Assembly: GCA_965235115.1 (NCBI GenBank)
Contig: OZ249436.1
Location: forward strand, 33,790,001-33,854,000
Length of the DNA: 64,000 nucleotides
Reading direction: 5' to 3'
Source: Laetmonice hystrix
Taxonomy: Eukaryota
Shown in pieces: positions 1-64,000 of the stretch (position 1 is the first letter of the stretch; each line of letters begins with the position of its first letter). A model generated the notes under the pieces. It did not search any database. It worked only from the letters and a program-made list of their open reading frames with translations, and was not told the DNA's origin. Position numbers and translations under genes: made by a program.

Positions 1-3000
1 TTGGCCAGGCTTCCTTCTGTAACCAGGCAGATAAAATATGACCCGAGGGTATCTAGCTGATCAGTCAGGTGTCGATCCCATCTCGCTTTACAATAGGAAG
101 GATTCGTAGTCCGGGCCTGACATCCCGGGTCAGTGTAATCTGTAGACGGCAAAAAAAATGGAAGAGCAAACCCAAGACCAGACTCTTTGTGACTCAGCTC
201 CTGGTTGCGTGTGCTTTCTTTCCTCCTCAAAGGGGTATGATTGTACAGAACCCCTCAAATTTAATTTTAAACACAGCTCGGTAGATCGAGTTGGCATATT
301 ATGTGCAGGGTTGTACCCAGCGGGGGAGGGGGGTGAGTCAGCCCCGAACTAAATCTTTAAACAAGTATTTTTCATTTTGAGAGAAATATGCCCTTAATGA
401 CAAGTACCCCCTTCGACCCCCGGATTGAGCCGTACGTAGTTGACCCATCATGACGAAGCATTTTCGCCGTCTTTTCACGCATGCTTTACAATAAGTGTAC
501 ATTCAAAATTACTTATGCGTCAGGATACATGTACCTGAGTTCGTATACGTCTAGAGGTTCTACATAGAGATTCTTAAGCTTATCCAGCCACTGCCCGTCG
601 ATCGTGCATGTATAGCCTACAGAGGCGCCCACATCTTCACCCACCTTGTCTGAACCACAAAAATGCGTTTGTAGTCAAAGGGTAAAACCCCACAAACTTC
701 CGTCACTCAAGCATGGAGTAAGGTTGTCTGGGGTCGTCATGTGCAATAAATAGCAGACCTACACACTTTTAATAAAATCAAAATAATATTTGACGGATCC
801 CTGTCGGTGCGCTCGCTCGCCTGTATGGCATATTTAGGAGAGAAGCTGTCTTGGCCTATTCTTCTTGCTATGTTTGTTCTTGTTGGCCTTCCTCTTCTTC
901 CTCTTCCTCTGTTTCTACATAACGGTTTTTTTCTCATCATGTTTTATTCTGCGCTATTTTAAGTCGATCCTTCCCAAATGGTCCAGAATGCGTTGTTCAC
1001 ATACCGAAGAAACTCGGCCGTACCTTTTGGCGTCAATGTCCTCGATAAAGTGGACGTTTACCTAATTAGTCGCTCCAAGCACGGTACGGTATGTGGGTTT
1101 CTGAATCTATACATAACATCATGCAGGACTGAAATACTACGGAATCGTGCATTGGCGGGTGAGCAGGAATGACGACCAGAGAAGGTCAAGTTTAAAACTT
1201 CTTACAGTTTGGTTCGGGCTGGAGGCAAATTCCGGCGTGTTACACCAACTACAAGTTATAATATGCTGCCCTGTCGCCTGACAACATGCTTAACGTTAAG
1301 TCACGAGTCGCGGTCATATTCTAAGAACAAAACTGAAGTTGAAGTTTTACGAAGCGATGGCTTATCTTTGGCGTCTACAAATGGGGCCGATAATAGACCA
1401 CCAGATTTTACGAGACCGTGCATTCTTAAGCTTTGATCAAATACATCGACTTCTTTTTACCCCCTCGCCCCCCCCCCCCCCCAAATAGAGAGAAGTGTTG
1501 GAACTTTTCTACGTCTATTATGTCTTAAATCTAGTGTTTCTTGACGACTTCGTTGGTGTGGACACTAGTTCAAAGCGGTGGTGAACTGTATAATTGTGTC
1601 AAAATCGCGTCATCGCCGACCAACTTTCCATCCACCGGACCTGTACGCACCAATAGGCTCGTTCTAACAGCCGCTATAGAGACAGCCTCTGTCTGTGTTA
1701 TAGAGACAGCCTCTGTTCACCATCGTCTCACCACGTCGGCTACAGGCAAGTCCGGGACGCCAACGATCCACGGGGAGGGAGGCAATTACATTGACTTCAT
1801 ACACAAAGAAATGTATGTTTTTTTTAGTCCTATTCGCATTTATAAAAAAAAAAACCACAGATGGCACAATGCCCCCTTTCAGTCCAGTTTTCTGTGATCC
1901 AGATGGGTAGGTGGTTGGGGTTAGTGGGTAACCTCACCTGGATGGGCTCGAGCTTAGGACCAGGCCCCCAATAAGCTACAATAGGATTCAACAAATTTAT
2001 AACACTTTTTCATGCCATTCTATCTTCTTTTTTCATTCCAAAGCTTAAAAAATCAAAGAAATTTAACCGAATGCAATTCAGTTGGAATTGCCATAATCTT
2101 ACCTGCAATGAGAACTTGTCGATAGGCACGGCAAGCCCATGGTAGGCCTATGTATGTCAATGGCACCTTTCTCCCGTGTGCTGTGGACAAGACAGGGTAA
2201 ACTACCGTAACACATGCCGTATCTGTCCCTGTATTGGCACGACCAGTTAGCCGACAAGCACGAGGTAAACTCACAGGGCCAAGAAAGTCCGTAATCCCAA
2301 TGTCTCGAAGATCCCGTATTGATCTGAAACAGTCCGACTTGTATCACCCATCAGGATACAAAGGTGCAGCCGTGTTCGGGGAGACTGAAGGTGTAACAGT
2401 ATAGGATCAGGAAGCGTCAGAGGAGGGAGGGCGGAGTGCACAGGGAAGGATAAACTCGTTTTGACGTCTTACCTTCCCACGCGCCGATCTTAAATAGCCG
2501 TTCGGCGACACCGTTGACGGCTCGACGTCAAATGCCGTGACCGGCACGGACCTCGGCGGGGCTGGCGGCGATGGCAGGCAGGTGGGCGGGCGGGCGGGCC
2601 ACTGGACGGGGTCGAGTCGTCACGACTCCCACCGTTGGCCTGTTTCGGACGATCACACCCGCCGGAAGGTTCAATTCCGGATTGCTCCGGCTCAAAACTC
2701 CGGAATGTAACCTCACAGGGTAACGGCGAGCAAACCGTCCGGACCTGAAAACTTTCACCAAAAAAAGATCTCAAAAGAAATGTATCCAGAGTGGTATAGA
2801 TCTGTACTATGTCCTTGAGAAATAGGGCCTGTATAGGTACAGACAGGGAGGGGATTCAATCATATAACGTTGTAGGTTGTATAGATAGAGTGCAAAGGCG
2901 ACGCCCGTACATACGTCATATCATGCCCCAGTTGTAGCTGAGCTCAGGAGACCGACCAACCAACCATGGCTGGTTGGTCATGGGCTATGGACGCTGTCAT

Positions 3001-3446
3001 TTCTCTCAACAAAACATCCGAAAGCTGAACCAGTCAGCCTATTCACTGGTTCATGTTTTCTAGAATTCGCGAATCTTCCGTTTATGTAAGAATATTAATA
3101 ATACAAACTTAATGTATACAGTGATAAGATAGACAGATCATGGATGTCCTGAATTAGTATATTTGGTGTTTAACGCCCATGCATGCATATAGTCATGAGT
3201 ATTTCGGCTATATCAGGGCAAGAACAAGGTTAACTAACTCAGTCCGTGAAATGCTAAATGGGTGATAATGATGAGATGATAGGAAGAAACCTGCTCACCG
3301 GGGCGAACCCCTAATCTTTTCGATATGCTAAGGGTGCCCCATGCACCACAGCCGTATCGTGACACGGCCGGCCTTTGATAAAACAGTGGACAGCACTGCT
3401 ATCATGGATGTCGACGTAGGCCTACAGTGTCATTATTTATTAAAGG

Positions 3447-3607
3447 CAGTGGCAGATTTAGGGGGGGGGGGGTTACTGGGGTTGCAACCCCCCCCCTTCC
3501 GTTACGAAGTAGGCCTATAATTTGTCTTTTTTTCCTGCTTGAAAGGGTCACACAAAACATACCCCCCCGTTGCCACCCCCGTTGGCGCAAACCTAGCTCC
3601 TCCCCTG
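3447..3607. mobile_element. MITE with CAG(T/G)GGC-type TIR and apparent 5-bp TSD
   Basis: CAGTGGCAGATTTAGG ... CCTAGCTCCTCCCCTG, flanked on both sides by AAAGG. Confidence 0.55.
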
Positions 3608-6600
3608 AAAGGTATAAGAGGACTATCCATCTTTTTTCATGCATACTTTTAGGTGTGACTCTTTCATGCAACATACGAATAGGTAAGTACACCTTATTAT
3701 TTTGTTGTCCTATACAGTTGATATGTAGTGAGTAGTGAGTGCACTGTGACCAAGGACACTATGCCCATACATGCATTATGTATTGTTGCTACAGCAACGT
3801 ATAAAATTGCTGCAACTGCAAAACTGTCCGATACTAATGACAAAAGCCAAACCCGAGAGTCCACGCCTTATATAATTAATTCATGGATCCAATATTGTTA
3901 CAGGTGATCCGGTCCTCGGCCCCTTGGCTTTACGGACCACGTATAGACCACGTACATGAAAAAGCCTTGGAATTTTAACGACAGTGTACCAAAACAGCGT
4001 ATGACAACTAGCTTCAGCAAGACGTTCGGCTTTATACACTTCTTCAACAAGTTATACGGTTATGGCATGTCTGCTATAGCCGGGCTACCGGGGAAACCGC
4101 TTTGCTTGCATTCCTTGGGATAAGCTACTAGAATAGATTAAGTCTGGCCCCGGTGAAGGGCGCGATCCATATTCCATTTTCTGTGCAAGTTGCAACCCCT
4201 GCGTAAATAAGTGGCAACCCCGAATTGTGCACGGTGCACGCGATCTCCTCTGCATGGTGGAAGAAGTACGAATCGTTCATACAACGCAACACCTGCATTG
4301 TCGTATCTGGGATTTTCTCAAGGAGGTAGGAGAGAAAAACTGGCATCAAATACGCGGGCCCAACTCTTTGCGCCCCCCACAATCCGTCCTATACATTTTG
4401 ATTGTAGATTCACGAAATGTCAAACGTTGAAAAACTTTGTTTAGATTTATTCCACGTTGAGGCATCCTTCTATTGTCCTTTATTCTTTACCGGCCACGGG
4501 GAAACTCACGAAATCGTCTTTGTAATTGCATGTGCATCATGCAGTTCAGCGCCACTGTGATGATGGTAACCATATCTCTGGACCTTGTTCCGACTTTTGA
4601 GTTGGTACTCGTAAATGCATGGTAAGGCCCTATACAGTCCAAGAAAAATGGTTTATTGGTGTGCATATAATCAGAGGTTTCTATATAAGGAAGGTATCGA
4701 CGTATTTTGGGTATATATACACTCATCACCTGCACTATAGTGATTATATGTTAAGACCCCTTTCTTCCGTATTTCCATGCATGTCAACCTTCAGGGTCGT
4801 CAGAGAAAACTCTGTGTTGTTAATGCAACGTAGCCTTTCAAAGTTATTGCGTCCACTATATTTCTACGACTTTTTGAAGATGTTGCTAATGATGACACTG
4901 CACCGCGACCTTAAAATTTCTGCAAATTCCGAGGGCGCATCATGACATTTTCTATGGTATAGTTGTTCAAGGTTTCAACATAGTCTCCCCTTTTCAGATA
5001 ATGTGCTGAGTTCGGACCTTACTTAAAAAGGGGCAAAAAATCGTTTTTTGCTCGCCATGAAACTGGGTTGGCGTAGCTGGTCGGACGTGACGTCTTCCGG
5101 CGTAAAGCTTCTAGAAAACGCTATAGGTGACAGATTCGTTAAGCGAGATAGGCCTATGCCGCCTTGGCGTCTTACCCCGGCGGTGCGCCTTGACCTACGC
5201 TACTGGTCTGAATTGTATGCCGATAACAACTGATATCGTGACGTCACACGGCAACAGCAACATATATCGCCGCGGTCCCGACGAGATGGATCGTAGGGCC
5301 TAGATCTATAGGCTACTTTAATGTATATAGGGCCTACGTTACATCAATTCCAAATTCCAAATGCTTTTAGCATTAACTTTGTGATATCCCGTTGATTTCT
5401 TCGACGTTGAACTCCCCCCCCCCCCCCCCCCCCCCAGTTCCCAGTTGACAAATTAGGGAGAACACCTGGCTGTAGTCCCTGATTCGGATTGCCTTATGCA
5501 TGGACGGGGGCTTAAAGGGGCACCGCACGTAACTTCGAAATTTCGGAAAAAAAAGCTTAGATCTACCTGTCACCGACCCATTGACATGTGAAGACGCACT
5601 GTTGCTGCAGTACTGCAGTATGATGATCTTTGTTAACTAAGATTCAGGTCGAAGGTGTATAAATATGATAATAGCAGGATTTTGAATCTGTCTCCTCTCT
5701 CCGAAAGTGGCGCTGCAAATGACGTAGAACAACATCCCATATAAATCCCAGGTTCCGGGGAATCCCATGCTAACTTCCGGTATCTCTCTACAATATTTCA
5801 TCAAAGCAAGCGTATACGCTTGCTTTGCAAATATGTCTGCGATGAAACGGGCTTTTAAGTGCCGAAAATCGATGTATCTAACAGGATCAGCTAAAAATCT
5901 AAAAAAGGATAGCGCATTAGATCACCTACGCGCAAAAGGGACTTCTCCTGTTGTCCAGCTATCCAAAATGGCCAAGTGGTTGGAAGATAGCGCGTTGGAT
6001 CGCAACGGAATCGGCTGAGCGTTCTTACATTGGTACATTTGGTTGGTCTCACTTAATTTTATTTGAGTGAGTGTACGTACACGGGCTGCGGCTGCGCCTC
6101 CGTTACCCCGGGCAACGCTATACGTCGGTGCGAGTTCTTGGTGGCGTTGCACCCGATCAGCGGTGAAATATCTCTTCAGGCTGTCAATACGACAAGTTTG
6201 AGGTGTATGACGTCGCTGATCAACTCGACCTTCAGTGGCCGTCTTCTTCTGTTGACGAAACGGGCACTTCAGGAAGTATGATCGAAGACACCGTTTATGT
6301 AACGATTAAACGGATTGTTCGGTAAGTTTGTATTAACATTGTCATTTCAATTTTTTATATCATCACTACAATCTTTCTGTCTCATTCTTTGTTCTGAACC
6401 TTATCGAACTACAAATTGTCCACATAAGAACAAGTTTTATGATCACGCCAAGACAGTTTCACTCGTAGGCCTATCTGAAGCTGGACAGTCGGCCTAAAAC
6501 TTTGCAAGGTTACGCACTCTACGCCACGTTTTTCTGAGAGTTAATCGTTAAAACTTGGAATTTCATCGTCGAGACTGCAATTCCAAAATTAGACTATGAG

Positions 6601-6899
6601 AAAATTGGTATCTTATATACTCTTGTAAACCTTCTAGACATGAAGGAAATTACGAACCTCGTATACTATATTTAGTTGACATATAGGCTTGATTTATATT
6701 AGGTTGTAGGAGATTTCCAGAAAAATGTCCATGTTCTGTCAATGTTGTCATGTTTTCTCGGACCACGGTGCAGCGCTTATGAAATATAATATAATTACAT
6801 GTCAGTTAGACCTTAAAAACTTTGTTTGACATGCAGAAAAAATATTTTGTCGGTAAAGTTATCAAGAGCTCCTCTGTCATGGACAGTATAATCACGAGG

Positions 6900-7490
6900 C
6901 AGCAATGTTAGCATTATCCCTCATAACAGGGCGGCAATGTCGGCAATGCCGCTCATAACGGGGCGGCAATGTTGGCATTGCCCCGCATAACGGGGCGGCA
7001 ATGTCGGCATTGCCCCTCATAACGGGGTGGTAATGTCGGCATTGCCCCTCATAACGGGGCGGCAGTGTCGGCAATGCCGCTCATAACGGGGCGGCATGCA
7101 ATGTTGGCATTGACTCTCATATAACAGGGCGGCAATGCCGGTAATATAGGCCTATGTCCATAACGGGGTGGGACCTAATGTTGGCATTGTCCCTCATAAC
7201 GGGACGGTAATGTTGGCATTGTCCCTCATAACGGGGCGTGACCTAATGTTGGCATTGCCCCTCATAACGGGGCGGTAATATCGGTATTGTCCCTCATAAT
7301 GGGGCGGTAATGTCGACATTGTCCCTCATAATGGGGCGGCAATGTCCGCAATATAGGCCTACCGCTCATAACGGGGCGGCAATGCCTCTCATATAGTAAA
7401 CGGGGCGGTAATGTCGGCAATGTGCCTGGCAACGAGGTGACAATGTCGGCAATGTCCCTGAGGTGGCAATATTGGGAGGTGGCAATGTCG
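6900..7490. repeat. 32-bp hairpin-forming minisatellite (about 15 units, decaying to the right)
   Basis: Consensus TCATAACGGGGCGGCAATGTCGGCATTGCCCC, with units at 6921, 6953, 6985, 7017, 7049 and 7081. Confidence 0.92.
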
Positions 7491-9409
7491 GCAATTAGAG
7501 AGGTTAAGAACCGCCCCCAGTTCGAGACCGAGAACGAGGGGATTCCCTTTTTGTTGACTACGTCATCAGTCCCAGAGGGCTTCCACCGCGGCTGGAGGTC
7601 GACTCGGTCGTGAAAACGTGGTGGAGTGCTTGAAGTCGTAAGTGATTTCCGTGGTGATTCAATTCCACTTTTAACCTTAGTTTTGTTAAGAAAGTAATGT
7701 CAAATATTACGAATATTAGCATGGCCGTTTGGCCCCACATTCCCCTACTACGTCATCAAGTGTGGAGGGCTTCCCCATCACGACGTCGAAATTTCGGTTG
7801 GCCAAACGCCGCAACTGCTTCGAAGTCGATAGCGATTTCCGAGGTGAATTCTTTTACTGAAAATCTTTACCTCATTTAATGTACGTTTTAACATCCGAGA
7901 ACGACAACGACTCGTCATTCTCGTTCTCGTTAATCTCGGGGCACATCTTAGCTTGTCTATAATGACCACTTTTAAGGGTATAGTGTCCAATGCCTAATAG
8001 GCCTAGGCCTACTGAATTGGTAGCCATGTTAGGGCAAACTATAGATCTAAGTCCTTTATTATGGGTAGCAACAAAGCCAACAGAATTCTCCAATTAAGTA
8101 AGAAATATAAGAAGGCCCTACAGCTGATTATCAACGCATTTAATATTATTCCGTAGATAGACCTATATGGCATAGGCTCTGCCATCTGCATGCATATCTA
8201 GGTAGGTGATAAGTTTCATGCATCATACAATTCACTCAGCTTTCTGACGCCGATGTCCGAGAATTTGTAAAAAAATATTATACATAAAATTTCTCGGTTC
8301 CGTCTGAGGCATGAATGGACGGTGGCCCGTGATATATGACGTACTGTCCCGTTTTCCCCTAAGTGACATTTTAGAAACATTTCAACTCATGTTTTAGAAC
8401 AGTTTGAAACAAATCCCTCAGTCGTTCTAGTTACTGTTATTTAAAATGCGGATATGAATTCGATCTCTGATCCCCTGGCTTCTATGTCATGTTGGTTAAC
8501 CAGAATCGTTACATCAGACACGTCAGAATTCTAAAAAAAAATTCAAGTAAAATACTTGAAACTAGAGGCATCGCTGCCACTCCGCGCGGAAATTGTGACA
8601 TCACGTCTGAGGTAGGCCTATACTTCCAAGACGAAACAATAGGTGGCACTTCTTTTAGAGGCTGCGTTATTTACCTGTCCCTTTTTGACCCGCGTAGGCC
8701 TCCAAGTTTTACCCCACACTCCCCTATATATACACAAAAAGGTACCTCGTTTTCGTTCTCGGGTAGACCGGAAACTGTCCACCTGGCTGGGTGCAGACTG
8801 AGACCGTAGCGCAGCGGCCATTTTATATGGAATTCCCGTTACGGAAGTGGCGTTGTGCGCATCGAGTCTGATGGCCTGCCTCCTAACTGCGCTCCGTGTA
8901 ATCAAGAGAGCTGGGGACCAGTCCAAACGCTGCTACATACGCAACAGCCAATCCAGGTGACTCTGCAATCACTGATGCATGAAGAGAGTGAGATTCTTGG
9001 TATCTGGTTATTCCTGTCCCTCACAACAACCCATTGTGAAAAAGAGGACAGTTGATACTTTTTTTAAAGTTCAAATTTTTAGTTAAAAGTAGCCTATTGG
9101 TGCGTTTTCATTGACTGTCAGTATAATTCAAAATGGTCGCTGCATGGCAGCCATCTTGGATGTAAAGACATTTCAAGCAATAACTCGCACAAAACAATCA
9201 AAACAATGGTGCAAAGGAGGTGCGTTTTAGGGGCAATGTATATGCCAATGTATTCTCAGTTCAGAGCAAATATGGTGGCATGGCGGCATATTTTCGATAG
9301 CCTGGATCTTCAAAAACAAGTTTAGGATAACGCGTCAAGGAGCTGATTTTCAAAAGAGGCCTCGAAAAAAGTTTGAGTAGCACACCCAATAAACAGAAGG
9401 GTTGACTTA

Positions 9410-10177
9410 AGCCGGCCACACACCAGAGAAACTGGGTCATCCGACCCGACCGGACTGGGCAGTTTCCTTGGTGTGTGCGCGCCTACGACGGCCAGTTCTT
9501 CAGATTAAACATGTTGAATATGAAAGACTGCGACTCCCGACTCCCGACTCGGTGTGTGTTGACAGTCGGCAGTCTTTAGTCGGCTGAGAGGCAAAAGCCA
9601 ATCAGTGCTCCGCAAAGTACCATGTGATGATTCGTGTCATGTGATCCATATTGTCCATACGGACATGGAGAGGCATGGAAGAAAGTAGCAGCAGAGTTTG
9701 AGGAAAAGTGGAATTTTCCTCATTGTGTTGGAGCACTGGATGGCAAGCACATGCATCAGACTCAAACCACCAACAAATTTCGGGTCCATTTTCCATAATT
9801 ATAAACTAAATTATATTATTGAAGGACTATTTCAACTCAACAGCCGGGGCAGTATCATGGCAGGATAGCATGATTTGTTCAAGTGCCACTCATTTCACCT
9901 GGATGGATTTGATCAATTTTCGATCCTGTACGACCTACTCGAAGTTGCGCAATCGCAAACTGCTTACTTTGGTGGTTTGAGCAAAGTTCCACATGTCGCG
10001 CTGTAGTTGCATGCTTAGTATGGAAAATTTCCGGGTGGGGCGCATCCATCGCATCAACGACTGTCAGTCGGGAGTCGGCTCGGTGTGTGCGGGGGGCACA
10101 CACCTAGTCTTAGCGCCATAAAACTGGTCCCGACTGGTCAGTCTCTGCGACTGACCCAGTTTCCTTGGTGTGTGGCT
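9410..10177 (+). mobile_element. PIF/Harbinger non-autonomous deletion derivative
   Basis: TTA TSD (9407-9409 and 10178-10180); TIR AGCC(GGCC)ACACACCA..GAAACTGGGTCA; internal transposase fragment. Confidence 0.88.
9660..9805 (+). pseudogene. Harbinger transposase fragment (first catalytic D region)
   Basis: EAWKKVAAEFEEKWNFPHCVGALDGKH, then a frameshift, then IRLKPPTNFGSIFHNYK; matches the HARBI1/ALP1-family WNFPHCxGAIDGKHI..P..SGS.F.NYK motif. Confidence 0.9.
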
Positions 10178-10948
10178 TTAAGCCGTCCCACGGTGCCGCC
10201 GTGCCGAAAATGGAAAACTCCCCACTTAATTACAGAGTTAGAATATCTGGTTTGCTCGCCGGTGAAGAAGAGACTGCTTTGCCTCTAGGCCTACGCCAGA
10301 AAATTCGAGAAGGATAGGTATGTTGAGAAATTAGATTTGAACTATGTGCCTGTGCGTAGGAAGAAATTCGCCTATTTACTGCTCATCTCTATACATCCGC
10401 GATGCCGCTTTACACGACTTTGCGCAAATCCTGGGGAAATGGCCGCTTCATACATCCGAGGCCTGGTTCGCCTCCGGCTATGACCTAGAAACAGCCAATC
10501 AGAAGCAGCGTCGGTGTTCCGAGTGGAAAGCACATGTGTTTGTTTACGTTTGCGTGGTGACTACTTTCAATATGGCGACGGTACCGTAAGCCTACAACCC
10601 AGATTTGCTGTAATTTGTCGACGGTGAACGGAGTGCGTTTTTGAGATATGAGCCAAAACAGTGTTATTTGGGGGTCAATAAACAAAATTGGCCGCCACGT
10701 CGCCGTATTTGGGCTTAACAGAGACTAGGCCTACATCGTCATTTTTTTGACACCCTTGGGTACATTGTTACACGTACAAAATAACAAGGAATTACACGTT
10801 TCGAATGGTTCAATTGAAAATTATTTTGTTTGTGGCTCTTTTGAAGGACCTCGACTTCCAAACCTGTAAAATGTTTTCTTGCATCTCTGTATTAAGTTGG
10901 CATGGCGTTATAAGTGAATTAATGAGGTGGAGATGGGGTGATATATAC

Positions 10949-11856
10949 TGTAGCGACCCTGACTGTGGGTGTTAGTTTTAGTACAGGGCCGGGGATAGTT
11001 TACTTCTCGTTGTGTTCATTTACCTCGAAAGGATTGAGACGGTGTGGCTGGAGTGGGGGAAAATGGACTAAGGTGTTAAATATGGGCAAAGAGGGGAGGT
11101 GAGACATAACACAGCATATAGTTGATAATGAAATATATTGGTCACTTCACGGTCCCTGACCCGTTGTGGTTGGCGGCTTACCTGGTTCATGTGCACGTCA
11201 GTTACAAATCAAGATAGCGGGTTTAGACAGGGGGGGGGGTACATCTCTTGGGAGAGCGCCACTCCTTTGGGAGGCGAGCCAGCTAGCAACACACACCGCG
11301 GAACAGCAGGGTAGGTCTTCGGCGCAGAAGGTAGCACTGGGTTGGGAGGCTCGGCATTGACCTATCAGTCGCCAGCCTCAGCCGGACCAGGTTGCCGAAT
11401 GCACTCCCGCTGCTGGAAACTGAAGATTCTCTTGTAGACCAGTGCCGCCAACTGCGCGCTTACTCCGCTCTCCCGACTGCTGCTCTACTGCTGCTCTACT
11501 GCTGCTCAGGCGGGTGGTGGTGCTGGCTGCCGTCCCATCGGAGAGGGTGGATCACTCTCCCCGAATACAGGGCGTGCAGGCCCTTATAAAGGGGGGACCC
11601 TGCAGCCTACCAGGCCGGCGACCAGTGAGGGGCAGCCCTCTCCACCCGGCCAGCGGGGCTGACCAATGGGCAAGCATCCGCCCAGGAGTGGCCTGAGATT
11701 GACGTCTCAGCTCCCCACTTGGCCACGCCCACGCACGCACAGTCTGGACACTGGCGGGTGGGAGGGAGGCCACCACGGTCACCGGCACATACACTAGAAT
11801 AAGGCCTTACAATAAACTTAAGGGAAAAATGCACACACAAACCCAAAATCGCCACA
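10949..11856 (-). repeat. 3' LTR (908 bp)
   Basis: Direct repeat of 18682-19589 at a constant offset of 7733; predicted ORFs in both copies are identical. Confidence 0.97.
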
Positions 11857-11870
11857 TCCCACCCTACCTT
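11857..11870 (-). other. Polypurine tract
   Basis: AGGTAGGGTGGGGA on the minus strand directly abuts the 3' LTR. Confidence 0.85.
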
Positions 11871-12084
11871 CGTAAAAACTCGTCCTCGAGTTTAAGGCAA
11901 GGAGGGAACCACATAAAACGGGAGTACAATCAAAGCTAAGGTCAACAAGAACGTTGACTGACAAAAGTATACTTACAAAAGTACGCTTAAAAACACTCAC
12001 AAAAGTATACTTACAAAAGTACTGTAAAAAGAACTCCTTGGCCTAACACCTGCTTTAATAACTGACCCAAGGAAAAGTAAACGA

Positions 12085-12470
12085 TGGGGAGAGGGGCTGA
12101 TCTGCCTCTCCCTCTCCAGCGGTGGGGTCACACGACAAAACTCTACTTTAACACTGGCCCAGAAAATTAAAAATAACGACTAAGGGGCTAGTCTGCCTCA
12201 GTCTCCAGCGTTGGGGCCTGTAAAACAAAATACGTTAACACAATAATTACATCCTGTCAATCTAACACCGGCCCAGAAAATTAAAATAACGACTAAGGGG
12301 CTAGTCTGCCTCAGTCTCCAGCGTTGGGGCCTGTAAAACAAAATTAACACGAATATCAAGTCCTGACAGTCTGCTTTAAAGTTTAACACTTGTGGCTCAG
12401 AAAAATACAAAATAGCTACTGGGGCAGGGTGCTAATCTACTCTGCCCCCTCCAGCGTTGGAGCCAATACA
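12085..12470. repeat. Tandem units of about 114-121 bp in the 3' internal region of the LTR element
   Basis: ACAC(T/C)GGCCCAGAAAATTAAAAATAACGACTAAGGGGCTAGTCTGCCTCAGTCTCCAGCGTTGGGGCCTGTAAAACAAAAT at 12151 and 12265, with diverged copies on both sides. Confidence 0.85.
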
Positions 12471-12485
12471 CTTTACCTTTACACT

Positions 12486-13223
12486 TTACATAGACGGGGT
12501 CGCCGGAGATTCTAAAGACACAAGAGCCGAGCGCAAGACGTCAATGGCCCTTTGCTGCCTGCTGCCGTTCCTGACCTGTCCCTCCAACTCGTGGATCCGA
12601 CCCTGCCGGGCGTCGATGGCCTGTTGATGGGCCGTTCCTAGGTCTTGCAGGTGGAGCTCGTAAAGCTGCTCCCGCCTATTCCAATACGCCCGTTGTCGCG
12701 TTGTCAGGAACTCCTGTAGATCTCTGGCGTAGCAGAGCCACTCCTCAATACTAGCCAGCTGCTGCTGCAGCTGGGTCAGATGCAGCCCGCGTCCCTCCCT
12801 GTCAGCCGGGACGGGCTGAGCGTCGAGTGCCGGTGTGACCAGACTCTCAGACGGGGGGCGCGTGGGTGACCCATTCCTAAGTTGGGGAGTTGGTGCTGGG
12901 GTGGCCGCCGGACGCCCTGCTGTGGACGCCGCTGGTGTCTGGCCCTGCGGTGGGGGGTTCTGAGAGTGCCGTGGTGACCCTCGGGGGCCCATCTCTCTCT
13001 GCCGACGGTGGCTGGCCTCACGGGGGTGCCCAGGCTGCCCTCCGGTGCGTGCTCCTCGGTGGCCGGGCCGAGTTCGGTCGGCCAGGTGGGGCCTGTCTCT
13101 GCTGGTCGGGGGTCGGCGCTGCCCTCCCTGGGGGCGTGTGACGTCGGGGTTCGGCTGGCCTCCCCTGGCCGCCGCTGTTTCTCCGTCAAAATCGGTGCCC
13201 GCGTGAATCTCAATAGTGTCCAT
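12486..13223 (-). CDS. Accessory ORF (245 aa) of the LTR element; Pro/Arg-rich N-half, helical/coiled-coil-like C-half
   Basis: ATG-initiated and intact, in the same orientation as gag, in the env-like position. No signal peptide or TM segment is evident. Confidence 0.6.
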   Translation of the reverse strand: MDTIEIHAGTDFDGETAAARGGQPNPDVTRPQGGQRRPPTSRDRPHLADRTRPGHRGARTGGQPGHPREASHRRQREMGPRGSPRHSQNPPPQGQTPAASTAGRPAATPAPTPQLRNGSPTRPPSESLVTPALDAQPVPADREGRGLHLTQLQQQLASIEEWLCYARDLQEFLTTRQRAYWNRREQLYELHLQDLGTAHQQAIDARQGRIHELEGQVRNGSRQQRAIDVLRSALVSLESPATPSM

Positions 13224-13452
13224 GACAGCAACTTAGAATGACTTGTTATATCGACCTAGTACAACTCCAGAATGAGGGTCAGTCTCTCCAGCCCTACATA
13301 ATTATACCCTCCAAACTAGGCAAGTAATAAATAGAAGCCTTGTTTAACTTTTATACCTTTTGTAATTTGACACTTTCTTTGCTAACTTGGGGGTTTCACA
13401 TCCTACCCGGTCGTCTCGGCGGGCAGGCAACATCATCCTCACCGCAACTAAC

Positions 13453-13526
13453 GGTTGTCCATAAAAGTATCAGGCTGCTGAGGGTTGTCCATAAAAGTAT
13501 CCGACTGCTGATGGTTGTCCATAAAA
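13453..13526. repeat. 30-bp tandem repeat (3 copies)
   Basis: GGTTGTCCATAAAA at 13453, 13483 and 13513. Confidence 0.85.
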
Positions 13527-15599
13527 CCACCCGGTTTTGTGTAGTAGTCCCTAAAACAATTAGTGGGGGTGTCGGCGGCAGACCAACAGATCAAGGGGAC
13601 TTGCCGCAGTCCGTCCTGTGCGCTGGAGGACGACACCCTGCCGGGGCCTGGACCACGGGGAGGGTGGCGGTGCCACCACGCTGGCCCCCTCATGGCACCT
13701 AACTGGCATGGCCAGCAGACAAAACATCTTCTAGTCTCCAATCAACTAGTTAGTAATACAAAACTACCTAACTACCCATCATATATAGCTGGACTCTGTG
13801 TCCCGCGGAGATTCCTACCGACCATATTACGTCATACTACAAACTCCAATAATAACTGTTTTGAACCTATAAACTTCCCTTAATGCTTCGCTCCACATGG
13901 GGCTCTGTAATAGCACTCAAGTCATATGCAAAAACTGGTGGTCGAATACCCTCGACCTTCCATAAACACAATGAATACATGTGAGAAATAATCACACCTA
14001 AAAGACTAATTCAAACAACTGAAATCCATAACTGCCCCATTGGGAAAAATGTGCTTGCCGCCAAAGCACTGTCAACCAAATACATGTACGTGTGTATATG
14101 TACTCACTAACCCTACCTAACAGGGGAACTGTCACTGAAATAAGTCCCTTGACCTATTCTAACTTGTTCTTCCTAAACAGAGATCACACACCCTGATATA
14201 AAATAAAACATTTCCATGATCAACCACCAGACAAAAGAAAACTGGCTTAGTCCATAAGAGCGACTATGAGTTCCATGACCCATCTTCACGTAGCTATGTC
14301 CAAATAGGACAATCAAAAATAAAAACCTCCGGAGTAACCGCTTAACTCTAGGAAACGTATATCAACGCACAACATCATCTTTCTGGCCAAGTAGCGGCCT
14401 ATATACCCCAGGACCTTTGTCCTGTATCCTCAACGAGTAAACACTTTACACATTAAATTTACAAAGGCACTTGCCTATCCGTATTCACCTATCATATATT
14501 GCTTCTGCAGAAACCTGGCGCCTCCTAACCGGCACATAAGTACACCCATTAACACCATCAATAGCCAGCGATAATACACACACCACACACCAACCCTTGT
14601 TAACTATCCAACTCTCCCCTCATAAAACATTTCCAAGGGATGCTCCTCATCAGAGCCGTCCTGCCGCTAGGATGTAACTCTCCCACACTAGATGTCTTTG
14701 ATGACCGGCGATGTGGTCAGCTCACTGACCGCTCTGTTCTACCGCACTTCACACCTCATCTAATTACTTTGCACTCTTGACCTACCCCGTTGATCAGACA
14801 ACAACTGCGAAAAACTGGAAACTTGCACTCCACACACTCTGTACTAGAATTCACAATAAATAGGTTACATTCACCTGCAACATGTACCTCAAACTGAAGG
14901 AAACAACTTTTGTAGACAAAACACCTGTGTCTACATTTTCACTCTTTAGACTGATTCAGTCCAAATATTCCTCTGATGTTTTTAACTGTATGTCAGTCCT
15001 CAAAAGTCCCAACCTCAACGGATGCCTTCCCTATCACTCAATAAAAAAGATACTGCACCCTCGTGCGACAAAATCAACCACAGCCACAGCTCACTGCTGC
15101 TTCCTCAGCTGTCCATAATGAGTGATAGAGGATCAACCTGACAGCTTGTCCCGATACCAAGAAAAGATAAAACCCTATAAGTCTAGCCGCAACTCATTGC
15201 TGCATCCGTGGCTACCACTGGCGCTTCTCATGGAACGTACGACACTGAATAAATAAAAAAAAATGCACCGAACCTATTGCAGACGAGACAACAAAAGTCT
15301 ATACTTTGGGACTGACACACACATCAGGCAGACTCTCGACTGCTTACTAATCTCTTCATCTATCTCAACAACCCGGGCGTACATATGTGAATACACTAGT
15401 TAACAACACTACTCCTTCCCTTTCTTTCATCTCTCGCAGTTATCATCCCTCCTGTTCAAACGTTACTTGGCGGTCTATTCGTTATACATGTAGACTACTT
15501 CGCCATCCTCAGTTACACCCGATGTTATGTAACATTTTACTGACGCCCTTGGTGTCGCGGGGTTGGGGTGGGTGTGGGTTGCAGGCATCTGCCCTGGGT

Positions 15600-18500
15600 T
15601 TACAATGTCGGGGTGGTCACCATGTGGGTCGCCTTCTGGGGTTCAGACAGGCTGCCGACAGTGTCTGAGACCCACTGCGTCAATGGGGGCCATTGAGGAT
15701 CTCCCCAATGGTCCGAGCTCAATGGTCCGATCTCTCGGTGGCGGGTACGGCTGCATTCCCACAGGCCAACGGACAGGGGGTGTCGCTGCCCAACTTTCAC
15801 ATCATCAAAACCATAAAACGCCTCATCAACACCCTCATCAGGGGGTTCTCCTCCGCTGATGAGCAACTTCTCATCGGGTCCGACCCGCAGGTCAGGTGGC
15901 CCCTCCGTCAATAGTGTTGGGGAGTCCCACAGCTCCACCTTTGTTCTCCCTCCATGGCCGTCTCGACCCTTGGATGTAGGATCGGTCATCCTGTCCCACA
16001 GTGGGTGCATTGTGGGAGGGAGGGTTCCGACTGGCCCATCACCGACTGGACCTGCCTTCCCGGAAACCTGAGGCCTGGTCGTTCGCAGGTCATTACTGGC
16101 AGGCAGCCCAGTCGTCCTCTGGCAACCAAAGTGGGTACTGGGGCCCCCAATAAACTCATTAGGCTCCGCCATGAAGGTGTCAGCTAGGCGATCCCAGCTC
16201 GTTGGGCTGTCCAGCAAGGCCTCCACGGTGGGGGCGGCGTCCCCGACACCAGTTAAAACAATGCCCCTCTGTCCAGGCTCTCTGCCGACATCTCGCCCTG
16301 CATCCCTTTGATATGTGTCCACAGGCACACCCAGACTGCGTGAGGGTCGGAGCCGTGGGACGGGACTGGGTCGGGTGGAGACGGGCGGGGACCGGGGTCC
16401 ACTGGTGCCATCCTGGCTTGTTCCCACGTGAGCACATGAGGGAAGGCACCCAGAACGCATGAAGATCGCCACTCCATTTAATCTGATAACATCGTCCCTC
16501 AGGTCAATCACTCCGTTTTGCTTTAATATGAAATCCAAACCAAGAATACCCTGCAGTCCCCATATGTTAGCAACAATCGTCTCATGTTTGTACTGATGCC
16601 CCTGTACACCCAGCTCTACATCTATCTTCCCGTAGACATCAAGGGGCTCACTATTGACAGTCCTTAACTTAGAATCACTGTGGATTAACTTTGGACGCGC
16701 AGAACTTTCTATATCCAGAAAAACTGATTTGTCAATCACCGTTACCGACGAACCCGTGTCAATCAGCATGTCAGCTGTAACTCCACAAATATCAACCCTA
16801 ACATATTTACACTTTTCTCTAGCCAGAGCTAGTATCATCTCCGACTCATTTGAATTCTGATAATTTATATCATGTGGTTGGTTCCTAGACTGTCCCTCAG
16901 TTGGTTGACTCTGCCTTGCGTCATTCCCACCATCTCTATAATTTGGCCTCTGCCTAACTGGATTTCTTCGCCTCATGTCTTCCTGCCTCAGCATACAATC
17001 GGCTTGGAAATGCCCCTTCTTTTGGCAGTAGAAACAGATACTTTCTCCCCTCCCTGTCCGGGATCTGTCAGTCATCTCTGTCCGCACTGCTTTAACTATC
17101 AGTTCCTGCAGCTGGTTGGGACTGAGGGATGCAGGGGCCGTCAGTTGGCCGTCGGCCGGCACGCGAGGAGGCATAGAGTTCCCGACAGGCTGTACTGCTG
17201 CCAGCCTTCCCCTCCTACTCTTAATAGCCTTGGCTATTGACTGGCTCTCAATAGCCACCGTCACGGCCTCCTCTAGCGTGCGACATCGAGCCTTTCTGAC
17301 GTCCTGCTGCACCTCCTCACTCCACAAACCCTGGCAGTACCGTTCGACCAATTCATACTCATCTCTACCATATGTAGCTGGGAAAGCCTTTCTGTATAGG
17401 TCTTTGAGGGCCCGCCCAAACTCGTCTACAGCTTCACCCTTTATCTGGCAACGGTTGTAATAGTCCGTCCTGAAAGCAACTTGTCTGCCCTCAGGAGCGA
17501 ACCTACTATTTAACATTTGTTTCAGTGACCCCAGGTGGCGTTTCTGGGATGGCTGGAGGTCCCGCATTACCGTGCTGGCCGGAGGTCGCAGAGCAGCCGC
17601 CAGCTGCACGGCAGCCTCGGCATCTGTCCAGCCATTCCAACCAGCCACCTGGTCGAAGTGTTCCTCATAATCCTCCCATTCCCGGGCCTTCCCATCGAAC
17701 TTGTCTAAGTTTAATGGGTCCCTTCTAATTGGTTTGGGGGTGACTGGGCGGGGGTCTCTGTGCCATCTCTCCATCTCACTGTCTCTCCTGCCTCGGCGCA
17801 CGCTGAATCTGGGGTAGTGGCCACCATCACCCTCATCAGCCGAACTATCTGAGTGGCTTGGCCGTTGACTTGGCCATTGGGGGCGGGTGCGTAGAGACAC
17901 AGGGCTGTAGAGATCATAGTCCTTTCTGTGGGGGTGGGGGTTGATATGGGAATATGGTGTGGCCATATGGGAACGGGGGTGACCACGGTGGGGCTCCCTG
18001 TGGGGACGGGGGTCATCATAAACTTCTCTCGGTGTGAGAGCCTCACGCTGTGGGTAGACCTCCTGCTGATGGTGTCCACCCTGCTGTGGGCTGCCCACCC
18101 ACTGGCTTGGGCGGGGGGTGGGACGGGGCCGGCCAGCCGACAGGCGGGGGCGATCTCCCGATGGGTGGGAGGGTGTCCTCACACAATGGGGCTCTGTCCT
18201 TGGCGGGCTGGCCAGTCTGATGGGGCTGTCGGCGTCCTTTCGATGTGGACTGCTGGGTGACTGGGCGTTCCTTCGATGTGGACTGCTGGGGGACTGGTCG
18301 TTCCTTCGATGTGGACTGCTGGGGAACTGGGCGTTCCTTTGATGTGGACTGCTGGGGGACTGGTCTGGCGTTGGGAGCACGTAGTCGGTGACCACGTACT
18401 CATCTGGGGAGTCACAACTATGCACACAGAGTGCATCAACGTACTCAGCCTGGGAGTCACTATGCACACTTAGTGCAACCGACTCCCGGGAGTACGCTGC

Positions 18501-18620
18501 CCGGACATCGCTTCGTTGTCGGCTGCCTAAACTGGAGGTGGATGCATGTCTGCGTAGTAGGCCAGGCAGCGATCTGATAGAGTCAGACAGCCGCCTGAGC
18601 CTGTCCTTTGCCCGGTCCAT
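15600..18620 (-). CDS. Gag-protease polyprotein (about 1006 aa from the first ATG) with an unassigned tail of about 290 aa
   Basis: Gypsy capsid-like region (KFDGKAREWEDYEEHFDQVAGWNGW...LNSRFAP), zinc knuckle CFYCQKKGHFQADC, aspartic protease LIDTGSSVTVI...GILGLDF. First ATG at 18620 (GAG ATG G); the ORF track starts earlier at a TTG. Confidence 0.92.
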   Translation of the reverse strand: MDRAKDRLRRLSDSIRSLPGLLRRHASTSSLGSRQRSDVRAAYSRESVALSVHSDSQAEYVDALCVHSCDSPDEYVVTDYVLPTPDQSPSSPHQRNAQFPSSPHRRNDQSPSSPHRRNAQSPSSPHRKDADSPIRLASPPRTEPHCVRTPSHPSGDRPRLSAGRPRPTPRPSQWVGSPQQGGHHQQEVYPQREALTPREVYDDPRPHREPHRGHPRSHMATPYSHINPHPHRKDYDLYSPVSLRTRPQWPSQRPSHSDSSADEGDGGHYPRFSVRRGRRDSEMERWHRDPRPVTPKPIRRDPLNLDKFDGKAREWEDYEEHFDQVAGWNGWTDAEAAVQLAAALRPPASTVMRDLQPSQKRHLGSLKQMLNSRFAPEGRQVAFRTDYYNRCQIKGEAVDEFGRALKDLYRKAFPATYGRDEYELVERYCQGLWSEEVQQDVRKARCRTLEEAVTVAIESQSIAKAIKSRRGRLAAVQPVGNSMPPRVPADGQLTAPASLSPNQLQELIVKAVRTEMTDRSRTGRGESICFYCQKKGHFQADCMLRQEDMRRRNPVRQRPNYRDGGNDARQSQPTEGQSRNQPHDINYQNSNESEMILALAREKCKYVRVDICGVTADMLIDTGSSVTVIDKSVFLDIESSARPKLIHSDSKLRTVNSEPLDVYGKIDVELGVQGHQYKHETIVANIWGLQGILGLDFILKQNGVIDLRDDVIRLNGVAIFMRSGCLPSCAHVGTSQDGTSGPRSPPVSTRPSPVPRLRPSRSLGVPVDTYQRDAGRDVGREPGQRGIVLTGVGDAAPTVEALLDSPTSWDRLADTFMAEPNEFIGGPSTHFGCQRTTGLPASNDLRTTRPQVSGKAGPVGDGPVGTLPPTMHPLWDRMTDPTSKGRDGHGGRTKVELWDSPTLLTEGPPDLRVGPDEKLLISGGEPPDEGVDEAFYGFDDVKVGQRHPLSVGLWECSRTRHREIGPLSSDHWGDPQWPPLTQWVSDTVGSLSEPQKATHMVTTPTL

Positions 18621-18654
18621 CTCCGCTCTTGAACTCACGCCAGCACACAGCTCC

Positions 18655-18674
18655 AATCCTGGTCACGCGCACCA
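18655..18674 (-). other. Primer-binding site, tRNA-His-like
   Basis: TGGTGCGCGTGACCAGGATT versus the recalled complement of the invertebrate tRNA-His 3' end, TGGTGCCGTGACCAGGATT (one extra G). Confidence 0.75.
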
Positions 18675-18681
18675 GAAATTC

Positions 18682-19589
18682 TGTAGCGACCCTGACTGTG
18701 GGTGTTAGTTTTAGTACAGGGCCGGGGATAGTTTACTTCTCGTTGTGTTCATTTACCTCGAAAGGATTGAGACGGTGTGGCTGGAGTGGGGGAAAATGGA
18801 CTAAGGTGTTAAATATGGGCAAAGAGGGGAGGTGAGACATAACACAGCATATAGTTGATAATGAAATATATTGGTCACTTCACGGTCCCTGACCCGTTGT
18901 GGTTGGCGGCTTACCTGGTTCATGTGCACGTCAGTTACAAATCAAGATAGCGGGTTTAGACAGGGGGGGGGGTACATCTCTTGGGAGAGCGCCACTCCTT
19001 TGGGAGGCGAGCCAGCTAGCAACACACACCGCGGAACAGCAGGGTAGGTCTTCGGCGCAGAAGGTAGCACTGGGTTGGGAGGCTCGGCATTGACCTATCA
19101 GTCGCCAGCCTCAGCCGGACCAGGTTGCCGAATGCACTCCCGCTGCTGGAAACTGAAGATTCTCTTGTAGACCAGTGCCGCCAACTGCGCGCTTACTCCG
19201 CTCTCCCGACTGCTGCTCTACTGCTGCTCTACTGCTGCTCAGGCGGGTGGTGGTGCTGGCTGCCGTCCCATCGGAGAGGGTGGATCACTCTCCCCGAATA
19301 CAGGGCGTGCAGGCCCTTATAAAGGGGGGACCCTGCAGCCTACCAGGCCGGCGACCAGTGAGGGGCAGCCCTCTCCACCCGGCCAGCGGGGCTGACCAAT
19401 GGGCAAGCATCCGCCCAGGAGTGGCCTGAGATTGACGTCTCAGCTCCCCACTTGGCCACGCCCACGCACGCACAGTCTGGACACTGGCGGGTGGGAGGGA
19501 GGCCACCACGGTCACCGGCACATACACTAGAATAAGGCCTTACAATAAACTTAAGGGAAAAATGCACACACAAACCCAAAATCGCCACA
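18682..19589 (-). repeat. 5' LTR (908 bp)
   Basis: Reads TGTGGCG...CGCTACA on the minus strand and is followed by the PBS. No differences from 10949-11856 seen by eye. Confidence 0.97.
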
Positions 19590-19596
19590 ATACCAT

Positions 19597-19743
19597 CAGT
19601 GGCATAGCGTCGGGGGCACAGAGGCATTGTTATACTTTGTTTCCAGACATTATGAAGGCACATGTCCCCATTTTTACCAGTATTATTAAGACTGACTCCG
19701 AACTCCTTTGCCCCCCACTTATTGGGGTCACGTTATGCCTATA
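19597..19743. mobile_element. Possible short MITE (CAGTGGCATAGCGT...ACGTTATGCCTAT)
   Basis: Imperfect TIR and G/C-run interior similar to 3447-3607. Confidence 0.35.
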
Positions 19744-20049
19744 TAGGTTTAGGCGGGGCAAGCTGTAACAACTAACCCGTAACAACTATCCCGAGACGGA
19801 ATTTTTTACATAAGCACATTTTTAGTAAAAACAGTGCATGGCTGCAGCTTGACTTCTCGCACAATGTGAGGCCACTATACTCAAACATTGTACCGATGTC
19901 CAAACGAAAGCAGTGCCAGAGCCATTCGAGAATCCTCGGCCATATCTTCGAAAGTAGCCTCGGGTGAAATAGGCGACATTTTGAGCATTGCATCGCGGGT
20001 ATATTTAGCCGGGACTCTCGCCAGCATGGCAGTGCTTGCAGTATTTTGC

Positions 20050-20151
20050 CTGCATCAGGCATGGAAGCAACTAAAAAAGGCCTCCAGCGCTTTCCCCAAA
20101 GTCAGTGGGCAATATTACGATAGTATCATGTTCATGTTCAAGTAGTCCTAC
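20050..20151 (-). pseudogene. RecQ-like SF2 helicase motif I relic (possibly Academ-transposon derived)
   Basis: VGLLEHEHDTIVILPTDFGESAGGLF*LLPCLMQ resembles D(V/T)xxxLPTGxGKSLx(Y/F)QLLP. Confidence 0.55.
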
Positions 20152-22285
20152 TGTGTGTCGTGCTGTTGTCGTTCATGGGCGCGGCCATATTTCTTCCCAT
20201 AATTTGAAAAATTACCGTATCACGCCCATTAGGTAAATTAAGCGATTCATTTTTCTTCTTCAAACGTTCCCCTTCATACCAGAAATTTATATTTGCACAT
20301 ACAACGCCGAAGGAGCAGGTTTCAATAATGCACTACTTCCTGGCTCAATGGGATATGACGGTTCACTCAGTGCCTCGCTACACAGGTCGATTTCGCCATA
20401 TATCTGGTTGCCAACGCCCATTTCACCCGAGGGTATATGCAGAAATGACGTCCTATGCCCGAGGGAATCCCGAATGTGCCAGAGCCTGTGTCAGAGCTCT
20501 CACGAAATCTTTTTAGAGTCAAAATCTCACTTTGACCATCAATTTGTTTTTCAACATAACTTTTTTAGTTAGGCCTATAGAGCGATCAGCGCTGGCGTTT
20601 ACTCGCTCATGGTTCTTGAAAGAAGTGATGGCTTGATGCTGTTCAGCGTGGCTTCTATCCTCTAGATTCGGAAATACAGGGTTGGACGTGTACCAACTAG
20701 ACCCGGTCTCCCCTACATTGCCCGCGCGCGTAATTTCGGGTATAAGATGAATATCGTATTATCTGTGATATGTTGGCCAACATCGCAGCAATCAAATGGT
20801 CATAATAATGGTCATGAACTTAGCCCAGTGCAGACAACATGCTTCTCTTACGGTACAGTAAAACAGTGGGTTTAAGTTACCACTATACGGAACCTTTCAG
20901 AGTACTAGGGCATTCCTAGTAAACAAATTCAATAGATAATTTTTTATATAGTCTATATATATATATAGGCCTAGCAGAGGAACGAGTTTTTACTAACTAA
21001 AATATAGATCTCTTATTCTCTTACGTCAGTCTACAGACCTAGCCCTAGCCCTACCCCTAACCCTCAGTTAGGCCTATAAGAAACTACCTCAGGCCGGAGT
21101 AAACGGATTTGAGTGTAGGCCTACGTGACCTAGCGCACCTGCTGGCCTACGTGACCTAGCGCACCTGCATGCAGTTCTGAGCCAATCAAACGTATTTCAG
21201 AGTAGATTCTATCTTAAAGGATCATAACACAGCCGTAGGGTACAGAATTCAATCCTGTGAGGAGAGGCACTATCCCGAGCAAGTTCTCGGCTTGCACTTT
21301 AAACTATTCCCTGAAATATATTGAAGATATTGACATTGCATTACGTCGGCCTACATTGGACAAAACTATAGTACTTCCAACGGCCTTTACAGCATTTTGA
21401 TGAATGCCCCGTGAGGTACACGGGAACAAAATCCTCCCCCACAATCCCATGATGTGACGATGCCTGTGAAACGTTTGTATAGCACCTATGTAAGGATACA
21501 ATCAACACCAGTCAAGTGTAATTCATGCGTAATGACGCGTTAATCTCGGGCTGTGAAATCCTTCACACCTTATTCGCACACTTAACATGCATTCGATGGA
21601 GAACAGCAGTGAACGAACATTCGTATTTTACCGTTTGCTTAGACAAATGTCGATTATTCCGATGATATGTTCCGGTTACAATTTACTCTACCCGTTATAC
21701 CTCAATCGGCATCTTTCATCGTTTGCTAGTTTATTCGGAGGGGACGTGGGGGTGTTGTCCCTGACGACAGTACGTTTCCAAATTTAGTTGCGTGTCCTTC
21801 GCTTTCATGAATGTTACCAGGACGTTTTTAATGGACACACAAACGCACTTTGGCGAGGAAGGCGTGGGTGGCTATATATACGGCCAATTGTTATTCACAA
21901 GTGTAATGCGATAGGCCTTTGTAAATTAATATAGCGCCCGTTCTGGATATAATTTGTCGGTTTAGGGTAACCTATTATACGCAGGTTCAAAAGTAAGATT
22001 AGGATAATAAGATTCTACATGTCTGATCCACTGGCCCGACCGGCCAATGTTTCTATGGTTGGCCGTGCATGGTGGACAAAAATCAAGAATGCATCTTACC
22101 GAAAACATAAAATCATGTCTTCGTGATTTTAGATTTTACGGCCAATTATAACGGTGACATGGTGCGTCACAAATTGATACTTTTTTAATCTTGATTTGAC
22201 TGTAATAATAAGTCTAACCCGCGGTAAAATCGGTACCAGTCATTGAATTTATTTTGACACTTCCCTCTCTCTATTTCTGTTTTAG

Positions 22286-22694
22286 GGTTGCGCTTCTAAT
22301 TCAAATCGTACACTTTGAATTTGGCGTCGAGGGTTGGCCATTGTCGAGGAAAACAACTGCAGCTGACAACAGTACTTTCAATATCGCGAATCAAACATTG
22401 CAAGAGGCTACGGGGATCGAACCTTCCGATTTCACAAAAGTTTCATTGGGAGAAACGCAAGAACTAAAGTTGTCTGATGTCGCGTCGAGTGCGGTTCGAG
22501 TGACACGACGGCAGTCGTTGGTTCCGGTGATGAAGGGGCTATGTCACCGGATTTGCCATCACTGTCGGCAGGTTGCCTCCCGCAGGGTGGCAGCTTTATG
22601 CCATGGTGAATGCCAATGGAACGGAGAAATGTATCGAGCTTGCCTTACTTTGTGGGTGTTGTACGTGGATCTAGGACTATATAACGTATCATAG
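22286..22694 (+). CDS. Exon of a putative secreted six-cysteine neuropeptide precursor (eclosion hormone/CHH-like spacing)
   Basis: Strong acceptor (CTCTCTCTATTTCTGTTTTAG), hydrophobic stretch VALLIQIV...GVEG, propeptide, RVTRR convertase site, then Q-initiated C-x3-C-x2-C-x11-C-x3-C-x9-C and a TAG stop. The start-codon exon is not identified with certainty. Confidence 0.72.
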
Positions 22695-22839
22695 AAGTCG
22701 TGCATGGTTGGTGCAAGAATAACAAGAATTGTCTCAGGCCGAACAATGTATGATTGTTAAATGACTGACCCTGACTGACAGAGGTCTTTCTTTTGGCACC
22801 GACTTCTAGATCTACAGCGTTCGCGTTATTACTTTAAAC

Positions 22840-23715
22840 CTGACTTTTACATGTCAGTCTAGTTCTATGCTTTTTAGTACGAAAAGTATAATTTTCATGG
22901 TAGTTAACCTACACCAAAAAAAAGTCAAAGGCGGCTAACTCCTAAAAATTGTACTTGATGTTATAATTTAATGCGAATGGTAAAAAATCTGCAAGTCTGA
23001 CTTTTTAATGTCTATTTTACTATTGGCCAAGAATGTCAAGAGTCTGACCTTTTAGCGGTTAAAGGCAGGGTAACTACCCACGGCAAATAAGGTTTCGTAG
23101 ACCAAATGAAACGCCAGCATTTATCTCAGGGCAATAAATGACACAATTACATTGTCTAAATGAAGTAATTAACGTGTAACTGCCCGATGTGTGCCGCAAC
23201 TGGTTCTGCTTGTGTGTTCAACACCTCGGACGTTTACAAACGTTGGGACTCTAAACATCGTGTAGACAAGGTCTGTGAGCAGAGTAACACGTAATGTTAC
23301 GCAATACGCCGCGGTGTGCAGCATTTGGCTCGGATGAACACACAAGAAGGTCAAGGTAAGAACCAGCGGCGTCATACATCAAGCGGTTACACGTTAATTA
23401 CTTCATTCTGACAACATAATTGTGGCATTTATTGTCCTGAGTTAAATGCTGGTGTTTCATTTGGTCTATGAAACCTTATTTGCCGTGTGTTTTTACCCTG
23501 CCTTTAATAAACTGGAAAATTCTGAATTTTTAGTGGTCGCGAATTAAAAACCTGACTTTTTGGTATTCACTGTAAATATCTCTGACTTTTTACCAGTTAA
23601 GAACATAAAAAGTCTGACTTTTTGTCGGTCAAGAATGTCAAGAGTCTGACTTTTTAGCGGTTAATAAACGAAGATTCTGACGTTTTAGTGGTCATTAATT
23701 TAAAACCTGAATTTT
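22840..23715. repeat. Degenerate tandem array of TCTGACTTTT-containing units, interrupted by the 23063-23503 MITE
   Basis: Recurrent (A/G)GTCTGACTTTTT and AAACCTGA(C/A)TTTTT units. Confidence 0.7.
23063..23503. mobile_element. TTAA-flanked MITE with TIRs of about 125 bp (Kolobok-like AGG...CCT ends)
   Basis: TTAA|AGGCAGGGTAA...TTACCCTGCCT|TTAA; long imperfect inverted arms; an empty-site paralog occurs at 23627-23693. Confidence 0.9.
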
Positions 23716-23725
23716 TAATCATCAT

Positions 23726-23845
23726 CGGTGGAGTCAGCGCCGCGACGTTTGTTATGTCACAATCGTCATGCAGAGAACCTGGGGAAAGTCAGGCAATATT
23801 CGGAGTTGCCCCCTCCCCCACTTTTAAAAGAAACTGACGCCACTG
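23726..23845. mobile_element. Short MITE with CAGTGGCGTCAG-type TIR
   Basis: CGGTGGAGTCAG ... CTGACGCCACTG (10/12 match). Confidence 0.4.
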
Positions 23846-24494
23846 TATATCATTTGTCCGAGTTTGTTATGGGACGTAAAGGTACTTCGTTCACGTAACG
23901 TGTTTCATGCGACGGATTGTTCCGTGTATCATGGACTGTAAAACTTGTAAATATTTCTTATGGTTCAAATTAAACGGCCTGACTGTGGGTGACAAGTGAA
24001 AGGCCTACCACCTATCCCCGCTTTAGGCTCTATATCCCCCCCCCCTCGTTTTCATGCTACATGAAACATTTTCCCCAAAATATTGGCATGATCTCGATTA
24101 AAATTCTCACCAATAAAGCTACACAAGGTACACAAAATGCTGTCGGATAAATTCACGAGGCTTTAGTATACCTGCATGTTAGTGAATATTATAAGGATTC
24201 AGATTCGACCTTTTCAGATATAAGACAATATTATGCCCTATACTGCATAAATAGATGTGTGTGACTTTCCTTTTCATATTTATTTGGTGACTATGTCCTT
24301 AGCCTGCACTATTATTCACCCTCTATCGAATCACATACTTACTGTAAGTGTTATTTAAGCGGAATGGTTTCGAGTATTTTTCGCCCGCATGTCAAATGAA
24401 AAAGGTCAGAGTAAAGCACCATGTTCGTATACGAATCATAGAGCACATTACCAGATGTCTCGAGAAACTGATTTCCTACGATCTCGTCGTCAAC

Positions 24495-24752
24495 ATGGGT
24501 CGTCAGCAGCATCTCAGTGAAGGTCAACGAGGGATAATCGTGCAGCTTAGACATGGACGGATGAAGGCCCATTGGATCGCCAAGAGACTGGGAATTTCTG
24601 CTGACAACATATCCTGGGTTTGGCGAAGGTTTCAGGAGACAGAAGCCACTAGAAATCTCAGCCTGAAAGACATTGGAAAAGAGCAGTTCGGTGTGCTTCG
24701 ACGGCTGATTTCTGCTAGACCATTTGAATCTGTTGCTGCAATCGATCGCTAG
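24495..24752 (+). pseudogene. Tc1/mariner transposase N-terminal HTH relic
   Basis: MGRQQHLSEGQRGIIVQLRHGRMKAHWIAKRLGISADNISWVWRRFQETEA is a typical Tc1 paired-like HTH; truncated, with no DDE domain. Confidence 0.75.
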
Positions 24753-24882
24753 TGGAAACGAACAGATTCAGTGCGAAACATCCATGAAGACTAAAAGATA
24801 ATGCTGAGATATTAAGGAAATGATTAATGTCAGTATTGTTATCTTTTCTGCCATGGATCCAAAATAAATACACATACGTTAA

Positions 24883-25048
24883 TCTCCCACTTACCTGTCC
24901 TTTTCCCAAAGTGACCGAAAAGGTACTCCATTGGTCAGGGGTAACAACTGATAACAGAACAGCCGTATCAAAACCAGGTCATGACTGTGTCATTTTGAAA
25001 TTTGAAATTTTATGCGCCAGGGAATAGGACAGACAGGTAAGTGGGGGG
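24883..25048. mobile_element. piggyBac-like MITE (166 bp)
   Basis: TTAA flanks; TIR TCTCCCACTTACCTGTC / GACAGGTAAGTGGGGGG. Confidence 0.75.
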
Positions 25049-25544
25049 TTAAAGTATGAACAGAAGTGTACGTTGGGAATGGTGAACAACAGATTGAACT
25101 AAACTTTTGTCCAGTATTATGTAAATTATGGAAATATTAGGCCTATAACTTTATCTGTGCGTTAACGCGCGTGTAGAAAAGGCATGCGATCATCCTGTTT
25201 AAAGTAGGGTGTTTAGGCCATTTTTTCAAATGCATCTTTTCTAAACAAATGATACATCATCTGAAAGGTCTCATTGAGTGCATTCCAAATCTGTTTAAAT
25301 TTCTTCGATACCATGTCTCTATCTGAAGTTATGGACATTTTAAGTGTGAAAAAATGGGGCTTTCGTGGGACAATTCTCCCATAGGAATGAGGTTGAAAAC
25401 ATGGCACAAATTTGGCTTTTTTATGTCTAGCTTTTTGATGAAAAAGTAAATAACTTTGGATGTTTTGGGCCAATATTCTTAATCTTGGCCTTATTTTGCA
25501 GATCTAAGTCAGTAGTATAAGATAAGATGAAGAAAAAATTATGT

Positions 25545-25920
25545 CGGCCATTTTGGACGCCATTTTGAATTCAAAATGGCTGCCAGTTTTGAGTGTTTTT
25601 GACATTTTAATTAAGAATAAAATGCTTAAAATTACATTTCTTGCGATTTTCAAGGTAAAATGTACAAATACTAAGGTGGTTAATATGACGGCTCACTTCA
25701 GATTAAAAAAAACAATATGGCCGCCATTTGGCAGCCATATTGGAATCAATATGGCCGCCAAATCAGAAAATTGTCATATATGGCCTGAATCCAGCAAATA
25801 CCATACATTTACTTATTCCATTCTCTCCTATTTGTTGCAGTCTTTACTGTAACATATATTTGAGTCCCATAACCAAGACGGCCGCCATATTAGACGCCAT
25901 ATTGGAATCAAGGTGGCCGA
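25545..25920. repeat. Cluster of GCCAT(T/A)TT / AA(T/A)ATGGC motifs, probably a DNA-transposon subterminal region
   Basis: At least 8 copies in both orientations; a similar cluster occurs at 9130-9295. Confidence 0.5.
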
Positions 25921-25994
25921 CAAATCAAGAAAAATAAAAAATTAAAAAAAACCTATATTGCCTACTAGTTTTTAATACTACTACCTAACTCCCT

Positions 25995-26115
25995 GCAGAC
26001 CTGTATGACTCCCCCCCTCCACCCTCCCCCCCCCCTCCACCCTCCCCCCCCCCACCCCCGACCCCCCGACCCCCCCCCTTCCTCCCGCACATAACAACCC
26101 AACCCCCACTCCCAG
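25995..26115. repeat. C-rich low-complexity tract
   Basis: Runs of C with CCACCCT/CCGA interruptions; G-quadruplex-capable on the minus strand. Confidence 0.8.
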
Positions 26116-27032
26116 CCATGGCATGGCAACGGCTTTTCCGTTTCGTTTTCCGCTGAGATGTGAGCTGAGCAGCATTTTACTGTTCATGTGACAGTGCTCA
26201 CCGTGAGCAGTAGACTCTACATCGGCTGTGATGGGGTTTTTTTGTTTACCCTGAGCACACAAGCTCACATCAGCACTTGCTCACGATGAGCAAGACACCG
26301 TAACTATGGAGATATGACGGGACAGTTTACTGTCATCACTCAGATACGGTGACGTCACAATACGGAGAGCGTACAGCCAGGCAGCCCGGCTATGCTCTGC
26401 ACTGACTACAGCGGCGGCGGCTGTCAGCACCCCAAACCCAAATTTTTCAAATGCGATTTTCATTCAATGTTACTAATCACACACTCCCTAAAGGACTACC
26501 AAATGAAAGAGAACACCCTACTCTACTAAGATCCGTTTGTAACTAAATTTCAGCTATTATCAATATAGTGACTATAATCAGAAGAACTACAAAAAACGGC
26601 ATAAAACCGTTGTTTATTGACCTACCGTTTAGTTACAAACGGCTCCTGATAGCTGAAGTCATTTCCTATTGGCTAAAATAGGTCTCATGATCCAATTGTG
26701 CGTAACATTGAATGAAAAATTGCGTCATAATAAGGCCTATTTTCCGACAAGGCCAAAAACGTTCGGACGTTTTCACCGCTGAGAGCCCGGCACGATTTTT
26801 TGTGCAGTCGGCCGCTTCAACCAGCCGGTGCGCCGCAACCCCTCACGGTACAGCATAGTGATTATAACCATCAGAATCCTCAGATTCTCCTCTTTCTGAT
26901 GATGATAGATTTATAATAGTTTGACCAGAATTAGACCTTCTGTTGGGAGGATTTCTACAGCGCTACAGCCCGCGGCGGCTGTGACACCGTTTGTCCCACT
27001 GCATTGGAACGTCACATAAACTCCCTATTTAA

Positions 27033-27703
27033 AGGGAGTATCTCACGAATTTCAAGTCATTGGACCTATACATGTACGTGGCGTTTAACCAAAAAATATT
27101 TTTTTAAATGGTTGCATTGCGGTTCTCCGATATGTTCCAAATCTCCCCTACCTTTCTATGTGGACATTGACGAGTATTCTGTAAAATAAATGCTAAATGT
27201 CGGCAAGTCTTATTTCAGTCACAGAAAACGACCTACTTGGCTTCCGAGACCGCGGGAGTTGTTTTCCATATTCCTTAGCACACGGTTATGCAAATATGAT
27301 CTGTACAAATTAGAAGCCCTTCAGTCAGTATTCGCAATAAAAATGTTCGATTTGTACTAGCGAAAATAGATTTTAAATATTGCCAGCATTATTCTCGGGG
27401 ATATCACGGATACTATTTTTTCACGAATTCTTGAACTACATTCGTTGCGGACTGTTACCAAAGGTGTGCTCGACACCACAGCAACACAACGTTCAATAGA
27501 TTGGTGACAGGCCAAAACGATGGCATTCATCGTGTTTGTGTGCACTTGGCCTAGTTTTTGTAATTTTTCCACCATCAGGGATAGCCTAATTTCACAGCTG
27601 TTCACTCATAAAGACGCTCTAGATATACATAGAAAAATGTACGCGATTTGAGGCGGGTGATCTCTGCTTAGTAATAAGTTTTAACCAGGTTGACATGATT
27701 CCT
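27033..27703. mobile_element. Kolobok-like TTAA MITE A
   Basis: TTAA|AGGGAG...ATTCCT|TTAA; the left subterminal region is homologous to the right end of 27758-28288. Confidence 0.6.
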
Positions 27704-27757
27704 TTAATAGCAAGCTACAGATCCATCAATCAAACCAACCAATATCAGTGCTTTTAA

Positions 27758-28288
27758 AGGAAATATGTCACGGGGGTATCGACCGAAATCTTCAGTTTTC
27801 TGCTTACCTGCTCACCACTGACGTACTTTATGGCACTGATTGTTTTTCGTATTGATTCTGTTACCACATACTACGAGTAGACAGCTGTGAAATTCTCCCT
27901 AATGTAGAAAAATGAATCAAACTAGCTGCAGTGTCAGCAAAGTGCGATGAATCTGCCATTTTGGCTGCCGCGAATCGTTTGAACGGGTCCCATGATCACG
28001 TGACTCTCGCTGTGATTACTCGAGATGTAAACACGGGACTAGAACGGCCCATCTGCCGATCGTGTGAAAAAGGTGCAAAACACAGCCGGTTGCAAATCCC
28101 GGGGTCTCGGAATCTAAGTGTGTCATTTTCAGTGACCGCATTAAGAATTGGCGGATTTTTTTTATACAAAATACCGGCCAAAGCTACATAAACAGGTAGG
28201 GGACCTTTGGGGCATATCGGAGAACCGCAATGCAGACATATTTTTGCTGAAAGACGACGTATTATTTGAAATTCCTGACATATTACCT
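27758..28288. mobile_element. Kolobok-like TTAA MITE B
   Basis: TTAA|AGGAAATATGTCA...TGACATATTACCT|TTAA. Confidence 0.8.
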
Positions 28289-31200
28289 TTAATCCAGTCA
28301 TAGGATTTATACGATAGGCCCCTATTCCAAGTCCCAGAATAAACTTATCTCAGGCACCCCCACACACACGCAAAACACCACTGCTGTGTACGATACCGGC
28401 AATAGGTAACAATAATGACCCCACTGAAGAAACTACAAAAGTCGCTCTGGATTCTCCAATATCATTGTTTATTCTTAGAAGGTGGTGACAACGCATCCCT
28501 CGGAAATTACGAGGACTACAGGTTTCAGAATGTGTACATAGTATTGGCTTTAAAAACAAAAATAAATACGATGGCAAAATTTAATGAAGAATTGTTCTCA
28601 AGTTAACAAAACATTTAATAATTAAAATGACAAGATTACAATGAGATGTCGCCGTTACAACGACAAAGTTCCCATCGAAGTACACTTCCACGGCTTTTGT
28701 TATGACAAGATATATGTTAACATACACCGTACCTCCCCTAGCGGTCTGTTTTTTTTTTGTATGACTTTCTGTTGTTCCTAAGCTTTCGTTGTTAAACTCC
28801 CCAGTCAAAATGCATTAGAAGCACTTAAAACGGAAAGCTCCCCGGACCTGTCCCAGACGCCCGTACATAGGCCAAACCGCCAAAGTTTTATTAACACCAT
28901 TCTATGATCTTAAAAAAAACACGTCAAAAATATCAGGCCACTGCCTGCTAACGTTCACACTGCTTTACGTGAATTTCCGGTTACTATCGTCAATTATACT
29001 AGACTAAAATATTTCCGTTTATGATCAATTACCAACCCTTGGACAACAGACGACGGGCTGGTCGATTTGTGTTGTCATGTAGATCTATGTACGCCTACAC
29101 ACGCTCGTACCAACAACTGCAGACCTTTTTTACCAGGTGAACCGTAGCGCTTTACGGCAGGCGAACCGGCCAATGTAACCTTCTCCGGATTGGCTTAACT
29201 CCGTCTGGTTCAACCACATTGGCCTATCCCCCCCCCCCCCCACACACACACACAAATAGCTCCGTACAGAAGAAGAAACCGAGTTTCTTCAACGTAGAAA
29301 AACCGACAAATCAACAACAAAAAATAACCATCAGCTTTGAATTTCTTTCATTTGATTTTGTCTATTTTTCTCCAGCTATAACTACACCATATTGTCAATT
29401 CCAAGACTTTAAACGTTACAAGAACATGTCATGACAAAAGTAGCTGCCTCAGGCCTGCCAACTACATGCTGTATCAGAAAATAGTAAAAATGTCAAAAAA
29501 TGTATGTAAAAGACCTTCAATTCCAATCTTCTTAAAATTCCATTTCCAAATACATCTTTTACCCACGCTTTACTCACGTTCACACTTAATAAGTGTCCCG
29601 TCAGTTTCCAACAAAGTTTGTTCTATTCTCACAAAATTTTGCATGGTATTTTTCTGTACAAAATCATAGGCACTACTTTTTCCGCTTTCTTTTCGAAGTG
29701 GTTGGCAGGTCTGCTACTGCGTGAAATCTGAAGAACCCTTTACAGGGCTTTATGTATAACCTGGTTTCGAAATTATTCCGGGAAGTAATTTCTGCCGGCT
29801 CATAACTAGACACACGACATTATGACACTGTTCAAGTAATACACGAATCGACAGAAGGTAAAGACCAAACCGAATAAATCTAGACGCTCAGCATGTACCT
29901 TCATTAAGTAAACTTGCCCAAGTGGATTTTGTACAACCCTATCAACAACCTCATGTTCTCTATCAATATTCCCAAAGACGCTAAGGAACATAAAATTCAC
30001 AAGCGTTGTAAACTTTGTTCCACTTGGCCGAATTTAGGAAATGACGGAATTTGTAGTGCTTCATTGGTCTAGAAAGGGACATCGAGTACACACGACTGCA
30101 AAAATGTTGAAATACATTAGACTTTGAGCTTTCACGGATTTCTACTTCTAGGTCGTAAACCTGACCACATTGCACTAGCAGGCCGACGTCAATTAACAAT
30201 ACCATCAACGAAAGTTTAGAAGTGTGCTAACATTACACAAGGCGCATTAACAGACACCAAATTACTCACGGCAGGACATATGGTCGTGTGGAAGTCATTT
30301 ACAATAAAAGAAACCAAGCCAGACAAGCATTAAAAAAACTTCCTATATGATCTGCAAAGATCCAATATTTATCTCCTTATCACAAATCAGAATCGCTGAC
30401 ATGAGATTTTTTTATTTAGGTAATCTGTTGACCAAAGGGATCACATGGAATATGATCGGCTCCTGGACCGAAGCAGAATAAACACGTACACTATAAAGAC
30501 CTTTCCTTGAGGCCTGGTCATCCAGGGTATGTCCCTCTTCGTGTCATTTCCACACTACAATGTCCCGTACAATGGGACAGCGCCCACCATTGTATCGGTT
30601 CGCACCAAGTGTTTACTCCCCGTACCTCCGGAGATAGACGTTATACTGAGGCCGACAGTAGGCGTTATCACGTTACTTAAAATCCTCTGTCTACATCCTG
30701 TCATTCTCCAACTTTATATAAATTACATTTTTCTGACAGGAAACACCAAGCACACAACCATGGTATGTCCACATGTCCCGTAGTTTTATTTGTATTCTCA
30801 ATAGACTAATTGTGGTTTATATCAGAACTTCCTTATTATTTTTATTTGCTTTCTTCTGTGTGCGTGAAATTTTTAACAGCCTAAAACGATTGCATTTTTC
30901 ATTTTGAATCTTGGTTACAGAATTATTGCATGAAAATCTTATGCAAGACGAGGGCGTCGATCACTTTATCGTATATAGGTATCGACGTTTTACGGTAATG
31001 ACTTCAGGCCTAACGTTATGCTCATCATCTTCGTCAAAGTTTCTCATGACAAACCTGAATCTTACACACATACCTTAACCTTGCTCTACTTGCAAGTAGA
31101 TGGTTGCAGTGGTTATTTAGGAGAAAGACATCTGAGAACTTTACGGTATAAAAGTATCAACCAAAACACACAGTTTCAGACCACCGCTGCCCTTCAGGCC

Positions 31201-33230
31201 TTCTATGTTCTTCTATGTTTATAAAGTTAGCTGAATGGATCTATGTACGATATCACAAACATTTGGATATCACATTCTGACATAATCACATTCCTATAAC
31301 AGTCTCTCCTCGTCGCTTACCCTTTGCAAAAGTGTATCAGTGCGACTTCGACATCAGTCTCTTTTGAATTACCAACAATGTGCAAGAACGGTTAGTACAT
31401 CACTTTATAACTGGGCCAAACGACATCTTTCCATACTCCCAATAGTTAAATCCAAGAAACGGTAAGAAAATCAGCCGCACTGGAAAAAGTTCAATGGTTT
31501 TCGTGAACTGGTGACGAAGCCAACTCACTGGTACCTGAAATGAACCCTATAATCGTTGATGCCTACACATCTTCCGATTTCAACTGTTTTTTAATGCGTT
31601 TGGCGTCCAGTTTTTATTGTTGGCACTGAGTGTCACACTCCGTCTGTCGGCCTTCCGTAATGATACTAGTCTCTGTCAGGCCCTCCATTATAATACTAAG
31701 GTCTATCACAGTGGCTCACCAAAGGGATAGGCCAAAGTTGATATGACTCCCATTTTGTAAATGGGACAAGGACTTACAGACCCTTCACCTCATTATGGCC
31801 CCTGATATAACAGGTAGATCTCTGTAAGTTATTTTACCCAGTCTCTGTCCCTTGAGGTGGTCGAGGCCAAAGTCCAGGGACAGAGGGTCTAGCCTCCCAT
31901 AAGCTGAGATTTCCGATGGTATTTAGTACATTCAGATCAATAAATGTATCTAAAATCTTCCTCTTTAAGACACTTTATATATACCGGGTAAGCAATAAAC
32001 TCGTTGAATTCGTAAAAAAAATCAAACTTTTTCACAATCGTATTTATCGTTCTCAGCACCTTCCGTATGACGGAATTCGTCTAGAGACAGAGATTTAACA
32101 CCCATGAGTTTAATATCGTCCCTAAACCATTCAAATAAAACATTCCCCCTCCCCTGGCAAAACTTTATCTTTGATACGATCTTTTTATTTAACTATCTCA
32201 TGGCTAACACGAGATCCAATACCCGCATTCTTTCACAGATCTCCAAGCACCAAATCAACTTGATCTTACCCCCAAGGAACGATATCTAATTCTGAAGGAA
32301 TCTCCCTTCTGGATACTGAAAACGTATAATACGTTTCACAACTAAGGACACCATATACCTGAATGTAATGGTATAAAGTACCATGAAAGTTTAAAATGTC
32401 TTGTAAATTCTCACTTGCCTTCGCCTACCCGATGAAGGCATGAGCGACTGATGGTACCATGTACAGTGCCTATGACTTATCTTTTCCCAAGTCATGACTC
32501 ATATAATATTTATAGTAATGATCGTCCTGCGTCCCCGTCTTCAAAACTTCTGACTTAAAGCAAAATTAGCATCTTATATGAAAATAAAGTTTGTCACTCT
32601 GAATTTATTGAACAGTTATTCCGGGGACTTCATAGATATACGTAGAAATTGCCTTAAAGTTATTTGAACTTTACCAAAGGTCAAAAAGGGGGACATCCCG
32701 TCCTAAACCAGTGCGTCTGGACGGCACCACTAGTTTTTGAGGCGGAATCTGAGGCAATGTCCCGACATAAACTTTGATTTTCATGCGTTTTGACCATTGC
32801 AACCAGTTGTGCGTCTTTTTTACCACCAAATAGCACCTCTGCGTCCATTTCTACATAAAAACTCGAATCTTCATAAAAATAAAACTTCATGCTTTGTGTA
32901 CACTCAATAAACCAATTTATGTCTTCAAAACCAAACTCTTTAACCATTTTAGAATTTTCTTTGGTTGCTTCCATGTTCTGACCCATTTTCTTCGGATGAA
33001 ATGTTGCACTCTTTTTTTGTTGTGTCGCCCCTACTTATAAAATTTACATAATATAAAATAAATCTATCCACCCGATTGAACAGAACAAAAGGTATGGTAA
33101 TATTAAAAATCCCCCTGGGATGGGCGAGTTTTCTTCCATGGTAGGTACCCCGACCTACAGACGAAACACCTCATCAGATTTTTAAGCTGCTGATAAAAAA
33201 ATTTGTCAGCTGATACCAATGTCCATCCTG

Positions 33231-33298
33231 GGCCCAGTTCCCCAAAATCTTGCTTTAAAAGCGTAAGGCTTCAGAAGCATTAAGCTGGGAACTGGGTC
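33231..33298. mobile_element. Tiny Harbinger-like MITE with CTG TSD
   Basis: CTG|GGCCCAGTTCCC...GGGAACTGGGTC|CTG; related in sequence to 43122-43264. Confidence 0.6.
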
Positions 33299-36200
33299 CT
33301 GGTCATTTAGAAACAGACCTCCCCTTCAGGGCGCCTCAAAACGCTTCCATACCCGCGTAGCGTTCCGGGGTTAATATAGAGACAAATTGACTTTAAATAA
33401 ATTATATTAAAACATACACAAATACACATAACATTGAACTTTTTAAAAAATCATTTCACATTTCACAAAAACCTACATCGCATTTTTCAATGACCCACCC
33501 TCTTTCTCAACACACAAAAACGGAGTCCCAGTCCTAATAACCAAACTTCTTAATTTGTTCCACATTTTTCTCCAAGCACCTTTGAGGGGGGCAAGCGGCC
33601 GCTACACGATGTAACTTGATGTCCTGTCCACGGAAACCGTGTACAGAGTAATTAATGGTTCAGTCCGTAATTACTCCGGGACTCCACATACCTCTGCTAC
33701 ATCACTACCCTCCCAACACAGCAATACCTCACCCAATCTATGCTCACCAAGCCCATGTGGGCGTTCGCGGGGCGTATTTCCTTCCGCGTTTAGACTCATC
33801 CAGGGCGGGGCGGGGTGAGAGGACTGGGTGATTAACCGCCAACTTTAAAAGAACCTGGGCGGTTTCCTACGGGGCCACACAGTCATGTGTGAATAGTGTT
33901 TTCATGTTAATAGTTGCTGCTCACAATTACTGTTGAGGTTACGCCAAGAGGTCCTGCCCACATACACACCAAACCACATGGATAGCTTGGAATCACATGA
34001 CGGCAAATCTAGAATGTGAACGTCTTGATTTACCATTAGGCTAGGCTTTAACTATTCCAACACTATTCTACCAAGTTCTATCCAGTTAGAACACATCTTT
34101 TAACGGAATGCTTCTCCTTTTCTTCGCATGTTCATACTTTGTACCCCCATACACACGATCAAAGAGAACATGTTTAACACAAACTTTGGTACAAACGCTG
34201 TAATGTTTCACCGAGACCATGACACACTCTTCCTTGGCTTGTTTCCGTTTAAACCCTTGTCTATAAAAAAAACCAGACAGGAAATCGTCCTTTTAAAGAG
34301 GACTTTACAACCGTGACTTTTACTCAATATACCGAACTCTCTGACCAACCTTTGAGACAAACGACACAGATTCCAGGCTAACCAACCCTGGTTAAAACGT
34401 GCACACACCAAACTGGTCAGTTCACACCCATCCTTTACAATATAACAGTACACATCAACATTCATTTCATTACTGTTGAAGGGACCACGACTCTTGTCCC
34501 ATACAAATCAGTCATCATAAGTCTATCGTTGGGTTTCACCACTGCACCCTCTCAAGATAACTAGACCCAATAACTCAGTCATACACATTGCCAGTATATT
34601 TACTAACCTAATTCCACTATTTACACAACCGCTACAAAAGTTTCAATCAATCCCTATCATAGTCAATCATTCTGAAAGAAAGAAAAACAACTTTGTACAA
34701 AACCGATGTCATTGCCACTGGCCGTACCACTACTGTTCTGTAGTCAAGTTCATATACACCCCATAGAAAACACTTGACTTCAATCTGTGCTTACACATTC
34801 TATATACAATAGTAATTACACGGGCACCCTTCCACCTCGGCCCGTGACACTGTTTCTCGTGCCTGTATCGTATGTACAAGTTGGATTGCTCAGTCAAACT
34901 CAAGAACCTTACCACCTAGGCCTGGTCGAGCCCCACCTTGTGTGAGATCTTCCCTTTCTGTGGGCGTCACACTATTACCTTACACCACACCCTACATTGT
35001 TGGCTTGTCCTTGTGGCCATGTCTGGCTCTACTGTGTATGTTAGATCCCATACTTCCCCTAATTATTCCCTCAGATTAATATTTCAAATTAACATGTCTT
35101 TTATAGTAACTGTCTGCACATAAAAGTATATTTTGGTTGTTTAAAAAAACAAAGGTGTATTGTTATGGTTTACCGTACTAAAAATGGTTTCATTTAAACA
35201 GTTCTACAATACAGATTGAAGGTTTTACACAACATCTGAAGAATTTACATGCACAAACCTGTATAAACCATTTCATAAATGGAGCACCTTTGCTGAATTT
35301 GGGCAGCAATTTCTTCCAATATCTAACAGAGCAAATGGAATCCACTGACTAGGACGAACATTCAACAGATTCGGTGCATTGCAGACAACCAGCCATTCAC
35401 CATCTAACCCGTTTTACGACACCACAAATGCAACAGTTGCTACCCACTTCCCAAACTGTAAATTTATTGTAATCGATTTTTTTCACATCCCCGGGAATGC
35501 CCTCTTTACGGCAGCATTTGATACAGAAATAAGTTGTGGCAAGATTATGTAAGGCTATCTGATTTCATGCATATATCGAAGTTGACAGATAAACCATGTC
35601 ACAAGCCCCGAAAAAACAATTTCAACTCAGCAAGGCAGCTACTTAAATATTTAATATGGCTCGATGATCATTACATTTAATTACGAGAATAGTTCTTGTG
35701 ATAGTATAATTTTAAATGTCGTTCCGCCACTTTTACGCTAATGACACCTCAACCTCAAACGGTACTCAGGTGACTACCACAACTTATCTTGTTCAAAAAC
35801 AGTTCTTTTTCCTTCGTAAAGGCTTCCACTGAATTTAAAATGGTGCACAAAGAGCACCTTTTTTGGTTCCCCTTTTAGCAGTAGCTGTTACTTCATGTAC
35901 AAAATATATACATATGTACTAAAATTGCTCTTCATTTCTCATATGCATGCTGACGAAAGAACACAACTGTCCTAAATCTGTGTAAAAAAAGGAAGCAAAA
36001 CAAGTTTTCGAAGGGCATAATAATCCATAAGCCTAACTGAGCCAACCTAGCAGAAAACCTCTTGCCGATTTAGCGACATATAGATACTTTGATGTTCCAA
36101 TTCCCCGGACACTTTGATCTCCCCCTGTACATGTACTACGTTGTACAGTTGTACTTGTCCTAAGTAACGTTGTACTTGTTCTAAGTGTATCGAGTCCCTG

Positions 36201-39200
36201 TGTCCTTATCTATCCTTAGAATACTGATGTCGTACATATATGTACTATTATCTACAAACCATTCTGCAGACATTCTGTTCTTCATGAACAAAACGGTCAA
36301 CCCTGTCAAAGATACTATTCATTGCCCGTCCAACCCCGTTTCTCCTTCCCCCCCTTTTTTTATACATAATTTTCGCTTTTTTTTTCTACAAAAATAATAC
36401 TTTACAAATAGTGGTCACTGCTCTGAATGAACCACAGACGACAGATGACATGGATGTTTGTGATGGTAAAGCTCTGCAATGATTGATGAGAATGTCTGGA
36501 GGTGAAAAGCGCACGTTTCGTGGGATTACAAGACGAATCCCTGTGCGTATTGAGAACACAGAACTGCACAATCCACCGCAGCCAATCTTGGTGCTCTGTG
36601 GTCCGCTTTATGTCACACCTTGTGGACTTCAGTGGGCGTCAGAATTAGGCCATCACCTATCCTTACATTGTAACTCCATACTATAGAATTTCCGGACTAT
36701 GTTCAACGTTGACATCTGAATAATTGCCCGCTGGAACTTCGAGGTTTTAGTTACATGGAAAGTTACCATAACTTCCGAATAAAAGGAAGATTGCGAGCAT
36801 TATAACTTCAAACCATAGCTATAGTTCTAGCGGTACTGTTCATCCACGAATCAACGTTGATTAATCTGCCTGGACTTGGTGGTTCAAATAACATGTATCA
36901 CTAACTAGAAAAGCGAAAGATACCATTGTATCCATCTATTCTACTCTGGGCTTTGCGTTACAAAGAGAATGCTTTGACAGTGCGTTCTCTTACAATGCTA
37001 TAACTTTGTGACATATACCCGTAGGTTGTCTACACAGCTTTCAGTTTTATCCGAAAAACTAGGACCTACATCTCCTTTTCATGTCACTGGCGAGTGTGGC
37101 GGTATCAAATTTCCTCTATTATATATGCTTGCCGACTACTCCGTCATTTCATAACACCATGTCTGGGTCCTACAATAGGCATGCAGTTCCGAATAACATC
37201 AATAAAAGCTGCCATAAGAATTTTCAAACGTAACCCCTGAACTGTTTTATTCAGTAAGTATCGATTCAGCAGATTATTTTTTGAATACTATTTTACATCC
37301 TTGCAACAACACAAGAATCGTTTGATCCAGAATGCCCACGGCAGGAAATGGAAGTTCGTTCCGATACAGGTGTAGGTTTAATGTGTCTCAAAGATATTTA
37401 TTTTAATTATTTTTGATAACACCGGCGTCAAATTGATAACGGGAACAACCCCAACAGCAATACTGAGAGGCGCTGCTGGGTTCACATCATATTTCAGATT
37501 TCGTAAAGGTTGCCTCTCATTCTTATCTTCCATTACTACGATACCGCTGCAATATGAAGGGTTATATCTTTATCCCATCCACATGGACGCCAGCCTCTAG
37601 CAAAGCCATACCAAAACTTATGCCTTGAATATTATAATGTAGGAACAGCATGGGTACTGAAATACACTGCCTGAAAAGTAATTTAAGTTGTGTGAGATTG
37701 CATACTACTGTAGTTTGCACAAATGTAGCGTGCACGATACATCCGGTACACAAAAGGCCCTGCACCTAACATATGAATGACTGAATGGCATATCATGCCA
37801 TTTGCCATTTTATTCCGGCGTCAGACATAAGACAAATAGACAGATGCGCACTCCTGAGGTAAACTACTGTAAAGCAGTGAGTCTATGAAAATATAAAAAT
37901 AATCCATGTTGGGGAAAGAACTAAATCCATGATATATACATGTACATTTACAAGCACCGCCTCTGACAATTACGTCGTTAGGACTTCTGGTAGGTCACAG
38001 AGGGGGATATATTTGCATCAGCAGCCAAGAGTAGAAGACAGGCATACTTGGCCACTGAGACTCAAGTCATGAACAGCCGCTATATAAGATGGAGTTCAGG
38101 TCACTAACCGTGACGACCTCCCAAGCGGTTGGATCTGGATCCTGGACTGGATCCATAATGTGTACATGAACCACGCCAGGGTGGATAAGACAACAGCAGG
38201 CGACGTTTCAGGGATAGAATCTGTAGTGTAGCAACAGATCAGGCGAACTGGTTGGGGATGGGGAGATGAGGGATGAGGATGGGGGGGTGCGCTGACCCGC
38301 TCATTGAGCTCCCGTGCATCATGCTAGATGAAGCTTCTCTCAAGCCATGGACCACAACGCTTAAACGGGCACAGAGCACCAATAGGGCTTCTAAAAACTT
38401 GAACCTATTAGAGCTAACATCACTGAGTACTTAACCGTGCAGCATACGGTGAGGAACCTGTCTTCAAGGAAAACCGGGAATAATTGTTTTTAGGAGATGG
38501 GGGATGGGGGGAGGAGTTACATGGTCGTTCCGACATACCAGTGTTCATCCTGATCCACCCAGACCGAGGCCACACGAGGCCAGGCAGGCAAGTCGGGGTA
38601 CACTCGGTCACCTACTTTGATTTCCACATGTCACCGACTCCACCAACGTCACTCAACCATGTCCTTTGATTCCGGCCAACTGTGAATGTAGGTCAGATCA
38701 ACTGACGTGGAGTAATCACGGTTCAGCTGACACACACACTCAACATTCACGCAATACTCGCTGCTTTCAACTTCAACAGAACAAGCTTCGATTGTTGAAG
38801 CCGCCTCACCATTTATTGTTGGATGCATAACTCAATAACTTTTGACAAATAGATCGGAAGAGAATCCCATTCTGAATCACGAGGTCTTACAGACTTCCTT
38901 GTGACCGACTGTGTGACCGGTGACCTAAGCCGGGTTGTAACCAACGGTGTGGATCTGTCAAAATCTGGGACAGTTGGGGTGGTACTCCAAGGATCCTAAG
39001 AACACAATAGCCGCTAGGTGCCGTGTCCTGCTGATCAGGCTAATAGCACTCTGGCTCCATTAGGACTGACCCCTGGTCACAGCACAACTGGATTGGACTC
39101 GGGGGCCCCCTCACTATTATGTGCGGTCCATCTGACCCAAGTCCACAAAGCCATAGATTTGAAGGACGTAGTCATTTTCATTCTCCGCATATATGATGCA

Positions 39201-39942
39201 TAAAAAATATACTGCTCATAATTTAGGAAAAGTTCAATATTCTACTGTTTAGTATCAGACATAATCATGTATTTCAAGCAGTATCACCAGTCTGTGAGTT
39301 TAATTTCTGAAAAACGGGCAATTGTGCAATACACAAATGCTTTTTTCAGCTAGCATTGCGTTTACGGGCTTACCTATGTATGATAGAACAGGAAGTGCTA
39401 TTAAAAACTGCTAGTTTACAAACATCCCCATTTCTACAAGGATTTATTTATATATTTTTTTTTCATATACGGTCTTCCTCATTTCCTGTTATGTTATTCA
39501 GTTTGGGCAAATGAGAACCCATTGAAAACCCTGCTGGACACGAAACAATTCCTAAGTGTCAAGTCATGTATCCACGCTTCAGAACTGCTGGGTGGTTCAC
39601 GTTTGGGACACGAGGTGTCAAGCCAAGGCGTACAACACGGGGAGTTGTCTAGCAGAAATCTCAATTGCCTTGGGAGTTTAACGCTCGGCATGTCCTCGTC
39701 TAGCACGAGGAGACAACAGTGCTGGCAGGCAAACCCTGCTAAGGTATTGTTGGGACAGGCTTCACTGGGCAGTCACCAGTAGGATTTCGCGCAACCAATA
39801 ATATAGACTAGGTTTCGTAGTCGAGAATGGGCCATTGTCCTGTGATATCCCACTCAACAAAACCTTTCTACTGCAGCCCTCAAAGTAACACTTAGTAAAC
39901 CATTTTCTTTAGGTAAGGTTGGTCTGTGCTACCTTTTCCTTC

Positions 39943-40300
39943 TCAATTTGTTTTTAAGGTCCTAGCCACTACCTGGGTCCCTCTGGGCAGCGCACCGTGG
40001 TCCACTATTCGTTTTGCCATCAGCGAAGCTGTCGCAGTGGAATCATTTAAAAGTCCCGGTACCTTGTCCTTGTCGCATACACCAAACAATGTCAGGTCGA
40101 CTGGAGGGCATCGAAATGCATACCAAAGTCTCTCCACCTGCCACAATTCGTGCTTCATTGATATGTAAATCCCTCCAAAACAATCAAGTGCCTGAAAGCT
40201 TTCACTTGGTTTATAGCTGTTTATAACATTACCCCCTGTGATATTCACAACTCGTTCTTATTTATATATGGTGGAAAGGATAGGTTTCGCTTTGACCACA
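39943..40300 (-). pseudogene. Possible L1/Tx1-type LINE ORF2 C-terminal relic
   Basis: Degenerate INKNEL*..GVML*T, ESFQALDC...LW...LW and LFGV...LLN....MAKRI resemble the zf-RVT/C-terminal region of Tx1-like elements. Confidence 0.35.
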
Positions 40301-43121
40301 GATTCTAACTCGATGTTTTTCACTCGACAATCAGTCACTGAGCCCAGTTCTAACCTACTTCCTTGTCCATTCATCTTGTCTGCTACTCAGAGGAATTCTC
40401 CGAAACGCTCAAATACCCTCAGACGCATCAATCGTTGACGGCCCATTTGGCACATTCTTCGTCAGCCTACAGCAGCAGAACCTTAATGTGTAACCAGGGG
40501 TGGGGGTGGTCCTAGACAAGATATCTATGTTAAAGATGCCATGTTATTTTAAGCCCTACATCTAACGCACATTCTCACAACTGACGGTTACACCATCGAA
40601 ATACTAGCTAAAAGCAAACCTTGACACCCAACGCCTAAAATCGTCCTGAACACCCATATAATACAGTGTACCGTTACCTGTAGGTGTACGTGCATATACA
40701 CACACATACATGTCAATGTTGTATTTTAAAGCAGGTGTCGAAATCTGCAAATGCGAACAAAAGGTAGCCGAGGGGCATTGCCTCAGGCTGTTGTCAATGG
40801 GTTATGTACATGTATGATGATATTATGCTTGGATGCCAGCAGACCGTGACGACGACACATAGAATGACAAGGTGATACAAATAGTGATTACGGTATCCTT
40901 ATTACGTCTCCACGGAACTAATTGATAAGACAACCCTGAGTCTCAATTCAATGCTTTGCCGCACAACACCAGCCTCCCCCTCCTCTTCTTTTTCTTTGCC
41001 AGTTAAACTTCCATTACCTTCGCCAGCAACCATTTCTGGGGGGATCATTGGGTCTCCCACTGAACTCAACACACATACATTATTCTCTGCAGCGACATAC
41101 ATGCACGACATCCTGGTCCTACTTGTATTAGGCCCAAATCAACGTCACATTCCCATTTCAAGAGTTGCTGGCTCCTTAATCCGGAAGATTAACTTTTAAC
41201 TAATCCATCAGCTTGTACCTGGGAGGGAGGGGGTGGCAATCATTATTTAATTCTGCCGAGAATAATGATATAAAGGAGGAAACACACTTTTAACTTTTGG
41301 TGCAGTAGCTCTGCACGTATATGATACACTACTTGCTATATTTAGTGAGCCGTGTCGGCCAGATACTTTATTGGTTAAACCTGGCCCCTGCTGAACCGTC
41401 ACAACGTCGCACATTTTATAGGTAAAATCTGGATGGAGTTTCACTCAAATTTTACTTTCTGTTGACTCATGACAAATTTGTTTAAGCGATATCAATATCA
41501 ACGTGGCATGAAACCCGCACCTGGTGCATTCTTAAAATACCCACTCTGCTTGCACATCACCAACGACCTATGGATACGTTTTTGGCGAAGGTAGCTCAAT
41601 ATACACTGACCTATACATGTCTTATATCATGGGTCATGAGAATACAAGAAACAGTCCTACAGTAAATCACTCAAGTGTGCTAGCACTACACTGATTAGGT
41701 AACACATGGAACCCTTTCCCAGTACTGCGTCTTTCGTAAACAAGCGTCGCCTGCACATGTCTTGAGTTATAATTAATATACATGTACTAATGAAATGAAG
41801 CGCCACCTCTTCCCCCAACAGGCGAAACTCACCCTCGAACTTTGACGCGTATTCGTAGTCGATAATGAACACGTAATATTGTGTGGGAAACAGCTCGTAT
41901 GTGACAACAGTAGCAGAGTATGTTACAAAGGCAGCAAAGTCCTCCCATTCCCTTTCACCTACAGAAGTCCATACGTATTCAATCCCAACACCCCAAGCAC
42001 CAGTTATGATCACGAATGTCTTATGTACAATCCCTGCTGTATAGACCATCCCCCCCAAAATTCGGACCACATACCGACAGTCCTAAATCAGTGCAATGTT
42101 TGAATTAACTTGGTCATTACTTTGACAGAGTGAATCTTTAAATGTCATATAAATACCTCATCCTTTTCTCCGTAATTCCGATTTATCATACACATGGCTC
42201 GATATGTAAAACAGGACAAACTGTACACAACCTTTTGGGGATCAGAATGGAGTATGCCTTGTGTGCGGGTCAACAGCTCTGTGACATTATAGGGGGACAG
42301 CCTGCAAAGTTTGGTCCTGCCTGACTGCTCAACTAAAACACACCAGCAATATGAATTTCGGCAAATACCTCAAGAGTCATGTCATCTGTGCAACATCGTT
42401 TGGAAGTAGGTCCTGGTGAGTGACAACGTCACTAAACTCGACCTGTCCTGAGGCAACGTGTTAACGATTTCAATTAAAAGAGATCTACAACACAATGTAC
42501 AACCTACAATTGCTGGTAATTATGACCATTACCCCCTACACAACCAGTTGCAGGTCCAAGGCTGTTAAACAGCAGTTTATCAACCCACGATCACCTTGTG
42601 GGAATTGTCTCCAATCTTTTCACTGACGAAATCAAGGCAAGGTTTCTTGTAGAATTTCTACCAGATAAATACCACCAGACGAGATTCTCAGTGGGTACTT
42701 TGGGGTTCTTCATCGTCATGCAAATATCCTAACATGTCAGATCTATTATTAAAAGAATAAATGCATTTCAGTAATGTAATACAGTGTATTAATTTGACGA
42801 GGAATCATCTATTGAATGTCACGAGCTTGGAAATTAAGAAGCACGTGCTAGGGTGACTAACTTGCAATTTAATATAATTTATGGTATTTATAAATATATA
42901 GGTTAAGTCAAATTCTGAGAATAGAAAATTAAGACTAATTAATCTGTACGCTATCTGAGCTGGTAATTAGATCTCCCTTCAACAATTAAAAATAATACTA
43001 GCATGTACCTTTGGTACCTGTGCAGCAATGTCCTTGAGGCCTTCTAACATTAAGTACAGAGACCTTAACTCAGTGACAACACCTCTTTGTTTTCAATGTA
43101 CAAACATGAGAAATACGTCAT

Positions 43122-43264
43122 CAGGGCCCATTTCTTAAAAACTTAAGATCTTGCTTAAACTTCAGCTTAACGCTACCGATTGGCTGGTATGCTTAGACCA
43201 GCCAATCAGAACCGTGTTAAGTGTAAGCTTAAGCAAGATCTTAAGTTTTAGAAACTGGGCCCTG
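43122..43264. mobile_element. Fully palindromic MITE (CWG-flanked, Harbinger-like)
   Basis: CAGGGCCCA..TTTCT / AGAAACTGGGCCCTG ends; perfect inverted AAAACTTAAGATCTTGCTTAA arms; inner GATTGGCTGGT / ACCAGCCAATC. Confidence 0.85.
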
Positions 43265-43276
43265 GGACCCGTCTTA

Positions 43277-43405
43277 AGCCCCAGATACATAGACCGATTC
43301 ACGGCCGATCTTGAGATAAAACCGATTTTTCTCCATATTTTTCCTATGGAGAAAAATCGGCCGCATCTCAAAATCGGCCGTAAATCGGTTTGTGTAGCTG
43401 GGCCT
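43277..43405. mobile_element. PIF/Harbinger (Tourist-like) MITE
   Basis: TTA TSD on both sides; imperfect TIRs of about 41 bp (AGCCCCAGATACATAGACCGATTCACGGCCGATCTTGAGAT). Confidence 0.85.
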
Positions 43406-46400
43406 TTAGTAAGAATGTCACTCCCCAAATCAGAGACATTCCTATATTGGGGACATCTCCTAAACACTGTTTCAGTAGAGGGACCTTTTAGTAAGACACC
43501 TCACAACAGGGATTCCCCTGATCTGGGGACTTTGGTGGGGATTTTGCTGGGGATCATCGTTAATAAGACGGGCCCCTGGTCTCTGTTTTTCAGGACAAAC
43601 AGGCATAATAGTTCTCTCCTCATATTCGAGATATTTCGATTATGTGTAATCTTAGTTCATTTTTTGGCAATTATTTACAGACTACCTTGTTTTAGAGGAA
43701 GAACAAAGAAGCTACTCTTGACGATCCAGATACACTCCCATTTCCACGTGTGGGTTTTGCTCGGCCAGCCTCACCACTTCACATTGAGGGGCGTTATTAC
43801 ACAATCATCATGTATGTTTTTTCTAAGGTTACGAAGACAACGTGGCAGATCACCTACCAAAAAAAAAGAAGAACCACCTACTATATAGCAGTATTTCTCA
43901 ATCTTGTCATGGATCCAAATCTGTTCTTCTGCATATACTTCAACCAGAAACTGGTCCTTTTGGGTTATTACCGATAATTGGGAGAACATGACGTTTAGCA
44001 TTGGCAAGGGCCCCTACTCTTGACATTTCCATGACTCTGGGAGTGTGCTATGTGAATAATGAACACATGGGGACGCCGTCTGTCAGCTCCATGACGTCAC
44101 GGCTCGAATGACGGAACGCCATTCTCTGCTAGTCTCAGTGACTCTCTACATGGAACTAAGCTATAAATAAACAAGAAACTCTCATAGAATCGGTCTTAGC
44201 AGAACAACAAATATCTATGTACAGGTTGTCTGAAACGGGCAGACTTCAAGATGACACCCCCTCCCCAGATGACCCCAAAGGTAGGGGCGGTACCAGGTCA
44301 ACTTTGCGACTAATTAATTAGTCCATTGCTGAATAAAGCTGCACGACTCGGTATGAGTAATCACCTACACTCTATGATTAGGTGTACATTCCTTATACAA
44401 GAGTTCCAAGTTCACAATCGGAACAAACTTCCGCCCTTGTGCATACACCCATCTGAAAGTCCAGAGTTGGACTAAACTTCTTCATTCCTGGTATCACAAA
44501 CAGACTTTTCTGTACAAACTGGACTTTTCTTATAGGATGACAATAATTATTAACTAAGAAGAAACTGACGTAGCTTCTGGTATTATATCAGACTACCTCA
44601 ATTTCTCCTTGGTTAGCGATATTTTTAAACGTCTCTACTATCATGAAAACTGTTGTTCCAGTGGATCTTAATATAATAGATGCACGATTCCTTCTTGGCA
44701 TACCTTCTGTTTATGAGAAGTACCGATATTTGTTTTGCACATATCAACTTAGCACTAAAGCACCATATACAGCCAGTTATTGGTGTTAAAGTCTCTCGAA
44801 ATATCAAGAGTTGAGTCAATTTACAGTGATGATCCTAACCCTACTCCCTCTATACACAATCTACAATTAAAATATACATTTCCTTAAAATCTTACATGCA
44901 ACACTTACATATACAGTACTGTACGTTTAATTGTGCCTAGCTGTGATTCAGAACTTATTCATCAGTTTTCTTTATGCTGTGAATTAACTGTTCAGTGAAA
45001 CTGTTCTATCGGCACACACTTGACCTGTATTCTTCTCTGGTTATTTGCTGACCAACTGTTCATATCTACACTACATCATCCGCAAATATATGCTGGCGCC
45101 CCTGCAAGATGAAATTACTAAATTCATGCCACCTGTATCCGATGCAATAGACTGTTTGCTCTGATCAGGTTAGTTTAATGGGTGTGACTGTAATACTGCC
45201 TTCAGAAATATATCCCATCTGAAGTTTTGATGCTAACTAGCCACCATTACAATGTGGTAGTGAGCAATTTTTCAGTAACTATTATTTCTACCAAAATAGT
45301 ACAGACATACCAATTTCCCATGAATGATATGTCATGTGTCATATCAACATAATATTGAAGCCTCAGATCATTTCTATACTGAAATACACAAGTGCCAGTG
45401 CTCTACGGCACTCCTATACTAAGGTTGAGAGGTGTGCATCTTGTATGGTTGATACCAGCAAAGTCACGTGTCGCACAGTCTTCAAGAAACAAACTGTGAA
45501 TTCGCACATCCCTACACCAACGACGGTAATGGATTCTACACTGTTTGTGGACATGTATGAATTTCCATTTACAGTGTCTGTTGTATCGTTGGACTACTCG
45601 GTACCATGATCACATATCAGGCACTTTGATCCCATTCCGACGAGTCAGTAACTAAGTCATACTGAAATACATTGTAAGCATCTTCTCCACTTTTCTCGAT
45701 CCACAACCCCCACCCACTCTTCAAAACGTGTCCCGTGCTCTTCCTGACTGGGGAGCAAGGATATCTGGAAGGCAGTGACAGATATAGATCACTGTCTGTT
45801 CTATATCTCTGTCTTTCCTACACTCGGCTTCTAAATTTTATCACCTTTACTTATCTCATCAAGAAAATGTGCGACAAGAGTTGAGATCGGTGCATTTTTT
45901 GTGTGTATACACTCACGCACGCACACACGAGCACACACGTCTCTTTTACACATGTTTATATACACATACATAAAACTTATTTACCCATGGCACACTCCCA
46001 CACAAACAAAATATGGCAGAGTTTTCTTTTAGGTCAAGAACCCTTGCATGCATGCGTTTCACTTTTGAGTCATGTCTACTTATTATCACAGAAACCAAGT
46101 CCAGATAACCTGTACCCTTATGATCCTAACACAGCATAATGTTGACAAATACTGATAGAAGCCTGGCCTTCTTAGACCGTCACGATACCTGTTTGAATCA
46201 GGTTCAATTCCATCCAAATATGAATTTTGAACAACCTCTCCTCTTTAATCTGCTTTGATTTTGAGAAATTAAGTGCAATGAGTACGAACTTTCCTCCTCA
46301 CATGTACTGAGTATATCTCTTTAAACTTAAAGGTAACACTAACTCTGACTGACCCAAAAGCCACTGCCAAGGGCTTAAGACTGACAAAATTTGGTTTCTG

Positions 46401-48355
46401 ATTCACTTTCCTAACTTGACTACCCAGAACCATGTTTTTGTGACCAACTGGACGGCTCGATCATATTTTTTCATGGATATGATCAATAAAATGCTGTAGC
46501 AGGATCACATTTGTCGACCAACTACCCTGCTATGGACAACCAAGAAACACAAATTTATGAACCTGCAGGACTGCTTTTGACGATCAAAAAAATGTTATGC
46601 ATTCAGAAATACACAATATTCCTTTCTTCATCACCAAATGCTAGTGTTACGCTAGGGAAGACAGTACTGTTTTTTCCCCCATAAACCCCTATCCCAAATA
46701 AGTCCAAAACTCTGCCAGGCTAGCAATATCTTTTTTTCTTTGATTAGTAGAGCATTTCCATTTTTCTCAAGTCCTTGGTGACAGAAGGCATTCTTCCCTG
46801 CCTTTTTTTTCTTTCTTCAGACACTACCATTTTATGTGAAGCAGAGTAAGACCATCCCTTTAGCACCACTGAGGACCTTTTGGAAACACTCATTGCATAT
46901 TTATGCTGTGCCCTGTCTTTAGTCAGGAGATGGGATGAAATAAAGTTAACGGCAGCAATTGACACTGTCACAACTCGTGTGGACTGGCACACTCCTGGCT
47001 TGTCTATGTCTACAACGTCTAACTTATGATACTTAATATCAAGAAATTGGGAATCATTGTGTCACTATTTCCAGTGTTGTCCATGAAGAACATGTTCTAG
47101 GTTATGGGATTTGCGCATAGTCAGTATTTCAGAAAGAAAACCTTCTAACCAGATAAAAAATCTTGTTTTCCCTTTCTGAGCATTCTAAAAGGGTCCTATC
47201 ACATACAATGACACCAAATGCAAACAATGGATTTGTGTAGTCTCCATTCAAGTGTGTACTAAATGTACATAAGAAATTAACATCATTTTTCACAAAAGAA
47301 TATTTCAATCAATATCTTCAAAGAACACAAATCCCTTTTTGTAAAATTGTGCCGAACCACACATGAACATCAATAATATTATAAATAGTGCGTCTCTTCA
47401 TGGAAAAAAAGATGTCTCAGTTATGACATAACAATTTTTACATTGAATTCTATATATTATACAAGAAGCCTTAACTTGCTATCTTGGACAATGGACCAAA
47501 GATGCAAGGCATAATGATCAGCAACTATTCTGTACCGAGATACCCAAGTGACTTGGAAAGTCACCGATACGTCCAGCAATTCCGTATTATTTTATACGAA
47601 CAAAGTCTGTACAAAGTCCGTACAGAGACTTTATCAGAATATTGACTGACATCACTGCAAATGTTATCATTTCTACTAGATTCACCTGGGTATGCCAAAT
47701 AAACAATCCTTAATCTAACACTTTTTACAAGTGTATTTTAAACTACCCCACATCAGTACTGGCATTTGTTGACTGTCAGTCAGTACACTTGAACCTTTAT
47801 GAGACATACAATCGGGAGCATGACCCAAAACTTGCAGGTCATAGATGGTTACACTAGCCTAGCGGTTACCATCGCAGCAATTTGACACTCTAAGGCTCAT
47901 ATTCAGACTTTTGTTCCCACAGTATGCAGTACTCGGAATCAATTTTCCCTCTCTTGCAATACTGTAGCAATCAGTTTGGTCAAGTCTCTGATAACACTGT
48001 ATCAGCAAAACCCCTTTCCTTGTTTCCAGCAAAGCGACTTCAATTCTGACCTTGCTGTGTCCCTACACACTTCACTCAAGTATGTTCTGCTGTCAATAGT
48101 ACTTCTAAACACACATATAATATACACTCATACATACATAGCCATTAATTCATCTTTGATTTTTTTCCTCTCAGGCTTTTCACATTTTTGACTCTCCCGG
48201 GTCTCCCGAGCCCTTCTCACTGCTGCTTCGCAAAAAGAAGTGGCCTCATATATTATCCTTCACAAAACCCTCCTTATTAGAATCACCTTCTCGCTAGAAT
48301 AAAGCCCAGTTAGTTTGTCAACATTTTACATTGCTGACTGAACTCTCACCCCTCT

Positions 48356-48720
48356 CTATGTCTTGGCCGTCACTGTTGTTTCTGTAGTCCCCGGCTTGGG
48401 GTGCAGGGCGATGCAGAACTTGTGGCCAAACGGTGACTGGTACCTGATGCCTACCTTACTGAAGACTTTCACTGGGATTCCCATGTCGGCCAGGTAGACC
48501 TGACCACAGCGCTCAGACAGAGCCAGCGGCAGGCACATACCCACGGACCACTTGGGATCGATCGTACCACCCTCTACTGGAGGGTCGATGGCCAAGACGG
48601 ACGCCTTGCACAGCCTGACCCAAGACACAACGTTCTTGTACCAAGCCTGGTCGCTTAAACCCTTATTCTCATGTGAATCAATGGTATTGATCACCATATC
48701 AACAGGAGAGCCTGGCAAGT
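48356..48720 (-). CDS. EDC3: EDC3 coding exon 7 (YjeF-N C-terminus, stop codon)
   Basis: Encodes DLPGSPVDMVINTIDSH...VLAIDPP...WSVGMCLPLALSERCGQVYLADMGIP and ends in TAG. Acceptor TTTCAG, phase 1. The seven exons total 1635 nt (544 aa plus stop). Confidence 0.95.
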
Positions 48721-48816
48721 CTGAAACATACCATCAGTCAAGATTGTTAAAATATGGCTGACCATCTGAAATAAAACGTAAAGGATTAGTAGTAATCCTA
48801 CTGTTGGTTAGTAGAT

Positions 48817-49018
48817 AAATTACTTACCACCATAACTAAATGAGATAATTTGTATACGGAGTTCACTCTGGCGGAATTAAAAATTTAAATAATGATCAGT
48901 GGTCAACACCTAGCGGTCAGTGGACCGCCACTACTCCAGCGCCCTCTGGTGGGTCAAAGGTCATTGACCCTGAGGGTCAAAGGTCATTGACCCTACTCCC
49001 AATATCAATCACTGTAGT
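48817..49018. repeat. DIRS 3' inverted terminal repeat
   Basis: Reverse complement of 55046-55246; one mismatch seen by eye (GGTCAACACC vs GGTCAGCACC). Confidence 0.9.
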
Positions 49019-49064
49019 GACGCCAGCATAACGCGAACAGTGGGGAGGCGGGAGGGAATCCATG

Positions 49065-49170
49065 TTATGGTGGTAAGTAATTTATCTACTAACCAACAGT
49101 AGGATTACTACTAATCCTTTACGGTTGGTGTCATAGATGAAATTACTTACCACCATAACTAAATGAGATG
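49065..49170. repeat. DIRS internal complementary region (ICR)
   Basis: The first half is the reverse complement of 48777-48837. The second half (GTTGGTGTCATAGATGAAATTACTTACC...) is the reverse complement of 55217-55262. Together they reproduce the circle junction. Confidence 0.9.
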
Positions 49171-49579
49171 AGTGCTAAGCTCGGAAGGAGGGTTTGCGTA
49201 ATGATCATATAATCAGGTTCTAATCACCCGAATGTAGTTGTCCGGGTGAAGAACTGCCTTTGTGACCCATGCCAGGTCTGGACTGGGTCTCAACTACGAC
49301 TCCCCCACCGACTTTTTTGGCAATCTCAGTGTTCCTAGACAGTGAGATAGTGAAGGTGCAACCACTACCTTGAGAGTTTTCAACTTACCAAGATAGTGTT
49401 TAGTTAATATTCAAGTGAGACACGCCACCTGAGTCACTGATGAATTCCAATTTCACGATTATTCCATGGAACGTGAACTGCACACAACACCAGCATCCAG
49501 AATGAGAATGAATACTCTTATTCATCTTACTGCACTTTTGGGACTCCGGAGTCCGCCCAAATGAAAATTAAGCTCGTGG

Positions 49580-50480
49580 GTTGAATAATGTCTGAGCCAC
49601 GGCTACAGTTCCCAAGCTGTATAAGCTGTGTGGCTGTTGGCCCATCTCACGCAAATATAACTTTGTGAAAATTGTCTCAGATCTCCAAAAGGCTGATGTC
49701 AACAATAGGTATCCCATAGAAATAGGCCCAAGATGCAGAAATTTGTGACTGGAGAGACGTCACCTAATTTCCTATTATAATAAAAAACGAGAAGTCGAGA
49801 TGTTCCTTCTTTGATACTTTTCGTTGCATCCAGGTACACTCTTAACGCCCTAACGGGGCAGAGCACACATTCTTGACCCTTTGATTCCTTGATTCTTTAT
49901 TCCCTATCTTTATCGGGATCTTTATCTTTCTCTTTAAAAGGAGATTGTGACGGGTCTTGATTCTTTGTCAGAAATTCCGGTACAAAGAACAATCATACAC
50001 CTGAGTAGCCTCGACCGAATGTAATAACGGAATCATCACCTCCTAGGGCGTTCGTTTCACTTGCGTCCCGAAGCAAGAGCAACCAAAGAAACCCGTTTTT
50101 AGCGTCCATATTTTCATGTTGGCTACAAGTAAAGGTTCAAACGGTTCTCTCCCAAGACAGCCTAGTACAATGGATAAATAACAAGCAGGTGATCCCTGCA
50201 GTTTCACCGAACTCTCGAGTCCAACATTTCTAAACAGAACACACATGGCAGGATTCAGTCCAATGGTCGATCCGTCGCTGGCCTTAGCAGTTAGAGTTGC
50301 CTATCTATAACCTCTAATAGTTGACACTGCTAAGCATTTATTGAGCAGATACAGGAAGAACTCTGCCAGTGCCTCTATAGACGGTGACGAATGACATAAG
50401 TCGTTTTGACTAGCCTAATTCACAAGATTTCCCATTTGGCTTGGTAAACTGACCTAGTGGAACAGCGATATTTTCTAGAC
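49580..50480 (-). pseudogene. DIRS tyrosine recombinase relic
   Basis: Frameshifted fragments EALAEFFLYLLNKCLAVSTIRGYR, LSIVLGCLGREPFEPL..KIWTLKT, LVALASGR, PEFLTKNQDP, LCPVRALRVYLDATK, SASWAYFYG and AFWRSETIFTKLYLRE. Confidence 0.85.
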
Positions 50481-50559
50481 ATTCTTTCTGCTGCCTCTTG
50501 AGAAAATCCCCTTTCACGGCATCTCGCCCGGACAATCTGAATGCGTGTAGCTGAAACAG

Positions 50560-51330
50560 CTGGTGATTGGGATCGAGCTGTCCCTTTTGGTCCAACAGAT
50601 CCTGCCTCTCTGGTTATTTCCTCGGTCGTTCCAGGAGAAATTGAAAAATGAGGTCAACCCAGACCTGGTTCGGCCACCAAGGAGCAAAGGTAAACTGGTC
50701 AACTGTATTGTGGTGGAAACGCGTAGGCCTGAAATTGGCTCCAGCTGTGGGACAACGCATCCACCGCAATAGCTTGTGGATGTGAGATGGGAGTCATGAA
50801 CAGTAGCAAGTAGTTGCATTCTCTGGAATGGCAAACAAGTTTATTTGAGGTGTTCCCCCAAATGGAACAACTCCCGGACCACTTCTCGATTGAGGGCCCA
50901 ATCTGAAGAGAGGAGGCAGAATTCCCGGGATAAGGCATCGGGCTTGTAGTTTCGGTTGCCTTGTATATATGTGCCACGAGAAGAGCAACCTGGTGATTCC
51001 TGCACCCCAGAGGATCTCCCACGTCAAGTTGAAGAGGGAAACTGACTAACAAATAGTTGACTGCCACTGATAGTCTAAATGCACCTGAATGACTATCTTA
51101 CTTGTCACCAAATGCTGTCACTGTTCTAAGGCTAGTTTTATTGTCAACAGCTCCAAATGACTGATGTGCAGATTTTCTGGTCTGACGTCCATACGCCCCT
51201 GACTTTCAGAATTTGAAGATGAGCTCCCCATCTCCGGCTCAATGCATCGGTAAACACATGCAGGTCTGGAGTCGGATTGCGGAAAGACAACCTTCCCTTA
51301 ATTTGACTATTGCAGCCACCAACTCTCAAT
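50560..51330 (-). pseudogene. DIRS RNase H and DNA N6-adenine methyltransferase-like domain relic
   Basis: LHVFTDALSRRWGAHL...GVW (RNase H); GTPQINLFA and VDALSHSWSQFQAYAFPP (DIRS MT domain); HQLFQLHAFRLSG, a typical ORF end. Multiple frameshifts. Confidence 0.8.
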
Positions 51331-51639
51331 ATTATTAATGATCAGGGAATCGGCCTACGGGTTGGAGATGTGGTCTCCATGTGATTAGCCAGGCAATTTG
51401 GAGAGGCCTCAAATGTAGGCGACCTGACTGCGTTGCCAAACTGCCCGAATTGAGAAACCTTAAATTTGAAGCCACATTCGATCCAGAGCTGTCCTCAGAG
51501 ATAGGAATTTGGGGAAATATATCGCAGTTTCCTGCCCCAGTCCTCCGTCAGAAAAACTTTCATACATGTCATACCCCACTTGAACCCTCGATATAGAAAC
51601 ACCTGGGCGGTGTCAGAGAACATTTGGGTATATTGGCTT

Positions 51640-52215
51640 TCAACCCAATCTTACTAGGTTGCGCATATTTAGAGCCGCTTGATTGAAAGTTGGGCCCAGT
51701 CGGCTTGCCTCAGACGGCAATCGTTGAGGTACTGGTGAAGTAACATGCCCAGCTTGTGACCCAAGGCTCCCACTGGTGCCAACATTTTGTGAAAACACGT
51801 GGGGCTGATGTCAGTCCAAAGGGAAGTACTGCAACTAGTACCCTTTTCTTTGACGTTGCTAGCCGATGCAGGTGATGAGGATAATTGGTACATGCAGAGA
51901 TACGCATCCTGTAAATCGATCGTTATAGTCCAGTTTCCCTTTCGTAAGCTCTGGGCTACTGACCGAACCTTTTCAATGAGAAACGGCTCTTTTACCGGAT
52001 AAATGTTCAATTTCTTCAGACTGAACACAGGTCTCAACCTTCCAGTCTTTAAGGAACTGTGAACACTCCGCAACACCCATCATCTGAGCTGTCTATGAGT
52101 TGTTGCCAACGGAGTTGAGCGTTTGCAGCCGGAGTCCGACTGGCAACCAATCAAAGGCTTCTCCATCCAACCAGGTAATTTCCAAATTTCAGCCTCCAGT
52201 CTCCCGACCTATAGG
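51640..52215 (-). pseudogene. DIRS reverse transcriptase relic
   Basis: KTGRLRPVFSLKKLN, IDLQDAYL, VLPFGLTSAPRVFTK and HQYLND (degenerate YLDD) spread over several frames. Confidence 0.88.
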
Positions 52216-53439
52216 CCTATAAGGGATTCCCCCTATTTCATCTGGGGAGTCGAGATCCCTAGTATCTGCGCCCTCTGGTGGAAGATCCAATCTTCCTGCG
52301 GTGGCCGGCATTTTGAAAGCCGGCTGAGGGCCCACGAAAGGGGCGTCGACCCCTCATTGCTAGGGTTCGACCCCCGTCACCTCTCTGACCTCGAAATCTG
52401 CCTCTCTGAGGGAGGTCAGATCTGAGCCAATATTGCCTTCCCTTGTTAGGATCTGAAACCCGAATTGTACTGGCCACCAACGTACGTTCTCTGCAGATTG
52501 GAAGCTGGCCTGTAAACAAGGTATGGCCTTGTAGAGGAAGCTGTCTCAGAGCATAACCCGAGATGACTCAATATATACAGATTTTCTAAGTGCAGCATAA
52601 TTCGATCGAATGTCGTAAGGCTAGTAGCCCTGAAGTCATCCGCTGCTGGGTCAGTTCGAAATTTCCCTCTTGAACTGCCCCCGTCTGCAGCAATTGCTGA
52701 GGACATTGACAGTCTTGTCTTATTGTCCTGATTCATAAGCGCCTGCCGAGAACTTAAAATCTGAGCTGGCTCTTGAAATTTACTTATTCCGCATCAGGAT
52801 CTAAAGTTGGTCCTGGCCGCGGAGGACCCGCATGTAGCTCATAATCGTTTTTTACGGAGAGCTTTGGAAATGTAGACCTGGATTGGAAATGTTCTCCTTT
52901 GGGCAAGACAGTGGTTCCGGGTCTTTAGTACGAATCTTCTCTCAGAGGAACAGAGAGTTGATTCAGATTGCAGATTAATCTCCCCATATGGCAATTAGGC
53001 AGAGTCAGGTTTAACCTAATCCAAAATACCTAAGTCACAGGTGCCAACAAGCCCACTGGCTTGAGCCGCTCTCAAGCGGAGTTCTGCAACTGCCAGAGCA
53101 TCAAGCCCATCTTTTTGCCTCGGCAAGAGTCGGTCTTCCCGCCCTCGTTTGAGGAGCGGTCGGAATTTTAACCGTGGATGGAGACATGGAAATTCTATCT
53201 TAGCTTGATTTCCGAATTTCTTTTTTTGTAAGTTCATGAGCAGGCAAAGAGGCCTATAGCCATCTCTATCTTAATAGGGAGGCCTAGCGTAATTAGATGG
53301 GCTCATCTTCGCCTGGGAGACCGGAATCGGGACTTTTGATCGAGCATGCAACATTGACACACTGGTAAAGCGGCCCAAATAAACGCCTGGCCGCGGCTCA
53401 CGAGCCTGTGATCAACTGCCCGTGTGCCACTAACGAAGC

Positions 53440-54360
53440 CTGCCAGACGGACCAGCCATAGTAAACCGAGGCTCTCGAGCCCGTGTCCAACTGTCATGTC
53501 CGCAAACGACCCAGCGGCCATTAGAGGTTCTCGAACCCGTGGTCTACTGTTCATCCACTGTTGACCCAGTCCGCTGGACAGACCAGCGTCAAGGTTGTGG
53601 CTCTCGAGCCCGACACTTTTGCAGCGGTCATTTCAGGTTCTCGAACCCGTGGCCTACTATTCGTGTGTCGTTGGCCCAATTCGAAGGATGGACCAGCAAT
53701 TGCATCGGCATACCGAGGCTCTCGAGCCTGTGGCCGACTGCCAGGTCTACAATGGTCATTTCAGGTTCTCGAACCCTTGGCCTAGTGTTCGTGAGTCGTT
53801 GACCGAAACTGCTAGACGGACCAGCAAATGCATCGGCATACCGAGGCTCTCGAGCCCGAGGGCGACTGCCATGTCCGTCAAACGACCCAGCGGCCATTAG
53901 AGGTTCTCAAACCCGTGACCTAACTGTTCGTCTGTCGTTGACCCGGTCCGCTGGACGACCAGCGTCATGGTCGGCCATCTGTGGCTCTCGAGCCCGTGGC
54001 CGACTGCCATGTCATTCAAACGACCCAAGGGCCATTAGAGGTTCTCGAACCCGTGGCCTAACTGTTCGTCTGTCGCTGACCCCGTCTGCTGGACGACCAG
54101 CGTCATGGTCGGCCATCTGTGGCTCTCGAGCCCGTGGCCGACTGCCATGTCCGTCAAACGACCCAAGGGCCATAAGAGGTTCTCGAACCCGTGGCCTAAC
54201 TCTTCGTCTGTCGCTGACCCCGTCTGCTGGACGACCAGCTTCAAGGTCGGCCATCTGTGGCTCTCAAGCCCGTGGTGGCTGATACTTTTGCCTCGTTGAC
54301 CGGGCCCTTCAGACGGGCCCGAGTCGTGGTCGGCCAAGTTCAGGTTCTCGAACCTGTGAC
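53440..54360 (-). repeat. Coding-type tandem array (core unit about 138 bp / 46 aa) in the DIRS gag region
   Basis: About 14 alternating GGCTCTCGAGCCCGTG / GTTCTCGAACCCGTG cores. Period is 138 bp at 53983, 54121 and 54259; the unit translates as QMADHDAGRPADGVSDRRTVRPRVREPLMALGSFDGHGSRPRAREP. Confidence 0.9.
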
Positions 54361-55045
54361 CGATCAACAGACCAAAGTTGCTTAGCTGAACCGTTTGCAA
54401 CGAGCATCAGCTGAAGTGGATATTGACCCTGAAATTTAACAAACATTTCATACTTTTGAACAGGGGAACAATTTCTACAGTTCTCTCTGAACTACCACCA
54501 GTTTCAGAGGGGTTATTACTACGGGCTGTATCTAAGGAGTTAATAAGAACTGGACACCTTTCAACCCGAGATTCCAGAACTAGCGAGTCTTTCTCTGTAG
54601 ATAGGAAGGCTGAGACCTGGACTCTAGTTTATTCCATTTACCCCGGCCCAAACAGAAAAACTTTTCATGGTTGATTAAATCAAAATCACGGCAAAAGACA
54701 CCCTGGACATGATCGTCCCAATAGGACTTTTGTGCTTGTAACTGGCCAAGTTACGAATGCTAAAACACAATGGACACGACTACTGCGAGACCTTAGCAAC
54801 TGGTTGACCTTAGCAACTGCTTGGCAACGGTAAACAAACGTCGTTTGAAGCTGTCAATTCGCAGAGAGTCTAACAAACTCACTGGTTGAGTAATAACCAC
54901 ACCTACCTTAGTACGCATCGTTCTCAGGGAGGTTGAGGTAGATAGGAAAACCTTACCAGAGTGATAATTCTCCTTAACAAATCGTTCCCCAGGCAAGGCA
55001 ATCCCGCGTAGTGCAACACACATGTTCGCTCCTTGCCTGGCGGAA

Positions 55046-55246
55046 CTACAGTGATTGATATTGGGAGTAGGGTCAATGACCTTTGACCCTCAGGGTCAAT
55101 GACCTTTGACCCACCAGAGGGCGCTGGAGTAGTGGCGGTCCACTGACCGCTAGGTGCTGACCACTGATCATTATTTAAATTTTTAATTCCGCCAGAGTGA
55201 ACTCCGTATACAAATTATCTCATTTAGTTATGGTGGTAAGTAATTT
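55046..55246. repeat. DIRS 5' inverted terminal repeat
   Basis: Reverse complement of 48817-49018. Confidence 0.9.
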
Positions 55247-55426
55247 CATCTATGACACCAACAATCATATGTATGGTATCAGATGGCAATAGTGTACCAG
55301 CGTCCAGACATATCATATATATGCACTTCACATTATTAGTTCCATGAACTGGCAAATTTATACTCATTCATTCCTCTCATTTCACAAATCAGCCGGAATT
55401 ATTTGCTAAATGACCTCCAGACTCAC

Positions 55427-55644
55427 CTTTGGCTGCAGTAACTTTGTTCCCATCAGCGAGCTCGAAAAGCTTGATCTCCGACTCAAGGTGAGGGTTCATC
55501 TTGAGAAAGTTTGGTACAAACAATACGACACTGATGTTGTGGGTGGCCAACTGCCGCGCACAATTTACACCCATTGCTCCTTGATAGTGTGGACCGCAAA
55601 GAACCACGACCTGCGGGCGCTGGTGGGCATTCTTTGGTGTCAAC
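55427..55644 (-). CDS. EDC3: EDC3 coding exon 6 (YjeF-N domain)
   Basis: Encodes LTPKNAHQRPQVVVLCGPHYQGAMGVNCARQLATHNISVVLFVPNF. Acceptor CCTAACAG, donor G|GTGAGT. Confidence 0.95.
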
Positions 55645-55682
55645 CTGTTAGGGGGTTCAGCACAAATTAGTAACTATATTAA

Positions 55683-55954
55683 CCCTTTCCAGTCTGGCCC
55701 AGTACCCTGCCAGGGGACTGGGGGATTTTCAGCCAAAAATATTACACAATAAATTCACAGGGGGAAAAAAGACCATAGATTTTGTTTAAGCAAGTTTGAT
55801 GAGTGGAAACATGTTAAAATCATTATTTTGGAAGGCGGTTCACTCCTAACCATTTGACCTTTGACTTTTGACCATTCCAAAAAAAATCATCCTGTATCCC
55901 GTACGGGACACATCCGGTATGATGGTTTGTGATACGGGATACGACTGGAAAGGG
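55683..55954. mobile_element. piggyBac-like MITE in EDC3 intron 5
   Basis: TTAA|CCCTTTCCAGTC...GACTGGAAAGGG|TTAA; perfect 12-bp TIR. Confidence 0.88.
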
Positions 55955-56230
55955 TTAATAATGGCACTTTAAGTTTAAGATCAGATCCACTATCCATTCC
56001 CAAAAGAAATCAACGATTCTATTGCAGCCAACAGCATAACATGTTCATTAATTTACATTGGCAATTCTTATTGATAATACTGACTCAATCCGAATTTTTG
56101 AATGTTTTCTACATGGCCAGTACTGAAACACTGCTATTTCAATTTCAATGCTACGACTAAGAATCTTTTAAAGGTTTTTTTGATTAGTAATTATATCACT
56201 TTAATACTTGCAAACTACACCTAAACCCAC

Positions 56231-56384
56231 CTGTGACTTCCTCCTAGCAGCTGCATCACCATCTCACTGGCAGATCTACCAATCATCTCCATCTGGCGTT
56301 CGGTGCTCAGTCCATGGTCTTCTGCCACCTCAAAGATACGGCGACGCAACTCATATGTCACACTAGGCACCACCAGCCCAGAAT
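56231..56384 (-). CDS. EDC3: EDC3 coding exon 5 (start of YjeF-N domain)
   Basis: Encodes DSGLVVPSVTYELRRRIFEVAEDHGLSTERQMEMIGRSASEMVMQLLGGSHR. Acceptor TCCACAG, donor AG|GTGGGT. Confidence 0.95.
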
Positions 56385-58339
56385 CTGTGGACAAAGTGCC
56401 ATAGCAAATATATGGTGAAAAAAAAAGTTTTAGTAAGTGAGGACTAACTTGATTTGGCCTAATTTTATCTTCCACTTAAATTCTGTTAAGTTGTCTGGAG
56501 GTTCACTATTAAGAAAAGATGCATCTTTACAATACCTACTTTATCAACTTTATTACTTTAACCTATTCAACAAGTCTTGGTATTCAATTCCTATATATGC
56601 CTTTGTCTTCAAGTAATCCGCTCTACACCAGATCATTTACAAACCCATTCCTATTAAACAACCATCAGGTGTCACTGCTGTGCAGGCTAAACTCTATATT
56701 GCAGCACGTGCTGCCACCTAGCGGGACACATCAACCTCAGATCAAATGAGTCCTTTGCTATTATAAATAAATGCTAGCAATGGAAACACTAGATAAATCC
56801 ATTTAAATTACTTGATGTGACATCATAGATGGGGTTTTCCCAGAAGGGTGGACTATTTCAGGCAGACTCAGGAGAAACTTCAGTCACTGTCTTTTGAAAA
56901 CCCTGCCGAGAGTGATAAAGAACAACTTGCGCATGCTGTCTGCCAGCAAGCGAGCAGACTGATCCTGAATCAATCGAGGCTGGGGTTGTTGGCACAATAG
57001 CAGGCCTATGGCCTAGGGCTAGGCTAGAGGCGGCCGGGTGAGGGGGAGAGGGCAGTTCCACTTGTAAAGAGGGTGGACCAGTAGCACACAGACTGACAGA
57101 CAGTATGCGTGTGTCGACGGGTTACTGCAGCCAGCAGGGCCGGCCCTGGGGTGGCACACCCACTGCTAACACTCTGGTCATGTCAAGTCTGTGCTAATGA
57201 TGTCGGTAGGCCTAATTCCTAGCGACTCCTCATCACTCTCGATGGTTTCTGTCTAGGTTCTAACAAACATGGCTGTAAGCTGCCAACATTTCCCTGGAAT
57301 TCATATTCTCTACCTTCTGAATCACTCAACGCTGTATGTGTGTAGGTTTTTAGTTCCTCCCAAACTGCATCCTCCCCCGCTCGGGGTTGAACAAGCAGTT
57401 GATTCATCCCCCTCCCGCCTGCCCGTCTATTCTTAGAAACGCGTTCCTCGCAGCGCCACCTGTTCTGCCGTCTGAGGCCGCGCCATGAGATTACACACTG
57501 CCTGAGGCGCGATTAATAAAAATTAGCGTGCATTTCTGGTTAGCCAATGGGAACGTTCCCACGGTAAAGTTGTTGTTGTCGAAGCGAAGCGTTGTCGAAG
57601 CGAAGCCAACGATAGCAGCAACGGGTAGGCATTTAATCCCGACACTATAGTGACAGTGAGAGGAACAACTTTGAGTTGACAGGGCTGCAAGAACACACAC
57701 TATAACTAACTGTATTGTTAGGGAGCGACACATTTGTTTATCAGCCACCTGGGCAAGGCTATCACTATCAGGCATTTTTGCGAGAAGTAAGCCTTCGGTG
57801 TGGACCGCTTGTGCAGGTGGAGCGCCGATGACAGGTCCTATTAATATTCATAAGGTTGACCTCAGGGTCAACTTCCGCCCGGTTAGCATGGGCTGCGCTC
57901 AAGGGGTAGAATGCAGGATGCGCGATGCCCCTTGACAACTCAAGATGCCCAAACTGGAGAGCAGTTGTGCTGTGATTAGTCAGACACTGTGACGTCAAAT
58001 TAGCAGACACTATGGCGGCATCCACATGCTGAGCAGGCACTAAAATGCTATATCTGAACTGTTTACCACCAATTGTGTTCAAATCTTTTCTAACAAGTTT
58101 GCTTAAAATTTCAGGGCCTGTGTGCCTGGCCATGTATCCACTTAGGAAAGCCTTTTCTTTTAAATATGCACTGGTGTGTGCAGCCTTATGATATTGTTAT
58201 ACTTACCTTCTCACACTTCTCACATTGTACATTCTCACATTTCCAAACCAATTAATGTTGATCAATTTTTTAACTGCACCACCAGACCCTGCTGATTAGA
58301 TAAATTTCAAAACATGGCACATTACAAAAACAAACTTAC

Positions 58340-58675
58340 CTGCAACATATTCTCTACCAGCAGGATGAGGCACAGTGATCTGGCGGTACTCGACGGGGGC
58401 AGAATTAATTACATTCTCATCATACCTGTAGTTGGTTGCTGGTTTGCTACAGGCTTTAACAATCTTTGGGAAACCAGAGTTCTCTATTTCTTCAAACACA
58501 GCTTGCTTGTCAAACAAAGCCAGATTTTTCTCAAAGTCAAAGTCATCAAGGAACGACTTCATTGGCGCACTGAAGGTGGTCTCCTTCAGGGGTCCCCTTC
58601 GCCCAGGACGAGCGACCCCGTTCTCTACCTTCCGTGGTGTGCTGTTCTGTTTACGTCGATCACGGGATTCAGACT
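58340..58675 (-). CDS. EDC3: EDC3 coding exon 4 (FDF motif)
   Basis: Encodes DDFDFEKNLALFDKQAVFEEI...YRYDENV...YRQITVP, the EDC3 FDF domain. Acceptor TTTGTAG, donor G|GTAAGT. Confidence 0.95.
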
Positions 58676-59093
58676 CTACAAACAACCAACAATCCCAGTG
58701 AGCATATATATACGTCAGTCAAAGTACTCAATCGATTGTCGTTTAAGCTAAAAAACATCAAAACAGAAAGAGAGGGGCCTTCTCTCTTTCTGAGGGATCC
58801 CAGCCAATTAAAAACAGATAGCTGCACTCAGCACTCAACGGATCTGCATCGATCTCAGAAATTACAATTTCTGAATGAAAAAAAAAATAGCAGGCAAATG
58901 CGATCCCTGTTTCTTACTCGATAGAATAATAAAGCTGTTAAGTTTTTTTTATACAAATTTCCTCTTATTTAATAACAATTATTACCCCAACACACAAACT
59001 GCTTTTAAAAAGTCAATGATAAATTTCAAGAAATATCTTCTGTTTACTGTTTAAACTCCATCTTTATAAATCAACACCCTGTAGACTCCTCAC

Positions 59094-59290
59094 CAGAATT
59101 TGTCCTCCTCCTCATTTCCCCCTGTTCCCATTTTGTTGGGGTCCCATTTGACCTGTGTTGGTTGGGTGCACTGTTGTCATGGAATCCATTCTGCCCGTGA
59201 AAATAGCCATTCTCCTGTTTGCTTGTGTGTTTGGACGGTGTAAAGGGCCCTTCAGATGGCCCGTTGTGAGACTGATTGGTCGGAGTATGC
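59094..59290 (-). CDS. EDC3: EDC3 coding exon 3 (low-complexity linker)
   Basis: Acceptor TATGCAG|G, open frame HTPTNQSHNGPSEG...RRRTNS, donor TG|GTGAGG. Phases (2 in, 1 out) match both neighbouring exons. Confidence 0.7.
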
Positions 59291-59348
59291 CTGCATAGAC
59301 ACAAGTTTGCCACTTTAGAATCAGTACAGGTACGACCATGAATATTAA

Positions 59349-59505
59349 CCACTTCCCGGCGGATGACGTGTATATACGCATGCATTAAACCTTCCATTCT
59401 AACGGATGACGTATACACAAAAATTTGCATTGAAATACATGTAATTTACAGAATTAACCCGACCAGGGGGTCAGATAATTAAACATTAATCCCGCCGGCA
59501 AGTGG
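59349..59505. mobile_element. piggyBac-like MITE in EDC3 intron 2
   Basis: TTAA|CCACTTCCCGGCGG...CCGCCGGCAAGTGG|TTAA. Confidence 0.85.
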
Positions 59506-59732
59506 TTAAAACTATCAAGACAATTTGAGAGTTTATCTTCAATATTTCCAAAGACAAGCTCATTCCCAATGTAGAGGAACCAAACCCATACAACAACCCA
59601 AAGGAGTCTTTACTTACTATTTTGGTTCACAGTTTTTGCTGCTGACTCTAGGTCTTGATCTATAATGGGCGAATAACCTTTTTAAAGTTACAAATTGATA
59701 TCCATAGTAAAAATATGAAACTGCTCTCTAAC

Positions 59733-59930
59733 CTTTTTGGTTTGGATGGTGACTGAGTGTTTTTTGCAGTGAGGTGTTTGGGTGGTTTCAGTGAAGTAGA
59801 TATTCCAGATGGTGTGGTTTCATCCACTGGGGTCTTCACTTGTCTGGGGGACTTGGCGATGCAAACTACTGGTACCTTCTGTGCACCTGGCTGCGAACTG
59901 ATGATTTTAAGGTCCCGAATATCCATTGCA
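59733..59930 (-). CDS. EDC3: EDC3 coding exon 2 (end of Lsm domain, linker)
   Basis: Acceptor TTTTCAG|T completes Asn, then AMDIRDLKII (cf. human AGDITELKIL). Donor AG|GTTAGA, phase 2 to phase 2. Confidence 0.8.
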
Positions 59931-61049
59931 CTGAAAACATGAAACATTTCAAAATTTATTGCAATCGTATAAGCAAAATATGGGTGATATGCACTCTCCG
60001 GACAGAGATCGTTCAATTCATTCAATCTCTGCCGTTTTAGTGACCCCTGACCTGACCTAGAAATCCCCGACCGGGACAGCCAAACATTGCCGAGCTCGAA
60101 TCGTGGCTGCTCGATTTTGTTGAGGCACTCTTGCTGTTTACTTTTACGGTGCTGACTATCAGAATATGACGCCACACAAACATCTAAATCTTTGGAGAAA
60201 TCATCTGCAGCCGCTTTGTTGAACGGAAGTACCTAGTCGGAAACATCCTAAGTATTCCGAAATTGGCCAACCAACTTGCAACTATAGCTGATTTCCCTCT
60301 GAATATTTTATCAGGTATTTCTCTCGTATGATAAATGTCACTTGGTATAATCTCGGTTTTGGGATTTAGATTGTACGTTAAATTTTACAGATACCATACA
60401 GGACGGCCGACTTTGCAAAAACACGGTTAAACGTGAAGGGGCCCGATTTTGCCTGTAAAAAGTCAGGTGTGGCAGAGGGGTAGTGGAGCGAGCCCCTAGC
60501 TGCATTATGGGAGATTGGGCGATATGGCCTAGTTTATTACAAGGCTCAAAATATATGAAAATATGATCACTGTAACAAAAAAGGCATTATCCCCAGCATT
60601 CTGCACTAAGTTGTCTAAGGCATGATTGAGAGAAAATAACACCAGCGCATTTTTTTAAAGATGGGATTCTTAATGCTTTCATTGCTGAAGCTTACTGTAA
60701 CCCTATTTGCTGGGCCTTTTTCCAAGGAAAAAATGAACACCTTGAGAATCCCTGCCACAAAAAGAAGAGATGATATTCATCAAAATTCTTTTACTAAAAT
60801 TGGTTGTACTAGTCAGGCTACATGAAAAATGCATTTTGATCACTTGAATTTCATGTTTTATTAGGAAAAATTTAGCAGGGCTGGAGCCCCCTTATGTCAT
60901 ATTATGGAACTTTACAATTTTAGCTAACAGAAAGTTCTAAGCTGAAAATTCCATGACTTTTAATGGCCCTGTTCAACTAAAGAATACACAACCCTTGATT
61001 TGGAAACAACCCCTGAAATGAAAGAAATTAAACAAGCATAAATACTTAC

Positions 61050-61216
61050 TTGATGGTAATCAGCGGAACCGGGCATACAATGCCATTACGGAAGCCCTTG
61101 CTGATCGAGATGGACTGCGAGTCCTGGTCAATAGCTGACACATGACCTTGGTACGTGCCCAGCACTTCCCCACAATCAATGGACACCACGCTCCCCACCC
61201 AGTCTGACAGTGGCAT
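61050..61216 (-). CDS. EDC3: EDC3 coding exon 1 (Lsm14-like N-terminal domain)
   Basis: Encodes MPLSDWVGSVVSIDCGEVLGTYQGHVSAIDQDSQSISISKGFRNG, closely resembling the vertebrate EDC3 N-terminus (MATDWLGSIVSINCGDSLGVYQGRVSAVDQ). Acceptor TTTTTCAG lies 6 nt before the ATG; donor AA|GTAAGT is phase 2. Confidence 0.95.
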
Positions 61217-61586
61217 GGTGCTCTGAAAAACACATTCAGGCAAAACAATTTGGTCATGATTCCAGAAAGCAACACTCTACATGATACCAGGGATCGTAAT
61301 TATCAAAAGCAATGGAACAATTTGCTTCCCTCTGGACCTTGCCAGAGCAAACTTACATGTTCCCCCGAGACCATATAGCAGCACCCACAAACCATCTTTT
61401 GCTGGTGAATATATGTGCTATGAACAGGAAATTTAAGGTGAAAAGATCATTTCGCGGGAGTCTCACGCATTTGGACCATATCTCCCGCACTACCGTGAGC
61501 CCAGTGCTTTCTCACGCAAAACTATAGATATTAGAGGCCTACGTCTACCCATTAAATCCACGTTCATTAGGATCTAACTGACTCGA

Positions 61587-62270
61587 ATGAATACCAGTCA
61601 AATCGTCACACGGCCGAACCGTCACAGGTGAAAGTCAAACCGTCACAGTCAGATCGTCACAGGCGGGCGAGTCCCCGGTGGTCAGACCGTCACATCATCA
61701 CTGCCATCCTGTGCCGTGGCCTCGAAGTCTCACCCTCACCCTCGCTATATAATATTAATAGAGTGGGCCCGGCTATACCGCTAGTTATCCTGGCTACATT
61801 GGCCGTTTTAGCCGCGAATATTATGAACTGTCTACCATCGCCCCCCGGTATCACGTCACTGGAGCCCGCCGCGAAATGAGCCCGTCATATAACTTATAAG
61901 CCCCTTGGAGGGCCGCCGAGCCTGCCCGGGGTGAGGGAGGGAGCGGTGGCCGGTCACTTGCCCGCTCGCTTACTCGCTCAAGCTGCCGCGGGACCGCCGG
62001 CCGCTCGCTCGCTGCCGTCCCCCGGCCCCGCCTCAGCCGACGTAGCAGCCCGGCCGGGTAGGGGGTATGGCAGCCCTCGGTTGCTGCCCTGCCTGTGTGA
62101 TGGTTTGACTGGCGTACGCGGCAGCGACCACACGGCCGGCCCCGGGGGCCGGGTCTTGTCCGGGCTCTGGACCCAGGAAGCAAAGTCAAACCGTCACATC
62201 TGCTCAAAACGAAACGGTCAAACCGTCACAGGTGACGGTTTGGCCGTGTGACGGTTTGACTGGTTCCCAC
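61587..62270. mobile_element. Non-autonomous DNA transposon with AAACCGTCAC subterminal repeats and a very GC-rich core
   Basis: Imperfect TIR of about 40 bp (ACCAGTCAAA(T/C)CGTCACACGGCC(G/A)AACCGTCAC); TCGA on both flanks as a possible TSD. Confidence 0.8.
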
Positions 62271-63460
62271 TCGAATTGACTCAAACGTGAGATAAATAGC
62301 CACAATCATTCTTCTTTTATTATGGTGTTTTGAAAATACAGGTAATCAGAACCTCCCACATTATAATTATTTCCCCAAAACAAGCCAATCTCCCACAAAT
62401 TTTTACTAACCCTCCCGCAAGCATGTAGAAGACCCTTAGCCAGTCTGCGATATATGGCATGTATGATGTCATAATCGAGGTAATTGTTAAATCTAAGAAA
62501 CCTCCAGCATTGAACTCCCAATATGGCCCAAACTCCAGCAAAACCTTCACAAATCTCCAGCAAGATGGAAGACCCCCCCTTGGCACGTCTGGGATATGTG
62601 GGCAAAAGATTGGAAATACATCATACATTTGGCACGGCTAGTATGGCACAACTTGCGAAATTTTAAATTTAACATGCAAGATACACATACAGTATACACA
62701 ATGACGTACACTACAGTACAGACAATGTCAGTGACACTGACACAGTGTCACTGACAGTGACAGTGATACACACACCTTAAAATTAAAATTTGGACAGAGA
62801 GGCAGATCTAATCTAATCAAGGCAGATCTAATCAACTGGCTGACAGTGTCGAATCCAGTACTCAACCGTACTCTAGTCTGGGGCTCAGACTACAAAACGC
62901 TGTCAACAACATAAGGCCGACTGACACTCAATAGACAATACACGTCTGTACAGTCAACACCGAACATGGATTGATGATGGAGCAATCTAAACTGAGCAGT
63001 CTAACTCGGTGGACCACATTTCGTTTAAGATAGGCAATTTTGAGACTATTAAGAGCTTGTATTTTTTAACTTGATATTCTACATACCTACTATTATTCGA
63101 TTCCAAAGCCTTACGACGAAAACTTTTGCTCAAAGCAATATTTCTACATCAAACTGGTTCTGTCGGAACAGCAACAAAGAACACTTGCAAGATGGCCGAT
63201 TCAGATTTGATGGTTTGGGCTTCATGTACCCGAAACTACATTTGCAGCGCCATCTGTTGTATTTTCAAGATATGAATCTTCCAATTTCGTTCCCGTTTAA
63301 TCCACCAGGGGATTGAGCAGCCACCGATCTCATGCTAACAATATTTAATCGTGATGTAGGCAGGCTGATGTAGATTGTAGTAATGCCTGCCCAGCTCGAC
63401 TGCGGATATTTTGAAATCTAATTCTAATAGACCTAGACCAAAGCCTAGACTAGGCCCTAC

Positions 63461-63640
63461 CACTGGCCCAGCCAGGCCAAGGCAAAGGCAACGTCTAACT
63501 CCAAACTCTTCTTGCTGTTCACACCAGACGGCGCGCACGGAGTTCTTTGTTCGCAGGTGCTCGCCACTGACAGCGCTGTAGTCGAGCGCTCATCGGAACT
63601 CGACTGAGTCGTGCGCATGCACAATATACGCTTCCGACAA
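63461..63640 (-). promoter_or_regulatory. Candidate EDC3 promoter and non-coding first exon
   Basis: CpG-rich. NRF1-like GTGCGCATGCAC at 63611-63622 and ETS-like CGGAAG (minus strand, 63631-63636); possible donor TG|GTAGGG at 63461/63460. The first coding exon starts at an acceptor, so an upstream UTR exon is required. Confidence 0.35.
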
Positions 63641-64000
63641 CAGTTCTGGTCTAGAGTCGTGATTTTCCAATGTGTCACTTTGGATTTATCAGGAAAGAAT
63701 CGTGAAAACATGTGGTGGATTACGTTCACATAGTATGGTACTGACCATGTAACCAGGCGATGATCGGTAGGTAGAGAGTCGTTCCTTTCCCGTCGTGTAA
63801 ATGTGGATGTTTTCGCGACCATATCGCATGGGTCCGCGCGCGCCCACAGTCTGACACTGTCACACACGGTAAACTGCGGACTGCCTGTTGTGTTGTCTTC
63901 TGTGTTGTCTTCTCACAGTCACAGATGTTGCTCTTGAGTTTTATTGGACTGGTGGTAGATTTGTGAATTTAAGGATGAAAAGCCACAGAGGAAATGTAAT

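What the first reader, a model, noticed from the sequence alone, without database searches (positions are those of the whole stretch)
10949..19589. Very young LTR element that appears to transpose without its own RT, RNase H or integrase (TR-GAG-like)
Seen: LTRs of equal length (908 bp) with no difference found by eye, an intact 4-bp TSD, PBS, PPT and an uninterrupted gag-protease ORF. No YxDD, LPFGL, RNase H, HHCC or DDE motif is visible in the 6.8-kb interior. Known: LTRs are identical at insertion, and gag-retaining non-autonomous elements (TR-GAG) are described mainly in plants. Inference: an active parasite-of-parasite that keeps its own capsid and protease and borrows Pol in trans.
Basis: partly seen in the sequence, partly recalled or inferred. 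Interest (0 to 1): 0.75.

Follow-up and report, generated by a model that had tools for sequence, protein, structure and literature searches.

The report
Young LTR retrotransposon lacking polymerase genes
A freshly inserted gypsy-like retrotransposon copy in an animal genome keeps its capsid, protease and an accessory gene but has no reverse transcriptase, RNase H or integrase, so borrowed enzymes must have copied it; this lifestyle is known, mostly from plants, and here rests on a single copy.

Summary
Window 10949-19589 is an 8,641-bp LTR element on the minus strand. Its two 908-bp LTRs are 100% identical, with TG..CA ends, a 4-bp ATAC target duplication, a PBS and a PPT. One open frame of 1,006 codons (ATG 18620 to stop 15600) encodes Gag (CCHC knuckle), an aspartic protease with an intact DTG, and a 265-residue tail. 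A second ORF (12486-13223) is a lineage-specific accessory gene. Pfam scans and searches with the polyproteins of its closest relatives found no RT, RNase H or integrase in any frame. Those relatives are two multi-copy families in one ENA eukaryote assembly (~70% DNA identity). They carry PR-RT-RH-INT at the position where this element has only the tail.

The 'borrows Pol in trans' reading is well supported for this copy. Whether it belongs to a persistent pol-less lineage or is a one-off deletion made during a single reverse transcription is unresolved, because no other copy from this genome could be reached. Three observations favour a lineage: gag, PR and ORF3 evolve at the relatives' rates, the post-PR segment is strongly accelerated yet stop-free, and gag-PR is fused in frame. 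It is not a strict TR-GAG. I class it as a new member of a known kind.

The parts
10945..10948 (.). Target-site duplication, copy 1 (ATAC)
   Evidence: ATAC immediately outside the LTR on both sides
10949..11856 (-). 3' LTR in element orientation, 908 bp, TG..CA termini
   Evidence: 908/908 identical to 18682-19589. Its first 18 nt (TGTGGCGATTTTGGGTTT) are identical to the L002-type LTR start.
11857..11871 (-). Polypurine tract GAAGGTAGGGTGGGA abutting the 3' LTR, preceded by a conserved AACTCGAGGACGAGTTTT box
   Evidence: position and sequence conserved in L001 and in the L002-type element
12149..12372 (-). Two ~113-bp direct repeats in the 3' untranslated region
   Evidence: They are similar to repeated units at L001 16297-16706 and L004 2881-3104.
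12486..13223 (-). ORF3, 245 aa: lineage-specific accessory protein with a conserved N-terminal motif, a Pro/Arg/Gly-rich middle and a C-terminal helical/coiled-coil-like ~100 aa
   Evidence: E 4e-23 to the L001 3' ORF; 44% identity to P0042 of an L002-type element, and only 2 hits among 1.84 billion representatives. No Pfam family.
13224..15599 (-). Non-coding spacer between the polyprotein stop and ORF3, with conserved boxes at 15001-15035 and about 15075-15094
   Evidence: the 35-nt box is 94% identical in all three families. No ORF piece here hits any Pfam family.
15600..18620 (-). Single open frame of 1,006 codons plus stop: Gag - protease - tail X
   Evidence: The start MDRAKDRLRRLSDSIRSLPG is conserved with relatives' Gag.
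15603..16397 (-). Tail X, 265 aa, Pro/Gly/Thr-rich. It has only faint similarity to the PR-RT linker and/or the integrase C-terminal tail of relatives, and it occupies the place of RT-RH-INT.
   Evidence: marginal alignments, E about 0.003; 0 stops against 8.2 expected; no relatives by word search; no Pfam family.
16398..16856 (-). Aspartic protease region (Pfam domain about 16530-16802; DTG active site intact)
   Evidence: PF13650 E 8e-6; 64-67% identity to the PR of P0001, with the D-T-G and LGLDF motifs invariant.
16995..17039 (-). CCHC zinc knuckle of the nucleocapsid part of Gag
   Evidence: PF00098; matches to retroviral NC chains.
17190..17726 (-). Conserved Gag core (ORF aa 311-489), presumed capsid
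   Evidence: about 74% identity to Gag of both autonomous families. There are only weak Ty3_capsid and PNMA hits, and the AF2 model was too poor to use.
18231..18363 (-). 33-bp x 4 tandem repeat encoding SPSSPHRRNxQ units in the N-terminal part of Gag
   Evidence: It is an insertion relative to the relatives' Gag.
18559..18602 (-). Conserved RNA hairpin just inside the gag start; candidate cis-acting (packaging or dimerisation) signal
   Evidence: -30 kcal/mol, z -6.25, 0 of 200 shuffles fold as well; the same stem is present in L001 and L002. DNA is 94% identical where the surroundings are about 70%.
18655..18674 (-). Primer-binding site TGGTGCGCGTGACCAGGATT, 7 nt downstream of the 5' LTR
   Evidence: it starts with TGG and differs from the L002 PBS by one inserted base. 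The priming tRNA was not identified.
18682..19589 (-). 5' LTR in element orientation, with a TATA-like TTTATAAGG near 19320
   Evidence: Its terminal GGGTCGCTACA is identical to the L002 5' LTR end.
19590..19593 (.). Target-site duplication, copy 2 (ATAC)

Best explanation
This is a very recent insertion of a non-autonomous ('semi-autonomous') Ty3/gypsy-like LTR retrotransposon in a non-human animal genome. It most likely belongs to a pol-less lineage rather than being a fresh accident. It is transcribed from the 5' LTR and makes a Gag-protease-X polyprotein in a single frame, with no frameshift, plus the accessory protein ORF3. Its RNA keeps the cis signals: LTR ends, PBS, PPT, the leader hairpin and conserved internal boxes. 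Reverse transcriptase, RNase H and integrase must come in trans from an autonomous relative whose Gag-Pol co-assembles with this element's Gag and whose integrase recognises the shared LTR termini. Shown: the anatomy, the absence of RT/RH/INT, the youth of the copy, the homology and synteny with autonomous relatives, and the conservation of cis sites. Inferred: trans-complementation, co-assembly, the role of the hairpin, and lineage persistence.
For: (1) The structure is complete and young: LTRs 908/908 identical, TSD ATAC, PBS and PPT present. (2) Gag (CCHC) and PR (DTG) are intact. (3) No RT, RH or INT was found by Pfam, tblastn or HMMER --max. (4) The autonomous relative L001 has gag | PR-RT-RH | RH-INT | spacer | ORF3 in the same order. 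The window element matches it in gag, PR, the spacer box, ORF3, the 3' repeats and the LTR, but lacks about 3 kb of pol. (5) Three-taxon branch lengths are listed as window / L001-type / L002-type. They are: gag core 0.17/0.13/0.17, PR 0.31/0.14/0.44, ORF3 C-terminus 0.40/0.48/0.33, post-PR linker 1.06/0.12/0.56. At DNA level the linkers of L001 and L002 align at z 19.9, window against L001 at z 4.7, and window against L002 at z 0.3. So the retained genes evolve under the same constraint as in autonomous families, while the segment that used to lead into RT has lost that constraint. This is expected if pol was lost many replication cycles ago. (6) The same diverged 265-codon tail has 0 stops against 8.2 expected. 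None of 5,000 shuffles was open, and the other five frames carry 4-15 stops. (7) Gag and PR are fused in frame, whereas both autonomous families use a -1 frame overlap. (8) The LTR termini, PBS and PPT are identical or nearly so to the L002-type family, although overall identity is only about 70%. This matches the published criteria for autonomous/non-autonomous pairs (PMC11302176).
Against: Only one copy was seen. There is no other copy or solo LTR in the 64-kb window. The element's proteins are absent from the 15-billion-protein collection. Nothing was found in JGI metagenomes or IMG/VR. No autonomous partner with matching LTRs is known; the nearest relatives are about 70% identical and come from another assembly. 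The post-PR alignment is so weak that the 'acceleration' could instead reflect sequence replacement, or a partner family whose own linker is unusual. The open tail could be inherited directly from a functional partner's pol frame through an in-frame deletion. There are no expression data.
Confidence: 0.6

Rival explanations
1. This is a one-off deletion derivative. An autonomous parent of the same family was reverse-transcribed, RT jumped template and skipped RT-RH-INT in frame, and the defective cDNA was integrated by the parent's own enzymes. The copy is then a dead end, not a member of a parasitic lineage.
For: Identical LTRs and a TSD are produced by any single replication cycle, whatever the internal deletion (established retroelement biology). 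Only one copy was observed. The faint matches of the tail to the PR-RT linker and to the integrase C-terminal tail fit a deletion with end points in those two segments. The open frame could be inherited from the parent.
Against: The post-PR segment is far more diverged from the relatives than gag, PR or ORF3 are. A fresh deletion would not cause this unless the unknown parent has the same odd linker. The deletion would also have to remove all three enzyme domains exactly, stay in frame, and spare every conserved cis box. The in-frame gag-PR fusion is a second derived feature.
Confidence: 0.32
2. The copy is older than it looks, or is an artefact. The LTRs could have been homogenised by gene conversion, or the region could have been collapsed or mis-joined during assembly, so that neither 'very young' nor 'pol-less' reflects a real insertion.
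For: No read-level data are available. Repeats are error-prone in assemblies.
Against: The TSD is clean, the boundaries are exact, the 1,006-codon ORF and ORF3 are intact, and the order matches the relatives throughout. There are no Ns in the window. A mis-join would not be expected to leave one continuous frame through the junction.
Confidence: 0.04
3. This is a host-domesticated gag-protease gene that happens to retain LTRs.
For: The ORF is long and intact with a conserved Gag core. Domesticated Ty3/gypsy gag genes exist in animals (own knowledge: PNMA, Arc, PEG10). There is a weak PNMA Pfam hit in relatives.
Against: Identical LTRs, a TSD, a PBS and a PPT are the marks of a new insertion, not of an old co-opted gene. 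The closest relatives are multi-copy transposons.
Confidence: 0.02

Closest known systems
TR-GAG elements and GAG/PROT-only non-autonomous LTR families of plants (Coffea, Arabidopsis, Triticeae, sugar beet; PMC13570524)
   Same: LTRs, PBS and PPT are present together with a retained Gag ORF, and RT, RNase H and integrase are missing. These elements are regarded as 'semi-autonomous' and mobilised in trans. [quoted passage not shown]
   Different: The host here is an animal. The element is 8.6 kb, larger than the size proposed for TR-GAG. It also keeps a protease fused in frame to Gag, a 265-aa tail and a conserved third ORF. No family or copy number has been shown.
RLG_Quinta (non-autonomous) / RLG_Cereba (autonomous) pair of wheat centromeres (PMC11302176)
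   Same: The non-autonomous member encodes Gag plus a domain of unknown function in one ORF and lacks RT and INT. Its PBS and LTR termini are conserved with the autonomous partner. It is thought to contribute its own Gag.
   Different: Quinta has no protease, is a high-copy family with a known partner, and is a plant chromovirus. Here the partner is unknown and only cis-site conservation with about 70%-identical relatives is shown.
Mouse IAP I-delta-1 and ETn/MusD (own knowledge, not checked here)
   Same: These are animal LTR elements with internal deletions that remain highly active by using proteins from full-length relatives. I-delta-1 makes a fused Gag-derived protein.
   Different: They are endogenous betaretrovirus-like (class II ERV) elements rather than Ty3/gypsy-like. 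ETn has no coding capacity. The I-delta-1 deletion spans gag-pro-pol differently.
Autonomous relatives L001-type and L002-type (ENA assembly ERZ26222911, unnamed)
   Same: They share the gene order gag, PR, spacer with conserved box, ORF3, 3' repeats. Identity is about 74% in the Gag core and 48-64% in PR. The leader hairpin, PBS, PPT and LTR ends are homologous.
   Different: They carry RT, RNase H and integrase and express pol by a -1 frame overlap. The window element has neither.

Membership tests
LTR retrotransposon, Ty3/gypsy-like lineage | Direct long terminal repeats with TG..CA ends, flanked by a 4-6 bp target-site duplication | tested here: met
   908-bp identical LTRs, TG..CA ends, ATAC/ATAC
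LTR retrotransposon, Ty3/gypsy-like lineage | PBS next to the 5' LTR and PPT next to the 3' LTR | tested here: met
   The complementary tRNA was not identified; no tRNA gene is present in the window or the loci.
LTR retrotransposon, Ty3/gypsy-like lineage | Gag with a CCHC knuckle and a retroviral-type aspartic protease | tested here: met
   PF00098, PF13650; DTG conserved. The capsid fold was not confirmed (pLDDT 44).
LTR retrotransposon, Ty3/gypsy-like lineage | Pol in the order RT-RNase H-integrase (this order assigns the superfamily) | tested here: not met
   Pol is absent from this element. The superfamily is assigned only through relatives whose pol is PR-RT-RH-INT.
TR-GAG (terminal-repeat retrotransposon with GAG domain) | Retains a Gag ORF while lacking the enzymes RT, RH and INT | tested here: met
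TR-GAG (terminal-repeat retrotransposon with GAG domain) | Gag is the only coding capacity (no protease or other ORF), and the element is small | tested here: not met
   The element has a protease, a 265-aa tail and ORF3, and is 8,641 bp long. PMC13570524 notes that GAG/PROT families exceed the proposed TR-GAG size range.
TR-GAG (terminal-repeat retrotransposon with GAG domain) | A multi-copy family with the same structure at different loci | not testable with these tools
   The source genome is not in any searchable collection.
Autonomous/non-autonomous LTR pair (criteria cited in PMC11302176) | PBS identical or nearly identical to that of an autonomous family | tested here: inconclusive
   The PBS differs by one inserted base from the L002-type PBS. 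That family comes from another assembly and is only about 70% identical overall.
Autonomous/non-autonomous LTR pair (criteria cited in PMC11302176) | LTR termini (integrase-binding ends) shared with the autonomous family | tested here: inconclusive
   The terminal 11 nt of the 5' LTR and the first 18 nt of the 3' LTR are identical to the L002-type. No partner from the same genome is available.

The most novel reading that the evidence does not exclude
An animal genome harbours a long-lived 'semi-autonomous' Ty3/gypsy-like lineage. It discarded RT, RNase H and integrase but keeps under selection its own capsid, its own protease (now fused in frame to Gag, replacing the ancestral -1 frameshift), a new 265-aa C-terminal tail and a lineage-specific accessory protein. 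It is currently transposing at the expense of an autonomous relative. This would be an animal counterpart of the plant Quinta/Cereba or TR-GAG systems, with the extra feature that the parasite supplies its own protease.
Probability: 0.45. Interest if true: 0.55.

Novelty: new member of a known kind. Interest (0 to 1): 0.4.

Why it matters
Non-autonomous LTR elements that keep Gag are well documented in plants but rarely described in animals. If this one is a real lineage, it shows which parts an LTR parasite-of-a-parasite cannot give up: the capsid, the protease, an accessory ORF, a leader hairpin and the LTR, PBS and PPT sites. It also shows which parts it can outsource, namely RT, RNase H and integrase. 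A zero-divergence copy suggests that the supplying autonomous element is active now in this species. That makes the locus a candidate insertion polymorphism and a marker of ongoing retrotransposition. If it is only a one-off deletion, it is an ordinary by-product of error-prone reverse transcription.

Tried and rejected
(1) Degenerate pol hidden in other frames was rejected: Pfam on all open pieces, tblastn and HMMER --max found nothing.

(2) RT N-terminal motifs in the tail were rejected. A global MAFFT alignment suggested 'SSDHWGDP' and 'PPLTQW...' vestiges. Local BLAST instead placed 'GLWECS' against the SGFWQ motif in an order that is not colinear, so these are chance matches.

(3) L003 (gag plus a PR-only ORF) looked like a pol-less sister. 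It is a 99.5%-identical L001-type copy truncated by another insertion.

(4) Other copies or partners were sought by exact look-up of the ORFs, three word searches, gag-profile scans of JGI metagenomes and IMG/VR and a PBS pattern scan. Only the two families of ENA ERZ26222911 turned up.

(5) The AlphaFold model of the Gag core had pLDDT 44, so no fold search was run. A PDB profile search gave only NC-knuckle-level hits.

(6) ORF3 as an env gene was rejected as unsupported. It has no Pfam family, and its middle is low-complexity, followed by a region that looks helical by eye. No transmembrane or signal-peptide prediction was run.

(7) Rfam and tRNA scans of the window were empty.

(8) The 245-aa ORF at 43151-43888 looks non-coding.

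The EDC3-like host gene was searched as a single exon by reference only. 
Full report
OBSERVATION. The two repeats at 10949-11856 and 18682-19589 are each 908 bp and identical at every position. They begin with TG and end with CA, and are flanked on both sides by ATAC (10945-10948 and 19590-19593). The window contains no Ns. The coding strand is the minus strand. In element orientation the 5' LTR is 19589..18682. A 7-nt spacer follows, then the PBS TGGTGCGCGTGACCAGGATT at 18674..18655. The PPT GAAGGTAGGGTGGGA at 11871..11857 abuts the 3' LTR. The LTR carries a TATA-like TTTATAAGG about 270 nt from its 5' end.

CODING CONTENT. One frame is open from 18656 to 15600 on the minus strand. The start conserved in relatives is the ATG at 18620, reading MDRAKDRLRRLSDSIRSLPG. 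Pfam finds a CCHC knuckle at aa 540-554 and an aspartic protease at aa 619-709. The DTG and LGLDF motifs are invariant in the alignment with relatives. The Gag core (aa 311-489) is about 74% identical to the Gag of two related families. Its capsid nature is inferred from position and from weak Ty3_capsid and PNMA hits. The AlphaFold model was too poor to use (pLDDT 44). A second ORF at 12486-13223 (245 aa) is homologous to a 3' ORF of both related families (E 4e-23; 44% identity to P0042). It has only those two relatives among 1.84 billion representative proteins and no Pfam family. It is a lineage-specific accessory gene of unknown function.

ABSENCE OF POL. Four independent tests found no RT, RNase H or integrase core. 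Pfam on 77 open pieces (>=35 aa, six frames, 11857-16460) gave no hit at E<=1. tblastn with PR-RT-RH and PR-RT-RH-INT proteins of the closest relatives matched only the protease. hmmsearch and phmmer --max used the complete 1,280-aa polyprotein P0017 and P0002 against 181 pieces of >=15 aa. They gave one marginal hit (i-E about 0.03) between the ORF tail and the extreme C-terminal, non-catalytic tail of the integrase ORF. blastn and tblastx against the autonomous element found nothing in RT, RH or INT.

RELATIVES. The only relatives found come from one ENA assembly, ERZ26222911, which has contigs longer than 1 Mb and NACHT genes and is evidently a eukaryote. It holds two multi-copy families. 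L001 is a full element with 1,045-bp LTRs that differ at 2 positions. Its genes run gag, PR-RT-RH, RH-INT, spacer, ORF3. The window element is colinear with it at about 70% DNA identity in the LTR 5' part, the leader, gag, PR, a spacer box, ORF3, the 3' repeats and the PPT. Between PR (window about 16400) and the spacer it has only the 265-codon tail, where L001 has about 3 kb of RT-RH-INT. L003, which looked pol-less, is a truncated L001-type copy. L004 is the 3' end of an L002-type element and shows that this family has ORF3 too.

LINEAGE OR ACCIDENT? Identical LTRs plus a TSD prove that this copy was made by one recent replication cycle using someone's RT and IN. They do not prove that pol-less elements replicate repeatedly, because a template jump in that same cycle could have deleted pol. 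No other copy from this genome could be reached, so I relied on internal evidence.

(a) Three-taxon branch lengths, listed as window / L001-type / L002-type, are equal across the families for the Gag core (0.17/0.13/0.17). For the Gag C-terminus/NC they are 0.58/0.53/0.44, for PR 0.31/0.14/0.44, and for the ORF3 C-terminus 0.40/0.48/0.33. The post-PR segment is strongly elongated only on the window branch (1.06/0.12/0.56). At DNA level the L001 and L002 linkers align at z 19.9, window against L001 at z 4.7, and window against L002 at z 0.3. All PR pairs give z >= 18.

(b) That diverged segment is nevertheless stop-free over 265 codons. The expectation is 8.2 stops, none of 5,000 dinucleotide shuffles was open, and the other five frames carry 4-15 stops.

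(c) Gag and PR are in one frame here, whereas both autonomous families have a gag stop and a -1 overlapping pol frame.

Together these points fit a lineage that lost pol many cycles ago. It kept gag, PR and ORF3 under normal constraint and let the former linker evolve into a new, still translated tail. They do not exclude an unknown autonomous partner that already has the odd linker and the fused frame, from which this copy arose by a single in-frame deletion. I put the lineage reading at about 0.6 and the one-off reading at about 0.3.

CIS SIGNALS. Three cis sites nearly match the L002-type family although overall identity is only about 70%. The last 11 nt of the 5' LTR (GGGTCGCTACA) are identical. 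The PBS differs by one inserted base. The block AACTCGAGGACGAGTTTT-PPT-TGTGGCGATTTTGGGTTT is nearly identical: its last 18 nt match exactly and the PPT differs at several bases. A 44-nt hairpin just inside gag (18559-18602) folds at -30 kcal/mol (z -6.25). It is present with the same stem in all three families, in a stretch that is 94% identical at DNA level. The pairs barely vary, so covariation neither supports nor contradicts the structure. Two further boxes in the spacer (15001-15035 and about 15075-15094) are conserved in all families. Keeping these sites is what a trans-mobilised element needs, but their roles are inferred.

HOST. An exon at 58299-58718 (minus strand) matches human EDC3 across the FDF region into the YjeF_N domain at roughly 70% identity. 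LSM14, FDF and YjeF_N Pfam hits occur among the flanking ORF pieces. The host is therefore an animal and not human.

COMPARISON WITH KNOWN SYSTEMS. Gag-retaining non-autonomous LTR elements are established in plants. TR-GAG elements and 28-29 sugar beet families retain only GAG/PROT (PMC13570524). Wheat RLG_Quinta encodes Gag plus a domain of unknown function, lacks RT and INT, and shares its PBS and LTR ends with autonomous RLG_Cereba (PMC11302176). From my own knowledge, mouse IAP I-delta-1 and ETn/MusD are animal analogues among ERVs. The present element works like these. It is not a strict TR-GAG, because it has a protease, a tail and ORF3 and is 8.6 kb long. The family and partner criteria could not be tested. 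Verdict: a real feature, correctly described, and a new member of a known kind. Interest is moderate and would rise if a census shows a persistent pol-less lineage.

Noticed in passing
window 18559-18602 (-); L001 8412-8455; L002 1149-1192: A very stable hairpin (-30 kcal/mol, z -6.25) lies in the first 20 codons of gag. It is 94% identical at DNA level across three families that are otherwise about 70% identical, which suggests an RNA-level function such as packaging or dimerisation overlapping the coding sequence.
   Followed up: partly
window 15001-15035 and ~15075-15094 (-); L001 14390-14513; L002 6797-6831; L004 871-905: Two non-coding boxes lie about 0.5 kb downstream of the polyprotein stop and are conserved in all families. 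One is purine-rich (TAGGGAAGGCATCCGT..AGGTTGGGAC) and resembles the 3' PPT, so it may be an internal PPT or another cis element.
   Followed up: partly
window 12486-13223 (-): ORF3 is a conserved 3' accessory ORF of this retroelement lineage. It has the N-terminal motif MD.[IL]E[IL]HAG.DFD.ETA, a low-complexity middle, and a helical C-terminus ending RAIDVLRSAL..LE.P.TP. It has only two relatives in 1.84 billion representatives, and its function is unknown.
   Followed up: partly
window 16880-17000 (-) vs L001 9780-10080 and L002 2600-2900: Both autonomous relatives have a gag stop (…PPLN*/…PQLN*) with pol open in the -1 frame across a conserved PVKLN(S/R)AGLETN overlap. The window element has gag and PR in the same frame.
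   Followed up: yes
window 18231-18363 (-): A 33-bp x 4 tandem repeat (92% matches) encodes SPSSPHRRNxQ units in the N-terminal, probably disordered part of Gag. It is absent from the relatives' Gag.
   Followed up: no
window ~54000-63900 (-), e.g. exon 58299-58718: A host gene resembling EDC3 (enhancer of mRNA decapping 3) is present, with LSM14, FDF and YjeF_N domain hits. The FDF exon is roughly 70% identical to human EDC3, which shows the host is a non-human animal.
   Followed up: partly
window 6894-7350 and 53626-54275: Two tandem arrays are present: a 32-bp minisatellite (13.6 copies, internally palindromic unit) and a 128-138-bp repeat (about 4-5 copies) in a GC-rich stretch.
   Followed up: no
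L003 13758-17411: In the related assembly, a 1,217-aa ORF with faint zf-C2H2 and weak Endonuclease_7 hits sits just downstream of where an L001-type copy breaks off. It is possibly part of another mobile element.
   Followed up: no

Follow-up and report, generated by a model that had tools for sequence, protein, structure and literature searches.

An exon of Laetmonice hystrix probably encoding a secreted, prohormone-like precursor of an unnamed annelid family with likenesses to CHH and eclosion hormone

Closest described peptides and the framework of the window peptide

In both eclosion hormone (EH) and CHH, three disulfides join Cys1 to Cys5, Cys2 to Cys4 and Cys3 to Cys6, and the cysteines of CHH are separated, from Cys2 to Cys6, by x2, x12, x3 and x8. 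EH and the ITP of Drosophila use membrane guanylyl cyclases, and the ITP of Bombyx uses GPCRs (PMC13311285). EH has been known beyond the arthropods only since 2017-2019 (PMC5627052, PMC6660194); in echinoderms, EH-like type 2 (Spnp15-like) precursors combine a 3-2-11-3-9 cysteine spacing with C-L after Cys6, an acidic spacer and a dibasic site (PMC5627052). CHH/ITP was regarded as an ecdysozoan family until 2023, when a relative with four cysteines was described in Spiralia, namely 'CHH DREP', which Koch et al. placed in the CHH superfamily because kappa-Ssm1a, Ta1a and the kuruma-prawn CHH were among its top matches (PMC10501145).

Here we describe a locus in a stretch of 64,000 nucleotides of the Laetmonice hystrix genome (assembly GCA_965235115.1, contig OZ249436.1, positions 33,790,001 to 33,854,000, forward strand), the whole of which is called the window below. 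The locus is probably the second exon of an annelid gene with two coding exons, which would encode a secreted, prohormone-like precursor of an unnamed CHH/EH-like family; its features and those of its flanks are collected in Table 1.

Compared with EH, the window peptide likewise starts its cysteine domain with C-x3-C-x2-C and goes on with C-x3-C and a sixth cysteine, whereas its 3-2-11-3-9 spacing departs from the 3-2-12-3-10 or more of EH, and it lacks the F/Y-G...D/E-G motif, which is found between Cys3 and Cys4 in the EH of Capitella, in that of Daphnia and in another gene of the present genome (L006, see below); the window peptide reads RQVASRRVAAL in this segment. The echinoderm EH2 peptides (Spnp15/ArEH2), compared by their description (PMC5627052), have the identical spacing and the same order of signal, spacer, dibasic site and peptide. 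As for CHH, the span from Cys2 to Cys6 is 29 residues in both, built in the window as x2, x11, x3 and x9, and CHH, ITP and MIH are helical peptides of ~60-75 residues with three disulfides, as is predicted of the window peptide. The CHH superfamily also comprises toxins derived from it, namely Ta1a and Ssm6a. However, Cys1 of the window peptide is placed at x3, one helical turn before Cys2, and that of CHH at x15/16; the window model has three helices and CHH has five; and the window peptide follows a long spacer, its gene would have the intron inside the signal peptide, and its family is so far annelid only.

CHH DREP is likewise found in annelids (and also in molluscs). As proposed for the window gene, its coding sequence is split between two exons by an intron in phase 2 (PMC10501145), and both peptides are predicted to be helical, with kappa-Ssm1a, Ta1a and CHH/MIH as the nearest solved structures. 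In contrast, it has four cysteines (two disulfides) and not six, it directly follows the signal peptide and not a 59-residue spacer, it carries C-x2-C-G-E-F/Y-(Y/F)-G, and its intron falls after the signal peptide and not within it; the motifs of the window family are absent from the available portions of the supplements of that study (PMC10501145). Small Tim and CHCH proteins also have two antiparallel helices with two parallel disulfides, but these proteins are intracellular and have no signal peptide, propeptide, third disulfide or third helix.

Table 1. Positions of the features of the exon and of its flanks in the window
Feature	Position	Strand	Basis or observation
Coding exon 2 (probable) of the precursor gene, its last one, with the stop	22286..22694	+	open frame, homology, depth, variants
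Polypyrimidine tract and AG acceptor, phase-2 intron	22260..22285	+	sequence; intron of the Capitella orthologue
Predicted signal peptide: hydrophobic core and C-terminal end, VALLIQIVHFEFGVEG	22287..22334	+	translation; aligned with the cores of orthologues
Ser/Thr-rich spacer, poorly conserved, with two N-x-T/S sequons	22335..22511	+	translation
RVTRR, putative furin/prohormone-convertase site, end of the spacer	22497-22511	+	translation; basic site common in the family
Predicted mature peptide, 60 residues, N-terminal Gln	22512..22691	+	translation; AlphaFold2 three-helix bundle
Six-cysteine core C-x3-C-x2-C-x11-C-x3-C-x9-C	22542..22643	+	pattern scan; Cys invariant in 103 sequences
TAG stop codon	22692..22694	+	translation
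Young LTR element, 8.6 kb	10949-19589		
Gag-protease ORF of the LTR element	15600-18656	-	
Repeat	19924-20600		summed contig depth up to ~4x10^5
Repeat	21928-22124		summed contig depth ~2-6x10^3
Repeat	22930-23700		summed contig depth up to ~2.5x10^5
26 bases of the assembly, 150 nt past the stop	22844		missing from DNA-run contigs (all three runs)

The exon, its gene and its surroundings

The exon belongs to an ORF at 22254-22694(+), and the frame of this copy is unbroken over 135 codons. The pyrimidine-rich tract ahead of it is 26 nt long and ends in an AG at 22284-22285, after which the exon opens at 22286 on base 3 of a codon, thus setting phase 2 of the intron. The point at which the signal peptide is cleaved is a putative one; the spacer counts 59 residues, 25% of them Ser/Thr, and 16 residues follow the last cysteine. 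In the window, a pattern scan returned the six-cysteine arrangement only once, and the exon is covered at a depth of ~50 in DNA runs, as expected of a single-copy sequence, vs. thousands for the flanking repeats. No in-frame ATG was found in the exon upstream of a Met that sits three residues ahead of Cys1, so that the coding sequence has to begin in an exon further upstream.

The orthologue of Capitella indicates what such an exon may look like. Indeed, its exon 1 consists of ATG, 7 codons and 2 nt (about 23 nt) with the donor CAA|GTAAGT, and is followed by a GT-AG intron of 587 nt in phase 2 and by an exon 2 that opens with G and the signal-peptide core; the phase and the place of this intron, within the signal peptide, are identical to those of the window acceptor. 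From this two-exon structure it follows that the window exon would be exon 2 and that its first coding exon would measure ~20 nt. The orthologue L022 has a similar layout, with no ATG between its putative acceptor and its signal-peptide core, although it is ambiguous since its pyrimidine tract contains, only a few bases further upstream, an in-frame ATG. Exon 1 of the window gene was not located: a donor-PWM scan of 19590-22250 returned no donor of the right phase with at least 5 bits, and no convincing candidate was seen within 2.7 kb of the exon. Short contigs from Logan, NCBI and ENA were searched for transcripts of relatives; the sequences that were read (L020, L022 and L024) look genomic, with an acceptor-like tract ahead of the coding region, and the NCBI records are genome assemblies.

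The flanks of the exon are rich in mobile and repeated sequences. The young LTR element, whose gag-protease ORF runs on the strand opposite to the exon, separates the latter from all plausible exon-1 candidates. Candidates upstream of the element (e.g., 9206-9219, 3666-3682 and 2571-2581) are unverified and we do not claim any of them; if one of them were real, the element would lie within intron 1, and it may thus be located antisense inside the first intron of the window gene. The three repeats of Table 1 surround the exon, and the nearest upstream one stops ~160 nt before the acceptor; the depth of unique sequence is, for comparison, ~50. Note that the 26 bases missing from the contigs of the DNA runs relative to the assembly reflect either an allele or an assembly difference.

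The stretch was contained in three DNA runs, all from one sample, and no RNA run matched. In the DNA runs, depth stays level across the acceptor, and no joint was seen at 22286. Among the variants listed from the contigs of these runs for a 5-kb stretch (a small sample, beside which there are 4 further variants), 8 single-base variants fall in the exon, 7 of them at codon position 3 (P=0.0026) and 5 of them synonymous (P about 0.02-0.04); among these listed variants, only one replaces a residue of the mature peptide (Glu to Asp), and indels are found several times in the flanks and never in the exon. Variant density in the exon is not below that of the flanking intron. Since the exon variants lie mostly at third codon positions, this pattern suggests purifying selection.

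The family and its predicted fold

A search of the genome (627 Mb, 35 contigs) identified two paralogues that keep all six cysteines, L002:1321-1752 on C30 (G000:C30) and L003:1228-1665 on C2 (G000:C2), with E values of 1.3e-9 and 9.7e-7, respectively. The likely start of L003 is the Met of MMGALL... at ~1228-1235, past the acceptor, and not the first ATG of the ORF. Its spacer contains, at L003:1321-1482, a tandem duplication of ~26 residues (VPLNNREHLDVQPAE.ERKVDTRSVRGQ, twice), from which the spacer appears to evolve freely compared with the cysteine domain. Two weaker genome matches were set aside: L005 is not claimed as a family member, and L004 is a chance match to a long, coding-looking tandem repeat (L004:756-1830, G000:C13) with units of ~27 residues and several open frames.

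Word-index homology searches, either with the window protein or with the alignment of the three copies, returned no result, nor did a PDB search with the window protein. In an exhaustive search of 1.84 billion representative proteins, a profile made from the domains of the three genome copies matched 148 clusters with E values of at most 1e-3, 47 of which reached E<=1e-10, and the family was found by this route only, given that the word-index, Pfam and PDB searches gave nothing. The matches are small proteins (median 161 residues) in which the domain is always C-terminal, and the window copy itself matches the profile and carries the six invariant cysteines in its C-terminal domain. The exact 3-2-11-3-9 spacing is kept in 105 of 139 members, a hydrophobic N-terminus in 100 of 142, and a basic site, most frequently 7-9 and at most 25 residues ahead of Cys1, in 121 of 143; as an example, KR, RR or KK is seen by eye 8-10 residues before Cys1 in P0031, P0047, P0036, the L020 orthologue and the window. 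Past Cys6, the members typically have 8-25 more residues, a range that includes the 16 of the window copy.

Concerning the origin of these proteins, 6 of the 30 clusters that were looked up name an organism, and all six are 'hypothetical' or 'uncharacterized' proteins of annelids (Capitella teleta, Paralvinella palmiformis and Lamellibrachia satsuma are the named sources), while two further JGI/IMG clusters read 'hypothetical protein', with no organism. In a maximum-likelihood tree, weak with its 60 usable columns, the three Laetmonice copies fall in separate groups (SH-aLRT 84, 89 and 88), and the window copy clusters with Capitella P0022 and Lamellibrachia P0032 (SH-aLRT 84). The window copy keeps the signature of this subfamily, C-x-W-x-G-x5-C-x-T, and W111, G113 and T121 show no variation over 14 sequences, among them that of the window. 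Distant annelids also share many positions beyond the cysteines, e.g., those of R-x-A-A-L-C and G-G-R-A-Y-D-A-C-L-T-x-W. Judged by its sequences, the family is conserved across annelids in three old paralogue groups.

No true match to the motif strings and accessions of the family was found in 8.4 million full texts, in which figures are not searchable, and both are absent from the supplements, some of them partial, of studies on the neuropeptide complement of Platynereis, the precursor set of Urechis, EH in the moulting pathway, spiralian neuropeptidomes (with a large curated collection) and toxin-based discovery. The family is thus apparently conserved but undescribed, with no name found for it. 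The initial annotation had regarded the locus as a spliced exon of secreted-precursor type, with a basic cleavage site before a six-cysteine domain, and the open frame, the acceptor, the translation and the orthologues bear this out. Its cysteine pattern is no product of chance, as two paralogues keep all six cysteines, 148 clusters match the profile and 105 of 139 members have exactly this spacing, and the six cysteines, whose conservation in relatives was to be looked for, are invariant in the 103 aligned sequences (A3). The same results remove the qualification of the peptide as an 'orphan', since it belongs to a family with two paralogues in its own genome and with relatives in other annelids.

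Membership of the EH or CHH families could not be detected by profile comparison. The window protein had no Pfam match, including PF04736 (EH, at E<=10) and PF01147 (CHH), and genome scans with these two models (PF04736 at E<=10) matched none of the three family loci. Over the 103 members, Pfam returned one sub-threshold match to Eclosion and two to Crust_neurohorm, with a best E value of 0.037, and the family profile found no CHH or MIH among PDB sequences. The genome scan with PF04736 matched another gene, L006:1447-1677 (G000:C3, ~28181727), at 23.2 bits vs. a gathering score of 25. This gene encodes a precursor of 76 residues with a signal peptide and a 3-2-12-3-15 spacing, carries the EH hallmark C-x3-C-x2-C-V-E-I-F-G...D-G-R-R-C, and resembles the Capitella EH in the supplement of De Oliveira et al. 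2019 (PMC6660194); by this hallmark, L006 is the true, canonical eclosion hormone gene of the genome. When the family alignment of 103 sequences was compared by hhalign with a profile of only two sequences (L006 and one relative, A4), the probability was 0.18% over 18 columns. Finally, the family is missing from the available part of the published EH data set (PMC6660194 supplement).

With the family alignment as input, AlphaFold2 predicted with confidence (pLDDT 86.6) that the window peptide forms a bundle of three helices, which span 6-23, 26-36 and 41-55 in a query of 62 residues, and did so for the C2 paralogue as well (pLDDT 89.9). In the window model, helix 1 carries Cys1 and Cys2 and helix 2 carries Cys4 and Cys5, symmetrically round the turn at 24-25, and this helix-hairpin geometry favours the bonds Cys1-Cys5 and Cys2-Cys4 and leaves Cys3-Cys6 to tie on helix 3; these three bonds would thus be the most likely pairing, which is also that of EH and CHH. 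Foldseek against the Swiss-Prot models placed crustacean CHHs at ranks 1, 4 and 13, with TM scores of 0.53-0.57, 23-27% identity and weak E values of 3-9. Among 48,161 PDB representative chains, VIA-align with the window model ranked kappa-Ssm1a (Z 4.2), Ta1a (Z 3.5) and MIH (Z 3.4) at 3, 14 and 17 and gave Ssm6a a Z of 3.0; the alignment with MIH 1j0t covers 53 residues, from 2-55 of the model and 8-62 of the chain. With the C2-paralogue model, the same three structures reached Z values of 4.7, 4.4 and 4.0 at ranks 2, 6 and 12, and Ta1a was superposed over 45 residues with an rmsd of 2.1. The aligned ranges bring Cys2-Cys6 of the model onto Cys2-Cys6 of CHH/MIH. Note that these fold scores are low and that unrelated helical proteins score alike in both Foldseek and VIA-align; because of this, the fold evidence consists of the recurrence of the same matches and of the cysteine register. 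Foldseek against PDB, AFDB clusters and the ESM Atlas returned nothing informative, and a search of the ESM Atlas by features returned no match.

Altogether, the family would combine a predicted fold like that of CHH/ITP with a first cysteine like that of EH, with no detectable sequence membership of either. The hybrid framework that the initial annotation had noticed is therefore retained, Cys1 to Cys3 being arranged as in eclosion hormone and the span from Cys2 to Cys6 as in CHH. An all-helical fold had also been anticipated, and among small disulfide peptides the model indeed matches CHH, MIH and Ta1a best, with weak scores. On the other hand, a place of the peptide in the EH or CHH family is not supported by the profile searches, given the Pfam result, L006 as the true EH and the hhalign probability. 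Thus, of the designation 'divergent EH/CHH-superfamily', the predicted helical fold and the cysteine framework stand, and detectable Pfam membership of EH or CHH does not.

Alternative readings and the meaning of the family

The family could consist of secreted, cysteine-stabilised peptides with a non-hormonal role (antimicrobial, toxin, pheromone or reproductive protein), a reading that we consider unlikely while granting it a real chance. Indeed, many defence peptides and toxins are likewise built of signal peptide, propeptide and a disulfide-rich domain at the C-terminus, and the nearest solved structures include the venom peptides kappa-Ssm1a, Ta1a and Ssm6a. However, Capitella, Paralvinella and Lamellibrachia, the sources of the named members, are annelids in which, to our knowledge, no venom is known, and the conserved positions outside the cysteines together with old paralogue groups form the pattern of a receptor ligand rather than that of a fast-evolving toxin or antimicrobial. 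It is this conservation, along with the variable spacer and the age of the paralogue groups, that speaks for a receptor ligand and against a toxin or antimicrobial peptide. We regard it as highly improbable that the window protein is an intracellular helical hairpin of the twin-Cx3C type (small-Tim or CHCH-like) that is not secreted at all: its Cys1-x3-Cys2 and Cys4-x3-Cys5 on two antiparallel helices and weak matches to Cmc1 and Mdm35 recall such proteins, but in most members a hydrophobic N-terminus is followed by a spacer, long and variable, and by a basic site, a third conserved disulfide would tie on helix 3, and no small-Tim Pfam model was matched.

The family may also be real and the window copy recently dead, i.e., an exon relic that lost its start codon or first exon, perhaps via the insertion of the 8.6-kb LTR element. 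The first hint of a lost start codon came from the acceptors of its relatives, which lie 4-5 nt before the ATG in the paralogues L002 and L003 and 1 nt before it in L020, the closest orthologue, unlike in the window, where no in-frame ATG follows the acceptor and no convincing exon 1 was found nearby; the young LTR element upstream and the match to DNA runs only, with no RNA run, point in the same direction. Yet the Capitella orthologue also has no ATG after the acceptor, its ATG being in a tiny first exon that joins in the same phase, and L022 is alike, with the ambiguity mentioned above. Moreover, the intact frame, the presence of all family and subfamily invariant residues, and the listed variants, mostly at third positions and with no indels, speak for a functional copy, so that a dead copy appears rather unlikely. 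Less probable still, the window gene would be a divergent paralogue within the true eclosion hormone family, to which its EH-like C-x3-C-x2-C start, the spacing, the C-L after Cys6 and the order of spacer and dibasic site that it shares with the echinoderm type 2 precursors (PMC5627052), and the single weak Eclosion match (1 of 103 members) would point. Against this, the Pfam EH model picks L006, with its F-G...D-G hallmark, and none of the three family loci, and both the hhalign comparison with the two-sequence EH profile and the available part of the EH data set (PMC6660194) separate the family from EH.

The reading that we favour is therefore that of a functional gene for a secreted, prohormone-like precursor. 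In such a gene, a short upstream exon would provide the Met and a few residues and would be joined by a phase-2 splice to the signal-peptide core, as in the Capitella orthologue. The signal peptide would be removed from the precursor, a furin/PC-type convertase would cut after RVTRR, as the conserved basic site suggests, and the N-terminal Gln of the released peptide may cyclise. The 60-residue product would fold into the three helices of the model, held by three disulfides in the predicted pairing, and, from the conservation pattern and the fold, would act as an extracellular ligand like CHH/ITP and eclosion hormone; by analogy, a membrane guanylyl cyclase or a GPCR would be candidate receptors. 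A hormonal role for the window peptide is thus suggested by the architecture of the precursor and by its conservation.

A broader proposal, which we put forward tentatively as a possibility, is that the family forms a third branch of an ancient EH/CHH-ITP superfamily, annelid-wide and possibly wider, with orphan guanylyl cyclase or GPCR signalling and three anciently duplicated ligands per worm. As regards genome annotation, the genes of the family now stand as 'hypothetical' and are easily missed because their first coding exon has only ~20 nt. The family would also offer new candidate peptide hormones for annelid models, e.g., Platynereis and Capitella, and would supply ligands to be tried on orphan receptor guanylyl cyclases. 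If the proposal is true, a spiralian three-disulfide peptide with an EH-type first cysteine and a CHH-type span from Cys2 to Cys6 would link both arthropod hormone families, and would be a data point on whether EH and CHH/ITP have a common origin.
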